From a virus (lineage: Duplodnaviria; Caudoviricetes), in IMG/VR virus record IMGVR_UViG_3300021197_001961, positions 1 through 59,055 of that record: a DNA stretch of 59,055 nucleotides; one strand, given 5' to 3'. This document shows, one piece after another, positions 1 through 59,055 of the stretch. Below the pieces are notes generated by a model. It was not told where the DNA came from and searched no databases. It saw only the letters and a list, made by a program, of their open reading frames with translations. The translations under genes were made by a program, and so were the position numbers. Numbering within the stretch: position 1 is the stretch's first letter; every line of letters begins with the position of its first letter.

Positions 1-445
1 CATGTCTTGTATATTCTACCTCAAACGAGGGCTCATTGTCAAGCAAATATTTTAAAACTACTTCTTTTGCTTTGGTTCCCTTGGGTATAGTAATACCACA
101 AGATTTACGAGCAGAAGTAGCAGCCAGATAGTCTGGCTCACGATGGAACACTTGAAAACATATCCATGATATTATACCATTATAACGGGATAATGTTGAG
201 AGCGTTTTTGCTGATGAGAAGCCCGATCTGAAAGACTGGAGGGATTGCTCAATGTAAATCTCCTCTATCTTATATTTCTTGCCAATATCAATCAGACGAT
301 CCTCAACCCACGTTGCTTTTGAGATAAGTGTGGGGAAGTGGTTCTTGTTTCTTGTATCCCAAGCAACAGTATAGACGACCTTGCCGTCTTTGTCAACAAC
401 CGTCGCACCAGTGATGCTGGTGCTGACGTCTAATCCTAAAATCAT
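1..445 (-). CDS. RuvC-like (RNase H fold) Holliday junction resolvase, 3' end outside window
   Basis: Not in the ORF track. Hand translation from ATG at 445 (TAATG overlap with the upstream stop) gives MILGLDVSTSITGATVVDKDG...IEEIYIEQSLQSFRSGFSSAKTLSTLSRYNGIISW...ATSARKSCGITIPKGTKAKEVV, open to the window edge. ILGLD-S-TG and IYIE match RuvC catalytic motifs. Confidence 0.75.
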   Translation of the reverse strand, partial: MILGLDVSTSITGATVVDKDGKVVYTVAWDTRNKNHFPTLISKATWVEDRLIDIGKKYKIEEIYIEQSLQSFRSGFSSAKTLSTLSRYNGIISWICFQVFHREPDYLAATSARKSCGITIPKGTKAKEVVLKYLLDNEPSFEVEYTRH

Positions 446-1698
446 TAAAAATCCAGTTTCAACTTGAAAGTAAGATCCCTATCCTCTGTCTTCTTGACAG
501 GAGTTGCCACCTTGGCGACTGCAATAAGGTTTTTATCTTCGTCAAAGATTCCTACCTTTGAGATAAACGTTTGCGGTTTATAACTTCCAGTAGGATCTGT
601 ATAAGGTGATTTTATCGTATTTTTAATCTTTTGTTCACTACTTTCAACATACGCAACAGAACTAGAATAAAACGTCAGGGCGTTGCTTTGAGTTAAGTTG
701 ATATATGTTGGGTTGTTTGAATAATTCAACTCAGCTGCAGGAGCATGGGCGAGCATAGTCACCACTGGAACATAGTTAGTACCAGAGAAGTTTAAATCAA
801 AGCTGGCAGACAATCGCGACAAGTTGGTGTCCGCATCAACAGGGACCCCATCGTTTGCCCCCACTCCGAAATGTAACCACTTTGAGAAGCTAGCTGAGGA
901 TTCATTTGTATAATCAACACTAGCTGAGTTGTCTAAATTCCAACTTCCAGTCAACAATGCAAAGCCTTCATTGTAAAGAACAACACCGGCAACACTACCA
1001 GAGCCAGTGCTACCAGCTGGTCCAGTCTGTATTAATTCTCCATTTTTATTCTGGTCCTTTAACTCTCCGATCAAAGTTCCAGTTACATAAAATTTTAGGT
1101 TAACACTACCCCTCTTAATTGAAGATCCATAAAATATTGATGGGATGCTGATTAAGTTTGCTTCTTGTGTGCCCTTGTTCCATTCTCCGCCAACAGAAGA
1201 ACTATAATCGTATTGATAGTGAAAGCTTAAAGGAACATAGTAATTTAATGTATTTTTTAGAGAAAGTACATGGTTAGAAGAGTTGTCCCTAGTAGTGCTA
1301 GCGGCGAAATGCTCTCTAGTGACACTTGCAGTCAACGGATAACTACCAGTCATCACATCACCGTAATCAAAATCCTCACTAAAACTGGCTGTTCCAATTG
1401 TAGAAAATGTCTCTAGGGTGCCATTTTTTGTCAAAAAGGGATAAATTAGCCCATTATTGATAACACCGTTAGTTAAGGGTATGAACTGTCCAGTGCTTGA
1501 TGAAACCCTGTCGACATTTAATTCATATAGGCTAACAGAGCCTGTGTATCCGACGGGGACACTGCCCGTAAAAGCTCCGCTTATATTTGATTGTTGATTT
1601 ATAAAAACAGAAGAGTTGTAAATTAAAAACTCTTGCTGAGGATAAGTCTTTATCCGATTGTAAAATATGTCAGTTTCTTTAAACTTGTAATATGGCAT
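445..1698 (-). CDS. Putative virion structural (tail/baseplate) protein, 417 aa; paralog of 1720..2787
   Basis: Ser/Thr/Gly-rich, beta-type composition. C-terminus LNYSNNPTY...FISKVGIFDEDKNLIAVAKVATPVKK...LTFKLKLDF is shared with the neighbouring gene and resembles the C-half of phage tail-collar domains. Lies in the structural module. Confidence 0.65.
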   Translation of the reverse strand: MPYYKFKETDIFYNRIKTYPQQEFLIYNSSVFINQQSNISGAFTGSVPVGYTGSVSLYELNVDRVSSSTGQFIPLTNGVINNGLIYPFLTKNGTLETFSTIGTASFSEDFDYGDVMTGSYPLTASVTREHFAASTTRDNSSNHVLSLKNTLNYYVPLSFHYQYDYSSSVGGEWNKGTQEANLISIPSIFYGSSIKRGSVNLKFYVTGTLIGELKDQNKNGELIQTGPAGSTGSGSVAGVVLYNEGFALLTGSWNLDNSASVDYTNESSASFSKWLHFGVGANDGVPVDADTNLSRLSASFDLNFSGTNYVPVVTMLAHAPAAELNYSNNPTYINLTQSNALTFYSSSVAYVESSEQKIKNTIKSPYTDPTGSYKPQTFISKVGIFDEDKNLIAVAKVATPVKKTEDRDLTFKLKLDF

Positions 1699-1706
1699 AA
1701 CATAAG

Positions 1707-1714
1707 TAAATAGT
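1707..1714 (-). promoter_or_regulatory. Putative phage late promoter motif ACTATTTA
   Basis: TAAATAGT on + strand in the 21-bp gap upstream of 445..1698. The same octamer recurs in other intergenic gaps. Confidence 0.55.
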
Positions 1715-1719
1715 TTATG

Positions 1720-2787
1720 TTAGTAATCTAGACGCACTCTAAGAGTTAATTCGTTTGTTGGGTCCTTCTTAAGGGGCTCAGAGAGTTTAGCTGTCGCTAG
1801 CAACTCGTTATCTGGACTGTAGAGACCTACTGTCGTAATATAGGAAACTGGCGGGTCTGTTACGCCTTCCTTCACACGAATCTTACTAGCGGTAAGGTAT
1901 GTTGGGTTAGAGGAGTAATTAAAGTCTTTATTGTTTGCCCGACAGAAGTATATTGTTGAGTTTAGTTCTGTTGTGTTGTTATAAGACAAATCATACATTC
2001 TGTGTCGAATTGCATTTGCGGTGTTCTGAATCGAAGCGCCGGTCAAGAAAGAGTTAAAGTCGTTGCTCCCACTCATCTTCATACTACCACTAGCTCCAGA
2101 GGCAACTCCAAATGTCTGGAATATGGAGCCCGAAAGGACAGCAATGCCGGCTTGATAAAACAACAAGCCAACTTTTGTATTTGCCGGCATTGTTGAACCA
2201 GTGCCGTAAAGAATACCGTATTCTCCAGCGGGGGAGTTAACCTTAAACGATGTCGCTGCGTCTGTATCGGTAACAGTGACCAAGCTGTTGAATTCTGTCA
2301 GCGCAGAGGCGCTGGCGAAGGACGCGCTAGCGCCGAGCTTAAGAGTGAACGTGCCCTTCTTGATCTCGTCTTTTGTCAATAGTCTAGCAAAATTTAAGAA
2401 TACACATTCTTTAAGCTTGGTGCCGCCGGCTGATAGATCTCCGTCTTCATCAAACTGCTGTACAGATCCGGTGTAATCAAACCCCATAAGGACCTGGGAC
2501 ATCTCCGTGTAGAGATTGATCTTTTTGTCCTGTTGCGTCCTAGCTGCGGTACCAGATAGATTTGAATTGGAGGCGTAACCTACAGTAATGTCAAAAATGT
2601 GATTTGCTGAAGAGCTTAGGTATGGATAATCGTATACGCTCTGAAACATTCCATGGGAGTAGTTCTTGATGTTCTCATCGGAATATGTTCCGGAGACAAT
2701 TGAGCCAGTAAGCGGAATTGCTTCGTGCAAAAGAGATCTTGTTGATACAACATCATCAGTTCTTAAGGTCTTATAAGTAGTAGCCAT
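1720..2787 (-). CDS. Putative virion structural (tail/baseplate) protein, 355 aa
   Basis: C-terminus FNYSSNPTY...YITTVGLYSPDNELLATAKLSEPLKKDPTNELTLRVRLDY is homologous to 445..1698. Many TGS/SGS/SGT triplets. Confidence 0.65.
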   Translation of the reverse strand: MATTYKTLRTDDVVSTRSLLHEAIPLTGSIVSGTYSDENIKNYSHGMFQSVYDYPYLSSSANHIFDITVGYASNSNLSGTAARTQQDKKINLYTEMSQVLMGFDYTGSVQQFDEDGDLSAGGTKLKECVFLNFARLLTKDEIKKGTFTLKLGASASFASASALTEFNSLVTVTDTDAATSFKVNSPAGEYGILYGTGSTMPANTKVGLLFYQAGIAVLSGSIFQTFGVASGASGSMKMSGSNDFNSFLTGASIQNTANAIRHRMYDLSYNNTTELNSTIYFCRANNKDFNYSSNPTYLTASKIRVKEGVTDPPVSYITTVGLYSPDNELLATAKLSEPLKKDPTNELTLRVRLDY

Positions 2788-2802
2788 TTTCTATCCTTTA
2801 AA

Positions 2803-3741
2803 TTATGGGGACTTAATAAATCTAATTGGAATATCTAGTCTATATCCCGTAGTGACGCCAGAAATTCTAACGTGAGTGTCAATGAATTTCACACTACTGA
2901 CTGTGCCGCCGGCTTGTGCCGGAAGACTTGTAGTGCTACCTAGTCTAGTGAATAAAAAGTCACTCGTTGCTAGCTCTACAGATGAGGCTATTTTGAAAAT
3001 AAGTCTTGTACCTCTTGGACCAGATATTGCGGAAAGCACTGTAGTATCTGACATGTCTTCAAAATAAGCAGCGTCAGTGCCCACAGAGAAAAAGTAAGTC
3101 GCGACATTATCGTCATCAACAAAAGATACTGGTGCGCTGTTGCCCCTTTGGTCGACTATTCCGCCAAACCTATTATCAATTTCGATCATATACTGGGTTT
3201 CAACCAAGTCAGCGTCGAGAGGGTTACGATTTGAAATCTCCGTAGTGTTCAATCCCTGATCTATAGTTATTGGGCTCGGGTCGTTATCATATCCACTGGC
3301 GCCGTGAAAGATTCCAGCAGTATTCATGGAGATTGCATTGGTGGTCGACGGACCTTGTGTGTTCTCGTCAACTGCGACAAGGTAAGACCCAGAATAAAAA
3401 TCCTCGCGACCTTGTGCAGCTTGAGCCACAGCCAATACAGGTAGATACAGAATGTTTGTTCTCCCAACCGACAACAGCTTTGACTTCAAGAAGGATGAAT
3501 TATTAGTGAATGCCTCTAGAACTGGGCTCTGTAGGATCTGAATATCATAGTAAGCGCTACCACTTGGGTGGGCGCCTTGTGAACTGTTCGCATTCCTATA
3601 GAGCGAATAGTCAATTTCATCATCTGCAAAGGCAAATTTAGTAATCCTGAAACTACCGTCGCCTCTTGATAATCTTTCTCTGCCTAAGTCTGTTAATACT
3701 GCGTCGAGGATTATATCCCCAGAGTTGTCCAAAAACGCCAT
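2803..3741 (-). CDS. Putative virion structural protein, 312 aa
   Basis: N-terminus DAVLTDLGRERLSRGDGSFRITKFAFADDEIDY resembles the N-terminus of 10613..11617 and of tail-collar-type domains. SD-like GAGG upstream. Confidence 0.6.
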   Translation of the reverse strand: MAFLDNSGDIILDAVLTDLGRERLSRGDGSFRITKFAFADDEIDYSLYRNANSSQGAHPSGSAYYDIQILQSPVLEAFTNNSSFLKSKLLSVGRTNILYLPVLAVAQAAQGREDFYSGSYLVAVDENTQGPSTTNAISMNTAGIFHGASGYDNDPSPITIDQGLNTTEISNRNPLDADLVETQYMIEIDNRFGGIVDQRGNSAPVSFVDDDNVATYFFSVGTDAAYFEDMSDTTVLSAISGPRGTRLIFKIASSVELATSDFLFTRLGSTTSLPAQAGGTVSSVKFIDTHVRISGVTTGYRLDIPIRFIKSP

Positions 3742-3762
3742 CTTATTACCTCTTCATAAGTA

Positions 3763-3807
3763 TAATTAGTGATTTTTCAATCATTTTGCCTTTTTATTTT
3801 AAATAGT
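3763..3807 (-). promoter_or_regulatory. Putative tandem late promoter motifs ACTATTTA (3800-3807) and variant ACTAATTA (3763-3770)
   Basis: Both lie in the 90-bp AT-rich gap upstream of 2803..3741. Confidence 0.5.
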
Positions 3808-3831
3808 ATCTGGAATAGAAAATATGATTAA

Positions 3832-6800
3832 CTAGTAGCCTGGAAGGGTAGGAGTGCCGGTGACCGCTGTTGCGGTCGTAGTCCCGGCTCCTCCTGCGGC
3901 GGCGCTATTACCACCCAGCTCTACCTCCATTGCAACAAAGGGATCATACTTCTTCTTAAATGTAATATTTAAGTCCAACTTCTTACCTGTCTTTCTCGAT
4001 GTTACTCTAATTTTAAATTTCTTTCCCCAAACCTTTTCATCTTCAAGCCCCAAAGGTAAATTAGTGTCCGAAGGCGCACGGTCTAAAGACCTGCCGTCGT
4101 TTGCCTCTATTAAAGCGGCTCCGTCCAGCTGACTTTGTGCTAAGGTTGGCGTGATTTGTAAAAATCTATTAACCTTCTTTAGTGGGACCTTCACGCTATC
4201 TATGCTCTCAAACTCAATAACCCTGACGGATGGGTAAACAGCCCCGTCATTGTTAATCAGCTCGACCTCATAAACTGGGCTAGGGTGAGAAGCATGTCCA
4301 TGCAAATCTAAAGCTCTAAACATATAATAATATTTTTTATTGGGCTGTATTAAATCTCTAAGCGCAGCTGAAGATGCTGGTCTAAACCCATTCTGTTCCG
4401 ATTCCGTCTTAACTGTTGCTCTAAAATTGTCTTTAAAGTCTTCGTAGCTATACGGCTTTGTTTCCATCCTATAGACTTCAAATTGTGTCGATGGGTCATC
4501 ATTCGTATATCGAATCTTTTTCTCACTTGGGTCGACTATCATCTCCTGAAGTCTCAAAACATATAGTTGTTCCTCTGGGTTAAAGATAATTGGCTCGAAC
4601 TCCTCTGAGCCGGCTCCTGTATTCATTAATAACAATATTTGGTAATCAACACCGCGGTAAGGCACAACATCTATTTCAGGAGGCATTGGCGGAGAATCAA
4701 GCATTGTGCCACGACCAAAGGACACGTCTCCGTCATATGGTCTCGCAAAAGGCAGCTCAATTATCTTTATCGACGGTCTTGTCTCTGTGGTGAACTGAGC
4801 AACATATGGACTCCATACAGATCCCGCGGAATTGTAACCAACCGTTGTACCGCCCATAACTTCCTCGATGTCGGGTGCTCCTGCCCCGTGGTCGAGATCG
4901 GGCAGGGTGGATGATCCCCCGTCAAGGTCGTCAGGGATGCCAGCGCCCATAGTACCAGCTATAGCGCCGGCGGCGGTGCCCGTCTCCCTTCTTGCTGCAG
5001 CGCGAGCGCGAGCTGCCTCCGCTGCCGCACTCCCAGGGGCGCTAGAAGTTCCAGTTCGCTCATCTCGCGGAGGAGAATCGTCTGAAGAGGATGCGGGAAT
5101 ATCGGTCCTTGTTGTGGAGGAAGCCGCGAAGAGATCAAAAGGTTTAAAATCGCCCGCTAGTGTTGTTGACTGAATTGGAGTACCGTCGGCTGCGAATTCG
5201 TTTGGCGGACCTAGGTTCCACTGGAGCGCTCGACCAGTAATGTAGCGCGTCTCTGACCCCACAACAAGCCTGCATGTGTAGATCTCATACTGATAGGTTC
5301 TATTATACCTCATCTGGGTATCAATGAGGTTTATTCTCGCTAGCGACTCTGGTGTATTTAGGACAAAATAGCTCTTTATTGGATAGAGCCCCCTGATTCC
5401 CCTCTCATTGACTGTATATTTATTAATTCTATAAAACAGATCTTCAGAATAAGCCCGATCGCCGCGAAGGACCTCTTGATAATTTCTTAAATATGTGCTC
5501 ACTAGATTGGTGGTAATGGTTTGAATCTCCTCCATATCACTAGCTAAGCCAGGATCAGCATCGCTCGGGAAAGGCGTATCTTCAATACCAAGACCATTGA
5601 AGTTTTTCAAAAACACGAAATTAGCATTTTCAGTTATTGTTGGATCAATTGACCCAAACAATTCCAGCCATTCTTGAAAATCATACACCCTTCGTTGTGT
5701 ACCGACAGGTTGATTTTCAATAAACGGGTATCTCCGCCCTGCTTGATTTACACGTTGGTGCTTCTCGACAAATGATAAGTTAGAAGAGAATTGGGCGCTG
5801 GAAAAAGGACCTGCTGCGCCGTCAAGCTGCTGAAAGTCTGAAACAGTGTCCCTCATAAGATTGTTTAATGCACGAACTTCACCCACTTCAGTTATAAAAT
5901 CTCCAGAATTAATCTGAGGATAGTCTATTTCTGTATACATTGGGAACAACACCTTGTAAGAATTATAGCTTTCTTGTGCTAACTTTTGCGTGGTTCTTGG
6001 CACGATTATGTTCTTGTATCGCAAGGTAAGCTCATCCAAGACTTCAGCAGAGTTTGGATTCAGAACTGGAACGCCGTTTGCAGCGACACCATAGAAAAAA
6101 GCCCATCTATCAAAATATTTAGCCGCGTCACTTTCCCCAACCTTCTCGCGAGCGGGTCCAGTTCCCCTCATACTATTAATGAATACGCCCGGTATAGTTC
6201 TGTCTAATGTGATAAAGTCACTATAGATAAAGTCCTCATTATAACCTGGCTGTAAAAGGTCTGGGGTGAACGGATTTATTTCGTAAGCCAGCGTTCCCAA
6301 ACTTGCTAAAAATGAGGTGCCTTCGCCGGCGGTCTGTTCTCGGTTTTTTTCAAGATAAAATACATATAGGTCAGGATATAAGGCTTCCTGAATCTGTGTT
6401 ATTGCATTTTCATATTGCCTCATATAATAGTTATACGTATAGGTGGTTCGAGCGACGGAGATATTGGATATATTCCCATCCATGTAGAGCTCTTCTTGCG
6501 GAGTAAATGGCTGATTGTACTCTAGCGCATGATCTAGATAGCTAGACCCAACGGCGGGTTGATAGTTTTCTAAGCAATAGTTAAACCAGGACTCTAGCCC
6601 ACTAAACTGACCCCTGTTACCAAAGATTCTTACCGTATTTATATGACCTCCGAATGGAAAATCTGCAGACGGTAGGCGGGGTGTGGACGTCATTATTTCG
6701 CCCCTCACAATTGTATTTGTGTCATCATACCCCGGTGCCGAGGCGGGCACACGACCCCACTCAAGCGTTGTTCCGATGTCAGGGGCTCGGTATACCCAGA

Positions 6801-7029
6801 GAGCCTGGAAGTCTCTTCTTATGGGATCAGTTGATGGTCCAATTCCGTCAACAGTGTTGTGCTTATCGACAACCACGCTATTTTTTGAATTCGATGAAAC
6901 CCCGAAAGCGCTTCCAGCGCCGAGTTCTAATGCCGTAAGTGGTATGGTAAGAATACTCTCTGTATCAGTGACGCCAGCGTCTTCGGTTATCGGAAAGTCT
7001 GGTGTGCCAGGTGGTGTTGTAGTGCCCAT
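3832..7029 (-). CDS. Large putative virion protein, 1065 aa, with Fn3-like segments and a low-complexity insertion
   Basis: Long ORF in the structural module. DLIQPNKKYYYMFRALDLHGHASHPSP and DTQMRYNRTYQYEIY resemble fibronectin-III strand patterns. A/G/S/D-rich insert at about 4850-5130. Confidence 0.55.
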   Translation of the reverse strand: MGTTTPPGTPDFPITEDAGVTDTESILTIPLTALELGAGSAFGVSSNSKNSVVVDKHNTVDGIGPSTDPIRRDFQALWVYRAPDIGTTLEWGRVPASAPGYDDTNTIVRGEIMTSTPRLPSADFPFGGHINTVRIFGNRGQFSGLESWFNYCLENYQPAVGSSYLDHALEYNQPFTPQEELYMDGNISNISVARTTYTYNYYMRQYENAITQIQEALYPDLYVFYLEKNREQTAGEGTSFLASLGTLAYEINPFTPDLLQPGYNEDFIYSDFITLDRTIPGVFINSMRGTGPAREKVGESDAAKYFDRWAFFYGVAANGVPVLNPNSAEVLDELTLRYKNIIVPRTTQKLAQESYNSYKVLFPMYTEIDYPQINSGDFITEVGEVRALNNLMRDTVSDFQQLDGAAGPFSSAQFSSNLSFVEKHQRVNQAGRRYPFIENQPVGTQRRVYDFQEWLELFGSIDPTITENANFVFLKNFNGLGIEDTPFPSDADPGLASDMEEIQTITTNLVSTYLRNYQEVLRGDRAYSEDLFYRINKYTVNERGIRGLYPIKSYFVLNTPESLARINLIDTQMRYNRTYQYEIYTCRLVVGSETRYITGRALQWNLGPPNEFAADGTPIQSTTLAGDFKPFDLFAASSTTRTDIPASSSDDSPPRDERTGTSSAPGSAAAEAARARAAARRETGTAAGAIAGTMGAGIPDDLDGGSSTLPDLDHGAGAPDIEEVMGGTTVGYNSAGSVWSPYVAQFTTETRPSIKIIELPFARPYDGDVSFGRGTMLDSPPMPPEIDVVPYRGVDYQILLLMNTGAGSEEFEPIIFNPEEQLYVLRLQEMIVDPSEKKIRYTNDDPSTQFEVYRMETKPYSYEDFKDNFRATVKTESEQNGFRPASSAALRDLIQPNKKYYYMFRALDLHGHASHPSPVYEVELINNDGAVYPSVRVIEFESIDSVKVPLKKVNRFLQITPTLAQSQLDGAALIEANDGRSLDRAPSDTNLPLGLEDEKVWGKKFKIRVTSRKTGKKLDLNITFKKKYDPFVAMEVELGGNSAAAGGAGTTTATAVTGTPTLPGY

Positions 7030-7031
7030 TT

Positions 7032-10000
7032 TTAGTATCCTCCTCTAGATCTGCCGGAACCTCTGCGTGCATCGGAAGGCTCGTCGGAAATAGTGGAACT
7101 TGAGCGGCGTGAGCTGACTGGTTGTTGCTGGCGGCGCGCGGTGCGCTGACGAGGCTGCTGCGCAGGTTGTTGCTGAGATTGCTGGCGCTGTTGACGCTGC
7201 TGTTGCTGTGCCCTAGGGCTATTTTCAAGTCCGGTCGTAACTCGCATAGAGTTAGTCGGTGCGCGATATGGAGCTGTTATTAGATATTCCATGTGACCAT
7301 CGATGGAGGCATCAGCTTGCGCGCGCCTAGTTAATTCTGCTGCGATCTGGGATTCCGTACCACCATATATTGACCTAGAGTCAATTGAAGGAATGCCGCC
7401 GTCACTGCGTGATCGGCTTCGATTTACTGGTATGACTCTAGTCCTAGGTTGTGCGCTGTTTTCTCTAGCTGTTAACAAGAAATATTCGTTATAAACGGGA
7501 AGCTGATCAAGCATATGAAAGGTGCCGATATCTGTATTTGGGTCCGTATATTTCTTAATCCTACAAAGTAATGCGCCGTTTAATCCGTCAATGGTTTGCT
7601 CTGTTAGAGTGATCCAGTTTGGAGATTTACCGTAGCCCGCTGTATAACCAGACAGATATTCTATCTTTCTTAGCATTCCAAAATTATACATAAATCCATC
7701 AGTTTCGGAGTCATTCTGAGTTGATACGGCTGCCGCACTATCATTATAGAACTGATTTCTATTAAGTGTTAAGGACTTTATTTGTTGAGGGAGATTTCTT
7801 ATCAAAATATTTGGGTCCACTGCATGTCCCGCTGACAGGATTCTTGTAGAAATAAAATTATTTTCCGACTCCAGATCAAAGGAGAAGGTCTGTCGACGGG
7901 GGACATCCAATCCTTCCGTGGCACTTGTTGCCCTAACTCTATTACGAGTTGTTCGTCGGGTTGTTGCTGCCCCAGCGGCGGGTCGAGTGGCAGAAGTGGC
8001 GGGCACAGAAGAGCGTCCAGGCGAGGATGCTTCGTTCAATACTTCTCGCGTTGGCTCTATTACTGCAGTCGTTTCGCTAGTGAATCTGCCGTCGCTTCCA
8101 AAATATTCTTCTGAGGAGCGTCGTTGTTGGGGGGCTCTCTCTTGGCGGCGACGTGAGGCACGAGATGGACGGGGTGATTCCGAGGACCGGCGGGTCTGCG
8201 GTGAGCGCCTAGAAGACAGCCCTTGGTGCCGAGAGGTTTCTGATTCCATTGTGCCTAGGGCATCTAATCTATCTTGACTTGGACCGGATCCCAGACGACT
8301 CGTTAGTGCAGTTGCAGTGGCGGCTCGACTTGTAAAAGATCGTGAAGATGGATTGTCCAGCACATTCTGTATAATTGATGTAGCAGAAATGTAGTCTAGA
8401 CTGTCGACATTTTGGGATAACAAGGGGAGGGTCGTTCCTTGGAGATCTACTGAATTTGGCGCGATATAAGAGTATAATGTCTCTTCGGAGGTTAGAGCGC
8501 TAATCGCATCTTCATTCAAAAATCTAATCCCCAGCAGATCTTGCTGTGAGAACCTATTACCGCGATATCTATTCGCCTCTACGGTGATTCTGTCCCTTAG
8601 TTGCTCCCTCCGAAGTGTTAATATGCCGCCCGGGGGGTCAATTTGACTAGGGGTCGGGCTGGGGACTTCAAAATAATCAAAGCCTGTACCGGATAAAACA
8701 TTGCAATCAAATACCTGCTGAAAATGTATCTCATCGGTTAAGAAACGAGGAGCGGAGCCCTGAGAGACGGAGCTTCGAGCGGGCTCTCCAGCTGTTTGGT
8801 GTGATTGACGACCGTCACTAGCAATTGAACTAATTTTGATGTCTAGTTCCCTCATCAACTGCAAGAGAAGCGAGAGCCCCTCACTAGTGCCGGTACTTGG
8901 AGATACAAGAGAATATAGGCAATCTGCTAATTCAGTCTTGTGAGCTTGAGTTATATTCGTCACCAAATTGAGAATCTCTATGTATTTGACGATTGCTGCT
9001 AACCATGGTAACGTTGATTCTTCTGTCCTGCGGCTACTCATTCTGTTGATAAAATCAACTGTATATCGCCTGGTCCTTCGGTTGTAATTGTTGGGTCGCT
9101 CAGCAATGGAAAGATAGTTTTCTAAAACGTTTATGGCTAAAGATAATTCTTCTGCCTTTCCAGCCATGTAGCTTGCCGCTCCGTCATTAACTCGAAGTCT
9201 TATATGGTATTTGTAAATCCCAGCATTTAAATTTGCGATCCTTGCATCGACAGCCGCGAAGGTTCTGAACCTTCCTGTATTCTCGACCGCAACTTCCTCA
9301 ATTTTTCCAAACATCTTATATTGATCCGAAACAGGGTCCCCTGAGTTTATCTCAATGCTTCGATTATTGGGCGCTCCAGGTATATAATATTTTGCTCGTG
9401 GTTGAATTGCTCCGTTTGTATCATAGGAGGTCACTACAGCTACAGGCGCCTCCCTCTCATTAACATACTGGATTTCATCACTTCCTAGCGAAGTCGTACC
9501 TCTTGCCGCCCTAACTTTTTGTCTAACAACTGACAACTCTAGAATACTAGACTGTTGCATTAGCTGTGTCCTTAGTGCCGGTGTGGCTGTAGAATACAGT
9601 CCTCCAAATTTAGAATTTTGCTCCATATATCTAATATGGTCTAAGCCAAGCAATAAGATAGAGTTTCCGTTTTGGTCTCGTGTTAGATACAGTTCTGTCG
9701 TGTAAGTCTCATTCTGCTCTGTCGTAGGTATTACCGGAGAGATATCTACTTCCAACTCTTGCACCCTGTTTATAATCCGAACATCAGATATCTTGCTATT
9801 GAAAAACTGTGTTCTTGTTAGATTATCATGCTGACGGCTTGTATGAAAAGCTCCTTCCATCCACCCCGTTCCGCGATGAAAGTGAATTGGACCTGGCCAA
9901 ACATTGCCGGCTGTATCTGTGTAGCCGTATGTGTCCTTAACTATTGAAGAGTTTGCTATAACCCTCTCTGTCACTATTGGGCTATGCGCGTTCAGTATAC

Positions 10001-10613
10001 CTCGTCGTCCCTCGCGATAAAACTCTGTAAATGCAAAATATGTTAGATGGGTCGGCTGCCTAACCATTTGAAAAGATATTTCTCTTTCTAGGCTAAGCAC
10101 TCGACTGCCGTTTGAGCCAATCTCCGTTGATACCACAGCGTCTTCCGGAGTTTGTAGTGCTAAAGAAAACGTTTTTATTTGATAGTCAATAGTCTCGTTA
10201 AAGTCTGCCGGAATTTGAAAATTGGGTTGATCTAATATGTTAGTATTGATAAGAAGATTCGTCAACCTCTCGTTCGTGCTCTGTATCACCTTATACACGA
10301 TGTTTCTTCTGGATGGTTCGTTATAAACCCAAGTTGATTGATTTGTGGTTGTGTTCTGCAAATCCTTCAATGATACCCTCAAGATTGAGATTAGAGATTG
10401 CTGAACTGGGGCTGCTCTGGTTGGACTAGTTGAGGCGGGGGCTTCAAACTTTAAATCTCCAAAGCGATCAGTTGTCCTAACAGGTGGTCTAGAGCGGTCA
10501 ACACTTGAATCTTGTCTAGAATCTACAGAGCCGCCGGGGGCGAGAGTAACCCTTTCGATGTAGATGTTTGGCGGTGCTGCGCTGCGCACCCCTCTTTCAT
10601 TAATTAATGCCAT
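7032..10613 (-). CDS. Large hypothetical (likely virion) protein, ~1193 aa, with Arg/Ser- and Gln/Arg-rich disordered tracts
   Basis: Long ORF. Start placed at ATG 10613 because of the TAATG overlap with the upstream stop. No recognisable catalytic motif. Confidence 0.55.
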   Translation of the reverse strand: MALINERGVRSAAPPNIYIERVTLAPGGSVDSRQDSSVDRSRPPVRTTDRFGDLKFEAPASTSPTRAAPVQQSLISILRVSLKDLQNTTTNQSTWVYNEPSRRNIVYKVIQSTNERLTNLLINTNILDQPNFQIPADFNETIDYQIKTFSLALQTPEDAVVSTEIGSNGSRVLSLEREISFQMVRQPTHLTYFAFTEFYREGRRGILNAHSPIVTERVIANSSIVKDTYGYTDTAGNVWPGPIHFHRGTGWMEGAFHTSRQHDNLTRTQFFNSKISDVRIINRVQELEVDISPVIPTTEQNETYTTELYLTRDQNGNSILLLGLDHIRYMEQNSKFGGLYSTATPALRTQLMQQSSILELSVVRQKVRAARGTTSLGSDEIQYVNEREAPVAVVTSYDTNGAIQPRAKYYIPGAPNNRSIEINSGDPVSDQYKMFGKIEEVAVENTGRFRTFAAVDARIANLNAGIYKYHIRLRVNDGAASYMAGKAEELSLAINVLENYLSIAERPNNYNRRTRRYTVDFINRMSSRRTEESTLPWLAAIVKYIEILNLVTNITQAHKTELADCLYSLVSPSTGTSEGLSLLLQLMRELDIKISSIASDGRQSHQTAGEPARSSVSQGSAPRFLTDEIHFQQVFDCNVLSGTGFDYFEVPSPTPSQIDPPGGILTLRREQLRDRITVEANRYRGNRFSQQDLLGIRFLNEDAISALTSEETLYSYIAPNSVDLQGTTLPLLSQNVDSLDYISATSIIQNVLDNPSSRSFTSRAATATALTSRLGSGPSQDRLDALGTMESETSRHQGLSSRRSPQTRRSSESPRPSRASRRRQERAPQQRRSSEEYFGSDGRFTSETTAVIEPTREVLNEASSPGRSSVPATSATRPAAGAATTRRTTRNRVRATSATEGLDVPRRQTFSFDLESENNFISTRILSAGHAVDPNILIRNLPQQIKSLTLNRNQFYNDSAAAVSTQNDSETDGFMYNFGMLRKIEYLSGYTAGYGKSPNWITLTEQTIDGLNGALLCRIKKYTDPNTDIGTFHMLDQLPVYNEYFLLTARENSAQPRTRVIPVNRSRSRSDGGIPSIDSRSIYGGTESQIAAELTRRAQADASIDGHMEYLITAPYRAPTNSMRVTTGLENSPRAQQQQRQQRQQSQQQPAQQPRQRTARRQQQPVSSRRSSSTISDEPSDARRGSGRSRGGY
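7035..7220 (-). repeat. Low-complexity CAG/CAA-rich coding tract (QQQQRQQRQQSQQQPAQQPRQR...RRGSGRSRGGY)
   Basis: Imperfect tgc/tgt-tgc triplet runs on the + strand. Visible in the translation. Confidence 0.7.
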
Positions 10614-11617
10614 TATTCGCACTCCTCGGGGGTTACATCTGTAGTATAAATATCAAACCTTCTCGATCCAACAACGTCCGGACAGTCATATGGTATATCA
10701 TCAACTTCTATTCCACGAGTTCTCAGCTCAGTTATTAGTGAACATATTTCCTCTTCGGGTATTTCTAGATCAGCGTTCACGTTAAAGAAATATTCTGCAT
10801 ACGTGGAGTCCATTCTAAAGCTGCGACGGTTTACCCGCCTGCCTGTAGGTTCATCAATTAAGATACCATTTATGACTCTTTCAGTTTTTCTTAAGAAAGA
10901 TAGCGGAGTTAACACTGACTCTGGACCTTCAGAGCCCGATTCCATCAAAAACACCTCCATATCATACTCTGTGTCATTGGAAGCATTCTCCTCATCAATA
11001 CTAAAAATAAGCTGAGGGCTTTTTTCAGTTAGATAGATATATGTGCCGTTGCTGTATACTCTACTGATGATCTTTTCTGCAAAATCTGGGTTATTTACAT
11101 CAAAGTCTCTAGTGTTGCCAACAAGAGCGCTGTATTCTATATCAAAATCTAGCTGAGGAATCCTAAAGGTGTTTTGCGACGCGGACGTTGTAGTAATATA
11201 GTTTAGTGCTCCCGATAGTTCTCCTTTTAAAATCTGAACATTCCAAGATGGCACCTCCTTAGACCCCAATTCCATTGTGCCTAAAGGTTCTGCGAGAGCA
11301 TAATTCCTATCCGCTGTGGGCTGAATAGGGATGGGCTCGGAATCGCTCGCACGATTTGCAATGATTTGTGGTGACAAATCAGACTCAATTCCACTAAATA
11401 GATATTGCGCCTTAAGGCGAGGGGTATCACTCTGAATTCTGGTTTCAATACTGTTTTGATGCTCTTTAATACCAGCTGAACCAGACGCATCATAAAGTAT
11501 ATCATCGTCGAAAAAGGCGTAATAGACTGGCTTAAACATTCCCTTGGACAGCATAGTCTCTCCATGTGGAGTTAGTTCAATATCTAAAACATCCTCTTTG
11601 TTGTCAAAAAACTTCAT
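10613..11617 (-). CDS. Putative virion structural protein, 334 aa
   Basis: N-terminus FFDNKEDVLDIELTPHGETMLSKGMFKPVYYAFFDDDILYD aligns by eye with FLDNSGDIILDAVLTDLGRERLSRGDGSFRITKFAFADDEIDY of 2803..3741. Confidence 0.6.
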   Translation of the reverse strand: MKFFDNKEDVLDIELTPHGETMLSKGMFKPVYYAFFDDDILYDASGSAGIKEHQNSIETRIQSDTPRLKAQYLFSGIESDLSPQIIANRASDSEPIPIQPTADRNYALAEPLGTMELGSKEVPSWNVQILKGELSGALNYITTTSASQNTFRIPQLDFDIEYSALVGNTRDFDVNNPDFAEKIISRVYSNGTYIYLTEKSPQLIFSIDEENASNDTEYDMEVFLMESGSEGPESVLTPLSFLRKTERVINGILIDEPTGRRVNRRSFRMDSTYAEYFFNVNADLEIPEEEICSLITELRTRGIEVDDIPYDCPDVVGSRRFDIYTTDVTPEECE

Positions 11618-11627
11618 TCTTTATTCT

Positions 11628-14600
11628 CTAATCTTCGCGTGGCTCAATATCTACTTCGGCGTCTAGTTTAACTAGTTCTACGAGAGAAAAGAAATCATAT
11701 GGCCAGTTGTAGCTATACTTCGGATCAAAGACTCTACTTGAGTCCTCTCTACCAACTTGTACACCAAGCGTCCTATCAAAATTTCCAACTTGAGTTCTAG
11801 AATCCTTGATGACTTTATCAAAGTAGTTTTTCTTTGCCTTTTGTTTGACCTTAAATACCATCCACTGCAGGCGGTCCTCCAGGTTTCCAGATAGCAACTC
11901 GTCCGCCAAAAGTGGGTGCTCAATCTCGACTTCACTTATGACTTGTGAAGTTGGAGGATAATCATTACGGTCTATATCAAACGAATAGGCAATCTTGGGA
12001 GGCAAGTTCTGCCATATATCAACCAAATCATCTTGATCAAAAGTATGATGAAACTCAAAAATATACATACTGAAGGGTTCAACAGAGTCTGAGTTCTGCA
12101 GGAAGTCCATGCGTGGTGGAAGAATATATTTTTGCATTGATTTAACCATGTTTATAACGCTGTCACCGGGGTTGCCTTGCCCGTTAATATCAGGCTGTTC
12201 TTCAAAGTTAATAATTCTCAAGGACTTTTCTATCTTTTGCCGCTCGATTGAGAAAAATTCTCTCTGACCGTTTGTGACTACATATGGTACCGCGACAACA
12301 GCCTCGCTGACTGTCTTAGAAGCCGCAACTGCTCCCAACCTCTTTGCGTCAGTCCCAAATCCGACCAAGTCAACCAGAGAACCTGTGGTTGATGGGGTTC
12401 CGCCAAGAGCTTTTTGAATATAGTTTTCGGGTATATCTGCAATCTGCAGGAATACTCCACGATCGGGAGATTCTGGTAACGTTCCATATTGGTGCCACAT
12501 ACCCACGCCGACGCTCGCACTGCCAAAAACAGGGTATGTCACTTCTGATCCGCTAAAGTTGAACATGGGAGTTTCGAACTTGGGCTGAATTACCCAAACA
12601 TTTTCTGTGCTATCCTGAGCCTCTGTGGGCTGACCAGTGGCGGGGTTGTATTTTAGGTCCTTAACTTGCGCCTGACCAAAAAGGTTTAGACTTGCGTCTA
12701 ATTGTAAGGCGTTATATTCAACGTTCCCAGACGCATACATCACGTTTTCGACCATTGCTGGCCATTCGTTGCCGACTCGACGATAGCTAACCGATAGGTT
12801 GCCGGGAGAGAAGATCTCCTGCAACGTAATTGGATTATCGGATGTAGAATTTCTTGGTGATGTGAAGATAAGATCTGCCCAAGCCTCCCCGTTGTAATAG
12901 GGGGGAGTGAACGGCAAGTTTAAACCATCGGCGGCAGTTAGTTTTGGCTCATGAGTTCCGCCTCCACAAGGTGGACCAAAGGCGGTTGGGCGGCTATACA
13001 TCGTAAATGTCTCATAAACGTCGCCCTTTAAATCTCTGGGGATCATCGGGTTTCTATACCCCAAGGAGCCAGTGCGGAGAGTAGAAACATTGAGGCTCTT
13101 AAACATTTTAACTCTAGCTGCATACTGCTCACCAGACTTTACTTGCTCAAATTGGTTTTCAGGTCTGGAGACTATTGAAGTAAATTGACCTGCTGGTAAG
13201 AAGAAATCTGGGACTTCTGCGAAGAAGTTACTTGCCATCATCTTATAGCGAGAGTCGCCGAGACCATTCCAAGAAGCTGTCACCATTAGCGAACAACTTA
13301 AACTTGGCTCCATATCAGCCATGTCTTTATCGACAACATAATTTTCTGGCTCTATCATTGCCTCGAAGGGTATTCTATAGTGGAAGCGACCGATGCCGCC
13401 AGAACCGGAGATGAAGGGTGTAGCCCCGACTGTAGTTTTACTCGTATCAGAGTGCAGCTCCACACTGGCAGAGAACATGGGGTAATCAACCGCCACACCA
13501 GACTTAATCGTATTGAACAAGATGCCTGGTCCAAAGAATGGCGTTGTAAAGGCTCTAAGACCAGCGTTTGGTCCAACAGAACCGGAGCTAGATGTTGGAG
13601 AGTCGCTTCCGGTTAGTGCTACGTTTGTCGCATATGAGGATGAGAACTGAAGTGACATTTGAACTGTTCTCTCGGCAGGATAAAATCCATTATAAGGCAA
13701 GAACTTCTTTATCGCCTTGCAGCTTAGTGCAAGGTTTGTGGGAGTGCCTACCTCTGAATGTTCCGACCTCACAACTTGAAAGAATTTTAAGAAGTCACTG
13801 TTAGTGTAAGTTTTATAAAATTGTGCCTCATCGCTCTTATCGCGATCGCTGGTACCTCCCTCTAATTGAAGAAAGACTGAGTTTTCGGCTAAGAAGTTTC
13901 CACCTAAATCCTTAACATAGCGATCAATGTGCTCGCTGATTCTAAATTCTGGGATTATAGAGTAATCCTTACCCACGAGCCTCATTTCAGAAATGTAGTC
14001 ATCGTAGTTATCATACCAAGGCTTCTTGCCTGACTGGTCGCCAGCCTCCCAGAGGGACATGCCGCCGTACAGTTCGTCAGTGGCACCAGCAGAGATTGCC
14101 CTTGTAAAGGGAAGGTTGCCGGCAGTCTGGTATAGTTCCAAACCAACCGAAGCCGAATAGCCCCCTACGGGAGAAATTACTGATTGTGGTCGGTCAACCG
14201 TATGAATTCTAGCGTATTGAGCAGAAGCCGTGATATTAGCCCTTGTGCCACTGTGGAATTGATTGTATCGCTGTTGTAACAGTCCGGCATTACTACCGGT
14301 TCCAGTACGGGCAGTAAATCTGCCGGTCAAGAAATCTTCATCGGCATCAAGAGACCACATGCTTTGGCTTTTTATCAAGTTATTATTTGTAAGTGCGAAC
14401 CCCTTTACAATTGTTAAATCTTTTTGAGTTCTGCTTTGACGCAAGTCTCTCCAGAATTTATTCTGATAGTTTTGCCTGACACGTATGCTGCTTGAATACA
14501 TGTTCAAGGCAGATGGATAGACATTCTCTTTATACGTCAAAGAGATAAACTCCTCAACAGGGCTATTGGGGTCCTCGGTTGCTCCATTTAAATACAGCGC

Positions 14601-17600
14601 TTTTAGCTCGTCATAAGGCTGAATGGAGTTGGGGCTAACGTTATAAAGGTTATTCAATAGGTTACTAGTAAACCCGGTGCGATTATTTGCATAGGTGCTA
14701 TCATATATTGTATCCTGGGTTGTGATGGTCCCATCAGCATTTAAAGCCCTAACTGAAAGTTCTTGTTCGATCGGTGCGTATTTAGAGACCACAACTGATT
14801 CTGTAAAATGGCTAATAGCTCCAAGACGAGGCGCCACAGAACTGGAGCGAACATTCAGCGGATAGTTATAGCTCGCGCCTTCAACATAAGAGATTATGTT
14901 TCGCTTTCTTAGTGCTCGGGCAAGTGCGGACTCTCCAGCCCTTATTTGCTTCCAAGTGTTAACACCATAGGCTCCATTCCTGTGAAGTAGCAGACCGTGG
15001 AGGACCCCTGCCGGGGTCATAGTGCCAATGGCGGTATTTCGATATTCAGAATTAGAAGAGCTGACGATGTTATTGGCTATATCAATGGGATCGACTATCA
15101 ACGTATTTAGGTTTGCAAAGTCAACACTAATCCCCGCGGCGCCAGTGTGGCTAGACGTAACAAAACTAATCGCTTGTTGGAAGCCGCCGCCAGAACTAGA
15201 GACGATGCTATCGTTCCAGGCATGCCCAACAATTCTAGACGTCTGATAGGAGGCTGTGATCCAAGAGTATTGTAGATCGCTTCTTGGGATAGAGTATGAC
15301 ACATTATCATTATCATGCACCGATGCACTCACATAGGAGTGGTTATCAAACCCAGCAATTCCTGAAAACCCTATTCGTTTCAACGAGTTACGATTATTCT
15401 TATGATACGACGGCTGTGTAATATAGTTATCAGCTGTTACTGAGCCATATGTAGCATCGTGACCAAACTGACCCGCATGTAGTGCGCGAAGAGTTCTAAG
15501 ACCTCGTTGCTTATCTAAGTGGTCCATAACCCTAATCGTAGGATTGCTCTCACCGCTGCCGGAACCAAGCACCGATAAGTTTCTGAATGGCAATGCGTTG
15601 TAAACAGACTTCTCAGACGCCGCTAAGTCAAGGTAACCTGCAGAGTTAACCTCCGGACCACCAGGCGCAGAGAACCGATTAACTATAATGTCGGAGTTTC
15701 TACCTCGGTCTGGGACCGAGAAGTTTGTGGAACCACTAAATCGGTTACTAGTTTCGACAGGAGCGGTCTGATGATGTCCGAAGAAGTTTCCACCATTGGC
15801 GGATTGTGGTCTAATACCGATAAGGGAGTTTACATTAGTTGTTGCTGGCAGCGTCGGGTGTCGTAGAACTGTACTCGTAGTGCCGCCGCCGGCAATAAGA
15901 AGGTCTGCAGCTGTCAGGTCCCTAAGCTCCATTCCGTTATCTGCTTGTAGAGCAATGCCAGCCGCATCATTTGAATTGACTTGGTCATTGATTAGCATCT
16001 CAGTATCGCTTGTATCTTCGCCAAATCTCCACCAAGACACAAGGTTAGCCACAGCAGAATGTTCAGTTAGATCTTGAGGACCCTCATTATCACCGGCATT
16101 TCCACGCTCATATATTTCTCCGATTTCGACTGATGTAAGCTTTTTATTCCAATAGCTCGCCTCTGCAGCTGAACCTGAATAGAAAGATGTGTTGTTTGTG
16201 ATAACACCAGAAGAATTGTTCCTTCTGCATAATAAAGTGGAGTCTGAAGCGGGTGTCTCAAAAGTTCCCACCGGTGATGTCGTAAAGGAACCTCCTGCTT
16301 CAACTCCGTTAATATAGAAATTAGCGTCACCATCTCCGTTATTATAAGTCATGGCAAAGTGATTCCATCCGGTGGAACTCCATATAGTTGCATCCGATGT
16401 CCAAATACCATCGGTTGTCGTGTAGCCAAGCTTCAAGATCATCTTATTTGAAGTGTCGATATACATTGCCCTACCAAATGCTGACAAGTTATCGCTACCT
16501 ATTGATATCAAATATCTGTCGGTTGATTGAGCTGTTGCGTTAGAACAAGATAACCACATTGAAAAACTAAATGCTGTGGGGTTATTTAAACTAGTATCGG
16601 TTGAAATCCTATAGCCCGGAGCGCCGGCGGCGCCGAGTGTGCCTGACAAGGCGGTAATTTGCTTTGTGTTTAAATAGTTTATAGCGGTGTATGAGTCGCC
16701 AGAGTGATAGAGTGAAGGCAGTTGTACACCCTCGTTGTCAATGAAATATCTGTTGTTAAGGCTTCTGCCAGTGGTTTGAACAATTTGATAATCTTTGTCG
16801 TAGTTTCCTAGATCAAAAGACGCAGTAGTATGCTTAATATTTCTTATGTTTACTGGTCTCTTCGCAAATTCTTGGCGATAGTATACTGCTTTTTTTCGAC
16901 CGGGTTCGGGATACGGACCAACCGGGTAAGGATACTGTGCTTCTGTTATTCCAATGAATGTGTCGTCAGTTCCGTATTGCGTTCCCAGCAAAATTTGATA
17001 CGCCTCACCGCGAACGTTCTTGTTATCTATCTTGTTGATGGTGGTGCGACTTGACACGTACCTATTGATACTAGCATGTCTGGATTGGTGCCCACCGACG
17101 TGCCTCTCAGTAAACGGTCCCTGCATTGGGATGTCGTTTGAGGCAACTGTCGTATCGGCATGAAGGTTTGTCAACATAGTGCCAGATGAGAAGTTCTCAA
17201 CTACAAGCTTGTTGTATCCGGTGTTGACCGAACTGCTGATTAGATTGAATGGTGACGCTAAGGCACCCTTCATTATCCCAGCATAACCGTCTCTGCCTTG
17301 AGTCTTTGATCCCAACTCTTGGTCTCTTCGGAGAGAAACTTTATATGATAAAAACTTCTTCTCTTTCTCTTCTGGTCCGGAGCCTGTAATGTTTGTCGGC
17401 TGTATCACGTCCGTGTTGTCTATAAGCATCACGTTCAGGGGCGTACCGGAAGCTGCCTGTGGACCCTGTGGGCTTGTGGCGTTTAATACTATATTCCTGT
17501 TTTTAGATGGGGCATAATTAATGCCTCCGTGGATCATTCTTCGCGGAGACGCCTTTTGTTGCTCCGTAACCGCAGAAAAACTATACGCTGCGGATCTTCG

Positions 17601-20600
17601 GTAAGAGCCGGTCAGTGCCTGAAAGAGTGCCTGTCTAGACAAGTCGAAAGTATTGTCCCCTGTTGCCAACGGGGCTTCGGTCCTAGAAGCTCTTTGCTGC
17701 CAATATTGCTGGTTCGTTGTAGCTGAAGATTGATTACTAGGAGCGGTTGATGCAAACCCACTATCAGTTGGAATCGGAGCGGAACCAGTTAGAGTGGGGC
17801 TTCTTCTCTCAATTGTTGGATATTTTGTCCAATATTTGTTCCTCTCAAGAATATGGCTCTCAACTAAGTTCTGCACACCCTCCGAAGAGGCGGCAGAAGA
17901 AGGCATTATCTGCTGCAGGAATCCAGATAGGGATGAATCAATCCATTTATAAAAGTCAATAAACTTATCCAAATCTGGAATGTTTTCTACTTTTTCAAAA
18001 AATAGATTTCTAGCCTTCTCTAGCAGCTTGTAGTCTTGACGATATCTGTTAATCGGATCACCAATTAGATTATTGAACTCTAGAATTGTTGCAAACGTAT
18101 TTATCATTTCATCAGAGATAACCTGGTACATGCTCTTCTCGATTGATAAGAAGTAGTTAATCGGTCTCTGATCCCTATTGAAAAACTCATCATCAGAATC
18201 CAAAATTCTAATCATTTCAGATGAGTGGACAATTTCAGGGTGTGACTGGCGTGCCACATAAATATAGTCTCTGTCAATAGCGTTAGAATCGCTGGCACCG
18301 AAGAAGTCTCCTCGTCCGGTGTGCTGAGCCTTGACAATATTGCCATACCAACCATATCGTGCCTGCTCAGTTGTTGAGCCAGATGAATAGTCATCAACTA
18401 TAAATCTACCACTTGCATTGGAACCAGTTATATTATAGAAATTCCAGTCAAGAGCAAGGGTTTCAATTTCTGGTATATATGTTCCGGTTAGCGACGTTTG
18501 GGTTAAGAATGCATTCCTATGAGGGTTTAACGTGCCGTTGTTGTCTGTGTCGCGTGCATGGGCTGCGATCACAGCATTTGATACGTAATCAGCCCAGTAT
18601 CTGACATTAGATAGTTTTACATTAGACTGCTGTAAGACCGACCCTGTGAAGTTTGTTCGATGGGCGCCGGCAAATATTCTCTTATCACTGTGTAAGAAAT
18701 CAATCGCGGCGGAATTGGCTTTTACGGAGGATGATAAGAAGAATTCCTCACGGGCAATGTCTAGATCCATATTCACACCATAGAATTCAACTTGGTATGA
18801 ATCTCCAGCGACACCCGTTATAACATCTCCAAGCGGATACTTAGTGTTTATGAGTCGTGCTGCGAAATTCCACTTGGTGTTGTTGAACACATCTTTATAA
18901 GTGTCGGTTGTTATTGATTCTATCTGAGAGATTGACGATGTTAACTTGAAGTAGGCGTCTGCGGAATCTAAATTGGGACGTACAGCAATAATTCTTAGGT
19001 CAGCAGTATCAGCGGCTGGAACGGTTGTGTCGGTCGGTGTTGTGCCTTCTGCACGGTGCATGCCCATCAAGGACACTGTTAAGAAATCAGAAGAAAATGA
19101 ATTCTCAACACAAGGGTCAGTTGGAACTGGGAAGATCATTTCTCCCTCAAGGGTGAATCCTATATAGCTTTCTAGTAAATCAGCGCCTGTTCCGGAGATA
19201 AAAGACACGGTATTTGAGTCAGACGGATCGGCGTACTGATATATGGTAGCATCAAAGTTCTCTGTAGTATTGAAATTAACCAAGTTCTTTGCTACAGCGC
19301 GGGACTTGAAGTTGTTTTTCAGCTCATAGGTGACGTTGTTACCATAAGTGTTGAGTCGAATCAATTCTTCATCAATTCCGTAACAATGGATCAAGTTTCT
19401 AAAAGCTTTTTCAGTGCCCTTAGATTTATTAATATAGACAAGGTTATTGTAGATATTTTGATAAATTCTATTCTTTACTTCGTCAATGTCTAGATTATAG
19501 TCACGGTTCTCGTCGCGAGATAAGATCATCTCCATGATGTTTGCATCAACGAATATTTCTGGGCTTGTCATCCCAGTGCTGTTAACTAAGTTTGATGCGA
19601 AAGGCGCTGGAGCATTGCTAGAACTTTGATATTGTAAGTTCTTTATCTTGGGCACTTCTTTAATCTGGCTCTGCAATCTATCAAAATAGCTTGCCATTAC
19701 CTGAACAAGGTTTTTGAGATCGCCACTACTGTCCTCCTCTTGAATCCAAGCCGGAAGAGAATTATAAATATTTGAATTACTGTTTACGTCGTAAACGCTA
19801 CCAGAATCCTGCAGTTCTGATAATAGAGCCGTGACACTAGGGTGGTCTGAATATATGATTGGATCTTCAAATTCTGCCAAGGCAGCACTAGATGAGACCA
19901 TAGCCGAACCAGTGTTTCTGGCACTCGTGTTATAACCTGTCCAAGACCCGTTTGAAATTCTACCAGAGTAATCCAAAACAACAGAATCGTTGGAGGAGAT
20001 CCCAGTGATTCCCTCATTAAACTTATAGTATACGCCTAGATCGACATTTGCGTCATCTGTATTTGTGCCGCCTCGAACTTGAGTAAAGAAATTTCTGCCA
20101 ACGTCCTCTGCAGTCCTCTCAATTTTCCAGTATCTAAACTCGTCTAGGGAAGCGGAAAGCTTACCCCACCCTTGTGTAGCATAGGTGCTGCCAGTAGGAG
20201 ATGTCCTTAGTGCGCCAATGCTTGCAACAAGAGCACCAGTGACCTCATTAACTGTAGAACTTGTTGTTTCAGTGTCGTTTAAGTCTCCGTCAATATACAG
20301 TTTAGCGGTTAATGCAGTGCTAGAAGAAACAAAAGTTATTGCATAATGGTGCCAAATATCATCGGCGACGTCTGCCGCTGTTAATAGTCCAATTCTGTGA
20401 TTTTTAAATCCAGATGTTCCTGAAGCGTATGTGATCCTAAACGGAGAAACACTAGAAATTGCACCACTTAGTTCGACCATTAGTCGACCGTATGTTCCCA
20501 GCGTTGTAGCTTCATTATTCCAGACGTCGAAGACCACCTCCTTCTCGGTAAGGGAGGTGACAAATTCAGATTTCTTTAGCCAGAACTCTACGGTTGAGCC

Positions 20601-21158
20601 GCTAGCTGGGTTCAGTGATAAGTTTGAAGCTCTCTTGTCTGGGACGCTGTAGATGTTATTTTGGTTATTAGAGCCTGTAAACGCAGAAGCAACTCTTGAT
20701 TCTGCTGGTAAGTTCGTGTGTGGTCCGCCCTTAAGAGAAATATATTCGTATGAAGCTGATGCTGGTGCTCCATATGAGCCAGTCACCCCTACCTGGGCTC
20801 CCCACCCACCAGCACATAGGACAACATATCCATTTGTTCGAGGATATCTTTTTTCTAAAATATAGTGATCTAGATAAGAGGAGCTTACTAGATATTCATT
20901 TATCTCCGCTTCGGACCCATCGTATGGATATTGAAGATATACTCTCTTTACCGCATCTTCATAATATTTTTCTGCCAAGCCGTAGACAGCAAAATTTGAA
21001 GCAGAAGAAAAGTCAACAGGGGGAATGAAAATTTGTGATCTTTTATTCTTATTCTCAACATTGGCTATCGATTCGGCTTCCCTGCCCAGAGAGTCTGGTG
21101 TCTCAGCTGATATTGCCCGTGTTGATATTTTATTTTTAAATAAGTCCTTGACGCTCAT
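11628..21158 (-). CDS. Giant baseplate wedge-like protein (T4 gp7/P2 gpI-like segment) with multiple LamG/ConA-like domains, 3176 aa
   Basis: LamG-type motifs TVEFWLKK..WHHYAITF..LYIDG..LDEFRYW and FSFSMWL..WNHFAMTY..FYINGVE..EASYWNKKLT. IYNNLVYINKSKGTEKAFRNLIHCYG resembles the gpI/gp7 KGT motif. Located two genes downstream of the gp6-like gene. Confidence 0.65.
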   Translation of the reverse strand: MSVKDLFKNKISTRAISAETPDSLGREAESIANVENKNKRSQIFIPPVDFSSASNFAVYGLAEKYYEDAVKRVYLQYPYDGSEAEINEYLVSSSYLDHYILEKRYPRTNGYVVLCAGGWGAQVGVTGSYGAPASASYEYISLKGGPHTNLPAESRVASAFTGSNNQNNIYSVPDKRASNLSLNPASGSTVEFWLKKSEFVTSLTEKEVVFDVWNNEATTLGTYGRLMVELSGAISSVSPFRITYASGTSGFKNHRIGLLTAADVADDIWHHYAITFVSSSTALTAKLYIDGDLNDTETTSSTVNEVTGALVASIGALRTSPTGSTYATQGWGKLSASLDEFRYWKIERTAEDVGRNFFTQVRGGTNTDDANVDLGVYYKFNEGITGISSNDSVVLDYSGRISNGSWTGYNTSARNTGSAMVSSSAALAEFEDPIIYSDHPSVTALLSELQDSGSVYDVNSNSNIYNSLPAWIQEEDSSGDLKNLVQVMASYFDRLQSQIKEVPKIKNLQYQSSSNAPAPFASNLVNSTGMTSPEIFVDANIMEMILSRDENRDYNLDIDEVKNRIYQNIYNNLVYINKSKGTEKAFRNLIHCYGIDEELIRLNTYGNNVTYELKNNFKSRAVAKNLVNFNTTENFDATIYQYADPSDSNTVSFISGTGADLLESYIGFTLEGEMIFPVPTDPCVENSFSSDFLTVSLMGMHRAEGTTPTDTTVPAADTADLRIIAVRPNLDSADAYFKLTSSISQIESITTDTYKDVFNNTKWNFAARLINTKYPLGDVITGVAGDSYQVEFYGVNMDLDIAREEFFLSSSVKANSAAIDFLHSDKRIFAGAHRTNFTGSVLQQSNVKLSNVRYWADYVSNAVIAAHARDTDNNGTLNPHRNAFLTQTSLTGTYIPEIETLALDWNFYNITGSNASGRFIVDDYSSGSTTEQARYGWYGNIVKAQHTGRGDFFGASDSNAIDRDYIYVARQSHPEIVHSSEMIRILDSDDEFFNRDQRPINYFLSIEKSMYQVISDEMINTFATILEFNNLIGDPINRYRQDYKLLEKARNLFFEKVENIPDLDKFIDFYKWIDSSLSGFLQQIMPSSAASSEGVQNLVESHILERNKYWTKYPTIERRSPTLTGSAPIPTDSGFASTAPSNQSSATTNQQYWQQRASRTEAPLATGDNTFDLSRQALFQALTGSYRRSAAYSFSAVTEQQKASPRRMIHGGINYAPSKNRNIVLNATSPQGPQAASGTPLNVMLIDNTDVIQPTNITGSGPEEKEKKFLSYKVSLRRDQELGSKTQGRDGYAGIMKGALASPFNLISSSVNTGYNKLVVENFSSGTMLTNLHADTTVASNDIPMQGPFTERHVGGHQSRHASINRYVSSRTTINKIDNKNVRGEAYQILLGTQYGTDDTFIGITEAQYPYPVGPYPEPGRKKAVYYRQEFAKRPVNIRNIKHTTASFDLGNYDKDYQIVQTTGRSLNNRYFIDNEGVQLPSLYHSGDSYTAINYLNTKQITALSGTLGAAGAPGYRISTDTSLNNPTAFSFSMWLSCSNATAQSTDRYLISIGSDNLSAFGRAMYIDTSNKMILKLGYTTTDGIWTSDATIWSSTGWNHFAMTYNNGDGDANFYINGVEAGGSFTTSPVGTFETPASDSTLLCRRNNSSGVITNNTSFYSGSAAEASYWNKKLTSVEIGEIYERGNAGDNEGPQDLTEHSAVANLVSWWRFGEDTSDTEMLINDQVNSNDAAGIALQADNGMELRDLTAADLLIAGGGTTSTVLRHPTLPATTNVNSLIGIRPQSANGGNFFGHHQTAPVETSNRFSGSTNFSVPDRGRNSDIIVNRFSAPGGPEVNSAGYLDLAASEKSVYNALPFRNLSVLGSGSGESNPTIRVMDHLDKQRGLRTLRALHAGQFGHDATYGSVTADNYITQPSYHKNNRNSLKRIGFSGIAGFDNHSYVSASVHDNDNVSYSIPRSDLQYSWITASYQTSRIVGHAWNDSIVSSSGGGFQQAISFVTSSHTGAAGISVDFANLNTLIVDPIDIANNIVSSSNSEYRNTAIGTMTPAGVLHGLLLHRNGAYGVNTWKQIRAGESALARALRKRNIISYVEGASYNYPLNVRSSSVAPRLGAISHFTESVVVSKYAPIEQELSVRALNADGTITTQDTIYDSTYANNRTGFTSNLLNNLYNVSPNSIQPYDELKALYLNGATEDPNSPVEEFISLTYKENVYPSALNMYSSSIRVRQNYQNKFWRDLRQSRTQKDLTIVKGFALTNNNLIKSQSMWSLDADEDFLTGRFTARTGTGSNAGLLQQRYNQFHSGTRANITASAQYARIHTVDRPQSVISPVGGYSASVGLELYQTAGNLPFTRAISAGATDELYGGMSLWEAGDQSGKKPWYDNYDDYISEMRLVGKDYSIIPEFRISEHIDRYVKDLGGNFLAENSVFLQLEGGTSDRDKSDEAQFYKTYTNSDFLKFFQVVRSEHSEVGTPTNLALSCKAIKKFLPYNGFYPAERTVQMSLQFSSSYATNVALTGSDSPTSSSGSVGPNAGLRAFTTPFFGPGILFNTIKSGVAVDYPMFSASVELHSDTSKTTVGATPFISGSGGIGRFHYRIPFEAMIEPENYVVDKDMADMEPSLSCSLMVTASWNGLGDSRYKMMASNFFAEVPDFFLPAGQFTSIVSRPENQFEQVKSGEQYAARVKMFKSLNVSTLRTGSLGYRNPMIPRDLKGDVYETFTMYSRPTAFGPPCGGGTHEPKLTAADGLNLPFTPPYYNGEAWADLIFTSPRNSTSDNPITLQEIFSPGNLSVSYRRVGNEWPAMVENVMYASGNVEYNALQLDASLNLFGQAQVKDLKYNPATGQPTEAQDSTENVWVIQPKFETPMFNFSGSEVTYPVFGSASVGVGMWHQYGTLPESPDRGVFLQIADIPENYIQKALGGTPSTTGSLVDLVGFGTDAKRLGAVAASKTVSEAVVAVPYVVTNGQREFFSIERQKIEKSLRIINFEEQPDINGQGNPGDSVINMVKSMQKYILPPRMDFLQNSDSVEPFSMYIFEFHHTFDQDDLVDIWQNLPPKIAYSFDIDRNDYPPTSQVISEVEIEHPLLADELLSGNLEDRLQWMVFKVKQKAKKNYFDKVIKDSRTQVGNFDRTLGVQVGREDSSRVFDPKYSYNWPYDFFSLVELVKLDAEVDIEPRED

Positions 21159-21160
21159 TT

Positions 21161-22804
21161 TTAGTCTTCTACTCTAAATTTAAACTCTTGAGACTGCTCT
21201 TGCCAATCTCCCACTGAACCATTGTAATAAGCAAATTTAACCCTATATGCGTATCCCGGCTCTAACATGGACATGTCTAGATCAAAGTAACTCCCTGAGA
21301 CATCGAAAGACATCATTGTATGGAGGTCGCTCCCTGTTCCATAGGGTATGGCTTCAACGCCATCGATCACCCTCGCAACTGAGTAGGAGCCACTCTCCAC
21401 AATGAATGGGGGAGTTGTCGCGACCGCCTTAGTGTAAATAGTTGGATTCCAATCTTTTTGGCGCGTGAAAACCCTAAAGCGAGCTGTTTCGCTTCTGTTA
21501 TACATTGGCTTTAGATTGGTTATATTGGTAACAAACTCAGTAGAGGGGTTTTCGGTTGATAGGTCCAATTTGACCGGGCTGAAAGAGCCTGTCCAATATT
21601 GCTCACCACCAACGCCCGTATTCGGGTTGTAGCGACCGGTACCCCATACGTCGAACACTGTAGTTAATGGTGTAGCCGCTGCTGTTAGCGCCACTGAGCA
21701 AGTGTATATGCCAGTCTGCGTGCTTAACCCGCCGGTAACAAAAATCTTAGATGGATCGGAGACATGTGTTCCGTCCTTAACTAGTAAAAGCTCAGACCCA
21801 GAGGGTGCAGTGTTATCATCTGACCCTGAGTAGAATGCAACATAAATTATGTTATCTGTTAGATCTGGAATATTTCTTAGTATACCTCTATGATAGTTAT
21901 AGAGGAATAAAGTGTGTAGATTTTCTTCAGCAGTTGATAATGAACTACTATAAAAGAAATTTCCCCTGTCGTCCTTCTTTGTGTCCTCCCAACGAGCCTC
22001 TAAAACAGGTCGCTTAAAGAAAAACTCAGAACTTCTGGCAAAGAACTTCTTTGTGTAATAGGATCTTCTAGCTCCATCGGTATTGACTGGGACGCTGGTG
22101 GAAGAGTCCCCGGAGGCAACATAGACTTCCTGACTTCCCGTTAGCTTAACCCCGATTCCATAATCGGTCTTACTTCCAAGCACGTTGCCGGAACTATTGA
22201 CAAACTGTTCCACCAATGTTGTGATATCGATCTCTAAATCCTCAGAACCATCATCAAAAGTTTGCGTAAAAGACGAGTTTGTATCATTAAAATAGGCGCC
22301 TCCACCCACTACTGAGCCCTGGGAGCCCCACTTGACTACTCCATCGGTACTACTCGAACCCATGTTAATCCAGTTTGTTCCTATACCATCGCGTGTTACA
22401 TCGGTATAATTGTCCATATCTATACCGTTTCCCTCTTGCCAGTTAAAATCATACTGTTTAGGGATATCGGAACTATGGGCGCCAGAAACAGCCTGAACTT
22501 GTAGGGTAAAATTCCTAGGAAGTGTAAAAGGGGTGGTTGCGTTAAACATTCGCAAATAAAAACTAACACTACCGTAGGCTGGTATTGTGCCAGCTGCACG
22601 ATCTGCTGCTATAGTATCTGTTGGAAACTTTAGCAACGCTCTGGAGAGTTCTGATGAACCTGAACTCTCTTGTGCATAAATTGAAAATATTTCCAAGGAA
22701 TCAGCGCGACCCATGTTAGAACCCGTACCACGAGTGGTTAAATTAGATTTATAGGCATTTGTGATTGTTGTGTCGGCAGATGCCGTATATCTTTTTAGTC
22801 CCAT
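21161..22804 (-). CDS. Putative baseplate-associated virion protein, 547 aa
   Basis: Translationally coupled to the gp6-like gene. ADTTITNAY..N.G..DSLEI..SRALLKF..KRPVLEARW pattern recalls DNRLRE-like beta-sandwich domains. SGS/TGS-rich. Confidence 0.55.
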   Translation of the reverse strand: MGLKRYTASADTTITNAYKSNLTTRGTGSNMGRADSLEIFSIYAQESSGSSELSRALLKFPTDTIAADRAAGTIPAYGSVSFYLRMFNATTPFTLPRNFTLQVQAVSGAHSSDIPKQYDFNWQEGNGIDMDNYTDVTRDGIGTNWINMGSSSTDGVVKWGSQGSVVGGGAYFNDTNSSFTQTFDDGSEDLEIDITTLVEQFVNSSGNVLGSKTDYGIGVKLTGSQEVYVASGDSSTSVPVNTDGARRSYYTKKFFARSSEFFFKRPVLEARWEDTKKDDRGNFFYSSSLSTAEENLHTLFLYNYHRGILRNIPDLTDNIIYVAFYSGSDDNTAPSGSELLLVKDGTHVSDPSKIFVTGGLSTQTGIYTCSVALTAAATPLTTVFDVWGTGRYNPNTGVGGEQYWTGSFSPVKLDLSTENPSTEFVTNITNLKPMYNRSETARFRVFTRQKDWNPTIYTKAVATTPPFIVESGSYSVARVIDGVEAIPYGTGSDLHTMMSFDVSGSYFDLDMSMLEPGYAYRVKFAYYNGSVGDWQEQSQEFKFRVED

Positions 22805-24612
22805 TATTTAACAGTTCCTATAATATCTCGTTCAGAGAATTTGACCTCAAGAATTACATTCTTTGGTATATTGACAAATCTTCCATCTGTTGACATGTTG
22901 TCCCTTATGTTATAGCCAATGTTAGAATAATCTCCTCCAAATTTATTAATGATTCGAACATTTCTAACGTCTGCGACACCGGGAATCTTATTCAAGATTT
23001 GGTAAACTTCAGCAATATCAAAAGACTCACCAATATCAAACTTTCTACTATTATATCTTTCAGCTAGCGCTTTATTCGCCGCCAAAACAAGACCAAGCTG
23101 TCTATCGGGTGTATGAGCCATCAAAGTATATTTAATTTGGATATTCACTACCTTTGCGTCTAAGATATCAATTGTGTCATTGATCATTTTATACTGACTT
23201 AACCAAGTTTTTAAGTTTGTTTTTACTTGACTGTTTGTTGTCGTTAGTCTGGCGTTCTTATCCTGCGACATTACGTAGAGATTTAAATTTCTCCTAAATG
23301 AGTCGGGATCGCGATAAATCGCACATCTTTTTATGGATCCGTATTGACCAGGCATAGCATAAACCAAAGCCTTGTAATCTTGTTCTGTGACCGCTCTGTT
23401 TTGCGAAGCAAAGTTGTCCATAATTTGCTGCTTTAGCTCAGAGATATCAGGGTTTGAAGTGTCGCCAGCGACAGGACTTAAATTTGTCACATCTAACGAC
23501 CCTAGGACGCTATTCCTTAAAGAGGTGCCTAAGACGGTAGGATCTTTAAAGACTAAGTCGGAATTTATAACCTTGTTGATTGCACCTACAGCTGCATTAG
23601 CATTCGTGGTATCATTTTTCCTGAATCTTATAGTTAAAGTAGTATTAGAGGGCGCAATGCCAAACTTATCCGTGTCCAAAAGTTTAGAAGGATCAAAAGA
23701 TTCGTCTGTAACGTAGTCGCGACCATTCCTCTGAAGGACTATATTGGTGGGGTCAGCCACCGATGGACTATTAGTCTCTGAATCTGATCCGTAGCCAAAC
23801 TGCAAAGCTGTCGTTCTGCGAGATCTCTTGATTGTGAATCTTCTTGGCACTACAAACGGCTTAACTATCGCAGGAGGTGCCTCAGAACTACTGGCACTGC
23901 CGCTTCGATTAGCAATGCTCCTATAGACTACATTTTGAGACAAATAGGGCACTTCATAATAAATATGCCCTTCTGAATCAGACACTGATAGCACTTCTAC
24001 TATATCCCTTGTAGACAGTGTAATCTTTCTAAATCTCTCAAAATCGGTTACCGTTATGGTCTCAGTGCCCAACTTGCCAGATACTACTGGACCAAAAGCT
24101 TGAATACCATAAGATGTGGGCAATCCGGTATCAACGTTTTGCTCCATCACCACCTGCTCGTTTTCCGGATTTTCAAAATTAATATCTTCTAATAAAATAA
24201 AAGAAGAGCCGCCAGTAGATGATAGTGTGGCACCTGCTTTAAGGATTGGCATATAATTCGTGTCAGGTCCAAGTCCAGTGCCGTTAGCTGGCACCTTAAT
24301 ATAGAAAGCACATACACCATAAGCAGAAGCACCACCGGCAAAACGATACCCCATCTGTTCGCCATGGTTTATAACATTATTATATTCAGTTGCTGAATCT
24401 ACAAAGCTCTCGTTAACTTCGTAATCTAAATAAAATGAAAGTATGTCGCCTACGTATGCGACTGTATCCAACATCAAAGAGCCGAAAGAAGCCTCACTAA
24501 AATCTCGGAAAGTGTCGGGATAGTACCTTTTTGCGTAGTCAACGAGGTCCTGCTTGATGCTATCAAAATCTCTGCTTGTATAGCGAATTGGCACTTTTTT
24601 GTTTCTAGACAT
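22804..24612 (-). CDS. Baseplate wedge subunit, T4 gp6 / baseplate J family, 602 aa
   Basis: YTSRDFDSIKQDLVDYAKRYYPDTFRDFSEASFGSLMLDTVAYVGDILSFYLD and FASQNRAVTEQDY are gp6 hallmarks. Follows a gp25-like gene. Confidence 0.88.
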   Translation of the reverse strand: MSRNKKVPIRYTSRDFDSIKQDLVDYAKRYYPDTFRDFSEASFGSLMLDTVAYVGDILSFYLDYEVNESFVDSATEYNNVINHGEQMGYRFAGGASAYGVCAFYIKVPANGTGLGPDTNYMPILKAGATLSSTGGSSFILLEDINFENPENEQVVMEQNVDTGLPTSYGIQAFGPVVSGKLGTETITVTDFERFRKITLSTRDIVEVLSVSDSEGHIYYEVPYLSQNVVYRSIANRSGSASSSEAPPAIVKPFVVPRRFTIKRSRRTTALQFGYGSDSETNSPSVADPTNIVLQRNGRDYVTDESFDPSKLLDTDKFGIAPSNTTLTIRFRKNDTTNANAAVGAINKVINSDLVFKDPTVLGTSLRNSVLGSLDVTNLSPVAGDTSNPDISELKQQIMDNFASQNRAVTEQDYKALVYAMPGQYGSIKRCAIYRDPDSFRRNLNLYVMSQDKNARLTTTNSQVKTNLKTWLSQYKMINDTIDILDAKVVNIQIKYTLMAHTPDRQLGLVLAANKALAERYNSRKFDIGESFDIAEVYQILNKIPGVADVRNVRIINKFGGDYSNIGYNIRDNMSTDGRFVNIPKNVILEVKFSERDIIGTVK

Positions 24613-24635
24613 TATTTTTTTACCAAACTTATCAA

Positions 24636-24646
24636 TATAAATAGTT
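24636..24646 (-). promoter_or_regulatory. Putative late promoter AACTATTTATA
   Basis: TATAAATAGTT on + strand in the 40-bp gap upstream of the gp6-like gene. Confidence 0.6.
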
Positions 24647-24652
24647 ATTTCA

Positions 24653-25036
24653 TTAACTTACGGGCAATAACAAAACATTAGTTGATTTTAACACCTTATT
24701 GAAGTAAGTAATCTTAATTCCTAAAAGATTCTCATTCATGTTCGGATTTGTCAACGATGAAGCAAACTCTACGTTCTGAATTGTTAGATACGGCAAATAT
24801 TTCAGCTGCTGTTCTAACAACTTGCTTCTAAAATCTTCAAAAGTCGCTTGCGTCATCTGCTCGAATAAGTAATTTCTCGCACCCACGCCAAACTCTGGGT
24901 CCATCATTCTTTCGCCCGGGACTGTCAAGATAAGCATTTTTAAATTCTGTGTGACCAGGTCATCATAGTTTTTAATTAATGTGATGCCATCCTCTGTGTT
25001 CACCGTTATTGGCAGTTTTGGAGCAATACCAGACAT
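24653..25036 (-). CDS. Baseplate wedge subunit, gp25/GPW family, 127 aa
   Basis: QNLKMLILTVPGERMMDPEFGVGARNYLFE is the canonical gp25 motif. SD GAGGAG upstream. Confidence 0.92.
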   Translation of the reverse strand: MSGIAPKLPITVNTEDGITLIKNYDDLVTQNLKMLILTVPGERMMDPEFGVGARNYLFEQMTQATFEDFRSKLLEQQLKYLPYLTIQNVEFASSLTNPNMNENLLGIKITYFNKVLKSTNVLLLPVS

Positions 25037-25055
25037 TAAGAGTTCTCCTCATTCC

Positions 25056-25063
25056 TAAATAGT
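25056..25063 (-). promoter_or_regulatory. Putative late promoter motif ACTATTTA
   Basis: TAAATAGT on + strand just upstream of the SD of the gp25-like gene. Confidence 0.55.
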
Positions 25064-25098
25064 CTACTTTAAAATTCAACCCTAATCAAACAATCGGC

Positions 25099-28000
25099 TT
25101 ACTTGCCGCTTCCGCCGCCGCCGATGCCTGGACCAGCACCAAAGCCAATCGCAGAGTCATCATCGTCGTCATCGTCGAAGGTTGTAAAAGAATCCCTAGG
25201 GGGAGGTTCGGGCGGGGGTGATGCCGACTCGGCAGCATTTGGAGTCCTCGCGCCATAACCTGATTCGCCTGCAATAATATCCTTGATTTCTGTCGCGCTG
25301 TAGCCTTCATCCGCTAGTTCGGCGGCTCGGTCTGCCACGGTGCCGTCATAGCCGGGTATTGTTCCACGAGGCGTTTCGGAAAGAGGGTTCTCTTCTCTCA
25401 AGCAAAGCGGATCTTCAAATATTATCCTATCTTGCATGCCAGGGGATAAGCCATCAAGGAACCCAGGTAGATCTAGCGCCTGTCGTGCATCACTAATTTC
25501 TCGACGTGATGGCGATGTGCCGGCGGGACTATAGTTAAAGTCGTTAGACCTATACAATAGGTTGAATAGCCTCTTCAACCTACGCTTCATATTAGGGAAA
25601 AGCTTTTTGCTCCACTGAAAATATCCTCCCGGCGGAGGAAGAGGTATGGGTATGGGAGGAGGAATCGGAGGCATGGGTTGTACTGTCCAGCCGTCAGAAA
25701 CGCCGATAGAATCCAAAAATCCTTCAATGTTGAATATTGAAGTTAAAGAGTTTATAGCCTTAACCGGGGCAGCATAGTCAAACATTAATCTGAACTGGTC
25801 GGTCTGCGTCATTAAGAGCGTTAGCATTCTCCAATTAAAGCCCTCAGACCTAACACTGCTTTGACTTTCTAGAGCAATTGTCCTAAACTCTCCAAATGTG
25901 CCGGTGAATTGCAGTTCCAGTGATTCAGAATATATAATTGGAATAGTGTATACTCCTATTCCGCCGCCACTAATACCAGAATGGGTATATAGGCGGTTAA
26001 CTATGTCGTCGCCGAAGGCACCCATTCTATTTTTAACTAAATCTCCACCAAAATCAGTTGGCTTGGGAACATAAACAAGCCTTAAGCCGTACCTGAAGGA
26101 GGTGAACAATTCTCTTACCTGCGTCGAGGATAACGAATCATAGTCGGCTGAAGCCTCCAATAGCTCCAACATCTCCTCTATGCCAATTGGGGTATTTGTC
26201 GACAGAGAGGAGATCTCTGCTCTGCCGGCTGTATTAAGTTCTGCCTTGATATAAGACTCTAACACGAACTGGCTATCGTTCTCAAAGTCATCTCTAAACG
26301 TCGCGACACCAATATTGGGAAGGATTCTTCCACCAACCTTTGGAACATCGAAGATGTTTCTGCCACCAATCTCGTAAGCTTGTTGGCGTAAGAAATTTAA
26401 TCCAGCATTCTCCACCCATCCGCCGGCGGGGGAAGGAAGGATTTCCTCTATATCATCAGATAATATTCGCAACTCTTCAGAAATCAATTGCTTTAAAATG
26501 ACCATAGCATATTGTTCTGTTTGCCTAATCGCTTCAATCTTACTCTCCCTGCGTAATCTCTTTAGCGTCATAAAAGGACGAGTCTGCCTAGCTGCACGAA
26601 GATCCTTTCTTTGGGGATACTGATATGCTTCCATTGTTGCGCTTATTGTTCGCAAGGCACTGTCAATTTCAGAAGTTATAATTGCTTGCTCAGCATTTGT
26701 TCTACGAATATAGACCTGTACACACTGCTCTAAAAATTCATACCAATATGCATATAGCTTATTCTCCCCGTCAGATGAAACTCCTGGGGCTAGCGCTGGA
26801 CCGCCAGGGTTTGGCGGTTGGCTCTTCAAGCCATTTCGAATCTTCTCAGCCATGTAATCAATCAAAATTTGATCATAAGTATAATTAAGATTTGTCTTAA
26901 ATTTGCCGAATGAAGCATACCCCTGGATGATGTTTTCTACAATATAAACACGAAGGGTGGTCAAGATCGCCCCCTCAATTGAAGCTAGCACAAGTCTAGA
27001 TAATGGTCTAGAATAGGGCGGCTGGCGAACAGTCCTGGGGTTAAGCTCTAGCCTCGGGTCATCTTCTGTTAGACTATACCCACGCAAAGTTCTCTCTTTT
27101 ATTGATTCCAGGTCTAATAATTCTTTTTTATCAGGACAACAGTATGATTCCACAGTCTCTGGTAGCAGAATATCCTTTAACTCTAACCAGCCTCCCTTTC
27201 GTGGCGGCTGTACAAAGATGTTTCCATCTTCTAGGTACACGATGCTATATCCCTTTTCTATCAGCTCTGTATCGATTGCTGGGTAAACTTGAGAATCTGA
27301 AATAGTGTCTAGGTTATATCTTCCATAACTGAATGCATTATTATTATCTGCGATTAACTTTCCAGCCCCCCTAAGTGCCTTCGCTCTTAAGTTCGCCATC
27401 AAAATATACATTTCTCTTGTATACTCTGAATATTCAAATGTCTCGGAGGAAGCAGGATTGGGAAACAGACCTGTTAGTATCATCTGCCTCATTAAGAAAG
27501 TTGTGCCAACATTCAGAGGGTCGTTCCTGCCGCCATACCCTGGCAAGATTGATGCAAGACTTTGCTCCATTTCCTCCTCGTCAAGGGCAGTTATACTACT
27601 GATAACGCCTCCCCCTGATGTGGTGACTGGATCGTCTAGAGAATAGGTTCTATCTTCAGCATCTGTAGAGGTGTATCTTATGGCGTCATATAGAGAATTT
27701 AAACCCAAACCATCACCAGAAGGACCAAGTAATGATTCCAGTTGAAAAAAGATATCCCTGGTGTGGGTGTTTCGAAACTCAATTGTCTTAGAGTCATCAA
27801 TTCCGCTCTGCCCCGCGCTACGAATATGCCTTGTTAGCCTAAACCTGCCCGTGTTGAATTCATAATTCATGCTAAATAAGGTGTCCCCATTAAGTTCAAA
27901 ATTAGCTATGACTGTTTCCGGCTGTTCCTCGGAGACAGTAAATAAATTATTTGAGGATAACTGGTCTTGTAAATATTTTGCCACAGTATCGGGTTTTTTT

Positions 28001-31000
28001 GAAAATATTGGAATTCTAGCTGCTGGCTCATCTCCCACTGGAGGGGATGCATCTGGATCTTCTGGACCGTCTATGATGTCATAGGCTCCCCCAAAGAAAC
28101 TTTTTCTTACATTCTCGACAAGCGTTGGGATTATCAACGGCGGGATAGGGGGAATAGGCAGGAAAGCAAAGGCAGGTCCTGTCAACATTCCCACAGCGGC
28201 ATTATAAGCAGCAAACTGACCCCTCAAGGGGAGTGCTTCTGTGTTTGATAATACAGCATTTAAAAAACCATTGTTTCTATTTGGTTTAAAGCCGCTGGAC
28301 ATGTCAAAAGAATAAGAGGCGTAGAAAGGATCGAACATCGTATCAATATTCTCAGACGCTAGAGAAAGATTGCCCGGAGAATCTTTAGGTATAGCTTGCT
28401 GTAAGGACGTCGCTATTGTGTCTGTCAAAGATGCGTCAAAGCCTCTTGTCATCGTGGCTGTAAAATCAGATACAATATCTTCTATTCTATTTTCAAAAGC
28501 TGCAACTTGTTGTTGTATCTGCTCTTCTGTGATTTGATCGCCACATTCCTCTCTTAAGAGGTCAGCAAGGGGGTTTGGAGCCTCGGGGTCGCAAGTTGTG
28601 GCGATAGTATCTCTATCCGCGCCGAAGGCGCCCAGACCGTCTCTAAACTGGCTTAAAAACTCTGTTGTAAAGTTGGTGCCCAGGGTTATGAAGAAATTTT
28701 TAACTGATTCGGAATCTGATAAAAAGGAAGATAACTCCACACACTCTGTCTGGGCGATCTCTAGAACACTGTCTATTACACCGGGACCGGCGGTTCCCTC
28801 CAGAAGATCTATTAATTGATCCATTCTCAATCGGTTGCTAAGAGCGTCGACCAAGGAGCAAGATGTATCCGAGGACGTCAAAGCTGTGTTGGCAGCGGTT
28901 GGATCTCCAGTTGCGGAAGAGAACATTCTAGCCAACCCATCATTGATCGTGCCCTGGGGAGCATCGGCTCCACAAAATGCCTCTCTGAAGAGATCACCCA
29001 GATTGCCGACAGGGGGACCAGAAATAGCAGCCGCGCGACCAACTATGGACCCCTCAACTGCAGCGGATAGATTACCCCTAGCACGGTCGCAAACAGCCCC
29101 CTTTAGGACCTCAGTAGCTTTGCTTATCAGCCTCAAAAGAACCTTAAGGAGAATCTGGATCAGCAGATCCCTCAAGACTGGTAGAAGTGTATTGACGAAC
29201 ATGGACCTTAGCGAGACAACATTAAGAGATATTGTTATCTGCTCAATGTTTGGCAATGTTATTGGTCTTTTAGCAGGGGGAAGTTCGCAAATATCAAAAT
29301 CAGCGATTGCTGACTGAATGTTTTGACTAAGTTCCGCAAAACTTAATTCGCCTTCACCTTTTTTGCTGCTATTGACATTGACTACGCACGAAGCCGAATC
29401 GGCGAATGCTGTGATTAGGGATCCTATTACTGGAATGTCCTTAACTGCTTCCAGCAGTTCACTAAAGTCTAAAATATCAGTGATGATATCTACCAAAATC
29501 TCTACAGTTATGCCATAAAGATCGGCTAATAGCCCACCAGATAGACCACTAAAAGAATTTGGATCCCTCCCTTGCTGCCTGTCGGCGGCAGAGGCAAACT
29601 TTTCTAGCGTTTCTTCTCTTGGCGGCAGTGTTGGGTCAGTATCGCGACCGGTGCCAGCATCGTCTCTAGCGCCCTGGGCGTATCCAACCCAGAAAGCGTA
29701 TGCCTGCTCTTCCGTATAAGACTCTTCCGGTTCATATGTGTCCCCACGATACCCTAAAGTGTAAGCACTTCTATATTCACTTTGGAGCTGATCTGCGTCA
29801 GAATTATTTTGAAAGATTGACCCTTGATACACAAAATTTCCAGTGTACCGACTATCCTCTAGATTGCTTATCTGTTGTTCAAAGTCCCAAGGAAATTGTG
29901 TGGCACCGTTATACCCAACATCTTCCATATATTGGGATAGTCTATCCGTATAAATTTGCAATATTTCTGATTGCTGTTCTGCGGATAAAGCCCCATATAT
30001 GCCCCTCAATACCTTCGGGTCTATCTCTTTGAGAGCAGACTTAATTGCTAACGCGAGAGCAGTCTCAGCACTTATCCCACATACATCAAATTGAGATATA
30101 AACTTTAGTGTTTGAGCCATCAGTTTAAACAGACCGCAAACACTCATCTTATTAAAAAGCTTCTCCCAGGCTGATTTTATGACGTCAGCATCTTGCGATA
30201 TTTGCTCAATAGCTTGTGGTAAATTTGCCATGGTCAGGTCACCGGGCAAAAGTTGACGCCCAGCTTCTGCAGTTAGGACCTCCCCCAACTGATCTAAGAC
30301 GTTTTGGCTACCTAGTCTCTTGTCTCGCTCTTTTAGCTGCTCAGGAGTCATACACAAATCCGATGCTAATCTTGAAGAGATTTCATCGGCTAGACTCATA
30401 ACTGAGTCAACTATAGACCTCTCAATGGCTGCTAATTCGCCGTCTTGGCAATTCGCCGGTAACAGGCTTGGTGTTTCTGTATTTGTTTGGTCTGCCACCC
30501 TAATAGGGGGATAGTGATATCTTGTCGCAAAATCTAACACGCCAATCGGAGGCGCGGTAGAGATACTAAGTGCAATTTCAGGTAGCCTAGATAGATACGA
30601 TATCATTGTCGGGAAAACCAAAGGAGATGTCTGATCTAGCGATCGTATACTTATTTCTTCTTGTTCCCCACCTCTCTCCTTTGCAAACATGGCAGTTAGA
30701 TTATAGTTTGAATCGTGGTATACGAATATGCTCTCTGCCACGAGTTTGCTATTTGGCACCCTTACTTCAGCAGCTCTTGTTGTGGGCTCAAACTCAGAGG
30801 GTAGCTTGAATCCGCTGTGTGCCAGTGTATCAACCAAAGAAGCCTTTAGAATTGAAACGTTTTTTGATTCCGCTGTAAAGTTTGCTTCTATGGTCGAGCC
30901 TTGCAAAACCATCTTAGTTCTTTGGCTTCTCCATAGGTCAGCTTGTTGCTTGGTGAGGGTTCCCAAGAATTTACTTAGCTTATCGGCATTAGAATTAAAT

Positions 31001-32382
31001 TCAGAGGCGTTGACCTCAAAGAAGCTACCCTCCAGTGTTAGATCTTCAGGTTGAGCTGGGATTCTGTCCTCTAGCCTCATAGCTCGTATTAGAGAAAATG
31101 GAAATCTATAAAGCAACTGTAAGTTTAAATTGGGAGCTTTGTCAAATTCGTAAAACCCTCCATTTACAATAAAGCTTGATAGAATATTAAAATCTTCTTG
31201 AAAATAGTCCTTATTCAAGAAATCCATTAATTTCTGGATCGCTTCAGGAAAAAACTCTTCAACCCGCGCAGGCAACTCCTCGGCGCCGGGGCAAGCGTAA
31301 TCTGTCTTGATGGGCACGTAATACTCACACACCCTAGAATTCAGGAACGGCGTTGCTTGCGTTGTCCAATCTGGAACTATTGCTCCCGGGTCAAATGCAC
31401 AATCCTCTACTACCTCTCCTTCAGGCTCTTCCTCTGGGCATGGCGGTGGTGGGGGCACAATCATTGGAGGCACCGATGACAAGGGTCCGCCTACATCTTC
31501 CGCGGCGGTCGTGCCACTTCCAGCAGGAACTGAGCCTTCCGTTTCGTCGAACACTAACCTACCACTTGGATCTTCTGTAACTGCTGCCCCTGCTGAAGCC
31601 AATAGGCACCACCCGCTGGGTATCATTGAGCCAGGCAAGATCTCGCATGCACTTTCAATTGTGTTTGCCCTCGGACGGGATGGATCCCCATCTGGATATA
31701 TTTCAGAATCACGGGCGGGGTCATACTTAAAATATTTCGCCCATAGTTTAGCATCAGAGATGGCAGCTTTTAGAGTATATGTATCTAAAGTTGTTGCGTT
31801 TCTGACTCTATTTGAAAAATCGCCGTATTCATCAGCAAAATAGGTTCGAATACCCCCTGCGTCTGAAAACCAGAGGTCTCGCGAGATATACCCCCTATCA
31901 ATCTGACCAAGCCAAAAATCAACAACATAATGCATTCTCTTTGTTACTTGCAAAATGACGGCGCGAGCCTGAGCTTTCGTCATTCCTATAAATTCTTCTT
32001 GGGTTATGTAGCCCTCAAGAATACCCGAAGCCAATGTTCCCTCGCCTGCATCGGTTCCTTCACCATAATATGACGGGTCACGGCTTAGAAAAGCGTCTAA
32101 ATAACTTGTCGAGTATACCCCACCATCTGGGTCAACAGGCAATCGTGGACGCGGGGCAGGAGCGAAGTCTTCGGTATTTCTCCTCCACATCTCGTCATAA
32201 TCATAGCCAGATTCTGCTCTAGAGATATCGCTAGCGCTAGGAGTAACGCCTGTAAAATCTTTATCACTGAAATAGATCATGGGGAAGACATACTGCTTCC
32301 ACCACATATACCGGATACTATCAACGCTTGATGGACCCTCAAGCGCTGTGTATCTATCTGGACTTCCTATTGCGATTGCCAT
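25099..32382 (-). CDS. Giant hypothetical protein, 2427 aa, acidic, largely helical, with Pro-rich and hydrophobic segments; likely virion-associated
   Basis: Uninterrupted ORF between the spike gene and gp25. No family motif recognised. Confidence 0.55.
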   Translation of the reverse strand: MAIAIGSPDRYTALEGPSSVDSIRYMWWKQYVFPMIYFSDKDFTGVTPSASDISRAESGYDYDEMWRRNTEDFAPAPRPRLPVDPDGGVYSTSYLDAFLSRDPSYYGEGTDAGEGTLASGILEGYITQEEFIGMTKAQARAVILQVTKRMHYVVDFWLGQIDRGYISRDLWFSDAGGIRTYFADEYGDFSNRVRNATTLDTYTLKAAISDAKLWAKYFKYDPARDSEIYPDGDPSRPRANTIESACEILPGSMIPSGWCLLASAGAAVTEDPSGRLVFDETEGSVPAGSGTTAAEDVGGPLSSVPPMIVPPPPPCPEEEPEGEVVEDCAFDPGAIVPDWTTQATPFLNSRVCEYYVPIKTDYACPGAEELPARVEEFFPEAIQKLMDFLNKDYFQEDFNILSSFIVNGGFYEFDKAPNLNLQLLYRFPFSLIRAMRLEDRIPAQPEDLTLEGSFFEVNASEFNSNADKLSKFLGTLTKQQADLWRSQRTKMVLQGSTIEANFTAESKNVSILKASLVDTLAHSGFKLPSEFEPTTRAAEVRVPNSKLVAESIFVYHDSNYNLTAMFAKERGGEQEEISIRSLDQTSPLVFPTMISYLSRLPEIALSISTAPPIGVLDFATRYHYPPIRVADQTNTETPSLLPANCQDGELAAIERSIVDSVMSLADEISSRLASDLCMTPEQLKERDKRLGSQNVLDQLGEVLTAEAGRQLLPGDLTMANLPQAIEQISQDADVIKSAWEKLFNKMSVCGLFKLMAQTLKFISQFDVCGISAETALALAIKSALKEIDPKVLRGIYGALSAEQQSEILQIYTDRLSQYMEDVGYNGATQFPWDFEQQISNLEDSRYTGNFVYQGSIFQNNSDADQLQSEYRSAYTLGYRGDTYEPEESYTEEQAYAFWVGYAQGARDDAGTGRDTDPTLPPREETLEKFASAADRQQGRDPNSFSGLSGGLLADLYGITVEILVDIITDILDFSELLEAVKDIPVIGSLITAFADSASCVVNVNSSKKGEGELSFAELSQNIQSAIADFDICELPPAKRPITLPNIEQITISLNVVSLRSMFVNTLLPVLRDLLIQILLKVLLRLISKATEVLKGAVCDRARGNLSAAVEGSIVGRAAAISGPPVGNLGDLFREAFCGADAPQGTINDGLARMFSSATGDPTAANTALTSSDTSCSLVDALSNRLRMDQLIDLLEGTAGPGVIDSVLEIAQTECVELSSFLSDSESVKNFFITLGTNFTTEFLSQFRDGLGAFGADRDTIATTCDPEAPNPLADLLREECGDQITEEQIQQQVAAFENRIEDIVSDFTATMTRGFDASLTDTIATSLQQAIPKDSPGNLSLASENIDTMFDPFYASYSFDMSSGFKPNRNNGFLNAVLSNTEALPLRGQFAAYNAAVGMLTGPAFAFLPIPPIPPLIIPTLVENVRKSFFGGAYDIIDGPEDPDASPPVGDEPAARIPIFSKKPDTVAKYLQDQLSSNNLFTVSEEQPETVIANFELNGDTLFSMNYEFNTGRFRLTRHIRSAGQSGIDDSKTIEFRNTHTRDIFFQLESLLGPSGDGLGLNSLYDAIRYTSTDAEDRTYSLDDPVTTSGGGVISSITALDEEEMEQSLASILPGYGGRNDPLNVGTTFLMRQMILTGLFPNPASSETFEYSEYTREMYILMANLRAKALRGAGKLIADNNNAFSYGRYNLDTISDSQVYPAIDTELIEKGYSIVYLEDGNIFVQPPRKGGWLELKDILLPETVESYCCPDKKELLDLESIKERTLRGYSLTEDDPRLELNPRTVRQPPYSRPLSRLVLASIEGAILTTLRVYIVENIIQGYASFGKFKTNLNYTYDQILIDYMAEKIRNGLKSQPPNPGGPALAPGVSSDGENKLYAYWYEFLEQCVQVYIRRTNAEQAIITSEIDSALRTISATMEAYQYPQRKDLRAARQTRPFMTLKRLRRESKIEAIRQTEQYAMVILKQLISEELRILSDDIEEILPSPAGGWVENAGLNFLRQQAYEIGGRNIFDVPKVGGRILPNIGVATFRDDFENDSQFVLESYIKAELNTAGRAEISSLSTNTPIGIEEMLELLEASADYDSLSSTQVRELFTSFRYGLRLVYVPKPTDFGGDLVKNRMGAFGDDIVNRLYTHSGISGGGIGVYTIPIIYSESLELQFTGTFGEFRTIALESQSSVRSEGFNWRMLTLLMTQTDQFRLMFDYAAPVKAINSLTSIFNIEGFLDSIGVSDGWTVQPMPPIPPPIPIPLPPPGGYFQWSKKLFPNMKRRLKRLFNLLYRSNDFNYSPAGTSPSRREISDARQALDLPGFLDGLSPGMQDRIIFEDPLCLREENPLSETPRGTIPGYDGTVADRAAELADEGYSATEIKDIIAGESGYGARTPNAAESASPPPEPPPRDSFTTFDDDDDDDSAIGFGAGPGIGGGGSGK

Positions 32383-32391
32383 AATATTATC

Positions 32392-33339
32392 CTAATTCGT
32401 TTTGTTAAAACGGCTTCCAAACCATCTCGTGCCAGTGGGCTTAAACCTAGTTTCCGGCACTGATACTCCAGACTTAATTTTTAATTTATAAATATTTTGA
32501 TGTACAGCAGACATCTTATATGCCTCTTGACTTGGGATAAACGGTGTTAGTTGTTCTGAAACTAATACCTTGCCGGGACCGGCAAAAGTGTGAGTGTGTG
32601 CTGCAACTATATTATTAATTTTAGTCTGTGTTATTGCCATTTCGTTGACGATATCTGTTAAATCTGAAACTTGTTTCATTATTACCTCTAGCGCCTCGGC
32701 GAGGGCGTATGCTTTGACTATTGGCTCTAACTCTTCTGTTTCTATATCATTTCCAGCAATCAACTCAATGCCCGCAATTGTCTCAATCTCTCCACCTTGA
32801 GAATTTTTCTCTCCGCCGCGTCCTGTGCCAATGACGCCCCTTGCTTTACCAGTGACTAGTTTAATCCCCTCACGACCGATGAGGCGAACAGCATCTGCCT
32901 TCATTGCCACGGCGGATCTTTCATTGACTTCCGCGTCTCCTACTAAGCCAAAGTTTACATCAACATCCGTCTTTTGGCTGACATAAATTCTGGCTGCGTC
33001 TGTAAACATATTTGGCGCAACAACCCTATCGGTCTTTGGACCACCTTTTGAGGAAGCCATTCTGCCTACCACCATATCAATGGACCCAGCTTGAGTGTTT
33101 CCTTTGCCGCCATAGCCGGATGTGATATCAGCTGGTCTATCACGACCCAATATAATCCAAGAGTTGTTCTCATTGCTAATGACCACCTCACAGGGGGTTC
33201 TGTCAAAACTGGGAACTGCTTCGATGAGCTTCTTACCATTTATACCGGAATATGCTAGCTCGTCAGTTGCTTGTGCTGCTTGTATGGTTGATTCCTGTGC
33301 TCCAGATATCCCTTTAAAATCTCTTGCTTTTTCGCTCAT
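32392..33339 (-). CDS. Baseplate central spike-like protein (gp5 C-terminal/gpV type), 315 aa
   Basis: Short beta-strand repeats (SAVAMKADAVRLIGREGIKLVTG), then a helix and AAHTHTF, the HxH motif typical of metal-binding spike tips. Sits just downstream of the hub/M23 gene. Confidence 0.65.
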   Translation of the reverse strand: MSEKARDFKGISGAQESTIQAAQATDELAYSGINGKKLIEAVPSFDRTPCEVVISNENNSWIILGRDRPADITSGYGGKGNTQAGSIDMVVGRMASSKGGPKTDRVVAPNMFTDAARIYVSQKTDVDVNFGLVGDAEVNERSAVAMKADAVRLIGREGIKLVTGKARGVIGTGRGGEKNSQGGEIETIAGIELIAGNDIETEELEPIVKAYALAEALEVIMKQVSDLTDIVNEMAITQTKINNIVAAHTHTFAGPGKVLVSEQLTPFIPSQEAYKMSAVHQNIYKLKIKSGVSVPETRFKPTGTRWFGSRFNKTN

Positions 33340-33354
33340 GCATTATTCCTTCTA

Positions 33355-34575
33355 TTAGCTTGCTGGTGGCAAGGATCTATTTCCCCTATTAAACGTATCG
33401 TTTGTCAGATATCGTCTTGGGTTAACCTTGTTGTTTCCCTCTTTAACCTCAAAGTGTAAATGAAAACTGCCTGGAGAGCCAGAGTCACCAGTTTCTCCAA
33501 TCTTGGTGCCCGCCTCGACGGTGCCTCCGGTTTGGAGATTACTTTCGATCTCACTCATATGAAGATAGCGCGCGGTAACTCCGTCGCCCCTTTCTATTTC
33601 CACAAAGTTGCCGGCGCGAGCGTTTCTGTTCTCGTCGCTACCTCTTGGGGCTGCTAGCCCGTCAGAGATATACTGGTCCGTTCGCCTAACGGCTCGAATT
33701 GTGCCTGCGCAAACCGCTTTCAGCGGAGTCCCTAGTGGGGTAGCAAAATCTATTCCATTATGATTCCTAGTTCCCCTTTCTAGACCATACTCACTAGACA
33801 CTGGGTACGGGCTATCGAAGATAGTTGATGCAAAAGGTGTAAGCCCGTTATTTGGAGGCGGTCCCACCTGAGTTGCGGGGTCTGGTGGGTTGCCAACTGG
33901 TGGCGGCTCGCCTACACGCCTGGAGTTAAGCTCTGCCTGCTGCCTCTCGACGGGAGTCATAGTAGTTATACCGTCGCCAGAGCGCTCCCGAATATTAATC
34001 CTCTCGCCAGGCTCAACAGCAAACTGCAGCCTTGTCGAAGGGTCGACCGTATTTCCACTATCGTCAAAAGCAGCTGGTCCTTCGTAAAGCTCCAAATAGA
34101 CCCCGTCATATTGCCCAGAGACTGGTCCCTTTCCAAACGAAACTTTTATAATGGATCCCTCGGCAGGAATCGGGGTCTTCGGTCCTATTTTGGCTATAAA
34201 GAGAGGGTGCTGTTGAATGATACCCTTTGCACCAGGCTTACTCTTGTCCATAGGGATGGTTTCTGGACTTAAAACATGTGCGTGTAATTTTGGCACTCTA
34301 GCACGAACTGCCACATATTCTTTCTGAGAGGAGTCAGTTTGCCCCCTTGCCGTTCTTTGCCTCAAGAGTGGGGAATCGGATTCTACATCAATAACAATTG
34401 CTTGAAAAACTTTAGCATCTTTTAAGACATTTTTCTTAAAAAACGCAATTGCACCCTCGCGCTGCAGGGTGTACTCATAAGATTTTCTATTCTGACCTGC
34501 AGGATCAATTCTATCCGCAAAGGGGTCTTGAGGTAGGTAGTTTATCTCTTCTTTTACATCTCTCTGGTTCGCCAT
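33355..34575 (-). CDS. Baseplate hub-like protein with C-terminal M23 zinc peptidoglycan peptidase, 406 aa
   Basis: M23 motifs HNGIDF (HxxxD), YLHM and GDSGSPGSFHLHFEV (HxH). The N-terminal region (VRARVP..IPAEGSIIKVSFGKGP) resembles a gp5/gpV OB fold. Confidence 0.8.
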   Translation of the reverse strand: MANQRDVKEEINYLPQDPFADRIDPAGQNRKSYEYTLQREGAIAFFKKNVLKDAKVFQAIVIDVESDSPLLRQRTARGQTDSSQKEYVAVRARVPKLHAHVLSPETIPMDKSKPGAKGIIQQHPLFIAKIGPKTPIPAEGSIIKVSFGKGPVSGQYDGVYLELYEGPAAFDDSGNTVDPSTRLQFAVEPGERINIRERSGDGITTMTPVERQQAELNSRRVGEPPPVGNPPDPATQVGPPPNNGLTPFASTIFDSPYPVSSEYGLERGTRNHNGIDFATPLGTPLKAVCAGTIRAVRRTDQYISDGLAAPRGSDENRNARAGNFVEIERGDGVTARYLHMSEIESNLQTGGTVEAGTKIGETGDSGSPGSFHLHFEVKEGNNKVNPRRYLTNDTFNRGNRSLPPAS

Positions 34576-34865
34576 TAGTCTTCACCCTTGATCATATCAA
34601 ACAAATCGTCTTTATCTTTGTCTGAAAGACCAAGGTTGCCGGATGAACTCTCTCGCTTATGTATGATTGTGCTGACTTTTACAAGTTGCTCATTAGATCT
34701 CTGCAAAGTCTCTACATACTTGGCTGCTGTCTGTCCCACCTCTTTATGGCTATGTTGGTCTTGCGACATGTATTGCATAACATCAGAGAGAAGCTCCTTA
34801 GTTACCTCTCGATCCTCTCTTATATTATCTATAGCCTCAGTTAGATAGGCGTTCAGGTCTTTCAT
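34575..34865 (-). CDS. Small helical hypothetical protein (96 aa), weakly reminiscent of T4 gp16-type small terminase
   Basis: ATG 34865 overlaps the upstream stop (TAATG). HSHKEVGQTAAKYVETLQRSNEQLVKV is loosely like the gp16 central helix. The functional call is weak. Confidence 0.4.
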   Translation of the reverse strand: MKDLNAYLTEAIDNIREDREVTKELLSDVMQYMSQDQHSHKEVGQTAAKYVETLQRSNEQLVKVSTIIHKRESSSGNLGLSDKDKDDLFDMIKGED

Positions 34866-35566
34866 TAGATGTCCCCGCGATTCCATTTACCCTTGAAAAC
34901 ACGATATTTAACACGCATCTTGTTTAAGTTATTAACAACCTGCTTGGTGTTAAGACCTGTGATCTCTCGAATATATAGGTAAATAGCCTTTTTATTGAAA
35001 ATTTCAATATCCTCGGGGCTAGATAATATTATCTTTATAGCTTCTAAGACCTTCTTTTCATTCTCTTTTAAGTTGCCAGTATCCCAGGTATCAATTTCAC
35101 CCCACAAATAATTCCAAAATTCAGCCTCTTCTCTCTTGTGGTGATATGGATTGTAAGAGGATAGATACTTCTGCTCTACCTCTCCACTAATATCCTCAAA
35201 GTCGGTCTCCCTTTTATTCCTAGTGTTGGTCTTCTTTACTTTGTGTATAAACCAGTTTTTAGTAATTACTGAGAAGTATGAAAACGCTTTTGACCCTTTA
35301 TTGGGGTCGTATTTATCTAAAATTGTGGTTAACCAAACTTTGCATTCTTCACGCAGTGAGTCTACGTTTGGAAGTGTGGTAAATTTATAGGTAAAAACCA
35401 CCTTATCTACCATCTCACTAAAGGCGGGCTCAATATATTCAATATAGAGCTGTGTTCTCACACGCACGTCTCTAGTATTTGCATACGCGACTATCGCATT
35501 CTCGTGGTCTTTTGTGAAATAATGATTTTTACTCTTTGATCTTTTTCTCCCTCTACGCGCCGCCAT
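34865..35566 (-). CDS. Phage sigma factor-like protein (T4 gp55 / sigma70 region 2 type), 233 aa
   Basis: LREECKVWLTTILDKYDPNKGSKAFSYFSVITKNWFIHKVKK matches the region 2 F/YDPxKG..F.SY pattern. The C-terminal YIREITGLNTKQVVNNLNKMR looks HTH-like. Confidence 0.65.
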   Translation of the reverse strand: MAARRGRKRSKSKNHYFTKDHENAIVAYANTRDVRVRTQLYIEYIEPAFSEMVDKVVFTYKFTTLPNVDSLREECKVWLTTILDKYDPNKGSKAFSYFSVITKNWFIHKVKKTNTRNKRETDFEDISGEVEQKYLSSYNPYHHKREEAEFWNYLWGEIDTWDTGNLKENEKKVLEAIKIILSSPEDIEIFNKKAIYLYIREITGLNTKQVVNNLNKMRVKYRVFKGKWNRGDI

Positions 35567-35867
35567 CGATTTCCTCCTCTTCCGGTTGCTCTAGCTCTTC
35601 AAGGGAAAAGCTATCATTGAATTGTGAGATGTTATTAGTTAATTCCCTGGAATGTTGCATCAATCTTCCCAAAGTATCATCACCATAAAATGTTTCTAGC
35701 TCGTGAACACTAGTGATATGTGTGCTAAATTCTTGCAGATCGTTTTCTAGCGACGTTAGTGTATCAGAAAAAAATATGAATTGACTGGTTAGCTTCTTGG
35801 AGTACCACGCCAACAATACGTTAACAAGAAAAGACAGCAGGAAAGAGATTGTTAATAAAATATTCAT
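35553..35867 (-). CDS. Hypothetical protein with N-terminal transmembrane helix, 104 aa
   Basis: ILLTISFLLSFLVNVLLAWY hydrophobic stretch, followed by a coiled and acidic region. Confidence 0.6.
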   Translation of the reverse strand: MNILLTISFLLSFLVNVLLAWYSKKLTSQFIFFSDTLTSLENDLQEFSTHITSVHELETFYGDDTLGRLMQHSRELTNNISQFNDSFSLEELEQPEEEEIDGGA

Positions 35868-36125
35868 TTATGTAATCTTCTCTCGTAATCTCTTCTTTTC
35901 TTCTTTTACTTCTTTTGTTACGTCTCGTATATATTCTTTAACAATTTTTCCCGGCTTTTGTTTTGAAAAATTATTATTTTTCTTGATATTGGATGTCTTG
36001 GAGGGCACCCTTTTTACTGGGGCTGGGGGATTGCAAGTAACACAATGCTCTAAGGTCTCACTCATGGCGTGAAAATGCTCAAACACTAAATCACATTTTT
36101 CACACTTGTAAGTATATGTTGGCAT
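35868..36125 (-). CDS. FmdB-family zinc ribbon protein, 85 aa
   Basis: MPTYTYKCEKC...FE...CVTC pattern (MPxYxYxCxxC...CxxC). Confidence 0.85.
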   Translation of the reverse strand: MPTYTYKCEKCDLVFEHFHAMSETLEHCVTCNPPAPVKRVPSKTSNIKKNNNFSKQKPGKIVKEYIRDVTKEVKEEKKRLREKIT

Positions 36126-36127
36126 TA

Positions 36128-36337
36128 CTACTCGTTATTGTCATCTAGTATCATGCCATCGGTATCAAACTTAACAATAGGGGGGTTCTTTACAACTAGA
36201 CCCTTATCAGTAGGCACAAAATCCATCTTCTGGAGAACCGGGACAATATCCGATTGTTCCATAAGGGACTTCTGCAGTGCCATCATAACAGCGCCTAGAG
36301 CTTGATCAGATAGGTTAAAACTCTTTAATTCTGCCAT
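36128..36337 (-). CDS. Hypothetical protein, 69 aa
   Basis: ATG at 36337 preceded by SD GGAGG. MAELKSFNLSDQALGAVMMALQKSLMEQSDIVPVL... Confidence 0.6.
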   Translation of the reverse strand: MAELKSFNLSDQALGAVMMALQKSLMEQSDIVPVLQKMDFVPTDKGLVVKNPPIVKFDTDGMILDDNNE

Positions 36338-36341
36338 TTTC

Positions 36342-36509
36342 TTACCTCCCCTCAACAACGTTGAGAATTTTTCTCATGTCTTGCTGAACTAGCTTCCTTG
36401 TTGTCTTGAGTTCATTCTCTAGGATGACAATGCGATCAGTTAGCTCACTCACACGAGAGCGCAGGGTAGTGATCTGCCTCTCGTTATTTACTTCAGTCTT
36501 AGTTGGCAT
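36342..36509 (-). CDS. Small coiled-coil protein, 55 aa (missing from ORF track)
   Basis: Hand translation MPTKTEVNNERQITTLRSRVSELTDRIVILENELKTTRKLVQQDMRKILNVVEGR. SD AGGAG upstream, heptad pattern, and it fills the gap neatly. Confidence 0.65.
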   Translation of the reverse strand: MPTKTEVNNERQITTLRSRVSELTDRIVILENELKTTRKLVQQDMRKILNVVEGR

Positions 36510-36532
36510 TTTTTTCTCCTTTTTAAAAATTT

Positions 36533-37504
36533 TTAAATTTCAGACTTTACTTTTTCTAAATCTTCTTCATACATCATTCTCGCTAAGCCTTCAAAGTTAA
36601 TTTTTGGAGACCAATCGAGTTTTTGTTTTGCTTTAGTTGAACTACCGAGCAGCAAAGGAACCTCGTGGGGTCTAAACAATCTGCTGTCGATTCTCACATA
36701 ATCCCTAACATCTAGGTCAGCGATTTTAAAAACTAAATTAAGAAACTCCCTGACTGTGTGGGTTTCTCCGGTCGCAATAACATAGTCATCTGGGTTATCC
36801 TGTTGCAACATAAGCCACATAGCCTCAACGTAGTCACCAGCAAAACCCCAGTCACGCTTAGCTTCAAGGTTTCCTAGGTAAAGCTTTTCTTGCAGCCCCA
36901 ATTTTATCCGGGCGGCTGCTAGGGTAATCTTTCTGGTAACAAAGGTCTCACCTCGGCGGGGAGACTCGTGATTAAACAAAATGCCAGAAGAGGCGTGTAG
37001 ATTATAAGATTCACGATAGTTTCTCACAAGGTTGTGCGCGAAAGTCTTTGCGCAGGCATACGGAGATGCTGGCATTAAACGAGTATTTTCATCTTGAGGG
37101 TAGTTTGGATTGTCTCCGAACATTTCTGATGATGATGCTTGGTAGAACCTTGCGTTTGGGGTGACATGGCGAGCAGCCTCTAAAAGCCTCAAAGTTCCCA
37201 TAGCAATTCCGTCAACTGTGGATTCGCCTACCTCAAAAGATACCCTAACGTGAGATTGAGCTGCAAGATTATAAATTTCGTCGGGCTTGTATTCCTGCAG
37301 AAGCCGCCACATACAGCCTGCATCATTTAGTTCAAAATATCTTAATTCAAAGTTCTCATGATCGTAGAATCCATTAATCCTATCTGTGCAGATTAAAGAA
37401 GTTCTCCTCTTTAGACCAATGACCTTGTAGCCCTTATTTAGCAAAAGCTCTGCTAAATACGATCCGTCTTGACCTGTAACTCCAGTTATAAACGCAGTTT
37501 TCAT
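36533..37504 (-). CDS. gmd: GDP-mannose 4,6-dehydratase
   Basis: [65 protein letters not shown] overlap at 37504. Confidence 0.96.
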
Positions 37505-38400
37505 TTGTTCTCCAAGTACCAATTATACGTCTTTTTGATGCCATCTTTAAATTTTGTAAAGTTATATTTTCCAGTCATTTCAATAAGAGCTTTATTGCTA
37601 CCATCTTTTCGATGCTGACCTTCGTAGGATCCGTTAAAAAAGAATTTAACGTCCTTGTTTAAAGATTCTCTAGCAGCATAAGCCATCTCTTTAATTGATA
37701 AATTCTCGTTATTTGCCACAATTAAAGGTATCTCTGTATTGTGCCTTTCCAACAATACCGGAATCAATTCACACAAGTCATCAATGTACAACTGTTGGCG
37801 TAAAGGTGCTCCAGAGCCCCACAGCTCAATTGTGTTTCCGTCATCTGCTTCCGAGATCTTTCGGATTAAAGACGCTACAAAATGAGATGATTCTGGGTCA
37901 TAGTTGTCAGATGGACCATATAAATTAGAAGGACAAAAACTAGAATAATTCAACCCATACTGTTCCCTATATGCAACTGTTTGAGCATGCAAGGCTCTCT
38001 TTGTTATACCATAAGAAAAATTTGTTCTAGCGGGGGGACCGTTGAACAATTCGCTTTCACTAAACGGATACTGACTAACCTGATCTGGGAATGCACAAGT
38101 GCTTAGAGAGCTAAGCACCCTTGGGACGCCTAAGATTGAACTTATATGAATTACATTTGTATTCATCATCGTATTTTGAAAAAAATACTCTGCTTGATTA
38201 TTGGCATTATCTTTAATACCCCCAACCCTAGCAGCCAAGTGAATGATCGCGGAAGGCTTGTGAGAAGAAAAGAACTCTAGAGACTCCTTGAAATCAAGCA
38301 AATTGCAGTCTCTTGAGGAAAGGTATAGCCAATTTGGCTTCACCTTCTTAAGCCTAGTTCCTAGAAAGCCTGTGCCTCCTGTGACTAATACCTCAGCCAT
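37501..38400 (-). CDS. fcl: GDP-L-fucose synthase (GDP-4-keto-6-deoxymannose epimerase/reductase)
   Basis: [57 protein letters not shown]. Adjacent to gmd. Confidence 0.88.
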
Positions 38401-38983
38401 CTGCACCCTTTCGAAGGGGAGAACCACTCATTCTTCTCTTCTCTTGGTCGATTGAAGGGCAGTGATTTCCCGTGCGGTGAATTAGGTCATAAAACAACAT
38501 CATACAAGCTACCTCAACTGTGTGGAAATAATCGCAGTTAAGAGACACCTCATCAACCGAATCCCTTAGAACCCTAGAGTGTTGACCACTTATCATAAAG
38601 GTACTCCAGCCCCTATCTTGTGCCCAGTGAAGTGCGTCGATGACATTCCCAGAGTTTCCCGAGCAAGACATTCCAACAACCAAGCATTCATCTGGGTTTT
38701 CAAAATTTGCCATTGTTTCAAGCCAGCGAACAAAGATCATACCATAACCATGGTCGTTGGCATTGGAAGTTATAAATCCAACACTATCAAATGAATGCAC
38801 AGCCTTGTCGGGTATCAATCTAGATAAGTCTGTTGCCATATGGCTAGATACATAATGCAAACCACCATTTCCAATTAGAAAGATCCTCTTTGCATTTCTT
38901 ACCTTTTCGCAAAGTCGTTCATACTCCTCTGTCGCGACGGCTGTATTGCATTTTTCCTCTATATTTTCAAAATCAATTAACAT
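38393..38983 (-). CDS. SIS-domain sugar-phosphate isomerase, GmhA-like (divergent), 196 aa
   Basis: IFLIGNGG..SSHMATDL, TSNANDHGY..IF, GMSCSGNSGNV. The C-terminal GmhA QExH motif is altered (TVEVACMMLFY). Confidence 0.8.
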   Translation of the reverse strand: MLIDFENIEEKCNTAVATEEYERLCEKVRNAKRIFLIGNGGLHYVSSHMATDLSRLIPDKAVHSFDSVGFITSNANDHGYGMIFVRWLETMANFENPDECLVVGMSCSGNSGNVIDALHWAQDRGWSTFMISGQHSRVLRDSVDEVSLNCDYFHTVEVACMMLFYDLIHRTGNHCPSIDQEKRRMSGSPLRKGADG

Positions 38984-38987
38984 CGGC

Positions 38988-40157
38988 TTACCTCTTTCTG
39001 ATTGATTGCTTTATTATTTCAACGGCATTGCACAATTCACTATGTGTTAGAGCTAGATTGGGTCTTAGCCTCACGGCTGTAGATCCAGCTACATTGCATA
39101 TAAGACCGTTCCTTTTCATCTCCTGCAGAGTGTTGTCTCTAGCTGATGCAGATGGCAAATCAAAGCCAACGATCAATCCCTTATTTCTTAAGTTGTGTAT
39201 GTTTTTAATTTTTGACAACTCACTAATAAGCTCATTTGCCATATTGTTTACATTTTCTAGTATATCATATTTTTTGTATGCTTTTATTATGTATTTACAC
39301 CTAATCATATCCAAGACATCAGCATCCCAAGTAACTTCAAGCTTGGTTCGCCTTTCTTTAGAGAAGATCTCTCCAAACTTCTCCTTGACCATAATTCCTG
39401 ATAGTTGGGTCTTCTTTCCGAATACAACTAAATCTGGCTGCAACCCTAGATGTTCAAAATGCCACAATTTTCCTGTTCCGCCAAAGCCAATTTGTATCTC
39501 GTCATGTATTACTGGAATGTTATGAAGATTTGCTGTCTCCTGAAGGTCTCGAAAGAATTCAACTTTATGGTGTATATCGCCAGAACTACATTGTATAGGT
39601 TCCACCAAAATACAGGTGATATTATTGTCGCGGACAGCCTCAAGAACCTGTTGTAAATTCATATCTATTTTAATAGAAAAAGGTTGTGGCAGGTTTTCTA
39701 GCTTCTTGCTTGCAGGATAAAATTTAGACGTAGTGAATCCACCATATCCGTTAACTCCGTGAAAGCTGTTGTTAAACGATAGAACCTTTATGTTTTGATG
39801 CCCTTTGTGCTCAGCGCAGGTCTTAATAGCCGCCTCAACTGCCAGAGCCCCCGTGCAAGAGTAGTGAAAAAACTTATAAATTCCCTTTCCGGCGTATTTT
39901 TTAAAAAGATCGTCAAACTCCAATGTTTCGTCTGAAACGAATTCACAATTATTTATTTTGAAACTACTCGCTCTTAAGATCTCATCACGAAATTCTTGTG
40001 TCTTAAAGATACCATGATTATACCCGAGGGGTAGAGAGGCGTACATACCAAAGAAATCCAAATACTCTCTATCTGTGTTTTTATCATAAAGGTATGAGTC
40101 GTGGCTCTTCTCAAAATCAACACATATGTTAAACCTGCTGTTGTTGGCGATTCCCAT
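38988..40157 (-). CDS. Class III PLP aminotransferase, L-lysine 6-transaminase-like, 389 aa
   Basis: EYLDFFGMYASLPLGYNH, GALAVEAAIK, SFHG, VEPIQ, HDEIQIGFGGTG, PDLVVFGKKTQ (PLP lysine), RLRPNL. Confidence 0.85.
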   Translation of the reverse strand: MGIANNSRFNICVDFEKSHDSYLYDKNTDREYLDFFGMYASLPLGYNHGIFKTQEFRDEILRASSFKINNCEFVSDETLEFDDLFKKYAGKGIYKFFHYSCTGALAVEAAIKTCAEHKGHQNIKVLSFNNSFHGVNGYGGFTTSKFYPASKKLENLPQPFSIKIDMNLQQVLEAVRDNNITCILVEPIQCSSGDIHHKVEFFRDLQETANLHNIPVIHDEIQIGFGGTGKLWHFEHLGLQPDLVVFGKKTQLSGIMVKEKFGEIFSKERRTKLEVTWDADVLDMIRCKYIIKAYKKYDILENVNNMANELISELSKIKNIHNLRNKGLIVGFDLPSASARDNTLQEMKRNGLICNVAGSTAVRLRPNLALTHSELCNAVEIIKQSIRKR

Positions 40158-41200
40158 TATTTCTCCATATATTCTTTGATAAAGTTCTTTATCATGTCCA
40201 GATCATCAATTCTAGTAACTCTCATATCTCCCGCCCCATAAGGAAGAATACAAACCAGTGAATCATCAATGTTTTTCTTATCCCTAGCTAGCAGGGCAAA
40301 ATATCCCTGGAGCAAGTCTTGGGGCAGGCGGTATGTTGGCAGATTATGTTTCAAAGACTGGTGCAGTGTATCAAACACCTGTTTATCAATAAGCCCCATC
40401 CTTAATGAAATATAGTTTGCTAAGTCCATACCCAATGTTACTGCAATACCATGACTAATCTCATATTTGGTTATCGCTTCGATGGCGTGACCAAAGGTAT
40501 GCCCATAATTAAAAATTCGTCGCTCGTCTTTATCAAATTCATCTCTCTGTATCATATGCCTCTTTATTTCAAGGCTTTCAAGAATAAATTTTTCTAACCT
40601 AACATCTGGCTCCATTAAGATTTTTTTATATGAGTTGTTTAGTTCCTGCACTATATCACTGTCATCGATAAGAAAGTAATGCAACATCTCTCCAATGCCT
40701 GATTTGATATCGTCCTTACTTAAGGTGCTTAAAAAATCTGTGCAACAGTGAATCTCCCTGGGTGGGTGGAACGTTCCTAATAAATTCTTTGTTCCCTGAA
40801 AATTTATAGAGGTTTTGCTTCCTATACAACTATCCGCTTGGGCTAGAAGGGTTGTTGGCAAGAAAGTCCAATCTACACCCCGATAAAGCACAGAGGCGGT
40901 GAAAGCTGTAATATCTTGAACTATACCGCCGCCTACGGCGACTAGCCTATGGTTTCTTTTAAAACCCTTCTCTACTAGCAGGTTAACCAATCCGCTACAT
41001 GTCTTCAGCGTTTTAGCCTCTTCAGAAGCCATTACAACGAAAGTATTATCACTAGAAAACATCCTGCCAAAGATGGGATACAACCTATAGACATTCGAGT
41101 CAATCACCAAAAAAGATTTACTAGCCAAGCTTCCTACGAGCTTCTCGGTTAGATCAGAGAATTGAAATGTGTATTCCCCTCTATAAGAATGTATCTTCAT
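40157..41200 (-). CDS. 3-dehydroquinate synthase-family (AroB-related) sugar-phosphate cyclase, 347 aa
   Basis: VGGGIVQDI, RGVDW..PTTLLAQADSCIGSKTSIN..KNLLGTF, RRIFNYGHTFGHAIEA, SHGIAV. No other shikimate genes are present. Confidence 0.88.
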   Translation of the reverse strand: MKIHSYRGEYTFQFSDLTEKLVGSLASKSFLVIDSNVYRLYPIFGRMFSSDNTFVVMASEEAKTLKTCSGLVNLLVEKGFKRNHRLVAVGGGIVQDITAFTASVLYRGVDWTFLPTTLLAQADSCIGSKTSINFQGTKNLLGTFHPPREIHCCTDFLSTLSKDDIKSGIGEMLHYFLIDDSDIVQELNNSYKKILMEPDVRLEKFILESLEIKRHMIQRDEFDKDERRIFNYGHTFGHAIEAITKYEISHGIAVTLGMDLANYISLRMGLIDKQVFDTLHQSLKHNLPTYRLPQDLLQGYFALLARDKKNIDDSLVCILPYGAGDMRVTRIDDLDMIKNFIKEYMEK

Positions 41201-41201
41201 A

Positions 41202-41924
41202 TTATATGCTTACGAAACCTCCGTCGACTACTATATTTTGCCCTGATATATAGGAATTGTGCTCACTTGCTAGAAACAGAATGACTTTAGAAATTTCTTC
41301 TGGTTCTGCCATTCTTTTAGCTGGAATCTTGTGGGTCAGCTCTTGTATCTTTTCGGTTGTTAGAATCTTCTTTGTTAAATCTGTTAGAGTAAACCCCGGA
41401 GACACTGTGTTGATCAGTACGTTGTATTCTGCCAGCTCTGCTGCTGCTGCCAAGGACATTCCACGTAAACCAAACTTGCTAGATGAATAGCTGGCGCGCT
41501 GGGGTGTGCTTATGGTGCCCCAAATGGAAGAGACGTTGATTACCCTACCATACATCTTAGCTATCATAGATTTGCTTACCGCTTGCTGGATAAGGAACGG
41601 CACAGTTAGGTTTACTCTTATTATGTCTTCCCAGTCGCCTATGTCAATCTCGCAGAAGGGATCTATTTTATTGATCCCGGCGTTGTTTACACAAATATCA
41701 AATTGTTGTGTCTTCAGATATTTAATAAACTTATCAGTTGCATCCTGATTGAGAAAATTAACAGCTATAAATTCTATATTCTTGTGAAGATGGGCGGGCG
41801 ACGAGGACGTCCCCGTTATAACGACCTCTGCACCAAGATTAGCCATGTCGTTAGCTACCTGATAGCCAATGCCGCGGGTGCCACCTGTTACCAAAACCCG
41901 CTTGTTTTTAAAATCAACTTTCAC
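41202..41924 (-). CDS. Classical SDR oxidoreductase (FabG-like), 240 aa
   Basis: VTGGTRGIG, VNNAGI, SS..YSSSK, VSPGF, GQNIVVDGG. GTG start. Confidence 0.9.
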   Translation of the reverse strand: MKVDFKNKRVLVTGGTRGIGYQVANDMANLGAEVVITGTSSSPAHLHKNIEFIAVNFLNQDATDKFIKYLKTQQFDICVNNAGINKIDPFCEIDIGDWEDIIRVNLTVPFLIQQAVSKSMIAKMYGRVINVSSIWGTISTPQRASYSSSKFGLRGMSLAAAAELAEYNVLINTVSPGFTLTDLTKKILTTEKIQELTHKIPAKRMAEPEEISKVILFLASEHNSYISGQNIVVDGGFVSI

Positions 41925-41927
41925 ACC

Positions 41928-43064
41928 TTATTCCTTATAGATGTGTGGAACGTCTTCTCTGCTGACAGCCAATCTAATAGCTGGCTTGTCGCCAACAGCT
42001 GTAATATGATGCATCTTTCCTTTTGGTATAAAGACAATATCATCTTTGCCCACGATGACTTTCTTGCCTTCGATATCCCATTCCCACTGCCCATCAACGA
42101 TATACCACCACTCATTCCAGTTTGGGTGATAGTGGTTCCTATTGCCTTCGCCGGGTTGCTGGTGTATCAGCGTTGCGCTATTGTTTTCGGTATTAACAAC
42201 TCTCTTTGACCAAGAAGCTTTAGGGTCAAAGCTAGAGATAATATTGTTGACGTTCACGGGGGTTTCACTATTGGCGGAGGCGAGGTCATTGACCAACACA
42301 CCATCCATCTTCAGAATGCTGGGAACATCTACCTCGACGCGCTCGGCTGTATCTTCATAATACCTAATATCAAATTTTTCTTTTGTGCTCAAATGCCGCG
42401 CGACGACCTCTGCTAGTTGAAAATCTTCCTCATTATCAATATCTATATTAGAGTATCCAGATAAAGTATAGAATCCAATGTTTCCGTCTCCTCCATGATA
42501 GCCGCTGTTGTATTTAGCCATGTTGTCTTTATAGTTTTGGCTTGACCAAGCCATCAGACCGCAGGCATATGCGTTAACTGGCGTGAGTAGCTGAGATGGT
42601 GGTGATTGCCTCTTTTGATCGAAATTTATTGGCTCAGTGCCGTATATGCATTCTATCTTATTTTCGTTAACGGATATAAGCGTATCATATCCACCCTGCA
42701 TAAAATGATCGGTAAAGCCTCTTATTTCCTCCGGTGTGATAAACGGGGACGTTGCCAGCACTTGAACAAGGTTATCACACCCGGTGCTCTCAACAAAGTC
42801 CAGTGTAAAATCATCGTTTGTTGCGTCATCTGTGGTAAGGTGCTCAGATCTTTTGTAGAACTTCACACCCTCTTTGATAGCAAGTTCACCGATAATATCT
42901 GATTCTGAGTTAACATAGATCTCATCAAAACAGTCAGCGCTTTTGGCTGCTCTTATGATATAACTTATCAGCGGAACGTTGTTTAATAATCTTATGTTTT
43001 TTCTTGGTATGCGCTTGCTTCCCAGACGAGCTGGGATCATTGCGACTACTTTTTGCTTTTTCAC
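41928..43064 (-). CDS. Acylneuraminate (NeuA/KdsB-family) cytidylyltransferase fused to a C-terminal cupin, 378 aa
   Basis: IPARLGSKRIPRKNIRLL, ATSPF and IDIDNEEDFQLAE define the CMP-ulosonate synthetase domain. HYHPNWNEWWYIVDG...FIPKGKMHHI is an intact cupin metal motif. Confidence 0.88.
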   Translation of the reverse strand: MKKQKVVAMIPARLGSKRIPRKNIRLLNNVPLISYIIRAAKSADCFDEIYVNSESDIIGELAIKEGVKFYKRSEHLTTDDATNDDFTLDFVESTGCDNLVQVLATSPFITPEEIRGFTDHFMQGGYDTLISVNENKIECIYGTEPINFDQKRQSPPSQLLTPVNAYACGLMAWSSQNYKDNMAKYNSGYHGGDGNIGFYTLSGYSNIDIDNEEDFQLAEVVARHLSTKEKFDIRYYEDTAERVEVDVPSILKMDGVLVNDLASANSETPVNVNNIISSFDPKASWSKRVVNTENNSATLIHQQPGEGNRNHYHPNWNEWWYIVDGQWEWDIEGKKVIVGKDDIVFIPKGKMHHITAVGDKPAIRLAVSREDVPHIYKE

Positions 43065-44113
43065 TTTTTAGTCTCTTCAACCCATTTTACAGAATCTTGA
43101 AAATTTTCAATCAGGTAATCGTCAAGCGTCAGCTTTCTTAAATAATGATACTTGATCATTCTATGAAAATAATCAATCTGAGGCTCTTGTTGGTGGATGT
43201 CCATTCTCAAAGAGTCGGGGGTTGGTTGCCTATCCTCTGTTGTTGAGAAACCATTCTGCTTCAGTGCCTCATCATGATATTTATTATAATATACTTTTCC
43301 GAAAGTGTTCATGTTAAAAAAGGACATTCCGGTTACGTAAACCTCTTCAATATCATAATTTAAGAGGGTCATTACTCCTGTTAGTCCCGTGTTAACAACA
43401 GTGCCCACCTCGTTAAACAGTTTTAACACCCACCCATCACAAGCATTGTGCCAAGGTCTTCCCGTGCTTTCTAAAAAATCATCAACGCGACCAATATCCC
43501 ACATGGAGACTTGAGGGCAAACAATATACTGAAGAGCTTCCAAGAAACTTATTTCGTATGGAGGTTCCCTCACATCTCTAGTTTCCTCAAGGGCTTTGAG
43601 TTTGTTTATATTTAAACAGCTCATCAAAATATCTGTTCTTCTACCATAATCCTCCCAATCCTCCTCGCTCATATGATAATTTTGGTTAACTCTGACCACT
43701 AGATCATATGAGTCTATTTTTTTACCCATTTTCTTGCCACGAAGGTGTGGTGATGGGCACACATAGGCTATCCTCTTTCCCTTTACCAATTCAGCGAGTT
43801 GCTCATCGTAATTGTAATCTGTGTAGTTACTAACAAGGGTTCTGTCCGCAGCCATCCTAGTGCCAGAAAATTGCCTTAGTTGCGCAAAAGATTGCTCTGG
43901 TGGAGGGGAGGATGACCTCCACCTTGGCGTGTTTGCTTGAATTGGGATTCCAAAAATGTCAGGCTTCGTATCCAAGTACCAATTTGCCATATACCTATAA
44001 TCTTTCTCTCGTTTATATTCTGTTTTATTATTTTTTAAAAAATTTGCAGCCAAATTGTTAAAGTTATCATATTCATAGTCCTGTTTGGACGTCATCATTC
44101 CCGGCTTTTTCAC
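43061..44113 (-). CDS. GT29-like (sialylmotif-containing) glycosyltransferase, 350 aa
   Basis: KRIAYVCPSPHLRGKKMGKKIDSYDLVVRVN...EDYGRRTD resembles sialylmotif L. NTGLTGVMTLLNYDIEEVYVTGMSFF resembles motif S. YY..Y and IHQQEPQ resemble motifs III/VS. Overlaps the cytidylyltransferase gene. Confidence 0.7.
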   Translation of the reverse strand: MKKPGMMTSKQDYEYDNFNNLAANFLKNNKTEYKREKDYRYMANWYLDTKPDIFGIPIQANTPRWRSSSPPPEQSFAQLRQFSGTRMAADRTLVSNYTDYNYDEQLAELVKGKRIAYVCPSPHLRGKKMGKKIDSYDLVVRVNQNYHMSEEDWEDYGRRTDILMSCLNINKLKALEETRDVREPPYEISFLEALQYIVCPQVSMWDIGRVDDFLESTGRPWHNACDGWVLKLFNEVGTVVNTGLTGVMTLLNYDIEEVYVTGMSFFNMNTFGKVYYNKYHDEALKQNGFSTTEDRQPTPDSLRMDIHQQEPQIDYFHRMIKYHYLRKLTLDDYLIENFQDSVKWVEETKK

Positions 44114-44127
44114 CTTTGAGTCCCAGT

Positions 44128-45846
44128 TTATTGAATCAGTGGCAACGTTACTTTACTTTCGTATTTTATGTCGCCCTCATCGGCGTCAGCATCATATGAT
44201 ATTGAATTAATTCTCTCTTCATATTGCTTAAGCTTGATGTTATCCGCCTTCACTTGATTATCATATGCTTCCATAAATCTCTTTTTTTCTTTGATATTAA
44301 AAAATTCGGCATATTGCTTAAACAACGCTTTAATAATAAATTTTTCAGTTGTCTTCGAGATCTGAGGGAGCATGTTTTTTGGCTCCTTTTGCAGAGCATT
44401 CTGCACAATCTTAGACACTAGTCCAGTGGAGTTTATAGCTTCTCCCATTATCTCAAGGAATCCGCTCAAGTGGTGAAGATCTGAATATCGTAAGATTTCT
44501 GGCATCAGCTTTCTCTGAGCAAGGAAACCGTCCGGAGTAAAGAACTTAGTCAGTGAAATACTTTGCCTAATTTCCTCTTTCCACTCAAATAATTGATCAT
44601 ACGAGTGGGCGCCTCCATTTTCAGTTGTATAATATGGCACTCCCTTGTCTGTAAGCCAGTAATCATCATCGATCTTACCAGTTGCCTTAGCCATCGTATA
44701 CATTTCAGTACCAGGATAAATCATTGCCAAGCCCATTTCATCATAAAAGATATAGTGAAGCTTCTGTAGTTCCTGAACAAAGTCTATTGTTTCTTTAATC
44801 GTCTCCTGCGTTTCGCCAGGAAGACCAGAGATTAGGAAGGCTGTTGCTTTGATTTTAGTTTTGGCGATCAACGAGAGGGCATAGCGAGCGTGCTCTTTTG
44901 TGATACCCTTCTTCATACCCTTCTGAACTGCATCAGCACCACTCTCCAAGCCAAACAAAACGTGAACAAACCCAGCTTGCTCCATTTTATTGACAACCTC
45001 TGGGGATATTGGTCTAAATCTAGCGCTAGCAACAAACTTTGTTTTAATCCCTCGCTCTATGATCGCATCACAAAATTCAATAGTTCTCTTCTTGTTGATC
45101 ATAAACGCATCATCGTGAATCCATATGGTATCTACAGTTGGACACTGCTCTAGCAATTGTTCAACCTCATCGGCAATATTCTCTCCTGATCGAAATCGCA
45201 CTTTGCGACGTGACATCGCATCGAGAACACAAAAATTACACTTATAGGGGCAGCCGCGACTTGTTAAAAGGTTCGCCATAGTTTTTCCCTCATACAGAAA
45301 TATATCGTGACGAGGAAATGGTAGCATATCCAAATCTTTAATCAAAGGGCGTCCTCCGGTAAATTTAACCTTGTTATCCTTCCAATAGGCAAGACCCAGA
45401 ACGTCTTCGTGAGATTCTCCAGATTCAAAGCAGCTAATCAATTCATTAAAGGTAACCTCCCCTTCGCCTTGAACCACAATGACGTAAGGGTATTTTTCCA
45501 CAAACTGCTTCCACATAACAGTAACGTGCATTCCGCCGGTTACAATCTTGATATTCGGATATGTTTCGTGAACATATTCAATAATTCTATATGCACTCAC
45601 ACGAGAGTGAGTCATTAAAGACACCCCAAGCACGTCAGGTTGAAATCTTTCGAGACTTTCTTTAATTTCTGAAAAGCATTGCTCGTAGGGCACGTTATTC
45701 AAATATAAGTTTTCGAATTCGTGCTGCGGGCTCTGTTGCTCAACATAGGATTGTAGATAAGCCAGTCCTAGTGGATAGTGACTATCGTGGTTGTCCTCGC
45801 TTCGGTGAGCATCTTCAATGGTTGTGCAGCAAAGTAAAATCTTCAT
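44128..45846 (-). CDS. Cobalamin-binding radical SAM enzyme (class B methyltransferase-like), 572 aa
   Basis: N-terminal B12 domain (YPLGLAYL, PDVLGVS, VTGGMHVT, QGEGE), then TSRGCPYKCNFC (CxxxCxxC), FGLESG, GLPGET, YPGT. Confidence 0.92.
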   Translation of the reverse strand: MKILLCCTTIEDAHRSEDNHDSHYPLGLAYLQSYVEQQSPQHEFENLYLNNVPYEQCFSEIKESLERFQPDVLGVSLMTHSRVSAYRIIEYVHETYPNIKIVTGGMHVTVMWKQFVEKYPYVIVVQGEGEVTFNELISCFESGESHEDVLGLAYWKDNKVKFTGGRPLIKDLDMLPFPRHDIFLYEGKTMANLLTSRGCPYKCNFCVLDAMSRRKVRFRSGENIADEVEQLLEQCPTVDTIWIHDDAFMINKKRTIEFCDAIIERGIKTKFVASARFRPISPEVVNKMEQAGFVHVLFGLESGADAVQKGMKKGITKEHARYALSLIAKTKIKATAFLISGLPGETQETIKETIDFVQELQKLHYIFYDEMGLAMIYPGTEMYTMAKATGKIDDDYWLTDKGVPYYTTENGGAHSYDQLFEWKEEIRQSISLTKFFTPDGFLAQRKLMPEILRYSDLHHLSGFLEIMGEAINSTGLVSKIVQNALQKEPKNMLPQISKTTEKFIIKALFKQYAEFFNIKEKKRFMEAYDNQVKADNIKLKQYEERINSISYDADADEGDIKYESKVTLPLIQ

Positions 45847-45867
45847 TTCTCTTGTTCTCCTAAAAGG

Positions 45868-45874
45868 TAAATAG
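45868..45874 (-). promoter_or_regulatory. Possible late promoter motif CTATTTA inside the glycan island
   Basis: 7/8 match to the structural-gene motif, in the largest gap (31 bp) of the island, upstream of SD AGGAG of the radical SAM gene. Confidence 0.4.
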
Positions 45875-45877
45875 AAT

Positions 45878-46828
45878 TTACCATATAAAATTTTCCTTAT
45901 AATATAAGACTATAGACTGTATCTCATTATCAAAAAGCTTTTTTGGCTCCCAGCCCAGACCACGTAGTTTTGTATCGTCAAGTGCATAACGAACATCTTG
46001 ACCAACACGAGAATATGAAAAATCTAAGTATCTCTCAACACGGTCAATATTACCATAGTAGTGCCTGATGATCTTCTTTACTGTGTCAATGTTTTGCTGC
46101 TCGAACCCGCCGGCGACGTTGTAGACCTCATTCGTAGCACCCGAATCAACAATCGCCATAACAGCTGCAGCAGTATCGTCGGCATGTAACCAATTTCTAT
46201 ATGGGGTACCATCATTGTGAAGTCTGATCTTCTTTCCTCTCATAAGGTTTTTAACAGAAAGGGGGATCAACTTCTCTGGATACTGACCAATTCCATAATT
46301 GTTGGTAGGTCGTAAAATATTATAATTCAACCCATAAGTTCTAGCCCAAGCAAAGATTAACATATCCCCGGCTGCCTTTGATGCTGAATATGGGTTGCTT
46401 GGCTTAAGAATATCTTCTTCTGTGTGGGTGCCTTGTGTAATATCTCCGTATACCTCATCTGTGCTAATATGCAGTAAAATGGGTCTACTGTTACAGTTTT
46501 CCTGTTTACCTCTGATTAATTCTAAGAGATTCTTTACTCCCAAGATGTTTGTATTTATGAATTCGTCACTGCTTACGATGCTGTTGCCGACGTGTGATTC
46601 TGCAGCGTAGTTAATAACATAGTCGCAGTCATAGAGGTGTTTTAAGTTTTTGATGTCGACTGCTTCAAACTTAAAGTTGTCATACCTTTTAAATTCCTCT
46701 AGCAATTTTGGATTGGCTGCATAAGTTAGCTTATCAACCCCGTATACCATCCAGCCTCGGTCTAGGCACCTTCTGGTTGCATAAGCACCCATAAAGCCTA
46801 AACATCCCGTGATATAAACTATTTTCAC
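45878..46828 (-). CDS. rfbB: NDP-glucose 4,6-dehydratase, RmlB/RfbB-like, 316 aa
   Basis: ITGCLGFMG, VDKLTYAAN, AAESHVGNSI, HISTDEVYG, PSNPYSASKA, NNYGIGQYPEKLIP, RNWLHADD, GQDVRYALD. Confidence 0.88.
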   Translation of the reverse strand: MKIVYITGCLGFMGAYATRRCLDRGWMVYGVDKLTYAANPKLLEEFKRYDNFKFEAVDIKNLKHLYDCDYVINYAAESHVGNSIVSSDEFINTNILGVKNLLELIRGKQENCNSRPILLHISTDEVYGDITQGTHTEEDILKPSNPYSASKAAGDMLIFAWARTYGLNYNILRPTNNYGIGQYPEKLIPLSVKNLMRGKKIRLHNDGTPYRNWLHADDTAAAVMAIVDSGATNEVYNVAGGFEQQNIDTVKKIIRHYYGNIDRVERYLDFSYSRVGQDVRYALDDTKLRGLGWEPKKLFDNEIQSIVLYYKENFIW

Positions 46829-48156
46829 TTTAATCCCTCAAAGAATTCCTTAACAGTTTGCTCAATATAGTCGAGCTTGTCGTCAGTGAGACCAATGAAG
46901 GTTCCAAGGAAGAATGAATTTGTTGTGACCAGTTGAGCAATGGGGAAGGTTTCATTCATATCTCCATATTCTGATGCCATATGATAATAGCCCGGATGCG
47001 CAAGAATATTGCCAGAAAAGTAAGACCGCGTTTGAATTTTGTGCTTTTCTAGCCAGGAAACCATATCTTGTCGCCCAAATGGTGCGTCCTCCTTGACAGT
47101 CATCAAAAACGCAAACCAGCAGGGATCAGCCTTCTCAGTTGCCTTTGGAAGATGAAGATATTCGACATAAGGTTCAAAGATCTTCATTAGACGATCAAAA
47201 TTCTTTCGACGAGCAGCATCAAATTCAGGTAATTTCTCTAACTGCTGAAGACCCATTGCTGCCTGCATATCTAATGGCTTAAGATTGTACCCAATCTCCT
47301 CAAAAACATAGCGATGGTCATAGACGGCTTCTCGCAGCCCTGGGAGCCAATCGCGGAACCTGTTACCACAAGCAGTTCCTTCGAGCACAGAACCCGGCTT
47401 AGAGGTGTTACAATAGCATGCACGACCCCAATCTCGAATACTAGCCACTGCTGTTCGGATTTTATTATCGTTTGTTGCCACAAAGCCACCCTCACCCATT
47501 GTCATATGGTGAGCTGGGAAGAAAGAGCAAGTGGAGATGTGACCAAAAGACCCTAATTTCTTACCATCATAGGTGGAGCCAAGTGCGTCACAGGAGTCCT
47601 CAACAAAAATAAGATCATACTTTTCAACAAGACCCATCAGACGATCCATGTCGGGTGGGTTCCCTAGAACATGAGCAAACACGATACCCTTGATCTCAGG
47701 ATCGCTCTCTAAGGCTCTCTCAACTTGATCTAGGTCTAAGTTGAGGTCAGGTAGCGTTACATCCACGAAGACCGGCTGAAAGCCGTTCTGGATGATGGGG
47801 TTGATAGTTGTGGGGAAACAGACAACCGGGGTAATAAGCTTTGAACCCTCTTTGAGGTTATAAAGTCGTTTTGATTTAAGGGCAGAGATCGCCAATAGGT
47901 TAGCTGAGCTTCCTGAATTAGTTAAAGAGCCATACTTCATTCCCAAGTGTTCGGGGAATTGTTTTTCAAACTGGCGCGCATTCTTTCCGAAAATAAGCCA
48001 CCCAGAAAGCAGCTGCTTTACCGCGGCAACGTATTCTTCTCCATCGAACATTGGTCCCGAGTATGCTACCCAGTCCTTGCCGGGAGCCCAATCCTTCTTG
48101 GTCTCCTCTACGTGTTTTCTTACTAACTCTTCGATCTGCTCCAAAGTGTCAGACAT
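46825..48156 (-). CDS. rfbH: NDP-4-keto-6-deoxyglucose 3-dehydratase (RfbH/DdhC, E1), 443 aa
   Basis: TNSGSSANL, FPTTINP, AHVLGNP, EDSCDALGS, SFFPAHHMTMGEGG (His replaces the PLP Lys), DWGRACYC...CGNRF, YDHRY (Fe-S ligands), GYNLK. Confidence 0.92.
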   Translation of the reverse strand: MSDTLEQIEELVRKHVEETKKDWAPGKDWVAYSGPMFDGEEYVAAVKQLLSGWLIFGKNARQFEKQFPEHLGMKYGSLTNSGSSANLLAISALKSKRLYNLKEGSKLITPVVCFPTTINPIIQNGFQPVFVDVTLPDLNLDLDQVERALESDPEIKGIVFAHVLGNPPDMDRLMGLVEKYDLIFVEDSCDALGSTYDGKKLGSFGHISTCSFFPAHHMTMGEGGFVATNDNKIRTAVASIRDWGRACYCNTSKPGSVLEGTACGNRFRDWLPGLREAVYDHRYVFEEIGYNLKPLDMQAAMGLQQLEKLPEFDAARRKNFDRLMKIFEPYVEYLHLPKATEKADPCWFAFLMTVKEDAPFGRQDMVSWLEKHKIQTRSYFSGNILAHPGYYHMASEYGDMNETFPIAQLVTTNSFFLGTFIGLTDDKLDYIEQTVKEFFEGLK

Positions 48157-48974
48157 TTTTGTATTCCTCCTTCAACACCTAAAAGGTCCAAGTTTAAACC
48201 TTGCAACCCCTGGCTATTACCCGTGTAGGGTTTACCATTATTTGGATTCTCTATGATAACATCATTTTTACTTTTTGTGAAATTTTTAACCATTATTGCA
48301 ATATCATGGAGAGTTATTTTTTGATCATAACACACGTTGATATCCTTGGGCAATTCCCTGTCAGAAGATAGATAAAATTTCAATATACGGCAAAGATCGC
48401 CCACAAAGATATAATCCATCTCTTTGTTCTGATGAATGAAAGCATCCTGTCCGGACATTAGCTTAGTATAACAACTCTTAATAAGTCTTTGAGGGTTTTC
48501 ACGAGGTCCAAAGCACCCAAATAGCCGAAAATTAACTATATTTTGATAATTATCAAAAATATTTCTAGCAATTAGATTCTTCACAAGACCATAATAATCT
48601 TGCGGAAGTCTTTCAAATAACTCTTCTTCTGACACTTTGTCTATCACACCTGAACGATCAAACTCCGCGCCGGATCCAAAATTAATCATGAGTTTGAACT
48701 TATCAGAGTGCGATGCGAGGTTCTGAAACATTGAGATATTTTCAAAGAATGCAGATATATCATCCTTATCTAACCGCTTTCCACCATTAATCGCAGTATG
48801 AACGACGTAGTCTATGCGGTTCTCCGAAAAAAAGTTATCCACCTGTTGGCGGTCGGACACATCTAATGTGCTTCTGTTTGTGGAGATAATCTCAAACTTA
48901 TTGCTTTTTTTAAATTCGGAGTAGATCTCTCTGGCGATAAAGCCGTTACCTCCGGTCAACAATATTCTTTCCAC
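48123..48974 (-). CDS. NAD-dependent epimerase/dehydratase/reductase (extended SDR), ~283 aa
   Basis: ILLTGGNGFIA, FGSGAEFD, YGLVK, RLFGCFGP. GTG start at 48974 overlaps the upstream TAG. Confidence 0.85.
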   Translation of the reverse strand: MERILLTGGNGFIAREIYSEFKKSNKFEIISTNRSTLDVSDRQQVDNFFSENRIDYVVHTAINGGKRLDKDDISAFFENISMFQNLASHSDKFKLMINFGSGAEFDRSGVIDKVSEEELFERLPQDYYGLVKNLIARNIFDNYQNIVNFRLFGCFGPRENPQRLIKSCYTKLMSGQDAFIHQNKEMDYIFVGDLCRILKFYLSSDRELPKDINVCYDQKITLHDIAIMVKNFTKSKNDVIIENPNNGKPYTGNSQGLQGLNLDLLGVEGGIQKCLTLWSRSKS

Positions 48975-49450
48975 TATCGCACCAAGTTTAGGTAGGAGGG
49001 TTTGCCGTTTTCCACAAGAGTGTCCAAGATACATCTAAGCTCCTCTTCCTGCTCTGGATGGTACACGTCAATGTTATCGAAGCAGTCCATAATTCTTCGA
49101 TCGTCCTCAGCCCAGTGGGTGAACCCAAGTTTCCCGTAGTCTCTATCCCTACCACCGCCGATAAGCTTGACGGGAATTTGTTCGTGATCCAGATAATTTC
49201 TAATAAATTCAAAGGGTCGATATAGAAGGAACGGGGTTATAGAATACACAAATGGGATCTTGCCTTCCATAGCCATACCGCTGGCTGCGCCAAGCATAAG
49301 TTGCTCGGAGGAGCCTACGTTCCGAAAGCGTCTTGGAAAGTCTAATCGAATTTTGTCCCACAATCCATATCCCAGATCACCGGTTAAGACCACGATGCGA
49401 GGATCAACACTCATCTTCTCGTGTAATAACTGACTAAATGCTTTTCTCAC
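48974..49450 (-). CDS. Transketolase-like pyrimidine-binding subunit (short, ~158 aa, lacks C-terminal domain)
   Basis: LTGDLGYG, RFRNVGSSEQLMLGAASGMAMEG, RPFEFIRN, LGFTHWAEDD. GTG at 49450 with SD GGAGG. Confidence 0.85.
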   Translation of the reverse strand: MRKAFSQLLHEKMSVDPRIVVLTGDLGYGLWDKIRLDFPRRFRNVGSSEQLMLGAASGMAMEGKIPFVYSITPFLLYRPFEFIRNYLDHEQIPVKLIGGGRDRDYGKLGFTHWAEDDRRIMDCFDNIDVYHPEQEEELRCILDTLVENGKPSYLNLVR

Positions 49451-50084
49451 TTGCGTCCTCCAACATTGATACCGCTTGTTTGTAGTCATGCTCTTTCATA
49501 ATATGATAATGTGCGTTTAAGCCTCGTAAGAATGGGAAATGATTAACATCGCTGTGTAAGATATTCACACCCGGTAGGAATGCGCGAAGACGTCTTTCTA
49601 GATACTGTTCGTCAACAGCGTCATATGCTGCATACCCGTTGAGGTTGGCGTATATTCGAATGTTCTCCACCCTATTCTCGTGAATGAACTTTAAGGACTC
49701 CCACACAACGCCCTCGGCGCTCTCGCCATCGCTAATCAGACAATGAACCGTTACATCAGGGCGCGCTAATGCTCTGCCAACGGCTACTGAGATACCCATT
49801 CCGAGACTACCAGTGGAGCAATAGATCTTATCGTTGTCGTCCCTGTGAGGGTGTCCGCCATGCTTATTAAACAAGTATTCAGCATCGATGCCGTGGTATT
49901 TTTCTAATACAGCATAGAGTGCTAGCGCGGCGTGTCCACAAGAGAGGATAAATATGTCATCGTCGCCCATAACTGAAAAAATGTTATCGACTATATCCAA
50001 ACAAGAGAAATAACTTCCCAAGTGAGACAAGTTGTTCTTATAAGCAATGTCGAGGACCCTTCGCTTGAGTATTAAGTCTTCCAT
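49434..50084 (-). CDS. Transketolase-like thiamine diphosphate-binding subunit, 216 aa
   Basis: SHLGSYFS, FILSCGHA, GGHP, STGSLGMG, LISDGESAEGVVWES...NLNG (GDG-X-N type ThDP motif), NAHY. Confidence 0.88.
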   Translation of the reverse strand: MEDLILKRRVLDIAYKNNLSHLGSYFSCLDIVDNIFSVMGDDDIFILSCGHAALALYAVLEKYHGIDAEYLFNKHGGHPHRDDNDKIYCSTGSLGMGISVAVGRALARPDVTVHCLISDGESAEGVVWESLKFIHENRVENIRIYANLNGYAAYDAVDEQYLERRLRAFLPGVNILHSDVNHFPFLRGLNAHYHIMKEHDYKQAVSMLEDASEKSI

Positions 50085-50806
50085 TTAGTTCCCCAGTGTT
50101 CTTGTATCATAGCATCGTAATTAATTTGCTCTTTTTGAACTTTCCAGGTTGCTTGGTCTTCGTGCCAGCGATAATAGAATCCTAGCCAGAAAGGCGCCGG
50201 ATATATAAACACCCCGCTGTCGGCTAGTTGGCAATACAGATCATAGTCGGCAGCGCCGCCATATTTCTCTGGGTTTGTCTTTAACAAACCATCCCTAAAA
50301 AGAGAAGTGTTGTACATGACTGTTGGAGTGTTTACCGGGCACCTCTCTAGGCACTCCTCCTTGAATTCTTGTATGCTCTTGTAAGAATGGGCTATTGTGC
50401 TCGTGACTCTACCAGTATTCGAATGTATGCCCGTTATTGGACTTTGCATGGCAAGAATATCACTTGGTCTTGCTTTGAAGAACTTCATATTATTTGCAAT
50501 AAAGTCTTTATGCAGAAAGTCGTCAGAACCCATCACCAGCACATAGTCCCCCGTCATTAGCTTGAAACCTTGAGACCGAGGCTCATCCCAACAATTGGGA
50601 TACACATTCTTCGCAGACGACAAGATAAGGTCTGGGTATTCTTCTTTTACTTTCTCTGCGATTGCCACACTATTGTCGGTGCTCTCATTATCAACAAAAA
50701 TAACCTCAGTGTTATCATATGTTTGTGATAAAGCTGTGACTAATGCTTGTTCAATCCACTTCTCACTATTGTAGCACGGAATGATTATTGAAGCTCTAGG
50801 ATTCAT
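50072..50806 (-). CDS. Glycosyltransferase family 2 (GT-A), 244 aa
   Basis: SIIIPCYN, QTY, VDNESTDNS, GDYVLVMGSDD, AADYDLY, YYRWH. Confidence 0.9.
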   Translation of the reverse strand: MNPRASIIIPCYNSEKWIEQALVTALSQTYDNTEVIFVDNESTDNSVAIAEKVKEEYPDLILSSAKNVYPNCWDEPRSQGFKLMTGDYVLVMGSDDFLHKDFIANNMKFFKARPSDILAMQSPITGIHSNTGRVTSTIAHSYKSIQEFKEECLERCPVNTPTVMYNTSLFRDGLLKTNPEKYGGAADYDLYCQLADSGVFIYPAPFWLGFYYRWHEDQATWKVQKEQINYDAMIQEHWGTKWKT

Positions 50807-51710
50807 TATTTAAACTCAACATTGTCTTTACTCTTTCGATGTAGGTGTGTTTAGATAATATATTTTCACGATTCTTAGCCTTGGCTCCCAACAAAAGACT
50901 ATCTGGTTGGACACAAATCTCTTTGGTTATTTTCAACATTTCTTTTGGATTAGTTGCTAGGGGAACATTCGGAAATAAGCCCTTTAGGCATTCGACATTA
51001 TCTGAAACAAGTATACCACACAGACCTAGAGATTTAAATGTGCGTTCATTCGTATCTACACCTAGGTTATGTTGATATGCGTCATGGATGTTCAGTGCTA
51101 CCTTGCTCAAGGATAGTAGGCTGTTCTCTTTTTCGTGTGATATACCCTGATTGACGGCAAACCCACACCTTAGCCCCGAACCCTTGAATACAGATAGGTA
51201 ATCTATGATTATTTTCTTTTTTTCGTCAAATCCATTGTTTGCCCAGCCGCCCACGTAACACACATCAAAAGAATACTTATCTTTACTTAAGTCCTTATAA
51301 TTTTCTGAATCGTATGCCAGTGGGATATAGTGAACATCGTCCCATTCTTTGTAAAAATTGGTTTTTGCAGCGTCCACAAAAGACCATTTAAATATGTTAG
51401 TTAAGCTATTGATACGAAGAGTTAGATCTCTTGGCACCTGAGAGATAAAATTAGGATGACTACCCCAGGGCATTGGGAATGTGTGCGGCTGCACAAATAA
51501 GTATGCGCGCGAGGCGTTTTCTAAAATCTTGACATGCTCCTCAGACCTTATATCGTGGTCGATAGCCATTATTTGATAGTCTTCATCTTTGATATCAGAT
51601 AAGTTGTTGTATAGAACTGCCTCGTGCCCTAAAGATTCCCAGGCAGATTTATACCCTCTATAAATCCACTTGCCGGCGGCAAATGGGTGGTCCTTAATAT
51701 AAACCCTCAT
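50796..51710 (-). CDS. CgeB-like GT-B glycosyltransferase, 304 aa
   Basis: YIPLAYD, YSFDVCYVGG, SKVALNIH, NERTFKSLGLCG, HTYIERVKTML. Confidence 0.78.
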   Translation of the reverse strand: MRVYIKDHPFAAGKWIYRGYKSAWESLGHEAVLYNNLSDIKDEDYQIMAIDHDIRSEEHVKILENASRAYLFVQPHTFPMPWGSHPNFISQVPRDLTLRINSLTNIFKWSFVDAAKTNFYKEWDDVHYIPLAYDSENYKDLSKDKYSFDVCYVGGWANNGFDEKKKIIIDYLSVFKGSGLRCGFAVNQGISHEKENSLLSLSKVALNIHDAYQHNLGVDTNERTFKSLGLCGILVSDNVECLKGLFPNVPLATNPKEMLKITKEICVQPDSLLLGAKAKNRENILSKHTYIERVKTMLSLNNES

Positions 51711-52630
51711 TTATAAATTTGCTCAATAGTTTTTGACAGCCGAACTCTGGATTGATGGTCCTTGCAAAACCTTCTGTGTCCATTGTCTGCTAGCTTTTGA
51801 GCTACATTGGTATTCTTGAGAAGATACTTTATTTTATTGATCATCTCTGTTTCATTCTTGAAGCACACTATTTCTTTATCAAGAGTGAAGTAGTCCTCTA
51901 TACCTGGGACATACTCTGTAACTAGGAGAGATTTAGATGCCACAATCTCAAACATTCTGCCCTTCATTTGCGGCTGCATGTTCGCAGCGTTTTTGCTAAA
52001 GTTCAACCCTATTAGCGAGGAGGCATAAGAATAAGCCAGATCTTCAAACCCAACATTCTTTGGGCGCAAAACAGGTATGCTTGCAGATTCCAATGCGTTT
52101 AAAAACATAAGACGATCGCCGGATGGGGCTCCGATAAAAGATGTACGTGGTTGCTTTAGGGTTGGTATTGAGCCATAAAAATCTAAATTGGCGTGCCACG
52201 TAGCATCGATGATATTGTCATAACCAATTTCTTGATATTTCTCTACAAATCTTTTTTCCGGAGTGGAACAGGCGTGAAATAAGTGGCAAACTTTCTTAGA
52301 AAATGATTCAAATCTCCAAGAATCATCACAAAACCAGTTGAAGGTTTTAAGGCGACCTTTCTGTGTTTCTAGGGCAATCGTCTCCCACGGCTCTCTTGGG
52401 GCATAGTTTGCGTCTCCCGTCATAATACAAAAAAGAAGATCGGGCTTCTTGCCTTCGATCTCCTCTTTTAATTCCTTGTCACCCAAAATAGATGTATCAA
52501 AGAACGTTACATTATGCCCTAAAGATACAAGAGGAAAATAAAAATTCCAGAATGCATAGTCAAATCTGAAACCGTTGTCAGACTGCTTGTGGTCTGAAAT
52601 ACTCTTCGGAGCAACAAGGAAGATGTTCAT
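51707..52630 (-). CDS. CgeB-like GT-B glycosyltransferase, 307 aa
   Basis: NWFCDDSWRF, SFIG, SLIGLNFS, KGRMFEIVAS, EDYF..DKEIV.F, IKYLL..A.NGHRR..KDH...RL. Confidence 0.82.
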   Translation of the reverse strand: MNIFLVAPKSISDHKQSDNGFRFDYAFWNFYFPLVSLGHNVTFFDTSILGDKELKEEIEGKKPDLLFCIMTGDANYAPREPWETIALETQKGRLKTFNWFCDDSWRFESFSKKVCHLFHACSTPEKRFVEKYQEIGYDNIIDATWHANLDFYGSIPTLKQPRTSFIGAPSGDRLMFLNALESASIPVLRPKNVGFEDLAYSYASSLIGLNFSKNAANMQPQMKGRMFEIVASKSLLVTEYVPGIEDYFTLDKEIVCFKNETEMINKIKYLLKNTNVAQKLADNGHRRFCKDHQSRVRLSKTIEQIYK

Positions 52631-53472
52631 TACAGTTCAAGCGCCTTTTTTATCATATCAGGGATATCTTTTCTCTTCCGAACCATAACTTCTATTAGGT
52701 CCTCTCCTCGTAATTTAAACCATTCCTCTTTTGAGGCGCCCACAAGATTGTTTGTTATGACCGTCATATCCATCATTCTTGCTTCCACAACTATTCGAGA
52801 AAGTGTCTCTGGTGTTTTCGGAAAAAATACCAAAGATTCGTTATTCCCTAAACGTCTTAAGAAATCCCTATAAGGTAGACTAGGAATTAATTCATACTCT
52901 AGACTTTTTGCCTTACAATACATAATTGAGTCGGTTGTGTTCTTATGTGGTATGCTTGATTGCATTATAGAGCATCTACCTACCTTCTTTATATTTGACA
53001 TTTCCTTCAGCAAAGAAAGATCATCGGCTGACCACAGATTTCCTCCGAGACTTATAATGTTATCAATTTGAAGGTTCTTGTATACTATATTTTTGTGAAA
53101 CGTAGACTGACACAAAACAGCGGAAGCAGATTTATAAAACTGTCTGTTTATTATCTCATCTGGGGGAGCCTTAAACTGTGGGTAAGTTGCCGGGTTTCTG
53201 CTTTTTAAGTATTTGTGGTCATGTTCGTAAATGACATATTTTTCACTAGCTAATGCCGACTTAACTTGTTGGCTTAGATTGACAAAATTGGCAATAATAA
53301 ATACAGAGCCCTTAAAATTGTTAACTATTTGCTGACTTATTAAGTGACTTTGAAATCTATGTACCTTATATCCCTGAAGTGTTAATATGTTGATGAACTC
53401 TTCATTGTTGATTTCTCCGCCGCCCAAAATATGCTCGACGAAGAAATCAGCTACGAATACTACATTAGTCAT
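52630..53472 (-). CDS. Putative GT-B glycosyltransferase (divergent), ~280 aa
   Basis: GGGEINN N-terminal loop, YEHDHKY, LVFFPKTPETLSRIVVEARMM (E-x7-E GT4-like motif). Embedded among other GT genes. Confidence 0.7.
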   Translation of the reverse strand: MTNVVFVADFFVEHILGGGEINNEEFINILTLQGYKVHRFQSHLISQQIVNNFKGSVFIIANFVNLSQQVKSALASEKYVIYEHDHKYLKSRNPATYPQFKAPPDEIINRQFYKSASAVLCQSTFHKNIVYKNLQIDNIISLGGNLWSADDLSLLKEMSNIKKVGRCSIMQSSIPHKNTTDSIMYCKAKSLEYELIPSLPYRDFLRRLGNNESLVFFPKTPETLSRIVVEARMMDMTVITNNLVGASKEEWFKLRGEDLIEVMVRKRKDIPDMIKKALEL

Positions 53473-54736
53473 GGGTCTCAACGTCTAGGTTTGAGAGCCA
53501 ATCTTCGACGTCAAATTCTTCCCTTTTGTAGACTGCTTCGCAAAATTCAGAATACTTTACCTCAGCAGTAAAGTTTTTCTCCAAGTGTGACCTTAGAGTC
53601 TTAGCCATCCCCTTAAAGCGATTAACGTCTTTATACATTTCTCTCAGGCGATTCTTATAGCTTGCCTCTTTTGCATAACACCATTGAGAGTCGGCATCTA
53701 AGACGTTCTCCCAAACTGATTCTGGCATAATTGGCTTCATTTCATACTCTACAGTCGAAAAGAAAGGTGCGATCTTGGTTGTTGTCTTCTTATTCTTCTT
53801 CTTGACCTTCTTGGGAGCGTGAAGGAAATCTTTATGCCCACTCCAGTTTGGGGCGATTATCGGCATCTCATTATAGGCAGCTTCAAAAAGTGGCAATCCA
53901 AATCCCTCACCATGCGTGAGGGACACCATACATTTTATTTTCGGATTCGTGTAAAGAGAAGTCATCTCCTCATTGGTCATATATCCGTGAAGCAGGTAGA
54001 CCTTGCATGTTCTGTTATCATACTCTCGCAAAATATTTCGAAGCCTTGAGATTGTGATGTCACGGTCAATCGAAGAATTTTTAAACAAATTGGTTTTGAC
54101 AACCAACCCAACTGGATCATCTTTGAATTCCTCAATCCACCAACGAATTGTGTTTTCTAGATTCTTTCGAGGTCCCCACTGGGACACAGTGAGGAAATTG
54201 AAATCATAGTCGAGTGAAATATCTATAGGTGCAGCCTTATATTTTCTTACAGGATAATGCACCACATCTACCGGAGTTTCGCACTTGTAGAGAAAGGTAT
54301 CGCCACCGTTGTCCGGGGTTGCTTCATACACAGTATCCACGAATGTATCCCTAGAGTGATTAGAGATCGTAATAATCTTATCCATAAGCCGACTTTTCTC
54401 AATCCAAAGACCAGAGATCTTTGTGCTCTCTATGCCGGCAGTGTAACCAATATTAATCGGAGTCAACTTTTCCCACTCATTTGGAATTGTAACTTGAAGT
54501 GACATATCAAAACTACCACCGTTATGAAGATGAAGTCCTGTTTTTCGAATTAGATTGTCGATCCAATCTCTGTCTGGATCATTTGGTAGTAACCAACTGC
54601 TGTTGCCCCAGTTTGTTGGCTTCAAATAAACATCAAATCTATCTGACTCAGACATTAGCGACCTGAGTGCAAAGCGGCACTGCTCGCCATATCCAGTTTG
54701 TGATAGCGCTGGACCTACAACTATAATCTTTCTCAT
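53465..54736 (-). CDS. Glycosyltransferase family 4 (GT-B), ~423 aa
   Basis: SQTGYG, QWGPRKN, SLTHGEGFGLPLFEAAYNEMPIIAPNWSGHKDF. ATGA overlap at 54736. Confidence 0.88.
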   Translation of the reverse strand: MRKIIVVGPALSQTGYGEQCRFALRSLMSESDRFDVYLKPTNWGNSSWLLPNDPDRDWIDNLIRKTGLHLHNGGSFDMSLQVTIPNEWEKLTPINIGYTAGIESTKISGLWIEKSRLMDKIITISNHSRDTFVDTVYEATPDNGGDTFLYKCETPVDVVHYPVRKYKAAPIDISLDYDFNFLTVSQWGPRKNLENTIRWWIEEFKDDPVGLVVKTNLFKNSSIDRDITISRLRNILREYDNRTCKVYLLHGYMTNEEMTSLYTNPKIKCMVSLTHGEGFGLPLFEAAYNEMPIIAPNWSGHKDFLHAPKKVKKKNKKTTTKIAPFFSTVEYEMKPIMPESVWENVLDADSQWCYAKEASYKNRLREMYKDVNRFKGMAKTLRSHLEKNFTAEVKYSEFCEAVYKREEFDVEDWLSNLDVETHD

Positions 54737-56016
54737 TGTGTTACCTCTTGAAAATTCCAACTTTGATACCCCTTACGAGTATCCCAGGACCCAAAGTTCT
54801 CAACTACGTGTGTTAGCAATTTGTCCCATCTTTCAGCGAATTGTTCTGAGCTGTAATTTGTCAAAATATGGTTTCTTCCCATTTCGCCCATCTTTGCCAG
54901 CTCATCCTGTGGCATTTCGTGAATCTTAACCAATGCATTTATGAAATCATCTCGATTGACACGGTCCTCGTAAATATAGGGTACCTCTTGAGAGCCAATG
55001 ATAGACTTTGAAGTAGGTTCAAGCCCGATACCAAACCAATTCTTGCCATCGGTTACCTGTTCTTGAAGACCGCCGGTCATATTGACAATTACGGGTGTTT
55101 CGCACGCTAGTGATTCAAAGGTGGCTAAACCAAAGCCTTCAGCATCTGCAATATTTATCGTACAATCACAACAAGCATATAACATTGCTAGTTGTTCAGG
55201 AGGTAGCTTTTGGTGTGAGAGCATCACCTGCCCATCTGTTAGGTTCAGGTGCTCCATCAAGTGTACCAAGTCTTGCCCATGGGGATCTTTAGGGTCTGTG
55301 TGCATAATAAGTTTTGCCTCGTCATGACCTACCTTATCTAAAAATTCTTTAAACCACCATAGCACAGTGCCGCTCATCTTTCGACGAGCATTCCTATTGT
55401 TCCAGAAAAATAAAGTTGTTTTTTCACTTTCCTCAGTAGACATCTTAAAAGAAGCTTCCCTAAAGTTCTGTGTGCTCTGACTCTTCATCGGCTGTTTACA
55501 GAAAACTTCAGTGTTTGTCATATGAGGAATGTACATTTCTCTAATTTCAGGGGAGACTGTTTGGACAATATCGCTAGTTACTTTCGAAATAGTGGCGACA
55601 AGATCGTTAGAGTCATACCATTTTTTATTAAAATGTGGGTATGGGTAGTTGTCCCAAACATGATAATAAACCATAGGTACCGCAGAACGAACTTCGTTCT
55701 CCATCTCCCATAACCATCCATAAAAACGTGGGTCAGTCATAAACCACAGCACATCCGGCTTTTGGTTAATCAACATTGACCTAACCACATCTGGCGTTCC
55801 GTATCCATCAATTGGGTATATAATCCAATCATCACCGTGGGGGTCAACCTTAATCGGCTGATAATTGTGGTGCTTCATAGCACCCCCTAAACAGACAAAA
55901 CGATACTTGCCAGTTGCAAGCATCGCTTCAATAAAATATCTTGTCTGAGTTCCTACCCCGGAGGGGGATAGGGGATGGTCTGATAAGACCATAATTAACT
56001 TTTTCTTTTCTGCCAT
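54733..56016 (-). CDS. Glycosyltransferase family 4 (GT-B), 427 aa
   Basis: SPSGVGTQT, NNRNARRK, ADAEGFGLATFESLACETPVIVNMTGGLQEQV. Confidence 0.88.
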   Translation of the reverse strand: MAEKKKLIMVLSDHPLSPSGVGTQTRYFIEAMLATGKYRFVCLGGAMKHHNYQPIKVDPHGDDWIIYPIDGYGTPDVVRSMLINQKPDVLWFMTDPRFYGWLWEMENEVRSAVPMVYYHVWDNYPYPHFNKKWYDSNDLVATISKVTSDIVQTVSPEIREMYIPHMTNTEVFCKQPMKSQSTQNFREASFKMSTEESEKTTLFFWNNRNARRKMSGTVLWWFKEFLDKVGHDEAKLIMHTDPKDPHGQDLVHLMEHLNLTDGQVMLSHQKLPPEQLAMLYACCDCTINIADAEGFGLATFESLACETPVIVNMTGGLQEQVTDGKNWFGIGLEPTSKSIIGSQEVPYIYEDRVNRDDFINALVKIHEMPQDELAKMGEMGRNHILTNYSSEQFAERWDKLLTHVVENFGSWDTRKGYQSWNFQEVTQ

Positions 56017-56019
56017 TTG

Positions 56020-56790
56020 TTACCTACAATGTTCAGTTTTATGAAACTCACAGCCCCGACAAGACAGTCGGTTCTTGATGTGCTTCTTTTTCTGTATATT
56101 GTATACGGCTTTATTCAATAGTTTAAGGGCATTTTCAGTTTTTCTTGGTCCACTGGTAACTCGAAAGATCTCGACGTGATTCTTTTTTGCCGTGCGTTTG
56201 ATCAAAGCGAAGTGAGTCTCGATCATCTTAGGATCAACGTTGTGCTTACGTGCAAAGTGATGCTTATATAATGTCAACTGATAGGTGACCATGGGATCAG
56301 ATCGCCGGCGAGAATCCCAACCCCAAGACGTCGTCTTCCAGTCAAGGATGTGATATTTACCGTCCGTGGTCTTAACCACAAGGTCGATAAAGCCCTTAAA
56401 CAGGTATTCAACGCCCTCCATAGGCTCGTAGAGCTTCTCCTCTGCCGAAAACACCTCGTAGTCCCCGAAATACTCCGAGAGAGCAGGGACAGGCATCCCT
56501 GCCAGTTCTACACCCTGCTGTTCCATTTCTGTAACAAGTGACTGCTTTAGCTCCACGCCATCAACGAGGAGACCCTCAATTTCTTTTTCAAAAGCCTTGG
56601 TGAATAGTTCGCCCTCCTTGCCTTCAGGCAGCGTTCCCAAGACACGTTGCTCGCAAACCTCGTGGATGGCGCTCCCAAAGGCAGTATGCTCACTTCCGAC
56701 AAATCCCTTGAGCTTATCGATATTTACTAGTTTATGGTAATAGGCGCATTTCGCCCAGTTCTTGAGTTCGGAAAATGATATATGTGGCAT
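56020..56790 (-). CDS. PD-(D/E)XK nuclease, Cas4/AddB-like with four Fe-S cysteines, 256 aa
   Basis: ISFSEL...C, GSAIHEVCE, GFIDLV..ILDWKT, QLTLY, C-terminal CRGCEFHKTEHC. Confidence 0.85.
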   Translation of the reverse strand: MPHISFSELKNWAKCAYYHKLVNIDKLKGFVGSEHTAFGSAIHEVCEQRVLGTLPEGKEGELFTKAFEKEIEGLLVDGVELKQSLVTEMEQQGVELAGMPVPALSEYFGDYEVFSAEEKLYEPMEGVEYLFKGFIDLVVKTTDGKYHILDWKTTSWGWDSRRRSDPMVTYQLTLYKHHFARKHNVDPKMIETHFALIKRTAKKNHVEIFRVTSGPRKTENALKLLNKAVYNIQKKKHIKNRLSCRGCEFHKTEHCR

Positions 56791-57078
56791 TTATTTCTTT
56801 GAGCTGTTCGACTTTGCGGTGCGTCTTCTCTTAATGGGAGGTTTTATTTTTTTAAATTCCCAAGTGCCCTCGCAGGGGGTTTCAGCACCTTTGTTGTTTA
56901 CGTGAGAACTCTTTAGCAGTTCTATCTTGTTATACCCTTTTTTCAATAAAAGTTCTTTTACATCACAATCGTTGAAAATTATTTTTTTAGGAAATTGATA
57001 GTCTTGCCTTGGAGCTTTTATAGTACAATATATTATACCACCTTTTTCCTGTATGTCAACACTTATTTCCTTAGTCAT
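56791..57078 (-). CDS. Hypothetical basic protein, 95 aa
   Basis: ORF fills the gap between its neighbours. Lys/Arg-rich tail. Confidence 0.55.
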   Translation of the reverse strand: MTKEISVDIQEKGGIIYCTIKAPRQDYQFPKKIIFNDCDVKELLLKKGYNKIELLKSSHVNNKGAETPCEGTWEFKKIKPPIKRRRTAKSNSSKK

Positions 57079-57778
57079 CTATTTCCTCCACCAAAAAATT
57101 AAGTTTACGATAACACTGGGGTGATAAAGTTCTAACTTCCGCTTTATCTTTCAAGAAGTAATACTCGAAGCTTTCTGCGAAGTATTCTGCCAAAGATGTA
57201 GCTCCGTATGGAGTTAAGAACAAACCTTGCGTTGCCTGTCTTAGCATTTCATATCCAACATCTTTAAACAAAAACATATCAAATTCTTCCGAATACTCAG
57301 TTTGCATAAAATCTTTAGGATGAACCTTGTATCCCTCTGAACTTAGAATATAATATAGCCTCTGTCTTTTTCCTAAAAACTCCCGGCTTACCCTCTGATC
57401 TTCATAAATTTGAGAACCATACTGCGCCTCTGTCAGGTGTGCCATCTCATGCACTAAGTCATCGATGAAATCTGAATCGTCATCTTGCTCATTGGTGATG
57501 TATATCGCACCTTCCCGATAAAAAGCGTTGATCTGCCTCTCCTCAAACTCTGGAAATTGTCCTATAAAGATACTATCCAAGCCGTAAGCCAGATGTTGAG
57601 GCACTGTTCTCTCAACACGATCTAAGCTTAACTGAAGGTCTATATGATCTGGCAGAGGGTCTTTAACCAAGACAAAGACATCTCCATAAAGGTACCACTC
57701 TTTTTTCTTGGCGGATGCCCTAGATGCGCTCTCAGTTATAAAGATTTCAAGACGTCGTCTGGTTATGTTTATTTTCAT
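57071..57778 (-). CDS. Zincin-like metallopeptidase, 235 aa
   Basis: NAFYREGAIYI strand, LVHEMAH (HEXXH) and downstream YGATSLAEYFAESFEYYF (third ligand Glu, as in ATLF/MtfA-like gluzincins). Confidence 0.7.
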   Translation of the reverse strand: MKINITRRRLEIFITESASRASAKKKEWYLYGDVFVLVKDPLPDHIDLQLSLDRVERTVPQHLAYGLDSIFIGQFPEFEERQINAFYREGAIYITNEQDDDSDFIDDLVHEMAHLTEAQYGSQIYEDQRVSREFLGKRQRLYYILSSEGYKVHPKDFMQTEYSEEFDMFLFKDVGYEMLRQATQGLFLTPYGATSLAEYFAESFEYYFLKDKAEVRTLSPQCYRKLNFLVEEIDD

Positions 57779-58037
57779 CGCGATTCATTTCTAGATCACA
57801 CAGTGCTTGGTGATATCCTCTTAGGAAATTTTCACCTGCTATAGCTAGTGTGAATTCCGGAAAGTCCTCCGCTAGAGTGTCTACTATCATTTGAACAGTC
57901 ACATTTCCATCTTCTGGACTATGCTTTGTGCCTACATAATTTACTAGCCAAGTTTTTAATTCATTTTCTTTTTCGACTGTCTCTCTTAACTCTGGGTTAT
58001 CCCATTCATCAAAACTACTAGGATCTGCTTCATTCAT
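57747..58037 (-). CDS. Hypothetical acidic protein, 96 aa
   Basis: ATG coupled to the PhoH stop (TAATG). Confidence 0.6.
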   Translation of the reverse strand: MNEADPSSFDEWDNPELRETVEKENELKTWLVNYVGTKHSPEDGNVTVQMIVDTLAEDFPEFTLAIAGENFLRGYHQALCDLEMNRDENKHNQTTS

Positions 58038-59055
58038 TATAATATTTTGGCTGCCAATGTTGCAACCTTTGACCTTTCTCCTCGTCGTAGGGTGACATGT
58101 CCTGATAGATCGAATGATTTAAATTTTTCAACCGCATATGTCAATCCATTGGATGTCTGGTCAATGTATGCGTTATCAATTTGCTCAATATCGCCTGTTA
58201 GGACTATCTTTGTATCTTCCCCTACTCGGGTAATTATAGTCTTTAATTCGTGACTTGTTAAATTCTGCGCCTCGTCGATAATGATAAACGCATTTGAGAT
58301 TGAACGACCGCGAATATAAGTTAGAGCCTCAATCTCTATAATGCCTTTTTCAAAATACATCTCAAGCATATTTTTATCACCATTCATCAAAAACTCTAGG
58401 TTATCTTTAATGGGGGCTAACCATGGAGACATCTTTTCTTCTAAGGTTCCTGGTAGGAAGCCAATGTCCTTGCCCATGGGCTGCACCGGTCTTGAGACGA
58501 TTAGTCTGCTATATTCCTTAGACCCTAAGCATTGCTCCATTCCTGCGGCAATTGCGCATAGTGTTTTTCCACAACCAGCGCGACCGACGAGGGAGATAAT
58601 GGGAATCTCTGGGTTCATAAGAATATCTAGTGCAAAGGCTTGCTCCTTGTTACGTGCGCGCACACCCCAAATGCCGTCCTTGTATTCTTGAACTTTTTCT
58701 AGAGAAACATGGGGATTGATATATCTCGCCAGGGCGCTCTTCTTTTCGTTTGCGTTTGAAACGAGCATAATAAACTCGTTTGCGTAAGCTTTTACGCCGT
58801 CTTCTAGAAAAACGTCTTCTCCAGCGTAAAACTGGTCTATTATTTGATCATCTACCGGAACTGTTTTAAACCCAGCATAAAGTTCTGAATCTTTATCTAA
58901 AACCTTTTCAGCCTTATAGTCTTCAGCAACAATCCCTACAGAATCGCATATGACGCGCATATTGACGTCTTTGGACACTACGATGACCTTGCGGTCAGGA
59001 TGTTCCATACCTTCCGTTAGAGCGGCTCCTATGATGATATTATCAGGTATGTTGG
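58037..59055 (-). CDS. phoH: PIN-PhoH family ATPase (PhoH2/YlaK type), 5' end outside window
   Basis: Walker A GRAGCGKT, SRP..IGFLPGTLEEKM.PW, YIRGRS, IIDEAQN, GDIEQID. The frame stays open upstream of 59008 (..NIPDNIIIGAALTEGMEHPDRKVIVVSKDVNMRV), which is the end of a PIN domain. Confidence 0.92.
   Translation of the reverse strand, partial: NIPDNIIIGAALTEGMEHPDRKVIVVSKDVNMRVICDSVGIVAEDYKAEKVLDKDSELYAGFKTVPVDDQIIDQFYAGEDVFLEDGVKAYANEFIMLVSNANEKKSALARYINPHVSLEKVQEYKDGIWGVRARNKEQAFALDILMNPEIPIISLVGRAGCGKTLCAIAAGMEQCLGSKEYSRLIVSRPVQPMGKDIGFLPGTLEEKMSPWLAPIKDNLEFLMNGDKNMLEMYFEKGIIEIEALTYIRGRSISNAFIIIDEAQNLTSHELKTIITRVGEDTKIVLTGDIEQIDNAYIDQTSNGLTYAVEKFKSFDLSGHVTLRRGERSKVATLAAKIL

Follow-up and report, generated by a model that had tools for sequence, protein, structure and literature searches.

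Gene content of the locus

The window, i.e., the whole stretch of 59,055 nucleotides analysed here, comes from a marine virus of the class Caudoviricetes and is an entire record (IMGVR_UViG_3300021197_001961), which is estimated to be 33% complete. An earlier note, prepared from the letters of this DNA, had drawn attention to a gene for a putative sialyltransferase overlapping one for a NeuA-family cytidylyltransferase, and both open reading frames are present on the minus strand where that note had placed them. Together with their neighbors, they constitute the following array:

38393..38983, minus strand: SIS-domain sugar-phosphate isomerase, distantly GmhA-like (SIS_2, E 3.3e-5, 24.4 bits, below the cutoff of 27)
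38988..40157, minus strand: class-III (omega-type) PLP aminotransferase (Aminotran_3, E 4.2e-58)
40157..41200, minus strand: AroB-related enzyme, NCBIfam TIGR04425 "putative sugar phosphate phospholyase (cyclizing)" (417.9 bits against a cutoff of 400)
41202..41924, minus strand: classical SDR oxidoreductase, FabG/KduD-like (adh_short_C2, E 7.7e-48)
41928..43064, minus strand: cytidylyltransferase-cupin ORF (378 aa, GTG start)
41928..42200, minus strand: C-terminal metal-binding cupin domain of that ORF (approximately residues 289-370 plus the stop; Cupin_2, E 4.6e-16)
42390..43064, minus strand: cytidylyltransferase domain of that ORF, CTP_transf_3 of the NeuA/KdsB/PseF family (approximately residues 1-225; PF02348)
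43061..44113, minus strand: GT29-like (sialyltransferase-fold) glycosyltransferase (350 aa, GTG start, soluble)
44128..45846, minus strand: B12-binding radical SAM enzyme (B12-binding, E 2.4e-19; Radical_SAM, E 1.8e-21)

The overlap between the transferase and cytidylyltransferase genes is real and amounts to four bases, GTGA, with the TGA stop lying over the GTG start. The radical SAM gene lies directly upstream of the transferase gene, and its product scores below cutoff with all NCBIfam models. A tblastn search recovered no homologue of it in 69 viral loci, and weak homologues (25-27%) occur near GT29-like genes in two bacterial loci (L074 and L076) and in one bacterial TIGR04425 locus (L131). 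By its distribution, the gene looks like an insertion peculiar to this contig, and its product is possibly a tailoring enzyme (methylation). Elsewhere in the window, a baseplate protein is approximately 30-32% identical to those of the Flavobacterium "immuto" phages and the Microcystis phage Mel-JY01.

Sequence and structural affinities of the GT29-like protein

The peptides that the earlier note had quoted as sialylmotifs, namely IAYVCPSPHLRGKKMGKKIDSYDLVVRVN...DYGRRTD (L-like), NTGLTGVMTLLNYDIEEVYVTGM (S-like), and a histidine within DIHQQEPQ, are all found in the translation, with the L-like block spanning residues 113-161, the S-like block residues 237-265, and an invariant histidine at position 307. 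Residues 1-41 form an N-terminal extension that most homologues lack in the family alignment. The claim that the protein has no signal anchor also holds: the Kyte-Doolittle mean over 19 residues peaks at 0.97 along the whole chain and at 0.06 within residues 1-60. A PF00777 profile search, which had been suggested as a check, yielded a match above the curated cutoff (E 9.8e-6, 25.6 bits against 23), and this is the sole Pfam family detected at E<=0.01. The match covers residues 116-165 only, that is, motif L (model positions 58-105 of 272). Similarly, when a profile of the family was compared with PDB sequences, the eight best matches were all GT29 sialyltransferases, the top one at E 3.8e-4, and the next two were weak hits to OmpA (E 0.47 and 0.88). 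A precomputed PF00777 match is present in 74 of 103 homologues. Taken as a set, these matches exceed what chance would produce. HMMER aligns motif L of the family to residues 93-143 of ST3Gal-I and 67-156 of ST6Gal-I, and its core residues are invariant across the family alignment.

While the Pfam and PDB sequence matches are thus confined to motif L, conservation in the family itself is not: G237, G243, G262, F265, Y279, and His307 are retained, in the family alignment, in the order expected for motifs S, III, and VS, and the S-like block and His307 are candidate counterparts of S and VS. The S-like block has no cysteine for an L-S disulfide, and the protein lacks both this bond and the type II topology of the eukaryotic GT29 enzymes. 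That sequence models recognize only the CMP-binding motif L might be expected of a protein that is not an active transferase, e.g., a sugar-nucleotide binder or hydrolase. We see very little chance of this, in view of the conservation of the whole domain across 39 sequences with identities down to 35%, including invariant residues in the L-like and S-like blocks and the invariant histidine at the expected place, and of the retention of this gene, in a large family, beside that of the cytidylyltransferase across distant phages and bacteria.

The structure prediction and Foldseek comparison that had likewise been proposed gave a concordant picture. A Foldseek search with the AF2 model (pLDDT 86.4, pTM 0.84) gave 30 matches at E<=1e-3, every one of them a GT29 enzyme (E down to 2.3e-7), and the GT42 enzyme CstII came next (E 1.3e-3). 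The Foldseek TM-scores to GT29 structures are modest (0.31-0.48). VIA-align, which is independent of Foldseek, places four GT29 structures first (Z 13.1, 12.7, 12.4, and 11.1), followed by an MptE-like kinase (9.5), CstI (9.2), SteA (8.5), and Maf (8.0), before a drop to 5.1. The modeled protein thus displays the GT29/GT42 sialyltransferase fold, with a closer affinity to GT29; the fold match to GT42 is real, but it is second to GT29 and has no accompanying match to a sequence model, and membership in GT42 is not indicated.

We found the clade to which this protein belongs to be large, with 997 prokaryotic and phage clusters at E<=1e-3. Because of this, and because bacterial GT29-like proteins had already been described in 2018 (Petit et al., 2018; PMC5811610), the label "eukaryote-type" given to it by the earlier note is misleading. 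Database searches centered on phages were mostly empty. No PHROGs family was matched by the GT29-like protein or the cytidylyltransferase. INPHARED returned nothing for the window DNA or the GT29-like protein, a single Moritella record for the cytidylyltransferase, and, for the AroB-related protein, nothing beyond ordinary aroB genes, most of them in records of bacterial appearance; therefore, no named phage relative is found there. In the literature, GT29 in phages surfaces only in passing, in a soil-phage annotation and as a single count in the CAZy table of a virome.

The coupled cytidylyltransferase-cupin

The cytidylyltransferase domain is recovered with PF02348 well above cutoff (E 8.6e-20, 71.9 bits against 22.6). 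Among NCBIfam models, PseF fits best, scoring 83.5 bits for residues 7-221 against a cutoff of 205.7, and the best KdsB model is weaker (49.8 against 255). Since it falls below every equivalog cutoff, its substrate is not assigned by these models. A cytidylyltransferase homologue is present in 55 of 69 viral loci; of the 27 in which both genes could be located, 26 have them at most 2 kb apart. Among 31 cellular loci with a GT29-like gene, 15 have such a homologue.

The cupin domain fused to the cytidylyltransferase had escaped the earlier note. All 21 homologues compared share its His-x-His...Glu signature and second histidine, and its AF2 model has a pLDDT of 91.6. It is optional, being missing from three homologues (in loci L012, L013, and L134). 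Fold comparison retrieved more than 50 small cupins at Z 10-13.4, including KdgF, an archaeal PMI, and the cupin domain of CapF. These matches are undiscriminating and, therefore, the function of the domain is not assigned from its fold.

The AroB-related enzyme and its companions

The AroB-related protein exceeds the TIGR04425 cutoff and misses that of the aroB equivalog model TIGR01357 (274.9 bits against 305). Its closest solved relatives are true dehydroquinate synthases (DHQS; 3clh, E 2e-49), followed by DOIS, EEVS, and DDGS. Relative to the housekeeping AroB, TIGR04425 displays the family-specific changes DSC, HG[ILVQ], and K to H, and it retains the AroB motifs presumed to bind the phosphate and carboxylate; this retention provides a sequence-based hint regarding the substrate. 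A 14-residue active-site fingerprint has been described for sugar phosphate cyclases (eLife, 2015; PMC4426668). The literature surveyed on AroB-related enzymes makes no mention of TIGR04425, and no paper found there connects DHQS-like enzymes with either flagellin or CMP-sugar pathways.

With respect to the other members of the cassette, the aminotransferase has the L-lysine 6-transaminase family as its best NCBIfam match (250.7 bits, below the cutoff of 520.8), and the gmhA model scores 55.7 bits on the SIS protein, below its cutoff of 209. Homologues of the SIS protein occur in 45 of the 69 viral loci and in 10 of the 12 bacterial loci with TIGR04425. The aminotransferase, with homologues in 25 of the 69 viral and none of the 12 bacterial loci, is a phage-side addition.

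Synthase absence and cassette exchange in related viruses

To our knowledge, all known routes to CMP-activated sialic-acid-like sugars pass through NeuB- or KdsA-type synthases. The window shows no match to NeuB (PF03102) or to DAHP_synth_1/KdsA (PF00793), an absence that is uninformative by itself regarding the whole genome because the record is only 33% complete. We tallied 41 whole viral records, comprising the window and 40 related ones, five of the latter being near-complete. TIGR04425-like genes occur in 18 of them and HpcH in 14, with no overlap between the two, and NeuB in two; KdsA/DAHP synthase (DAHP_synth_1) and DHDPS/NAL aldolases occur in none. All five near-complete genomes are devoid of NeuB, KdsA/DAHP synthase, and NAL-type aldolases, and in two of them, G007 (98%) and G020 (100%), the AroB cassette is present and NeuB, KdsA, HpcH, and NAL are all missing. 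Thus, the lack of NeuB and KdsA asserted for the fragment extends to near-complete related phages with the same cassette. The earlier note had named two observations that would count against its reading, namely the absence of a GT29/GT42-like fold and a neuB elsewhere in the genome; neither was encountered, the search for neuB having covered the 33%-complete fragment and its relatives.

The relatives also reveal that the cassette accompanying the transferase/cytidylyltransferase pair is exchangeable and can be centered on the AroB-related enzyme, an HpcH aldolase, or NeuB. For instance, the pair is accompanied by DegT and NeuB in L036 (L016 has the other NeuB-type gene) and by an HpcH/HpaI pyruvate aldolase in L040. 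The AroB-related and SDR genes are dispensable in some relatives: L001/G001 and L052/G031 retain only the SIS, aminotransferase, cytidylyltransferase (fused to the cupin in the former), and GT29-like genes, and eight of the 41 records lack all of AroB-related, HpcH, and NeuB genes. On a quick tree of the transferases, cassette type clusters, with 16 changes against a mean of 39.3 in shuffled data and no value as low in 200 shuffles, though this clustering may reflect inherited synteny alone.

The pair could also use an ordinary acid sugar of the host (Kdo or a host nonulosonic acid), with the SIS, aminotransferase, AroB-related, and SDR enzymes tailoring it, e.g., by a Kdo8N-like amination, or serving some other product. 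This would account for the missing skeleton-forming synthase, both in the window and in those near-complete relatives that have its cassette, and also for the two reduced loci noted above. Moreover, there is a precedent in Shewanella, whose Kdo8N arises from Kdo through an aminotransferase and an oxidase of the DHQS/Fe-ADH superfamily. However, the AroB-related protein of the window is close to AroB itself (as its aroB score indicates) and not an Fe-ADH-type oxidase, and the cytidylyltransferase is closer to the PseF than to the KdsB models, although it reaches no cutoff. The tight synteny conserved in phages and bacteria favors a single pathway, and we consider the use of a host sugar unlikely.

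Bacterial counterparts of the cassette

Proteins scoring above the TIGR04425 cutoff occur in 14 of 401 and 6 of 401 genomes sampled, and bacterial clusters with this family were found on both the Bacteroidota and the Pseudomonas sides. In 12 bacterial loci examined, its neighbors include an SDR in all 12, always adjoining the AroB-related gene, an SIS protein in 10, and a cytidylyltransferase in eight, with NeuB in none. Ten of the 12 also have a 2-hydroxyacid dehydrogenase, and ten a GFO/IDH/MocA oxidoreductase; HpcH and DUF386 are each present in seven. As HpcH and TIGR04425 co-occur in seven of these loci, they are not simple alternatives in bacteria. A GT29-like gene is found in none of the 12; one has a weak match to the GT38-like polysialyltransferase family (PF07388, 25.3 bits against a cutoff of 23.3), and in another the candidate transferase is a 638-aa protein whose glycosyltransferase matches are all sub-threshold. 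One locus (L130) lies in a flagellin island and encodes a cupin-fused cytidylyltransferase 49% identical to that of the window. The cassette of the window (SIS, class-III aminotransferase, TIGR04425, and SDR) thus has a bacterial core, made up of the SIS, TIGR04425, and SDR genes along with a cytidylyltransferase gene, which it shares with bacterial glycan clusters, and it seems to have been borrowed from bacteria.

A proposed pathway

Taken together, we think it probable that the GT29-like enzyme transfers a CMP-activated acid sugar of the 2-ulosonic type to a glycan, and that this sugar is made not by NeuB or KdsA but by the associated cassette. The predicted acidic keto-sugar donor (a CMP-ulosonate) rests on family membership and gene context, including the NeuB and pyruvate-aldolase neighbors of the pair in L036 and L040; a glycan is the presumptive acceptor, and it may be carried by the host envelope or by a protein. 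Under this proposal, the translationally coupled cytidylyltransferase-cupin would activate the ulosonic-type acid sugar with CMP, the GT29-like enzyme would move it onto a glycan chain, and the SIS isomerase, class-III aminotransferase, TIGR04425 enzyme, and SDR would supply it in this phage lineage.

For the chemistry of the supply, we tentatively suggest, as one possibility among several, that a phosphorylated 3-deoxy-ulosonate of host origin, DAHP or a similar compound, is the substrate of the AroB-related enzyme, which would strip off the terminal phosphate by NAD-dependent oxidation and beta-elimination, closing no carbocycle. The SDR and aminotransferase would then reduce or aminate the resulting ketone, giving a terminal-deoxy or amino ulosonic acid for activation with CMP. 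In its widest form, the hypothesis is that a lineage of uncultured marine myoviruses and a few percent of the sampled bacteria from two phyla make an undescribed CMP-acid sugar without NeuB or KdsA, with an AroB-derived enzyme, drawn from the shikimate pathway, acting on a phosphorylated 3-deoxy-ulosonate such as host DAHP to give a terminal-deoxy keto intermediate. Reduction or amination of this intermediate would be followed by its activation with CMP and its transfer by a soluble enzyme that shares the fold of animal sialyltransferases; as a whole, we regard this as a somewhat doubtful conjecture.

Alternatively, the AroB-related enzyme could be a true cyclase, as the "cyclizing" in its NCBIfam title would have it, yielding a carbocyclic (quinate- or valiolone-like) acid or an aminocyclitol that bears CMP on a tertiary hydroxyl, with the GT29-like protein acting as a pseudo-glycosyltransferase. 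Aminotransferase and dehydrogenase genes (in bacteria, those of the inositol-dehydrogenase-like GFO/IDH/MocA type) stand alongside, and 3-dehydroquinate is a carba-analogue of the pyranose form of 3-deoxy-heptulosonate. However, sialyltransferase-fold enzymes operate through oxocarbenium-like transition states, which a saturated carbocycle cannot give; were the title right and a carbocycle made, the product would not be an obvious glycosyl donor. Further, the NeuB and pyruvate-aldolase cassettes that accompany this pair in relatives make true ulosonic acids, and we accordingly rate cyclization as quite improbable.

The module might also decorate phage DNA, in the form of hypermodified bases, rather than a glycan: a "CTP transferase" and a "DHQS-like" gene are among those that a figure legend of Burke et al., 2021 (PMC8256090) gives for metaviromic TET/C5-methyltransferase contigs. 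Against this, Tet_JBP was recovered from none of 31 related viral records, the five near-complete ones included, in a search run without a positive control. The island further holds at least six other glycosyltransferase genes together with GDP- and NDP-sugar pathways, and the bacterial versions lie in surface-glycan or flagellin contexts. Natural fusions of GT29-like domains to the glycan transferases GT25 and GT2 occur among homologues, which is also a hint from domain architecture that the acceptor is a glycan. DNA decoration thus strikes us as a far-fetched reading of this module.

Sialic-acid-like sugars cap cell surfaces and decide their recognition by phages, grazers, and immune systems. 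In the favored interpretation of transfer to a glycan, a transferase with the fold of animal sialyltransferases is found in abundant uncultured marine phages, wired to a conserved but unstudied set of enzymes centered on a relative of a shikimate-pathway enzyme, and bacterial clusters associated with surface glycans and flagellin contain this set as well. Should the product prove to be a new acid sugar, CMP-sugar chemistry would be enlarged, the orphan family TIGR04425 would gain its first function, and phages would be seen to swap whole cassettes of the AroB, aldolase, and NeuB types behind one transferase/activator pair, offering a direct handle on the diversification of phage or host surface glycans. 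If the AroB-derived route is true, its products would constitute a new family of "mini sialic acids".

Relationship to known systems

The eukaryotic GT29 enzymes (ST3Gal-I, 2wnf/2wnb; ST6Gal-I, 4js1/4mps; ST8Sia-III, 5bo8; ST6GalNAc-II, 6apj/6apl) provide the best fold matches, with Z 11.1-13.1 over approximately 200-215 residues. There is also a putative counterpart of their motif S and a single invariant histidine, with the order and spacing that motifs S and VS would have. Unlike them, the phage protein, at 12-21% identity, has no anchor or stem and no cysteine in the S block, belongs to a cytoplasmic phage or bacterial setting, and probably has a donor other than Neu5Ac. The GT42 enzymes CstII and CstI of Campylobacter jejuni share the same GT-A variant fold and are likewise soluble bacterial proteins that use CMP-NulO donors, but the fold match to them is weaker than that to GT29.

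The bacterial GT29-like proteins of Petit et al., 2018 (PMC5811610) are closer in character: that report describes 23 bacterial sequences, naming Alteromonas, Idiomarina, and Loktanella and making no mention of viruses, which are marine, have retrievable sialylmotifs, lack a TM domain and a conserved cysteine pair, and are basal to the eukaryotic GT29. The clade reported here differs in lying mostly on viral contigs and in its tie to a non-NeuB cassette.

The canonical CMP-ulosonate pathways (NeuB/NeuA, PseI/PseF, LegI/LegF, and KdsA/KdsB) similarly couple a cytidylyltransferase of the same Pfam family to a dedicated transferase, but the PEP-dependent synthase that they possess is missing from the window and 38 of the 40 related records, with KdsA in none. 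A recently described cyanomyovirus with kdsA and kdsB (PMC12801897) is a different and conventional case. Finally, the bacterial TIGR04425 clusters differ from the window in having no class-III aminotransferase or GT29-like gene and in their other candidate transferases, but they share with it the AroB-related enzyme, the adjacent SDR, the SIS protein, and CTP_transf_3, to which the flagellin-island locus adds the cupin fusion.

The phage fragment and its GT29-like gene

The window is a whole, linear IMG/VR viral record of 59,055 bases with an estimated completeness of 33%, and its genes include those for baseplate wedge proteins, a gp25-like protein, very large structural ORFs and PhoH. Given these structural genes and a baseplate protein only ~30-32% identical to the nearest deposited phages (Flavobacterium 'immuto' phages and Microcystis phage Mel-JY01), it represents a fragment of an uncultured myovirus-type phage. 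Among the baseplate genes lie giant ORFs of 3176 and 2427 aa (within 11628-21158 and 25099-32382, minus strand), presumably tail-fibre or baseplate-associated structural proteins. The minus strand is the coding strand for every gene of the region considered here, at the centre of which are:

43061..44113, minus strand: GT29-like protein, 350 aa
41928..43064, minus strand: cytidylyltransferase-cupin protein, 378 aa
41202..41924, minus strand: SDR
40157..41200, minus strand: AroB-related protein (TIGR04425)
38988..40157, minus strand: class-III aminotransferase
38393..38983, minus strand: SIS protein

An earlier note had read the first two as a eukaryote-type GT29 sialyltransferase-like gene coupled to a CMP-ulosonate synthetase, with no NeuB. 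Both ORFs are indeed present, and the peptides it quoted occur in the translation. The GT29-like protein has no hydrophobic segment (maximum 19-residue Kyte-Doolittle mean 0.97), in keeping with the proposed lack of a signal anchor, and matches PF00777 with E 9.8e-6, scoring 25.6 bits where the curated cutoff is 23, with motif L alone aligned. A word-indexed search recovered 103 homologues, nearly all marine-metagenomic and mostly of 270-300 aa, 74 of which carry a precomputed PF00777 match; an exhaustive search yielded 997 clusters at E<=1e-3 and 25 at E<=1e-30. In an alignment of 39 family members, with identity down to 35%, the invariant positions comprise an L-like block (K113, P120, L124, G130, D134, D137 and R141), an S-like block (G237, G243, L251, Y253, G262 and F265) and a single histidine, His307. 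From their order and spacing, the S-like block and His307 are likely to be equivalent to sialylmotifs S and VS.

The profile of this family retrieved GT29 sialyltransferases as its best eight matches among solved structures (best E 3.8e-4, over motif L only), followed by two weak OmpA matches. The AlphaFold2 model (pLDDT 86.4, pTM 0.84) is poorly predicted only at residues 1-33, and all 30 Foldseek matches to it in the PDB at E<=1e-3 are GT29 enzymes, at modest TM-scores of 0.31-0.48; the GT42 enzymes CstII and CstI come after these, from E 1.3e-3. A Foldseek-independent fold search likewise ranked ST3Gal-I (Z 13.1), ST6GalNAc-II (12.7), ST6Gal-I (12.4) and ST8Sia-III (11.1) above an MptE-like kinase (9.5), CstI (9.2), SteA (8.5) and Maf (8.0), with the next match at 5.1. 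The model and both fold searches thus uphold a GT29-like fold, nearer to GT29 than to GT42.

Viral and bacterial relatives

The label 'eukaryote-type' is misleading, as bacterial GT29-like sequences have already been described and the close relatives of the phage protein sit almost only on viral contigs. In the accessible text of Petit et al. 2018 (PMC5811610), 23 bacterial sequences lacking the anchor and the Cys pair are placed as basal in the GT29 tree, and viruses are never mentioned in that text. We found GT29-like genes in 69 viral loci, and viral contigs are the home of nearly all relatives with at least 40% identity. Of 31 cellular loci, only two are close, both on short MAG contigs; in one of them, L070, the GT29-like protein is nearly identical to that of a viral locus, L004 (end branches 0.05 and 0.06). 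The contigs of L070, from a MAG labelled Thaumarchaeota, and L071, from one labelled Pacearchaeota, bear the whole phage-type island, so that both probably come from phages and were drawn into the MAGs by binning. Genuinely bacterial relatives, among them Gillisia, Salegentibacter and Autumnicola, fall into a well-supported clade of their own (SH-aLRT 98) in a quick tree built from 83 usable sequences (67 distinct rows), 17 of the 100 loci having been excluded for too short an alignment. The literature searched holds only passing mentions of phage GT29. We regard its occurrence on phages, alongside a new, uncharacterised donor pathway, as a new setting for a known kind of transferase.

Coupling to a cupin-fused cytidylyltransferase

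As had been noted, the GT29-like gene overlaps the cytidylyltransferase gene, with the start of one over the stop of the other (GTGA). The product of the latter matches CTP_transf_3 (Pfam, E 8.6e-20) and bears at its C-terminus a Cupin_2 domain (E 4.6e-16), which went unrecorded in the earlier note. The coupling is general across the loci: a cytidylyltransferase homologue is present in 55 of the 69 viral loci. Both genes could be located in 27 loci, and in 26 of these they lie no more than 2 kb apart. Such a homologue is also present in 15 of the 31 cellular loci, typically ~1.4 kb upstream. NeuB is near the GT29-like gene in four of these 31.

The cupin is absent from some cytidylyltransferase homologues; its metal-binding signature (His-x-His...Glu and a second His) is invariant in 21 of 21 homologues. 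Its model is confident (pLDDT 91.6), and the matches from a fold search single out no function. It could possibly act as an isomerase or an anomerase, with neither favoured by the present results.

Swappable cassettes, most lacking a canonical synthase

Across the 33%-complete window we found no match to NeuB or to DAHP_synth_1 (PF00793, which takes in KdsA), bearing out the proposed absence of NeuB from the island. Among 40 whole records behind related viral loci, five of them at >=90% completeness, NeuB was found in two (none of the near-complete five) and DAHP_synth_1 in none; a DHDPS/NAL aldolase was found in none of the 41 records with the window counted. The AroB-type cassette seen in the window is also present in G007 (98% complete) and in G020 (100%, terminally repeated), neither of which has any of these synthases. 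As the same lack recurs in related records, these near-complete ones included, we regard it as a property of the lineage.

By tblastn, the order in most close loci is GT29-like gene, cytidylyltransferase-cupin, SDR, AroB-related gene, class-III aminotransferase and SIS. Other loci differ: in L036 the GT29-like gene and a cupin-less cytidylyltransferase are followed by DegT, NeuB (E 3.7e-63), SDRs and a methyltransferase, which looks like a conventional nonulosonic acid route. In L040 a fused GT29-like protein of 636 aa (22.4 bits, slightly below the PF00777 cutoff) neighbours a cytidylyltransferase, methyltransferases, GT2, a HAD-nucleotidyltransferase, an HpcH/HpaI pyruvate aldolase and an SIS-like protein. 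Over the 41 records, a TIGR04425-like gene occurs in 18 and HpcH in 14, never together; NeuB occurs in two, one of which is also positive for the AroB-related gene, and eight (G001, G019, G031, G033, G036, G037, G038 and G040) have none of the three. Cassette type clusters on the transferase tree: the label changes 16 times, compared with 39.3 times on average after shuffling, and 0 of 200 shuffles gave so low a value. Inherited synteny may account for this no less than co-adaptation. Separately, the complete 210-kb phage genome behind L021 (G014, with terminal repeats) has an AroB-like gene at contig positions 126729-127601, ~74 kb from its GT29-like locus; at 269.6 bits it falls below the TIGR04425 cutoff and may be a true aroB-type auxiliary gene.

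The surrounding glycan island

The island holds at least six other glycosyltransferase genes together with GDP- and NDP-sugar genes, and natural fusions join the GT29-like domain to GT25 (P0091) and to GT2 (P0092). This gene content and these fusions suggest that the acceptor is a sugar chain, which could be carried either on the host envelope or on virion proteins. The neighbouring features are:

36533-38427, minus strand: GDP-mannose 4,6-dehydratase and GDP-fucose-synthase-like reductase, flanking the cassette and kept in most related loci
44128-45846, minus strand: B12-binding radical SAM enzyme, between an RmlB-like gene and the GT29-like gene
48974-50084, minus strand: split transketolase-like pair (pyrimidine-binding part, 171 aa; ThDP-binding part, 216 aa)
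50072-56016, minus strand: GT2, two GT1-like proteins, a 283-aa protein and two GT4 genes in a run
56020-56790 and 57071-57778, minus strand: PD-(D/E)XK nuclease-family protein; small protein whose C-terminus is metallopeptidase-like (sub-threshold)

The probable product of the GDP-sugar genes is a GDP-6-deoxyhexose, although the adjoining GmhA-like SIS gene would also fit a 6-deoxyheptose. For the radical SAM enzyme, the 69 related viral loci yielded no homologue. Weak ones (25-27%) occur in bacteria: the MAG loci L074 and L076 each have one ~2.3 kb upstream of the GT29-like gene, and L131, a TIGR04425 locus, has another. A possible role is cobalamin-dependent sugar tailoring, perhaps C-methylation, which would be unusual for a phage. 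The transketolase pair, which could attach a two-carbon branch to an NDP-sugar, adjoins genes for an RmlB-like dehydratase, a DegT aminotransferase and an epimerase and is kept in many related loci; this group resembles another unusual sugar pathway of the island, distinct from the first. In related phages, the two GT4 genes and the gene for the 283-aa protein, which has no Pfam or NCBIfam match, are conserved flanks, and what lies between these flanks and the GDP-sugar genes is variable. The region behaves like a hypervariable glycan island. The nuclease-family and metallopeptidase-like genes, between the island and PhoH, are both kept in related phages.

The AroB-related core in bacteria

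The AroB-related protein is a member of TIGR04425 (417.9 bits against a cutoff of 400) and scores below the cutoff of the aroB equivalog (274.9 against 305). Above-cutoff members occur in 14 of 401 sampled genomes in the phylum of a Gillisia genome, in 6 of 401 in that of a Pseudomonas genome, and in none of 14 control genomes. We fetched 12 loci of such above-cutoff members and scored the neighbours by tblastn.

Genes beside bacterial TIGR04425 (loci out of 12)
SDR: 12
SIS: 10
2-hydroxyacid dehydrogenase: 10
GFO/IDH/MocA oxidoreductase: 10
Cytidylyltransferase: 8
HpcH aldolase: 7
DUF386: 7
NeuB: 0
Class-III aminotransferase: 0
GT29-like gene: 0

One of these loci, L129, has a weak match to the PF07388 polysialyltransferase family (GT38-like; 25.3 bits against a cutoff of 23.3). 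Another, L130, adjoins a flagellin gene and has a cupin-fused cytidylyltransferase 49% identical to that of the window, with a 638-aa protein whose matches, to surface-carbohydrate and glycosyltransferase models, are all sub-threshold. The sugar-making core is thus accompanied by differing candidate transferases, GT29-like in the phage, weakly GT38-like in L129 and the 638-aa protein in L130. That two of these candidates match sialyltransferase-type families, the one in L129 weakly, is the best indirect argument for a CMP-activated ulosonic-type donor as the core's product.

In the literature searched, TIGR04425 is not mentioned and the pathway is not described; bacteria are still yielding new CMP-activated ulosonic acids. 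In December 2025 a cyanomyovirus encoding canonical kdsA and kdsB was described, reportedly the first of its kind (PMC12801897). A figure legend in Burke et al. 2021 (PMC8256090) names, for TET contigs of phages, a 'CTP transferase' together with a 'DHQS-like' gene, which could hint, at low odds, at decoration of DNA instead of a glycan. Against this, none of 31 related records contained Tet_JBP in a search in which no positive control scored.

A possible role for the AroB-related enzyme

The closest solved relatives of the AroB-related protein are genuine 3-dehydroquinate synthases (DHQS; 3clh, E 2e-49), ahead of 2-deoxy-scyllo-inosose synthase (5.9e-35), the EEVS ValA (6e-28) and 5tpr (4.6e-22). 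Aligned with the housekeeping AroB of five bacterial genomes, viral and bacterial TIGR04425 members keep the motifs D..GxK, KN, GE, K..R..N.GH..GH, HG and DKK, which in DHQS structures bind the metal and the phosphate and carboxylate of DAHP. Changes specific to TIGR04425 are DSC in place of DSS/DAS and HG[ILVQ] in place of HGE; most members also replace Lys with His after the metal-binding Glu. DAHP is itself a 3-deoxy-heptulosonate phosphate, made by hosts with a shikimate pathway.

This motif retention, and the nature of DAHP as a host-made 3-deoxy-heptulosonate phosphate, lead us to propose, as a tentative and on balance doubtful scheme, a DHQS-like start on an ulosonate phosphate without ring closure, followed by reduction or amination. 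Against it, the NCBIfam name of TIGR04425, 'AroB-related putative sugar phosphate phospholyase (cyclizing)', predicts a cyclization; moreover, the SIS protein has no clear role in the scheme, and the AroB-related gene and SDR are both missing from some relatives (L001/G001). Under the open-chain scheme, the enzyme would oxidize DAHP or a similar ulosonate phosphate and then eliminate phosphate in a beta-elimination, leaving the carbocycle unclosed. The resulting ketone would be reduced by the always-adjacent SDR or, alternatively, in the phages, aminated by the omega-type aminotransferase. Such a route would parallel the logic of deoxysugar pathways, with their 4,6-dehydratase, reductase and aminotransferase.
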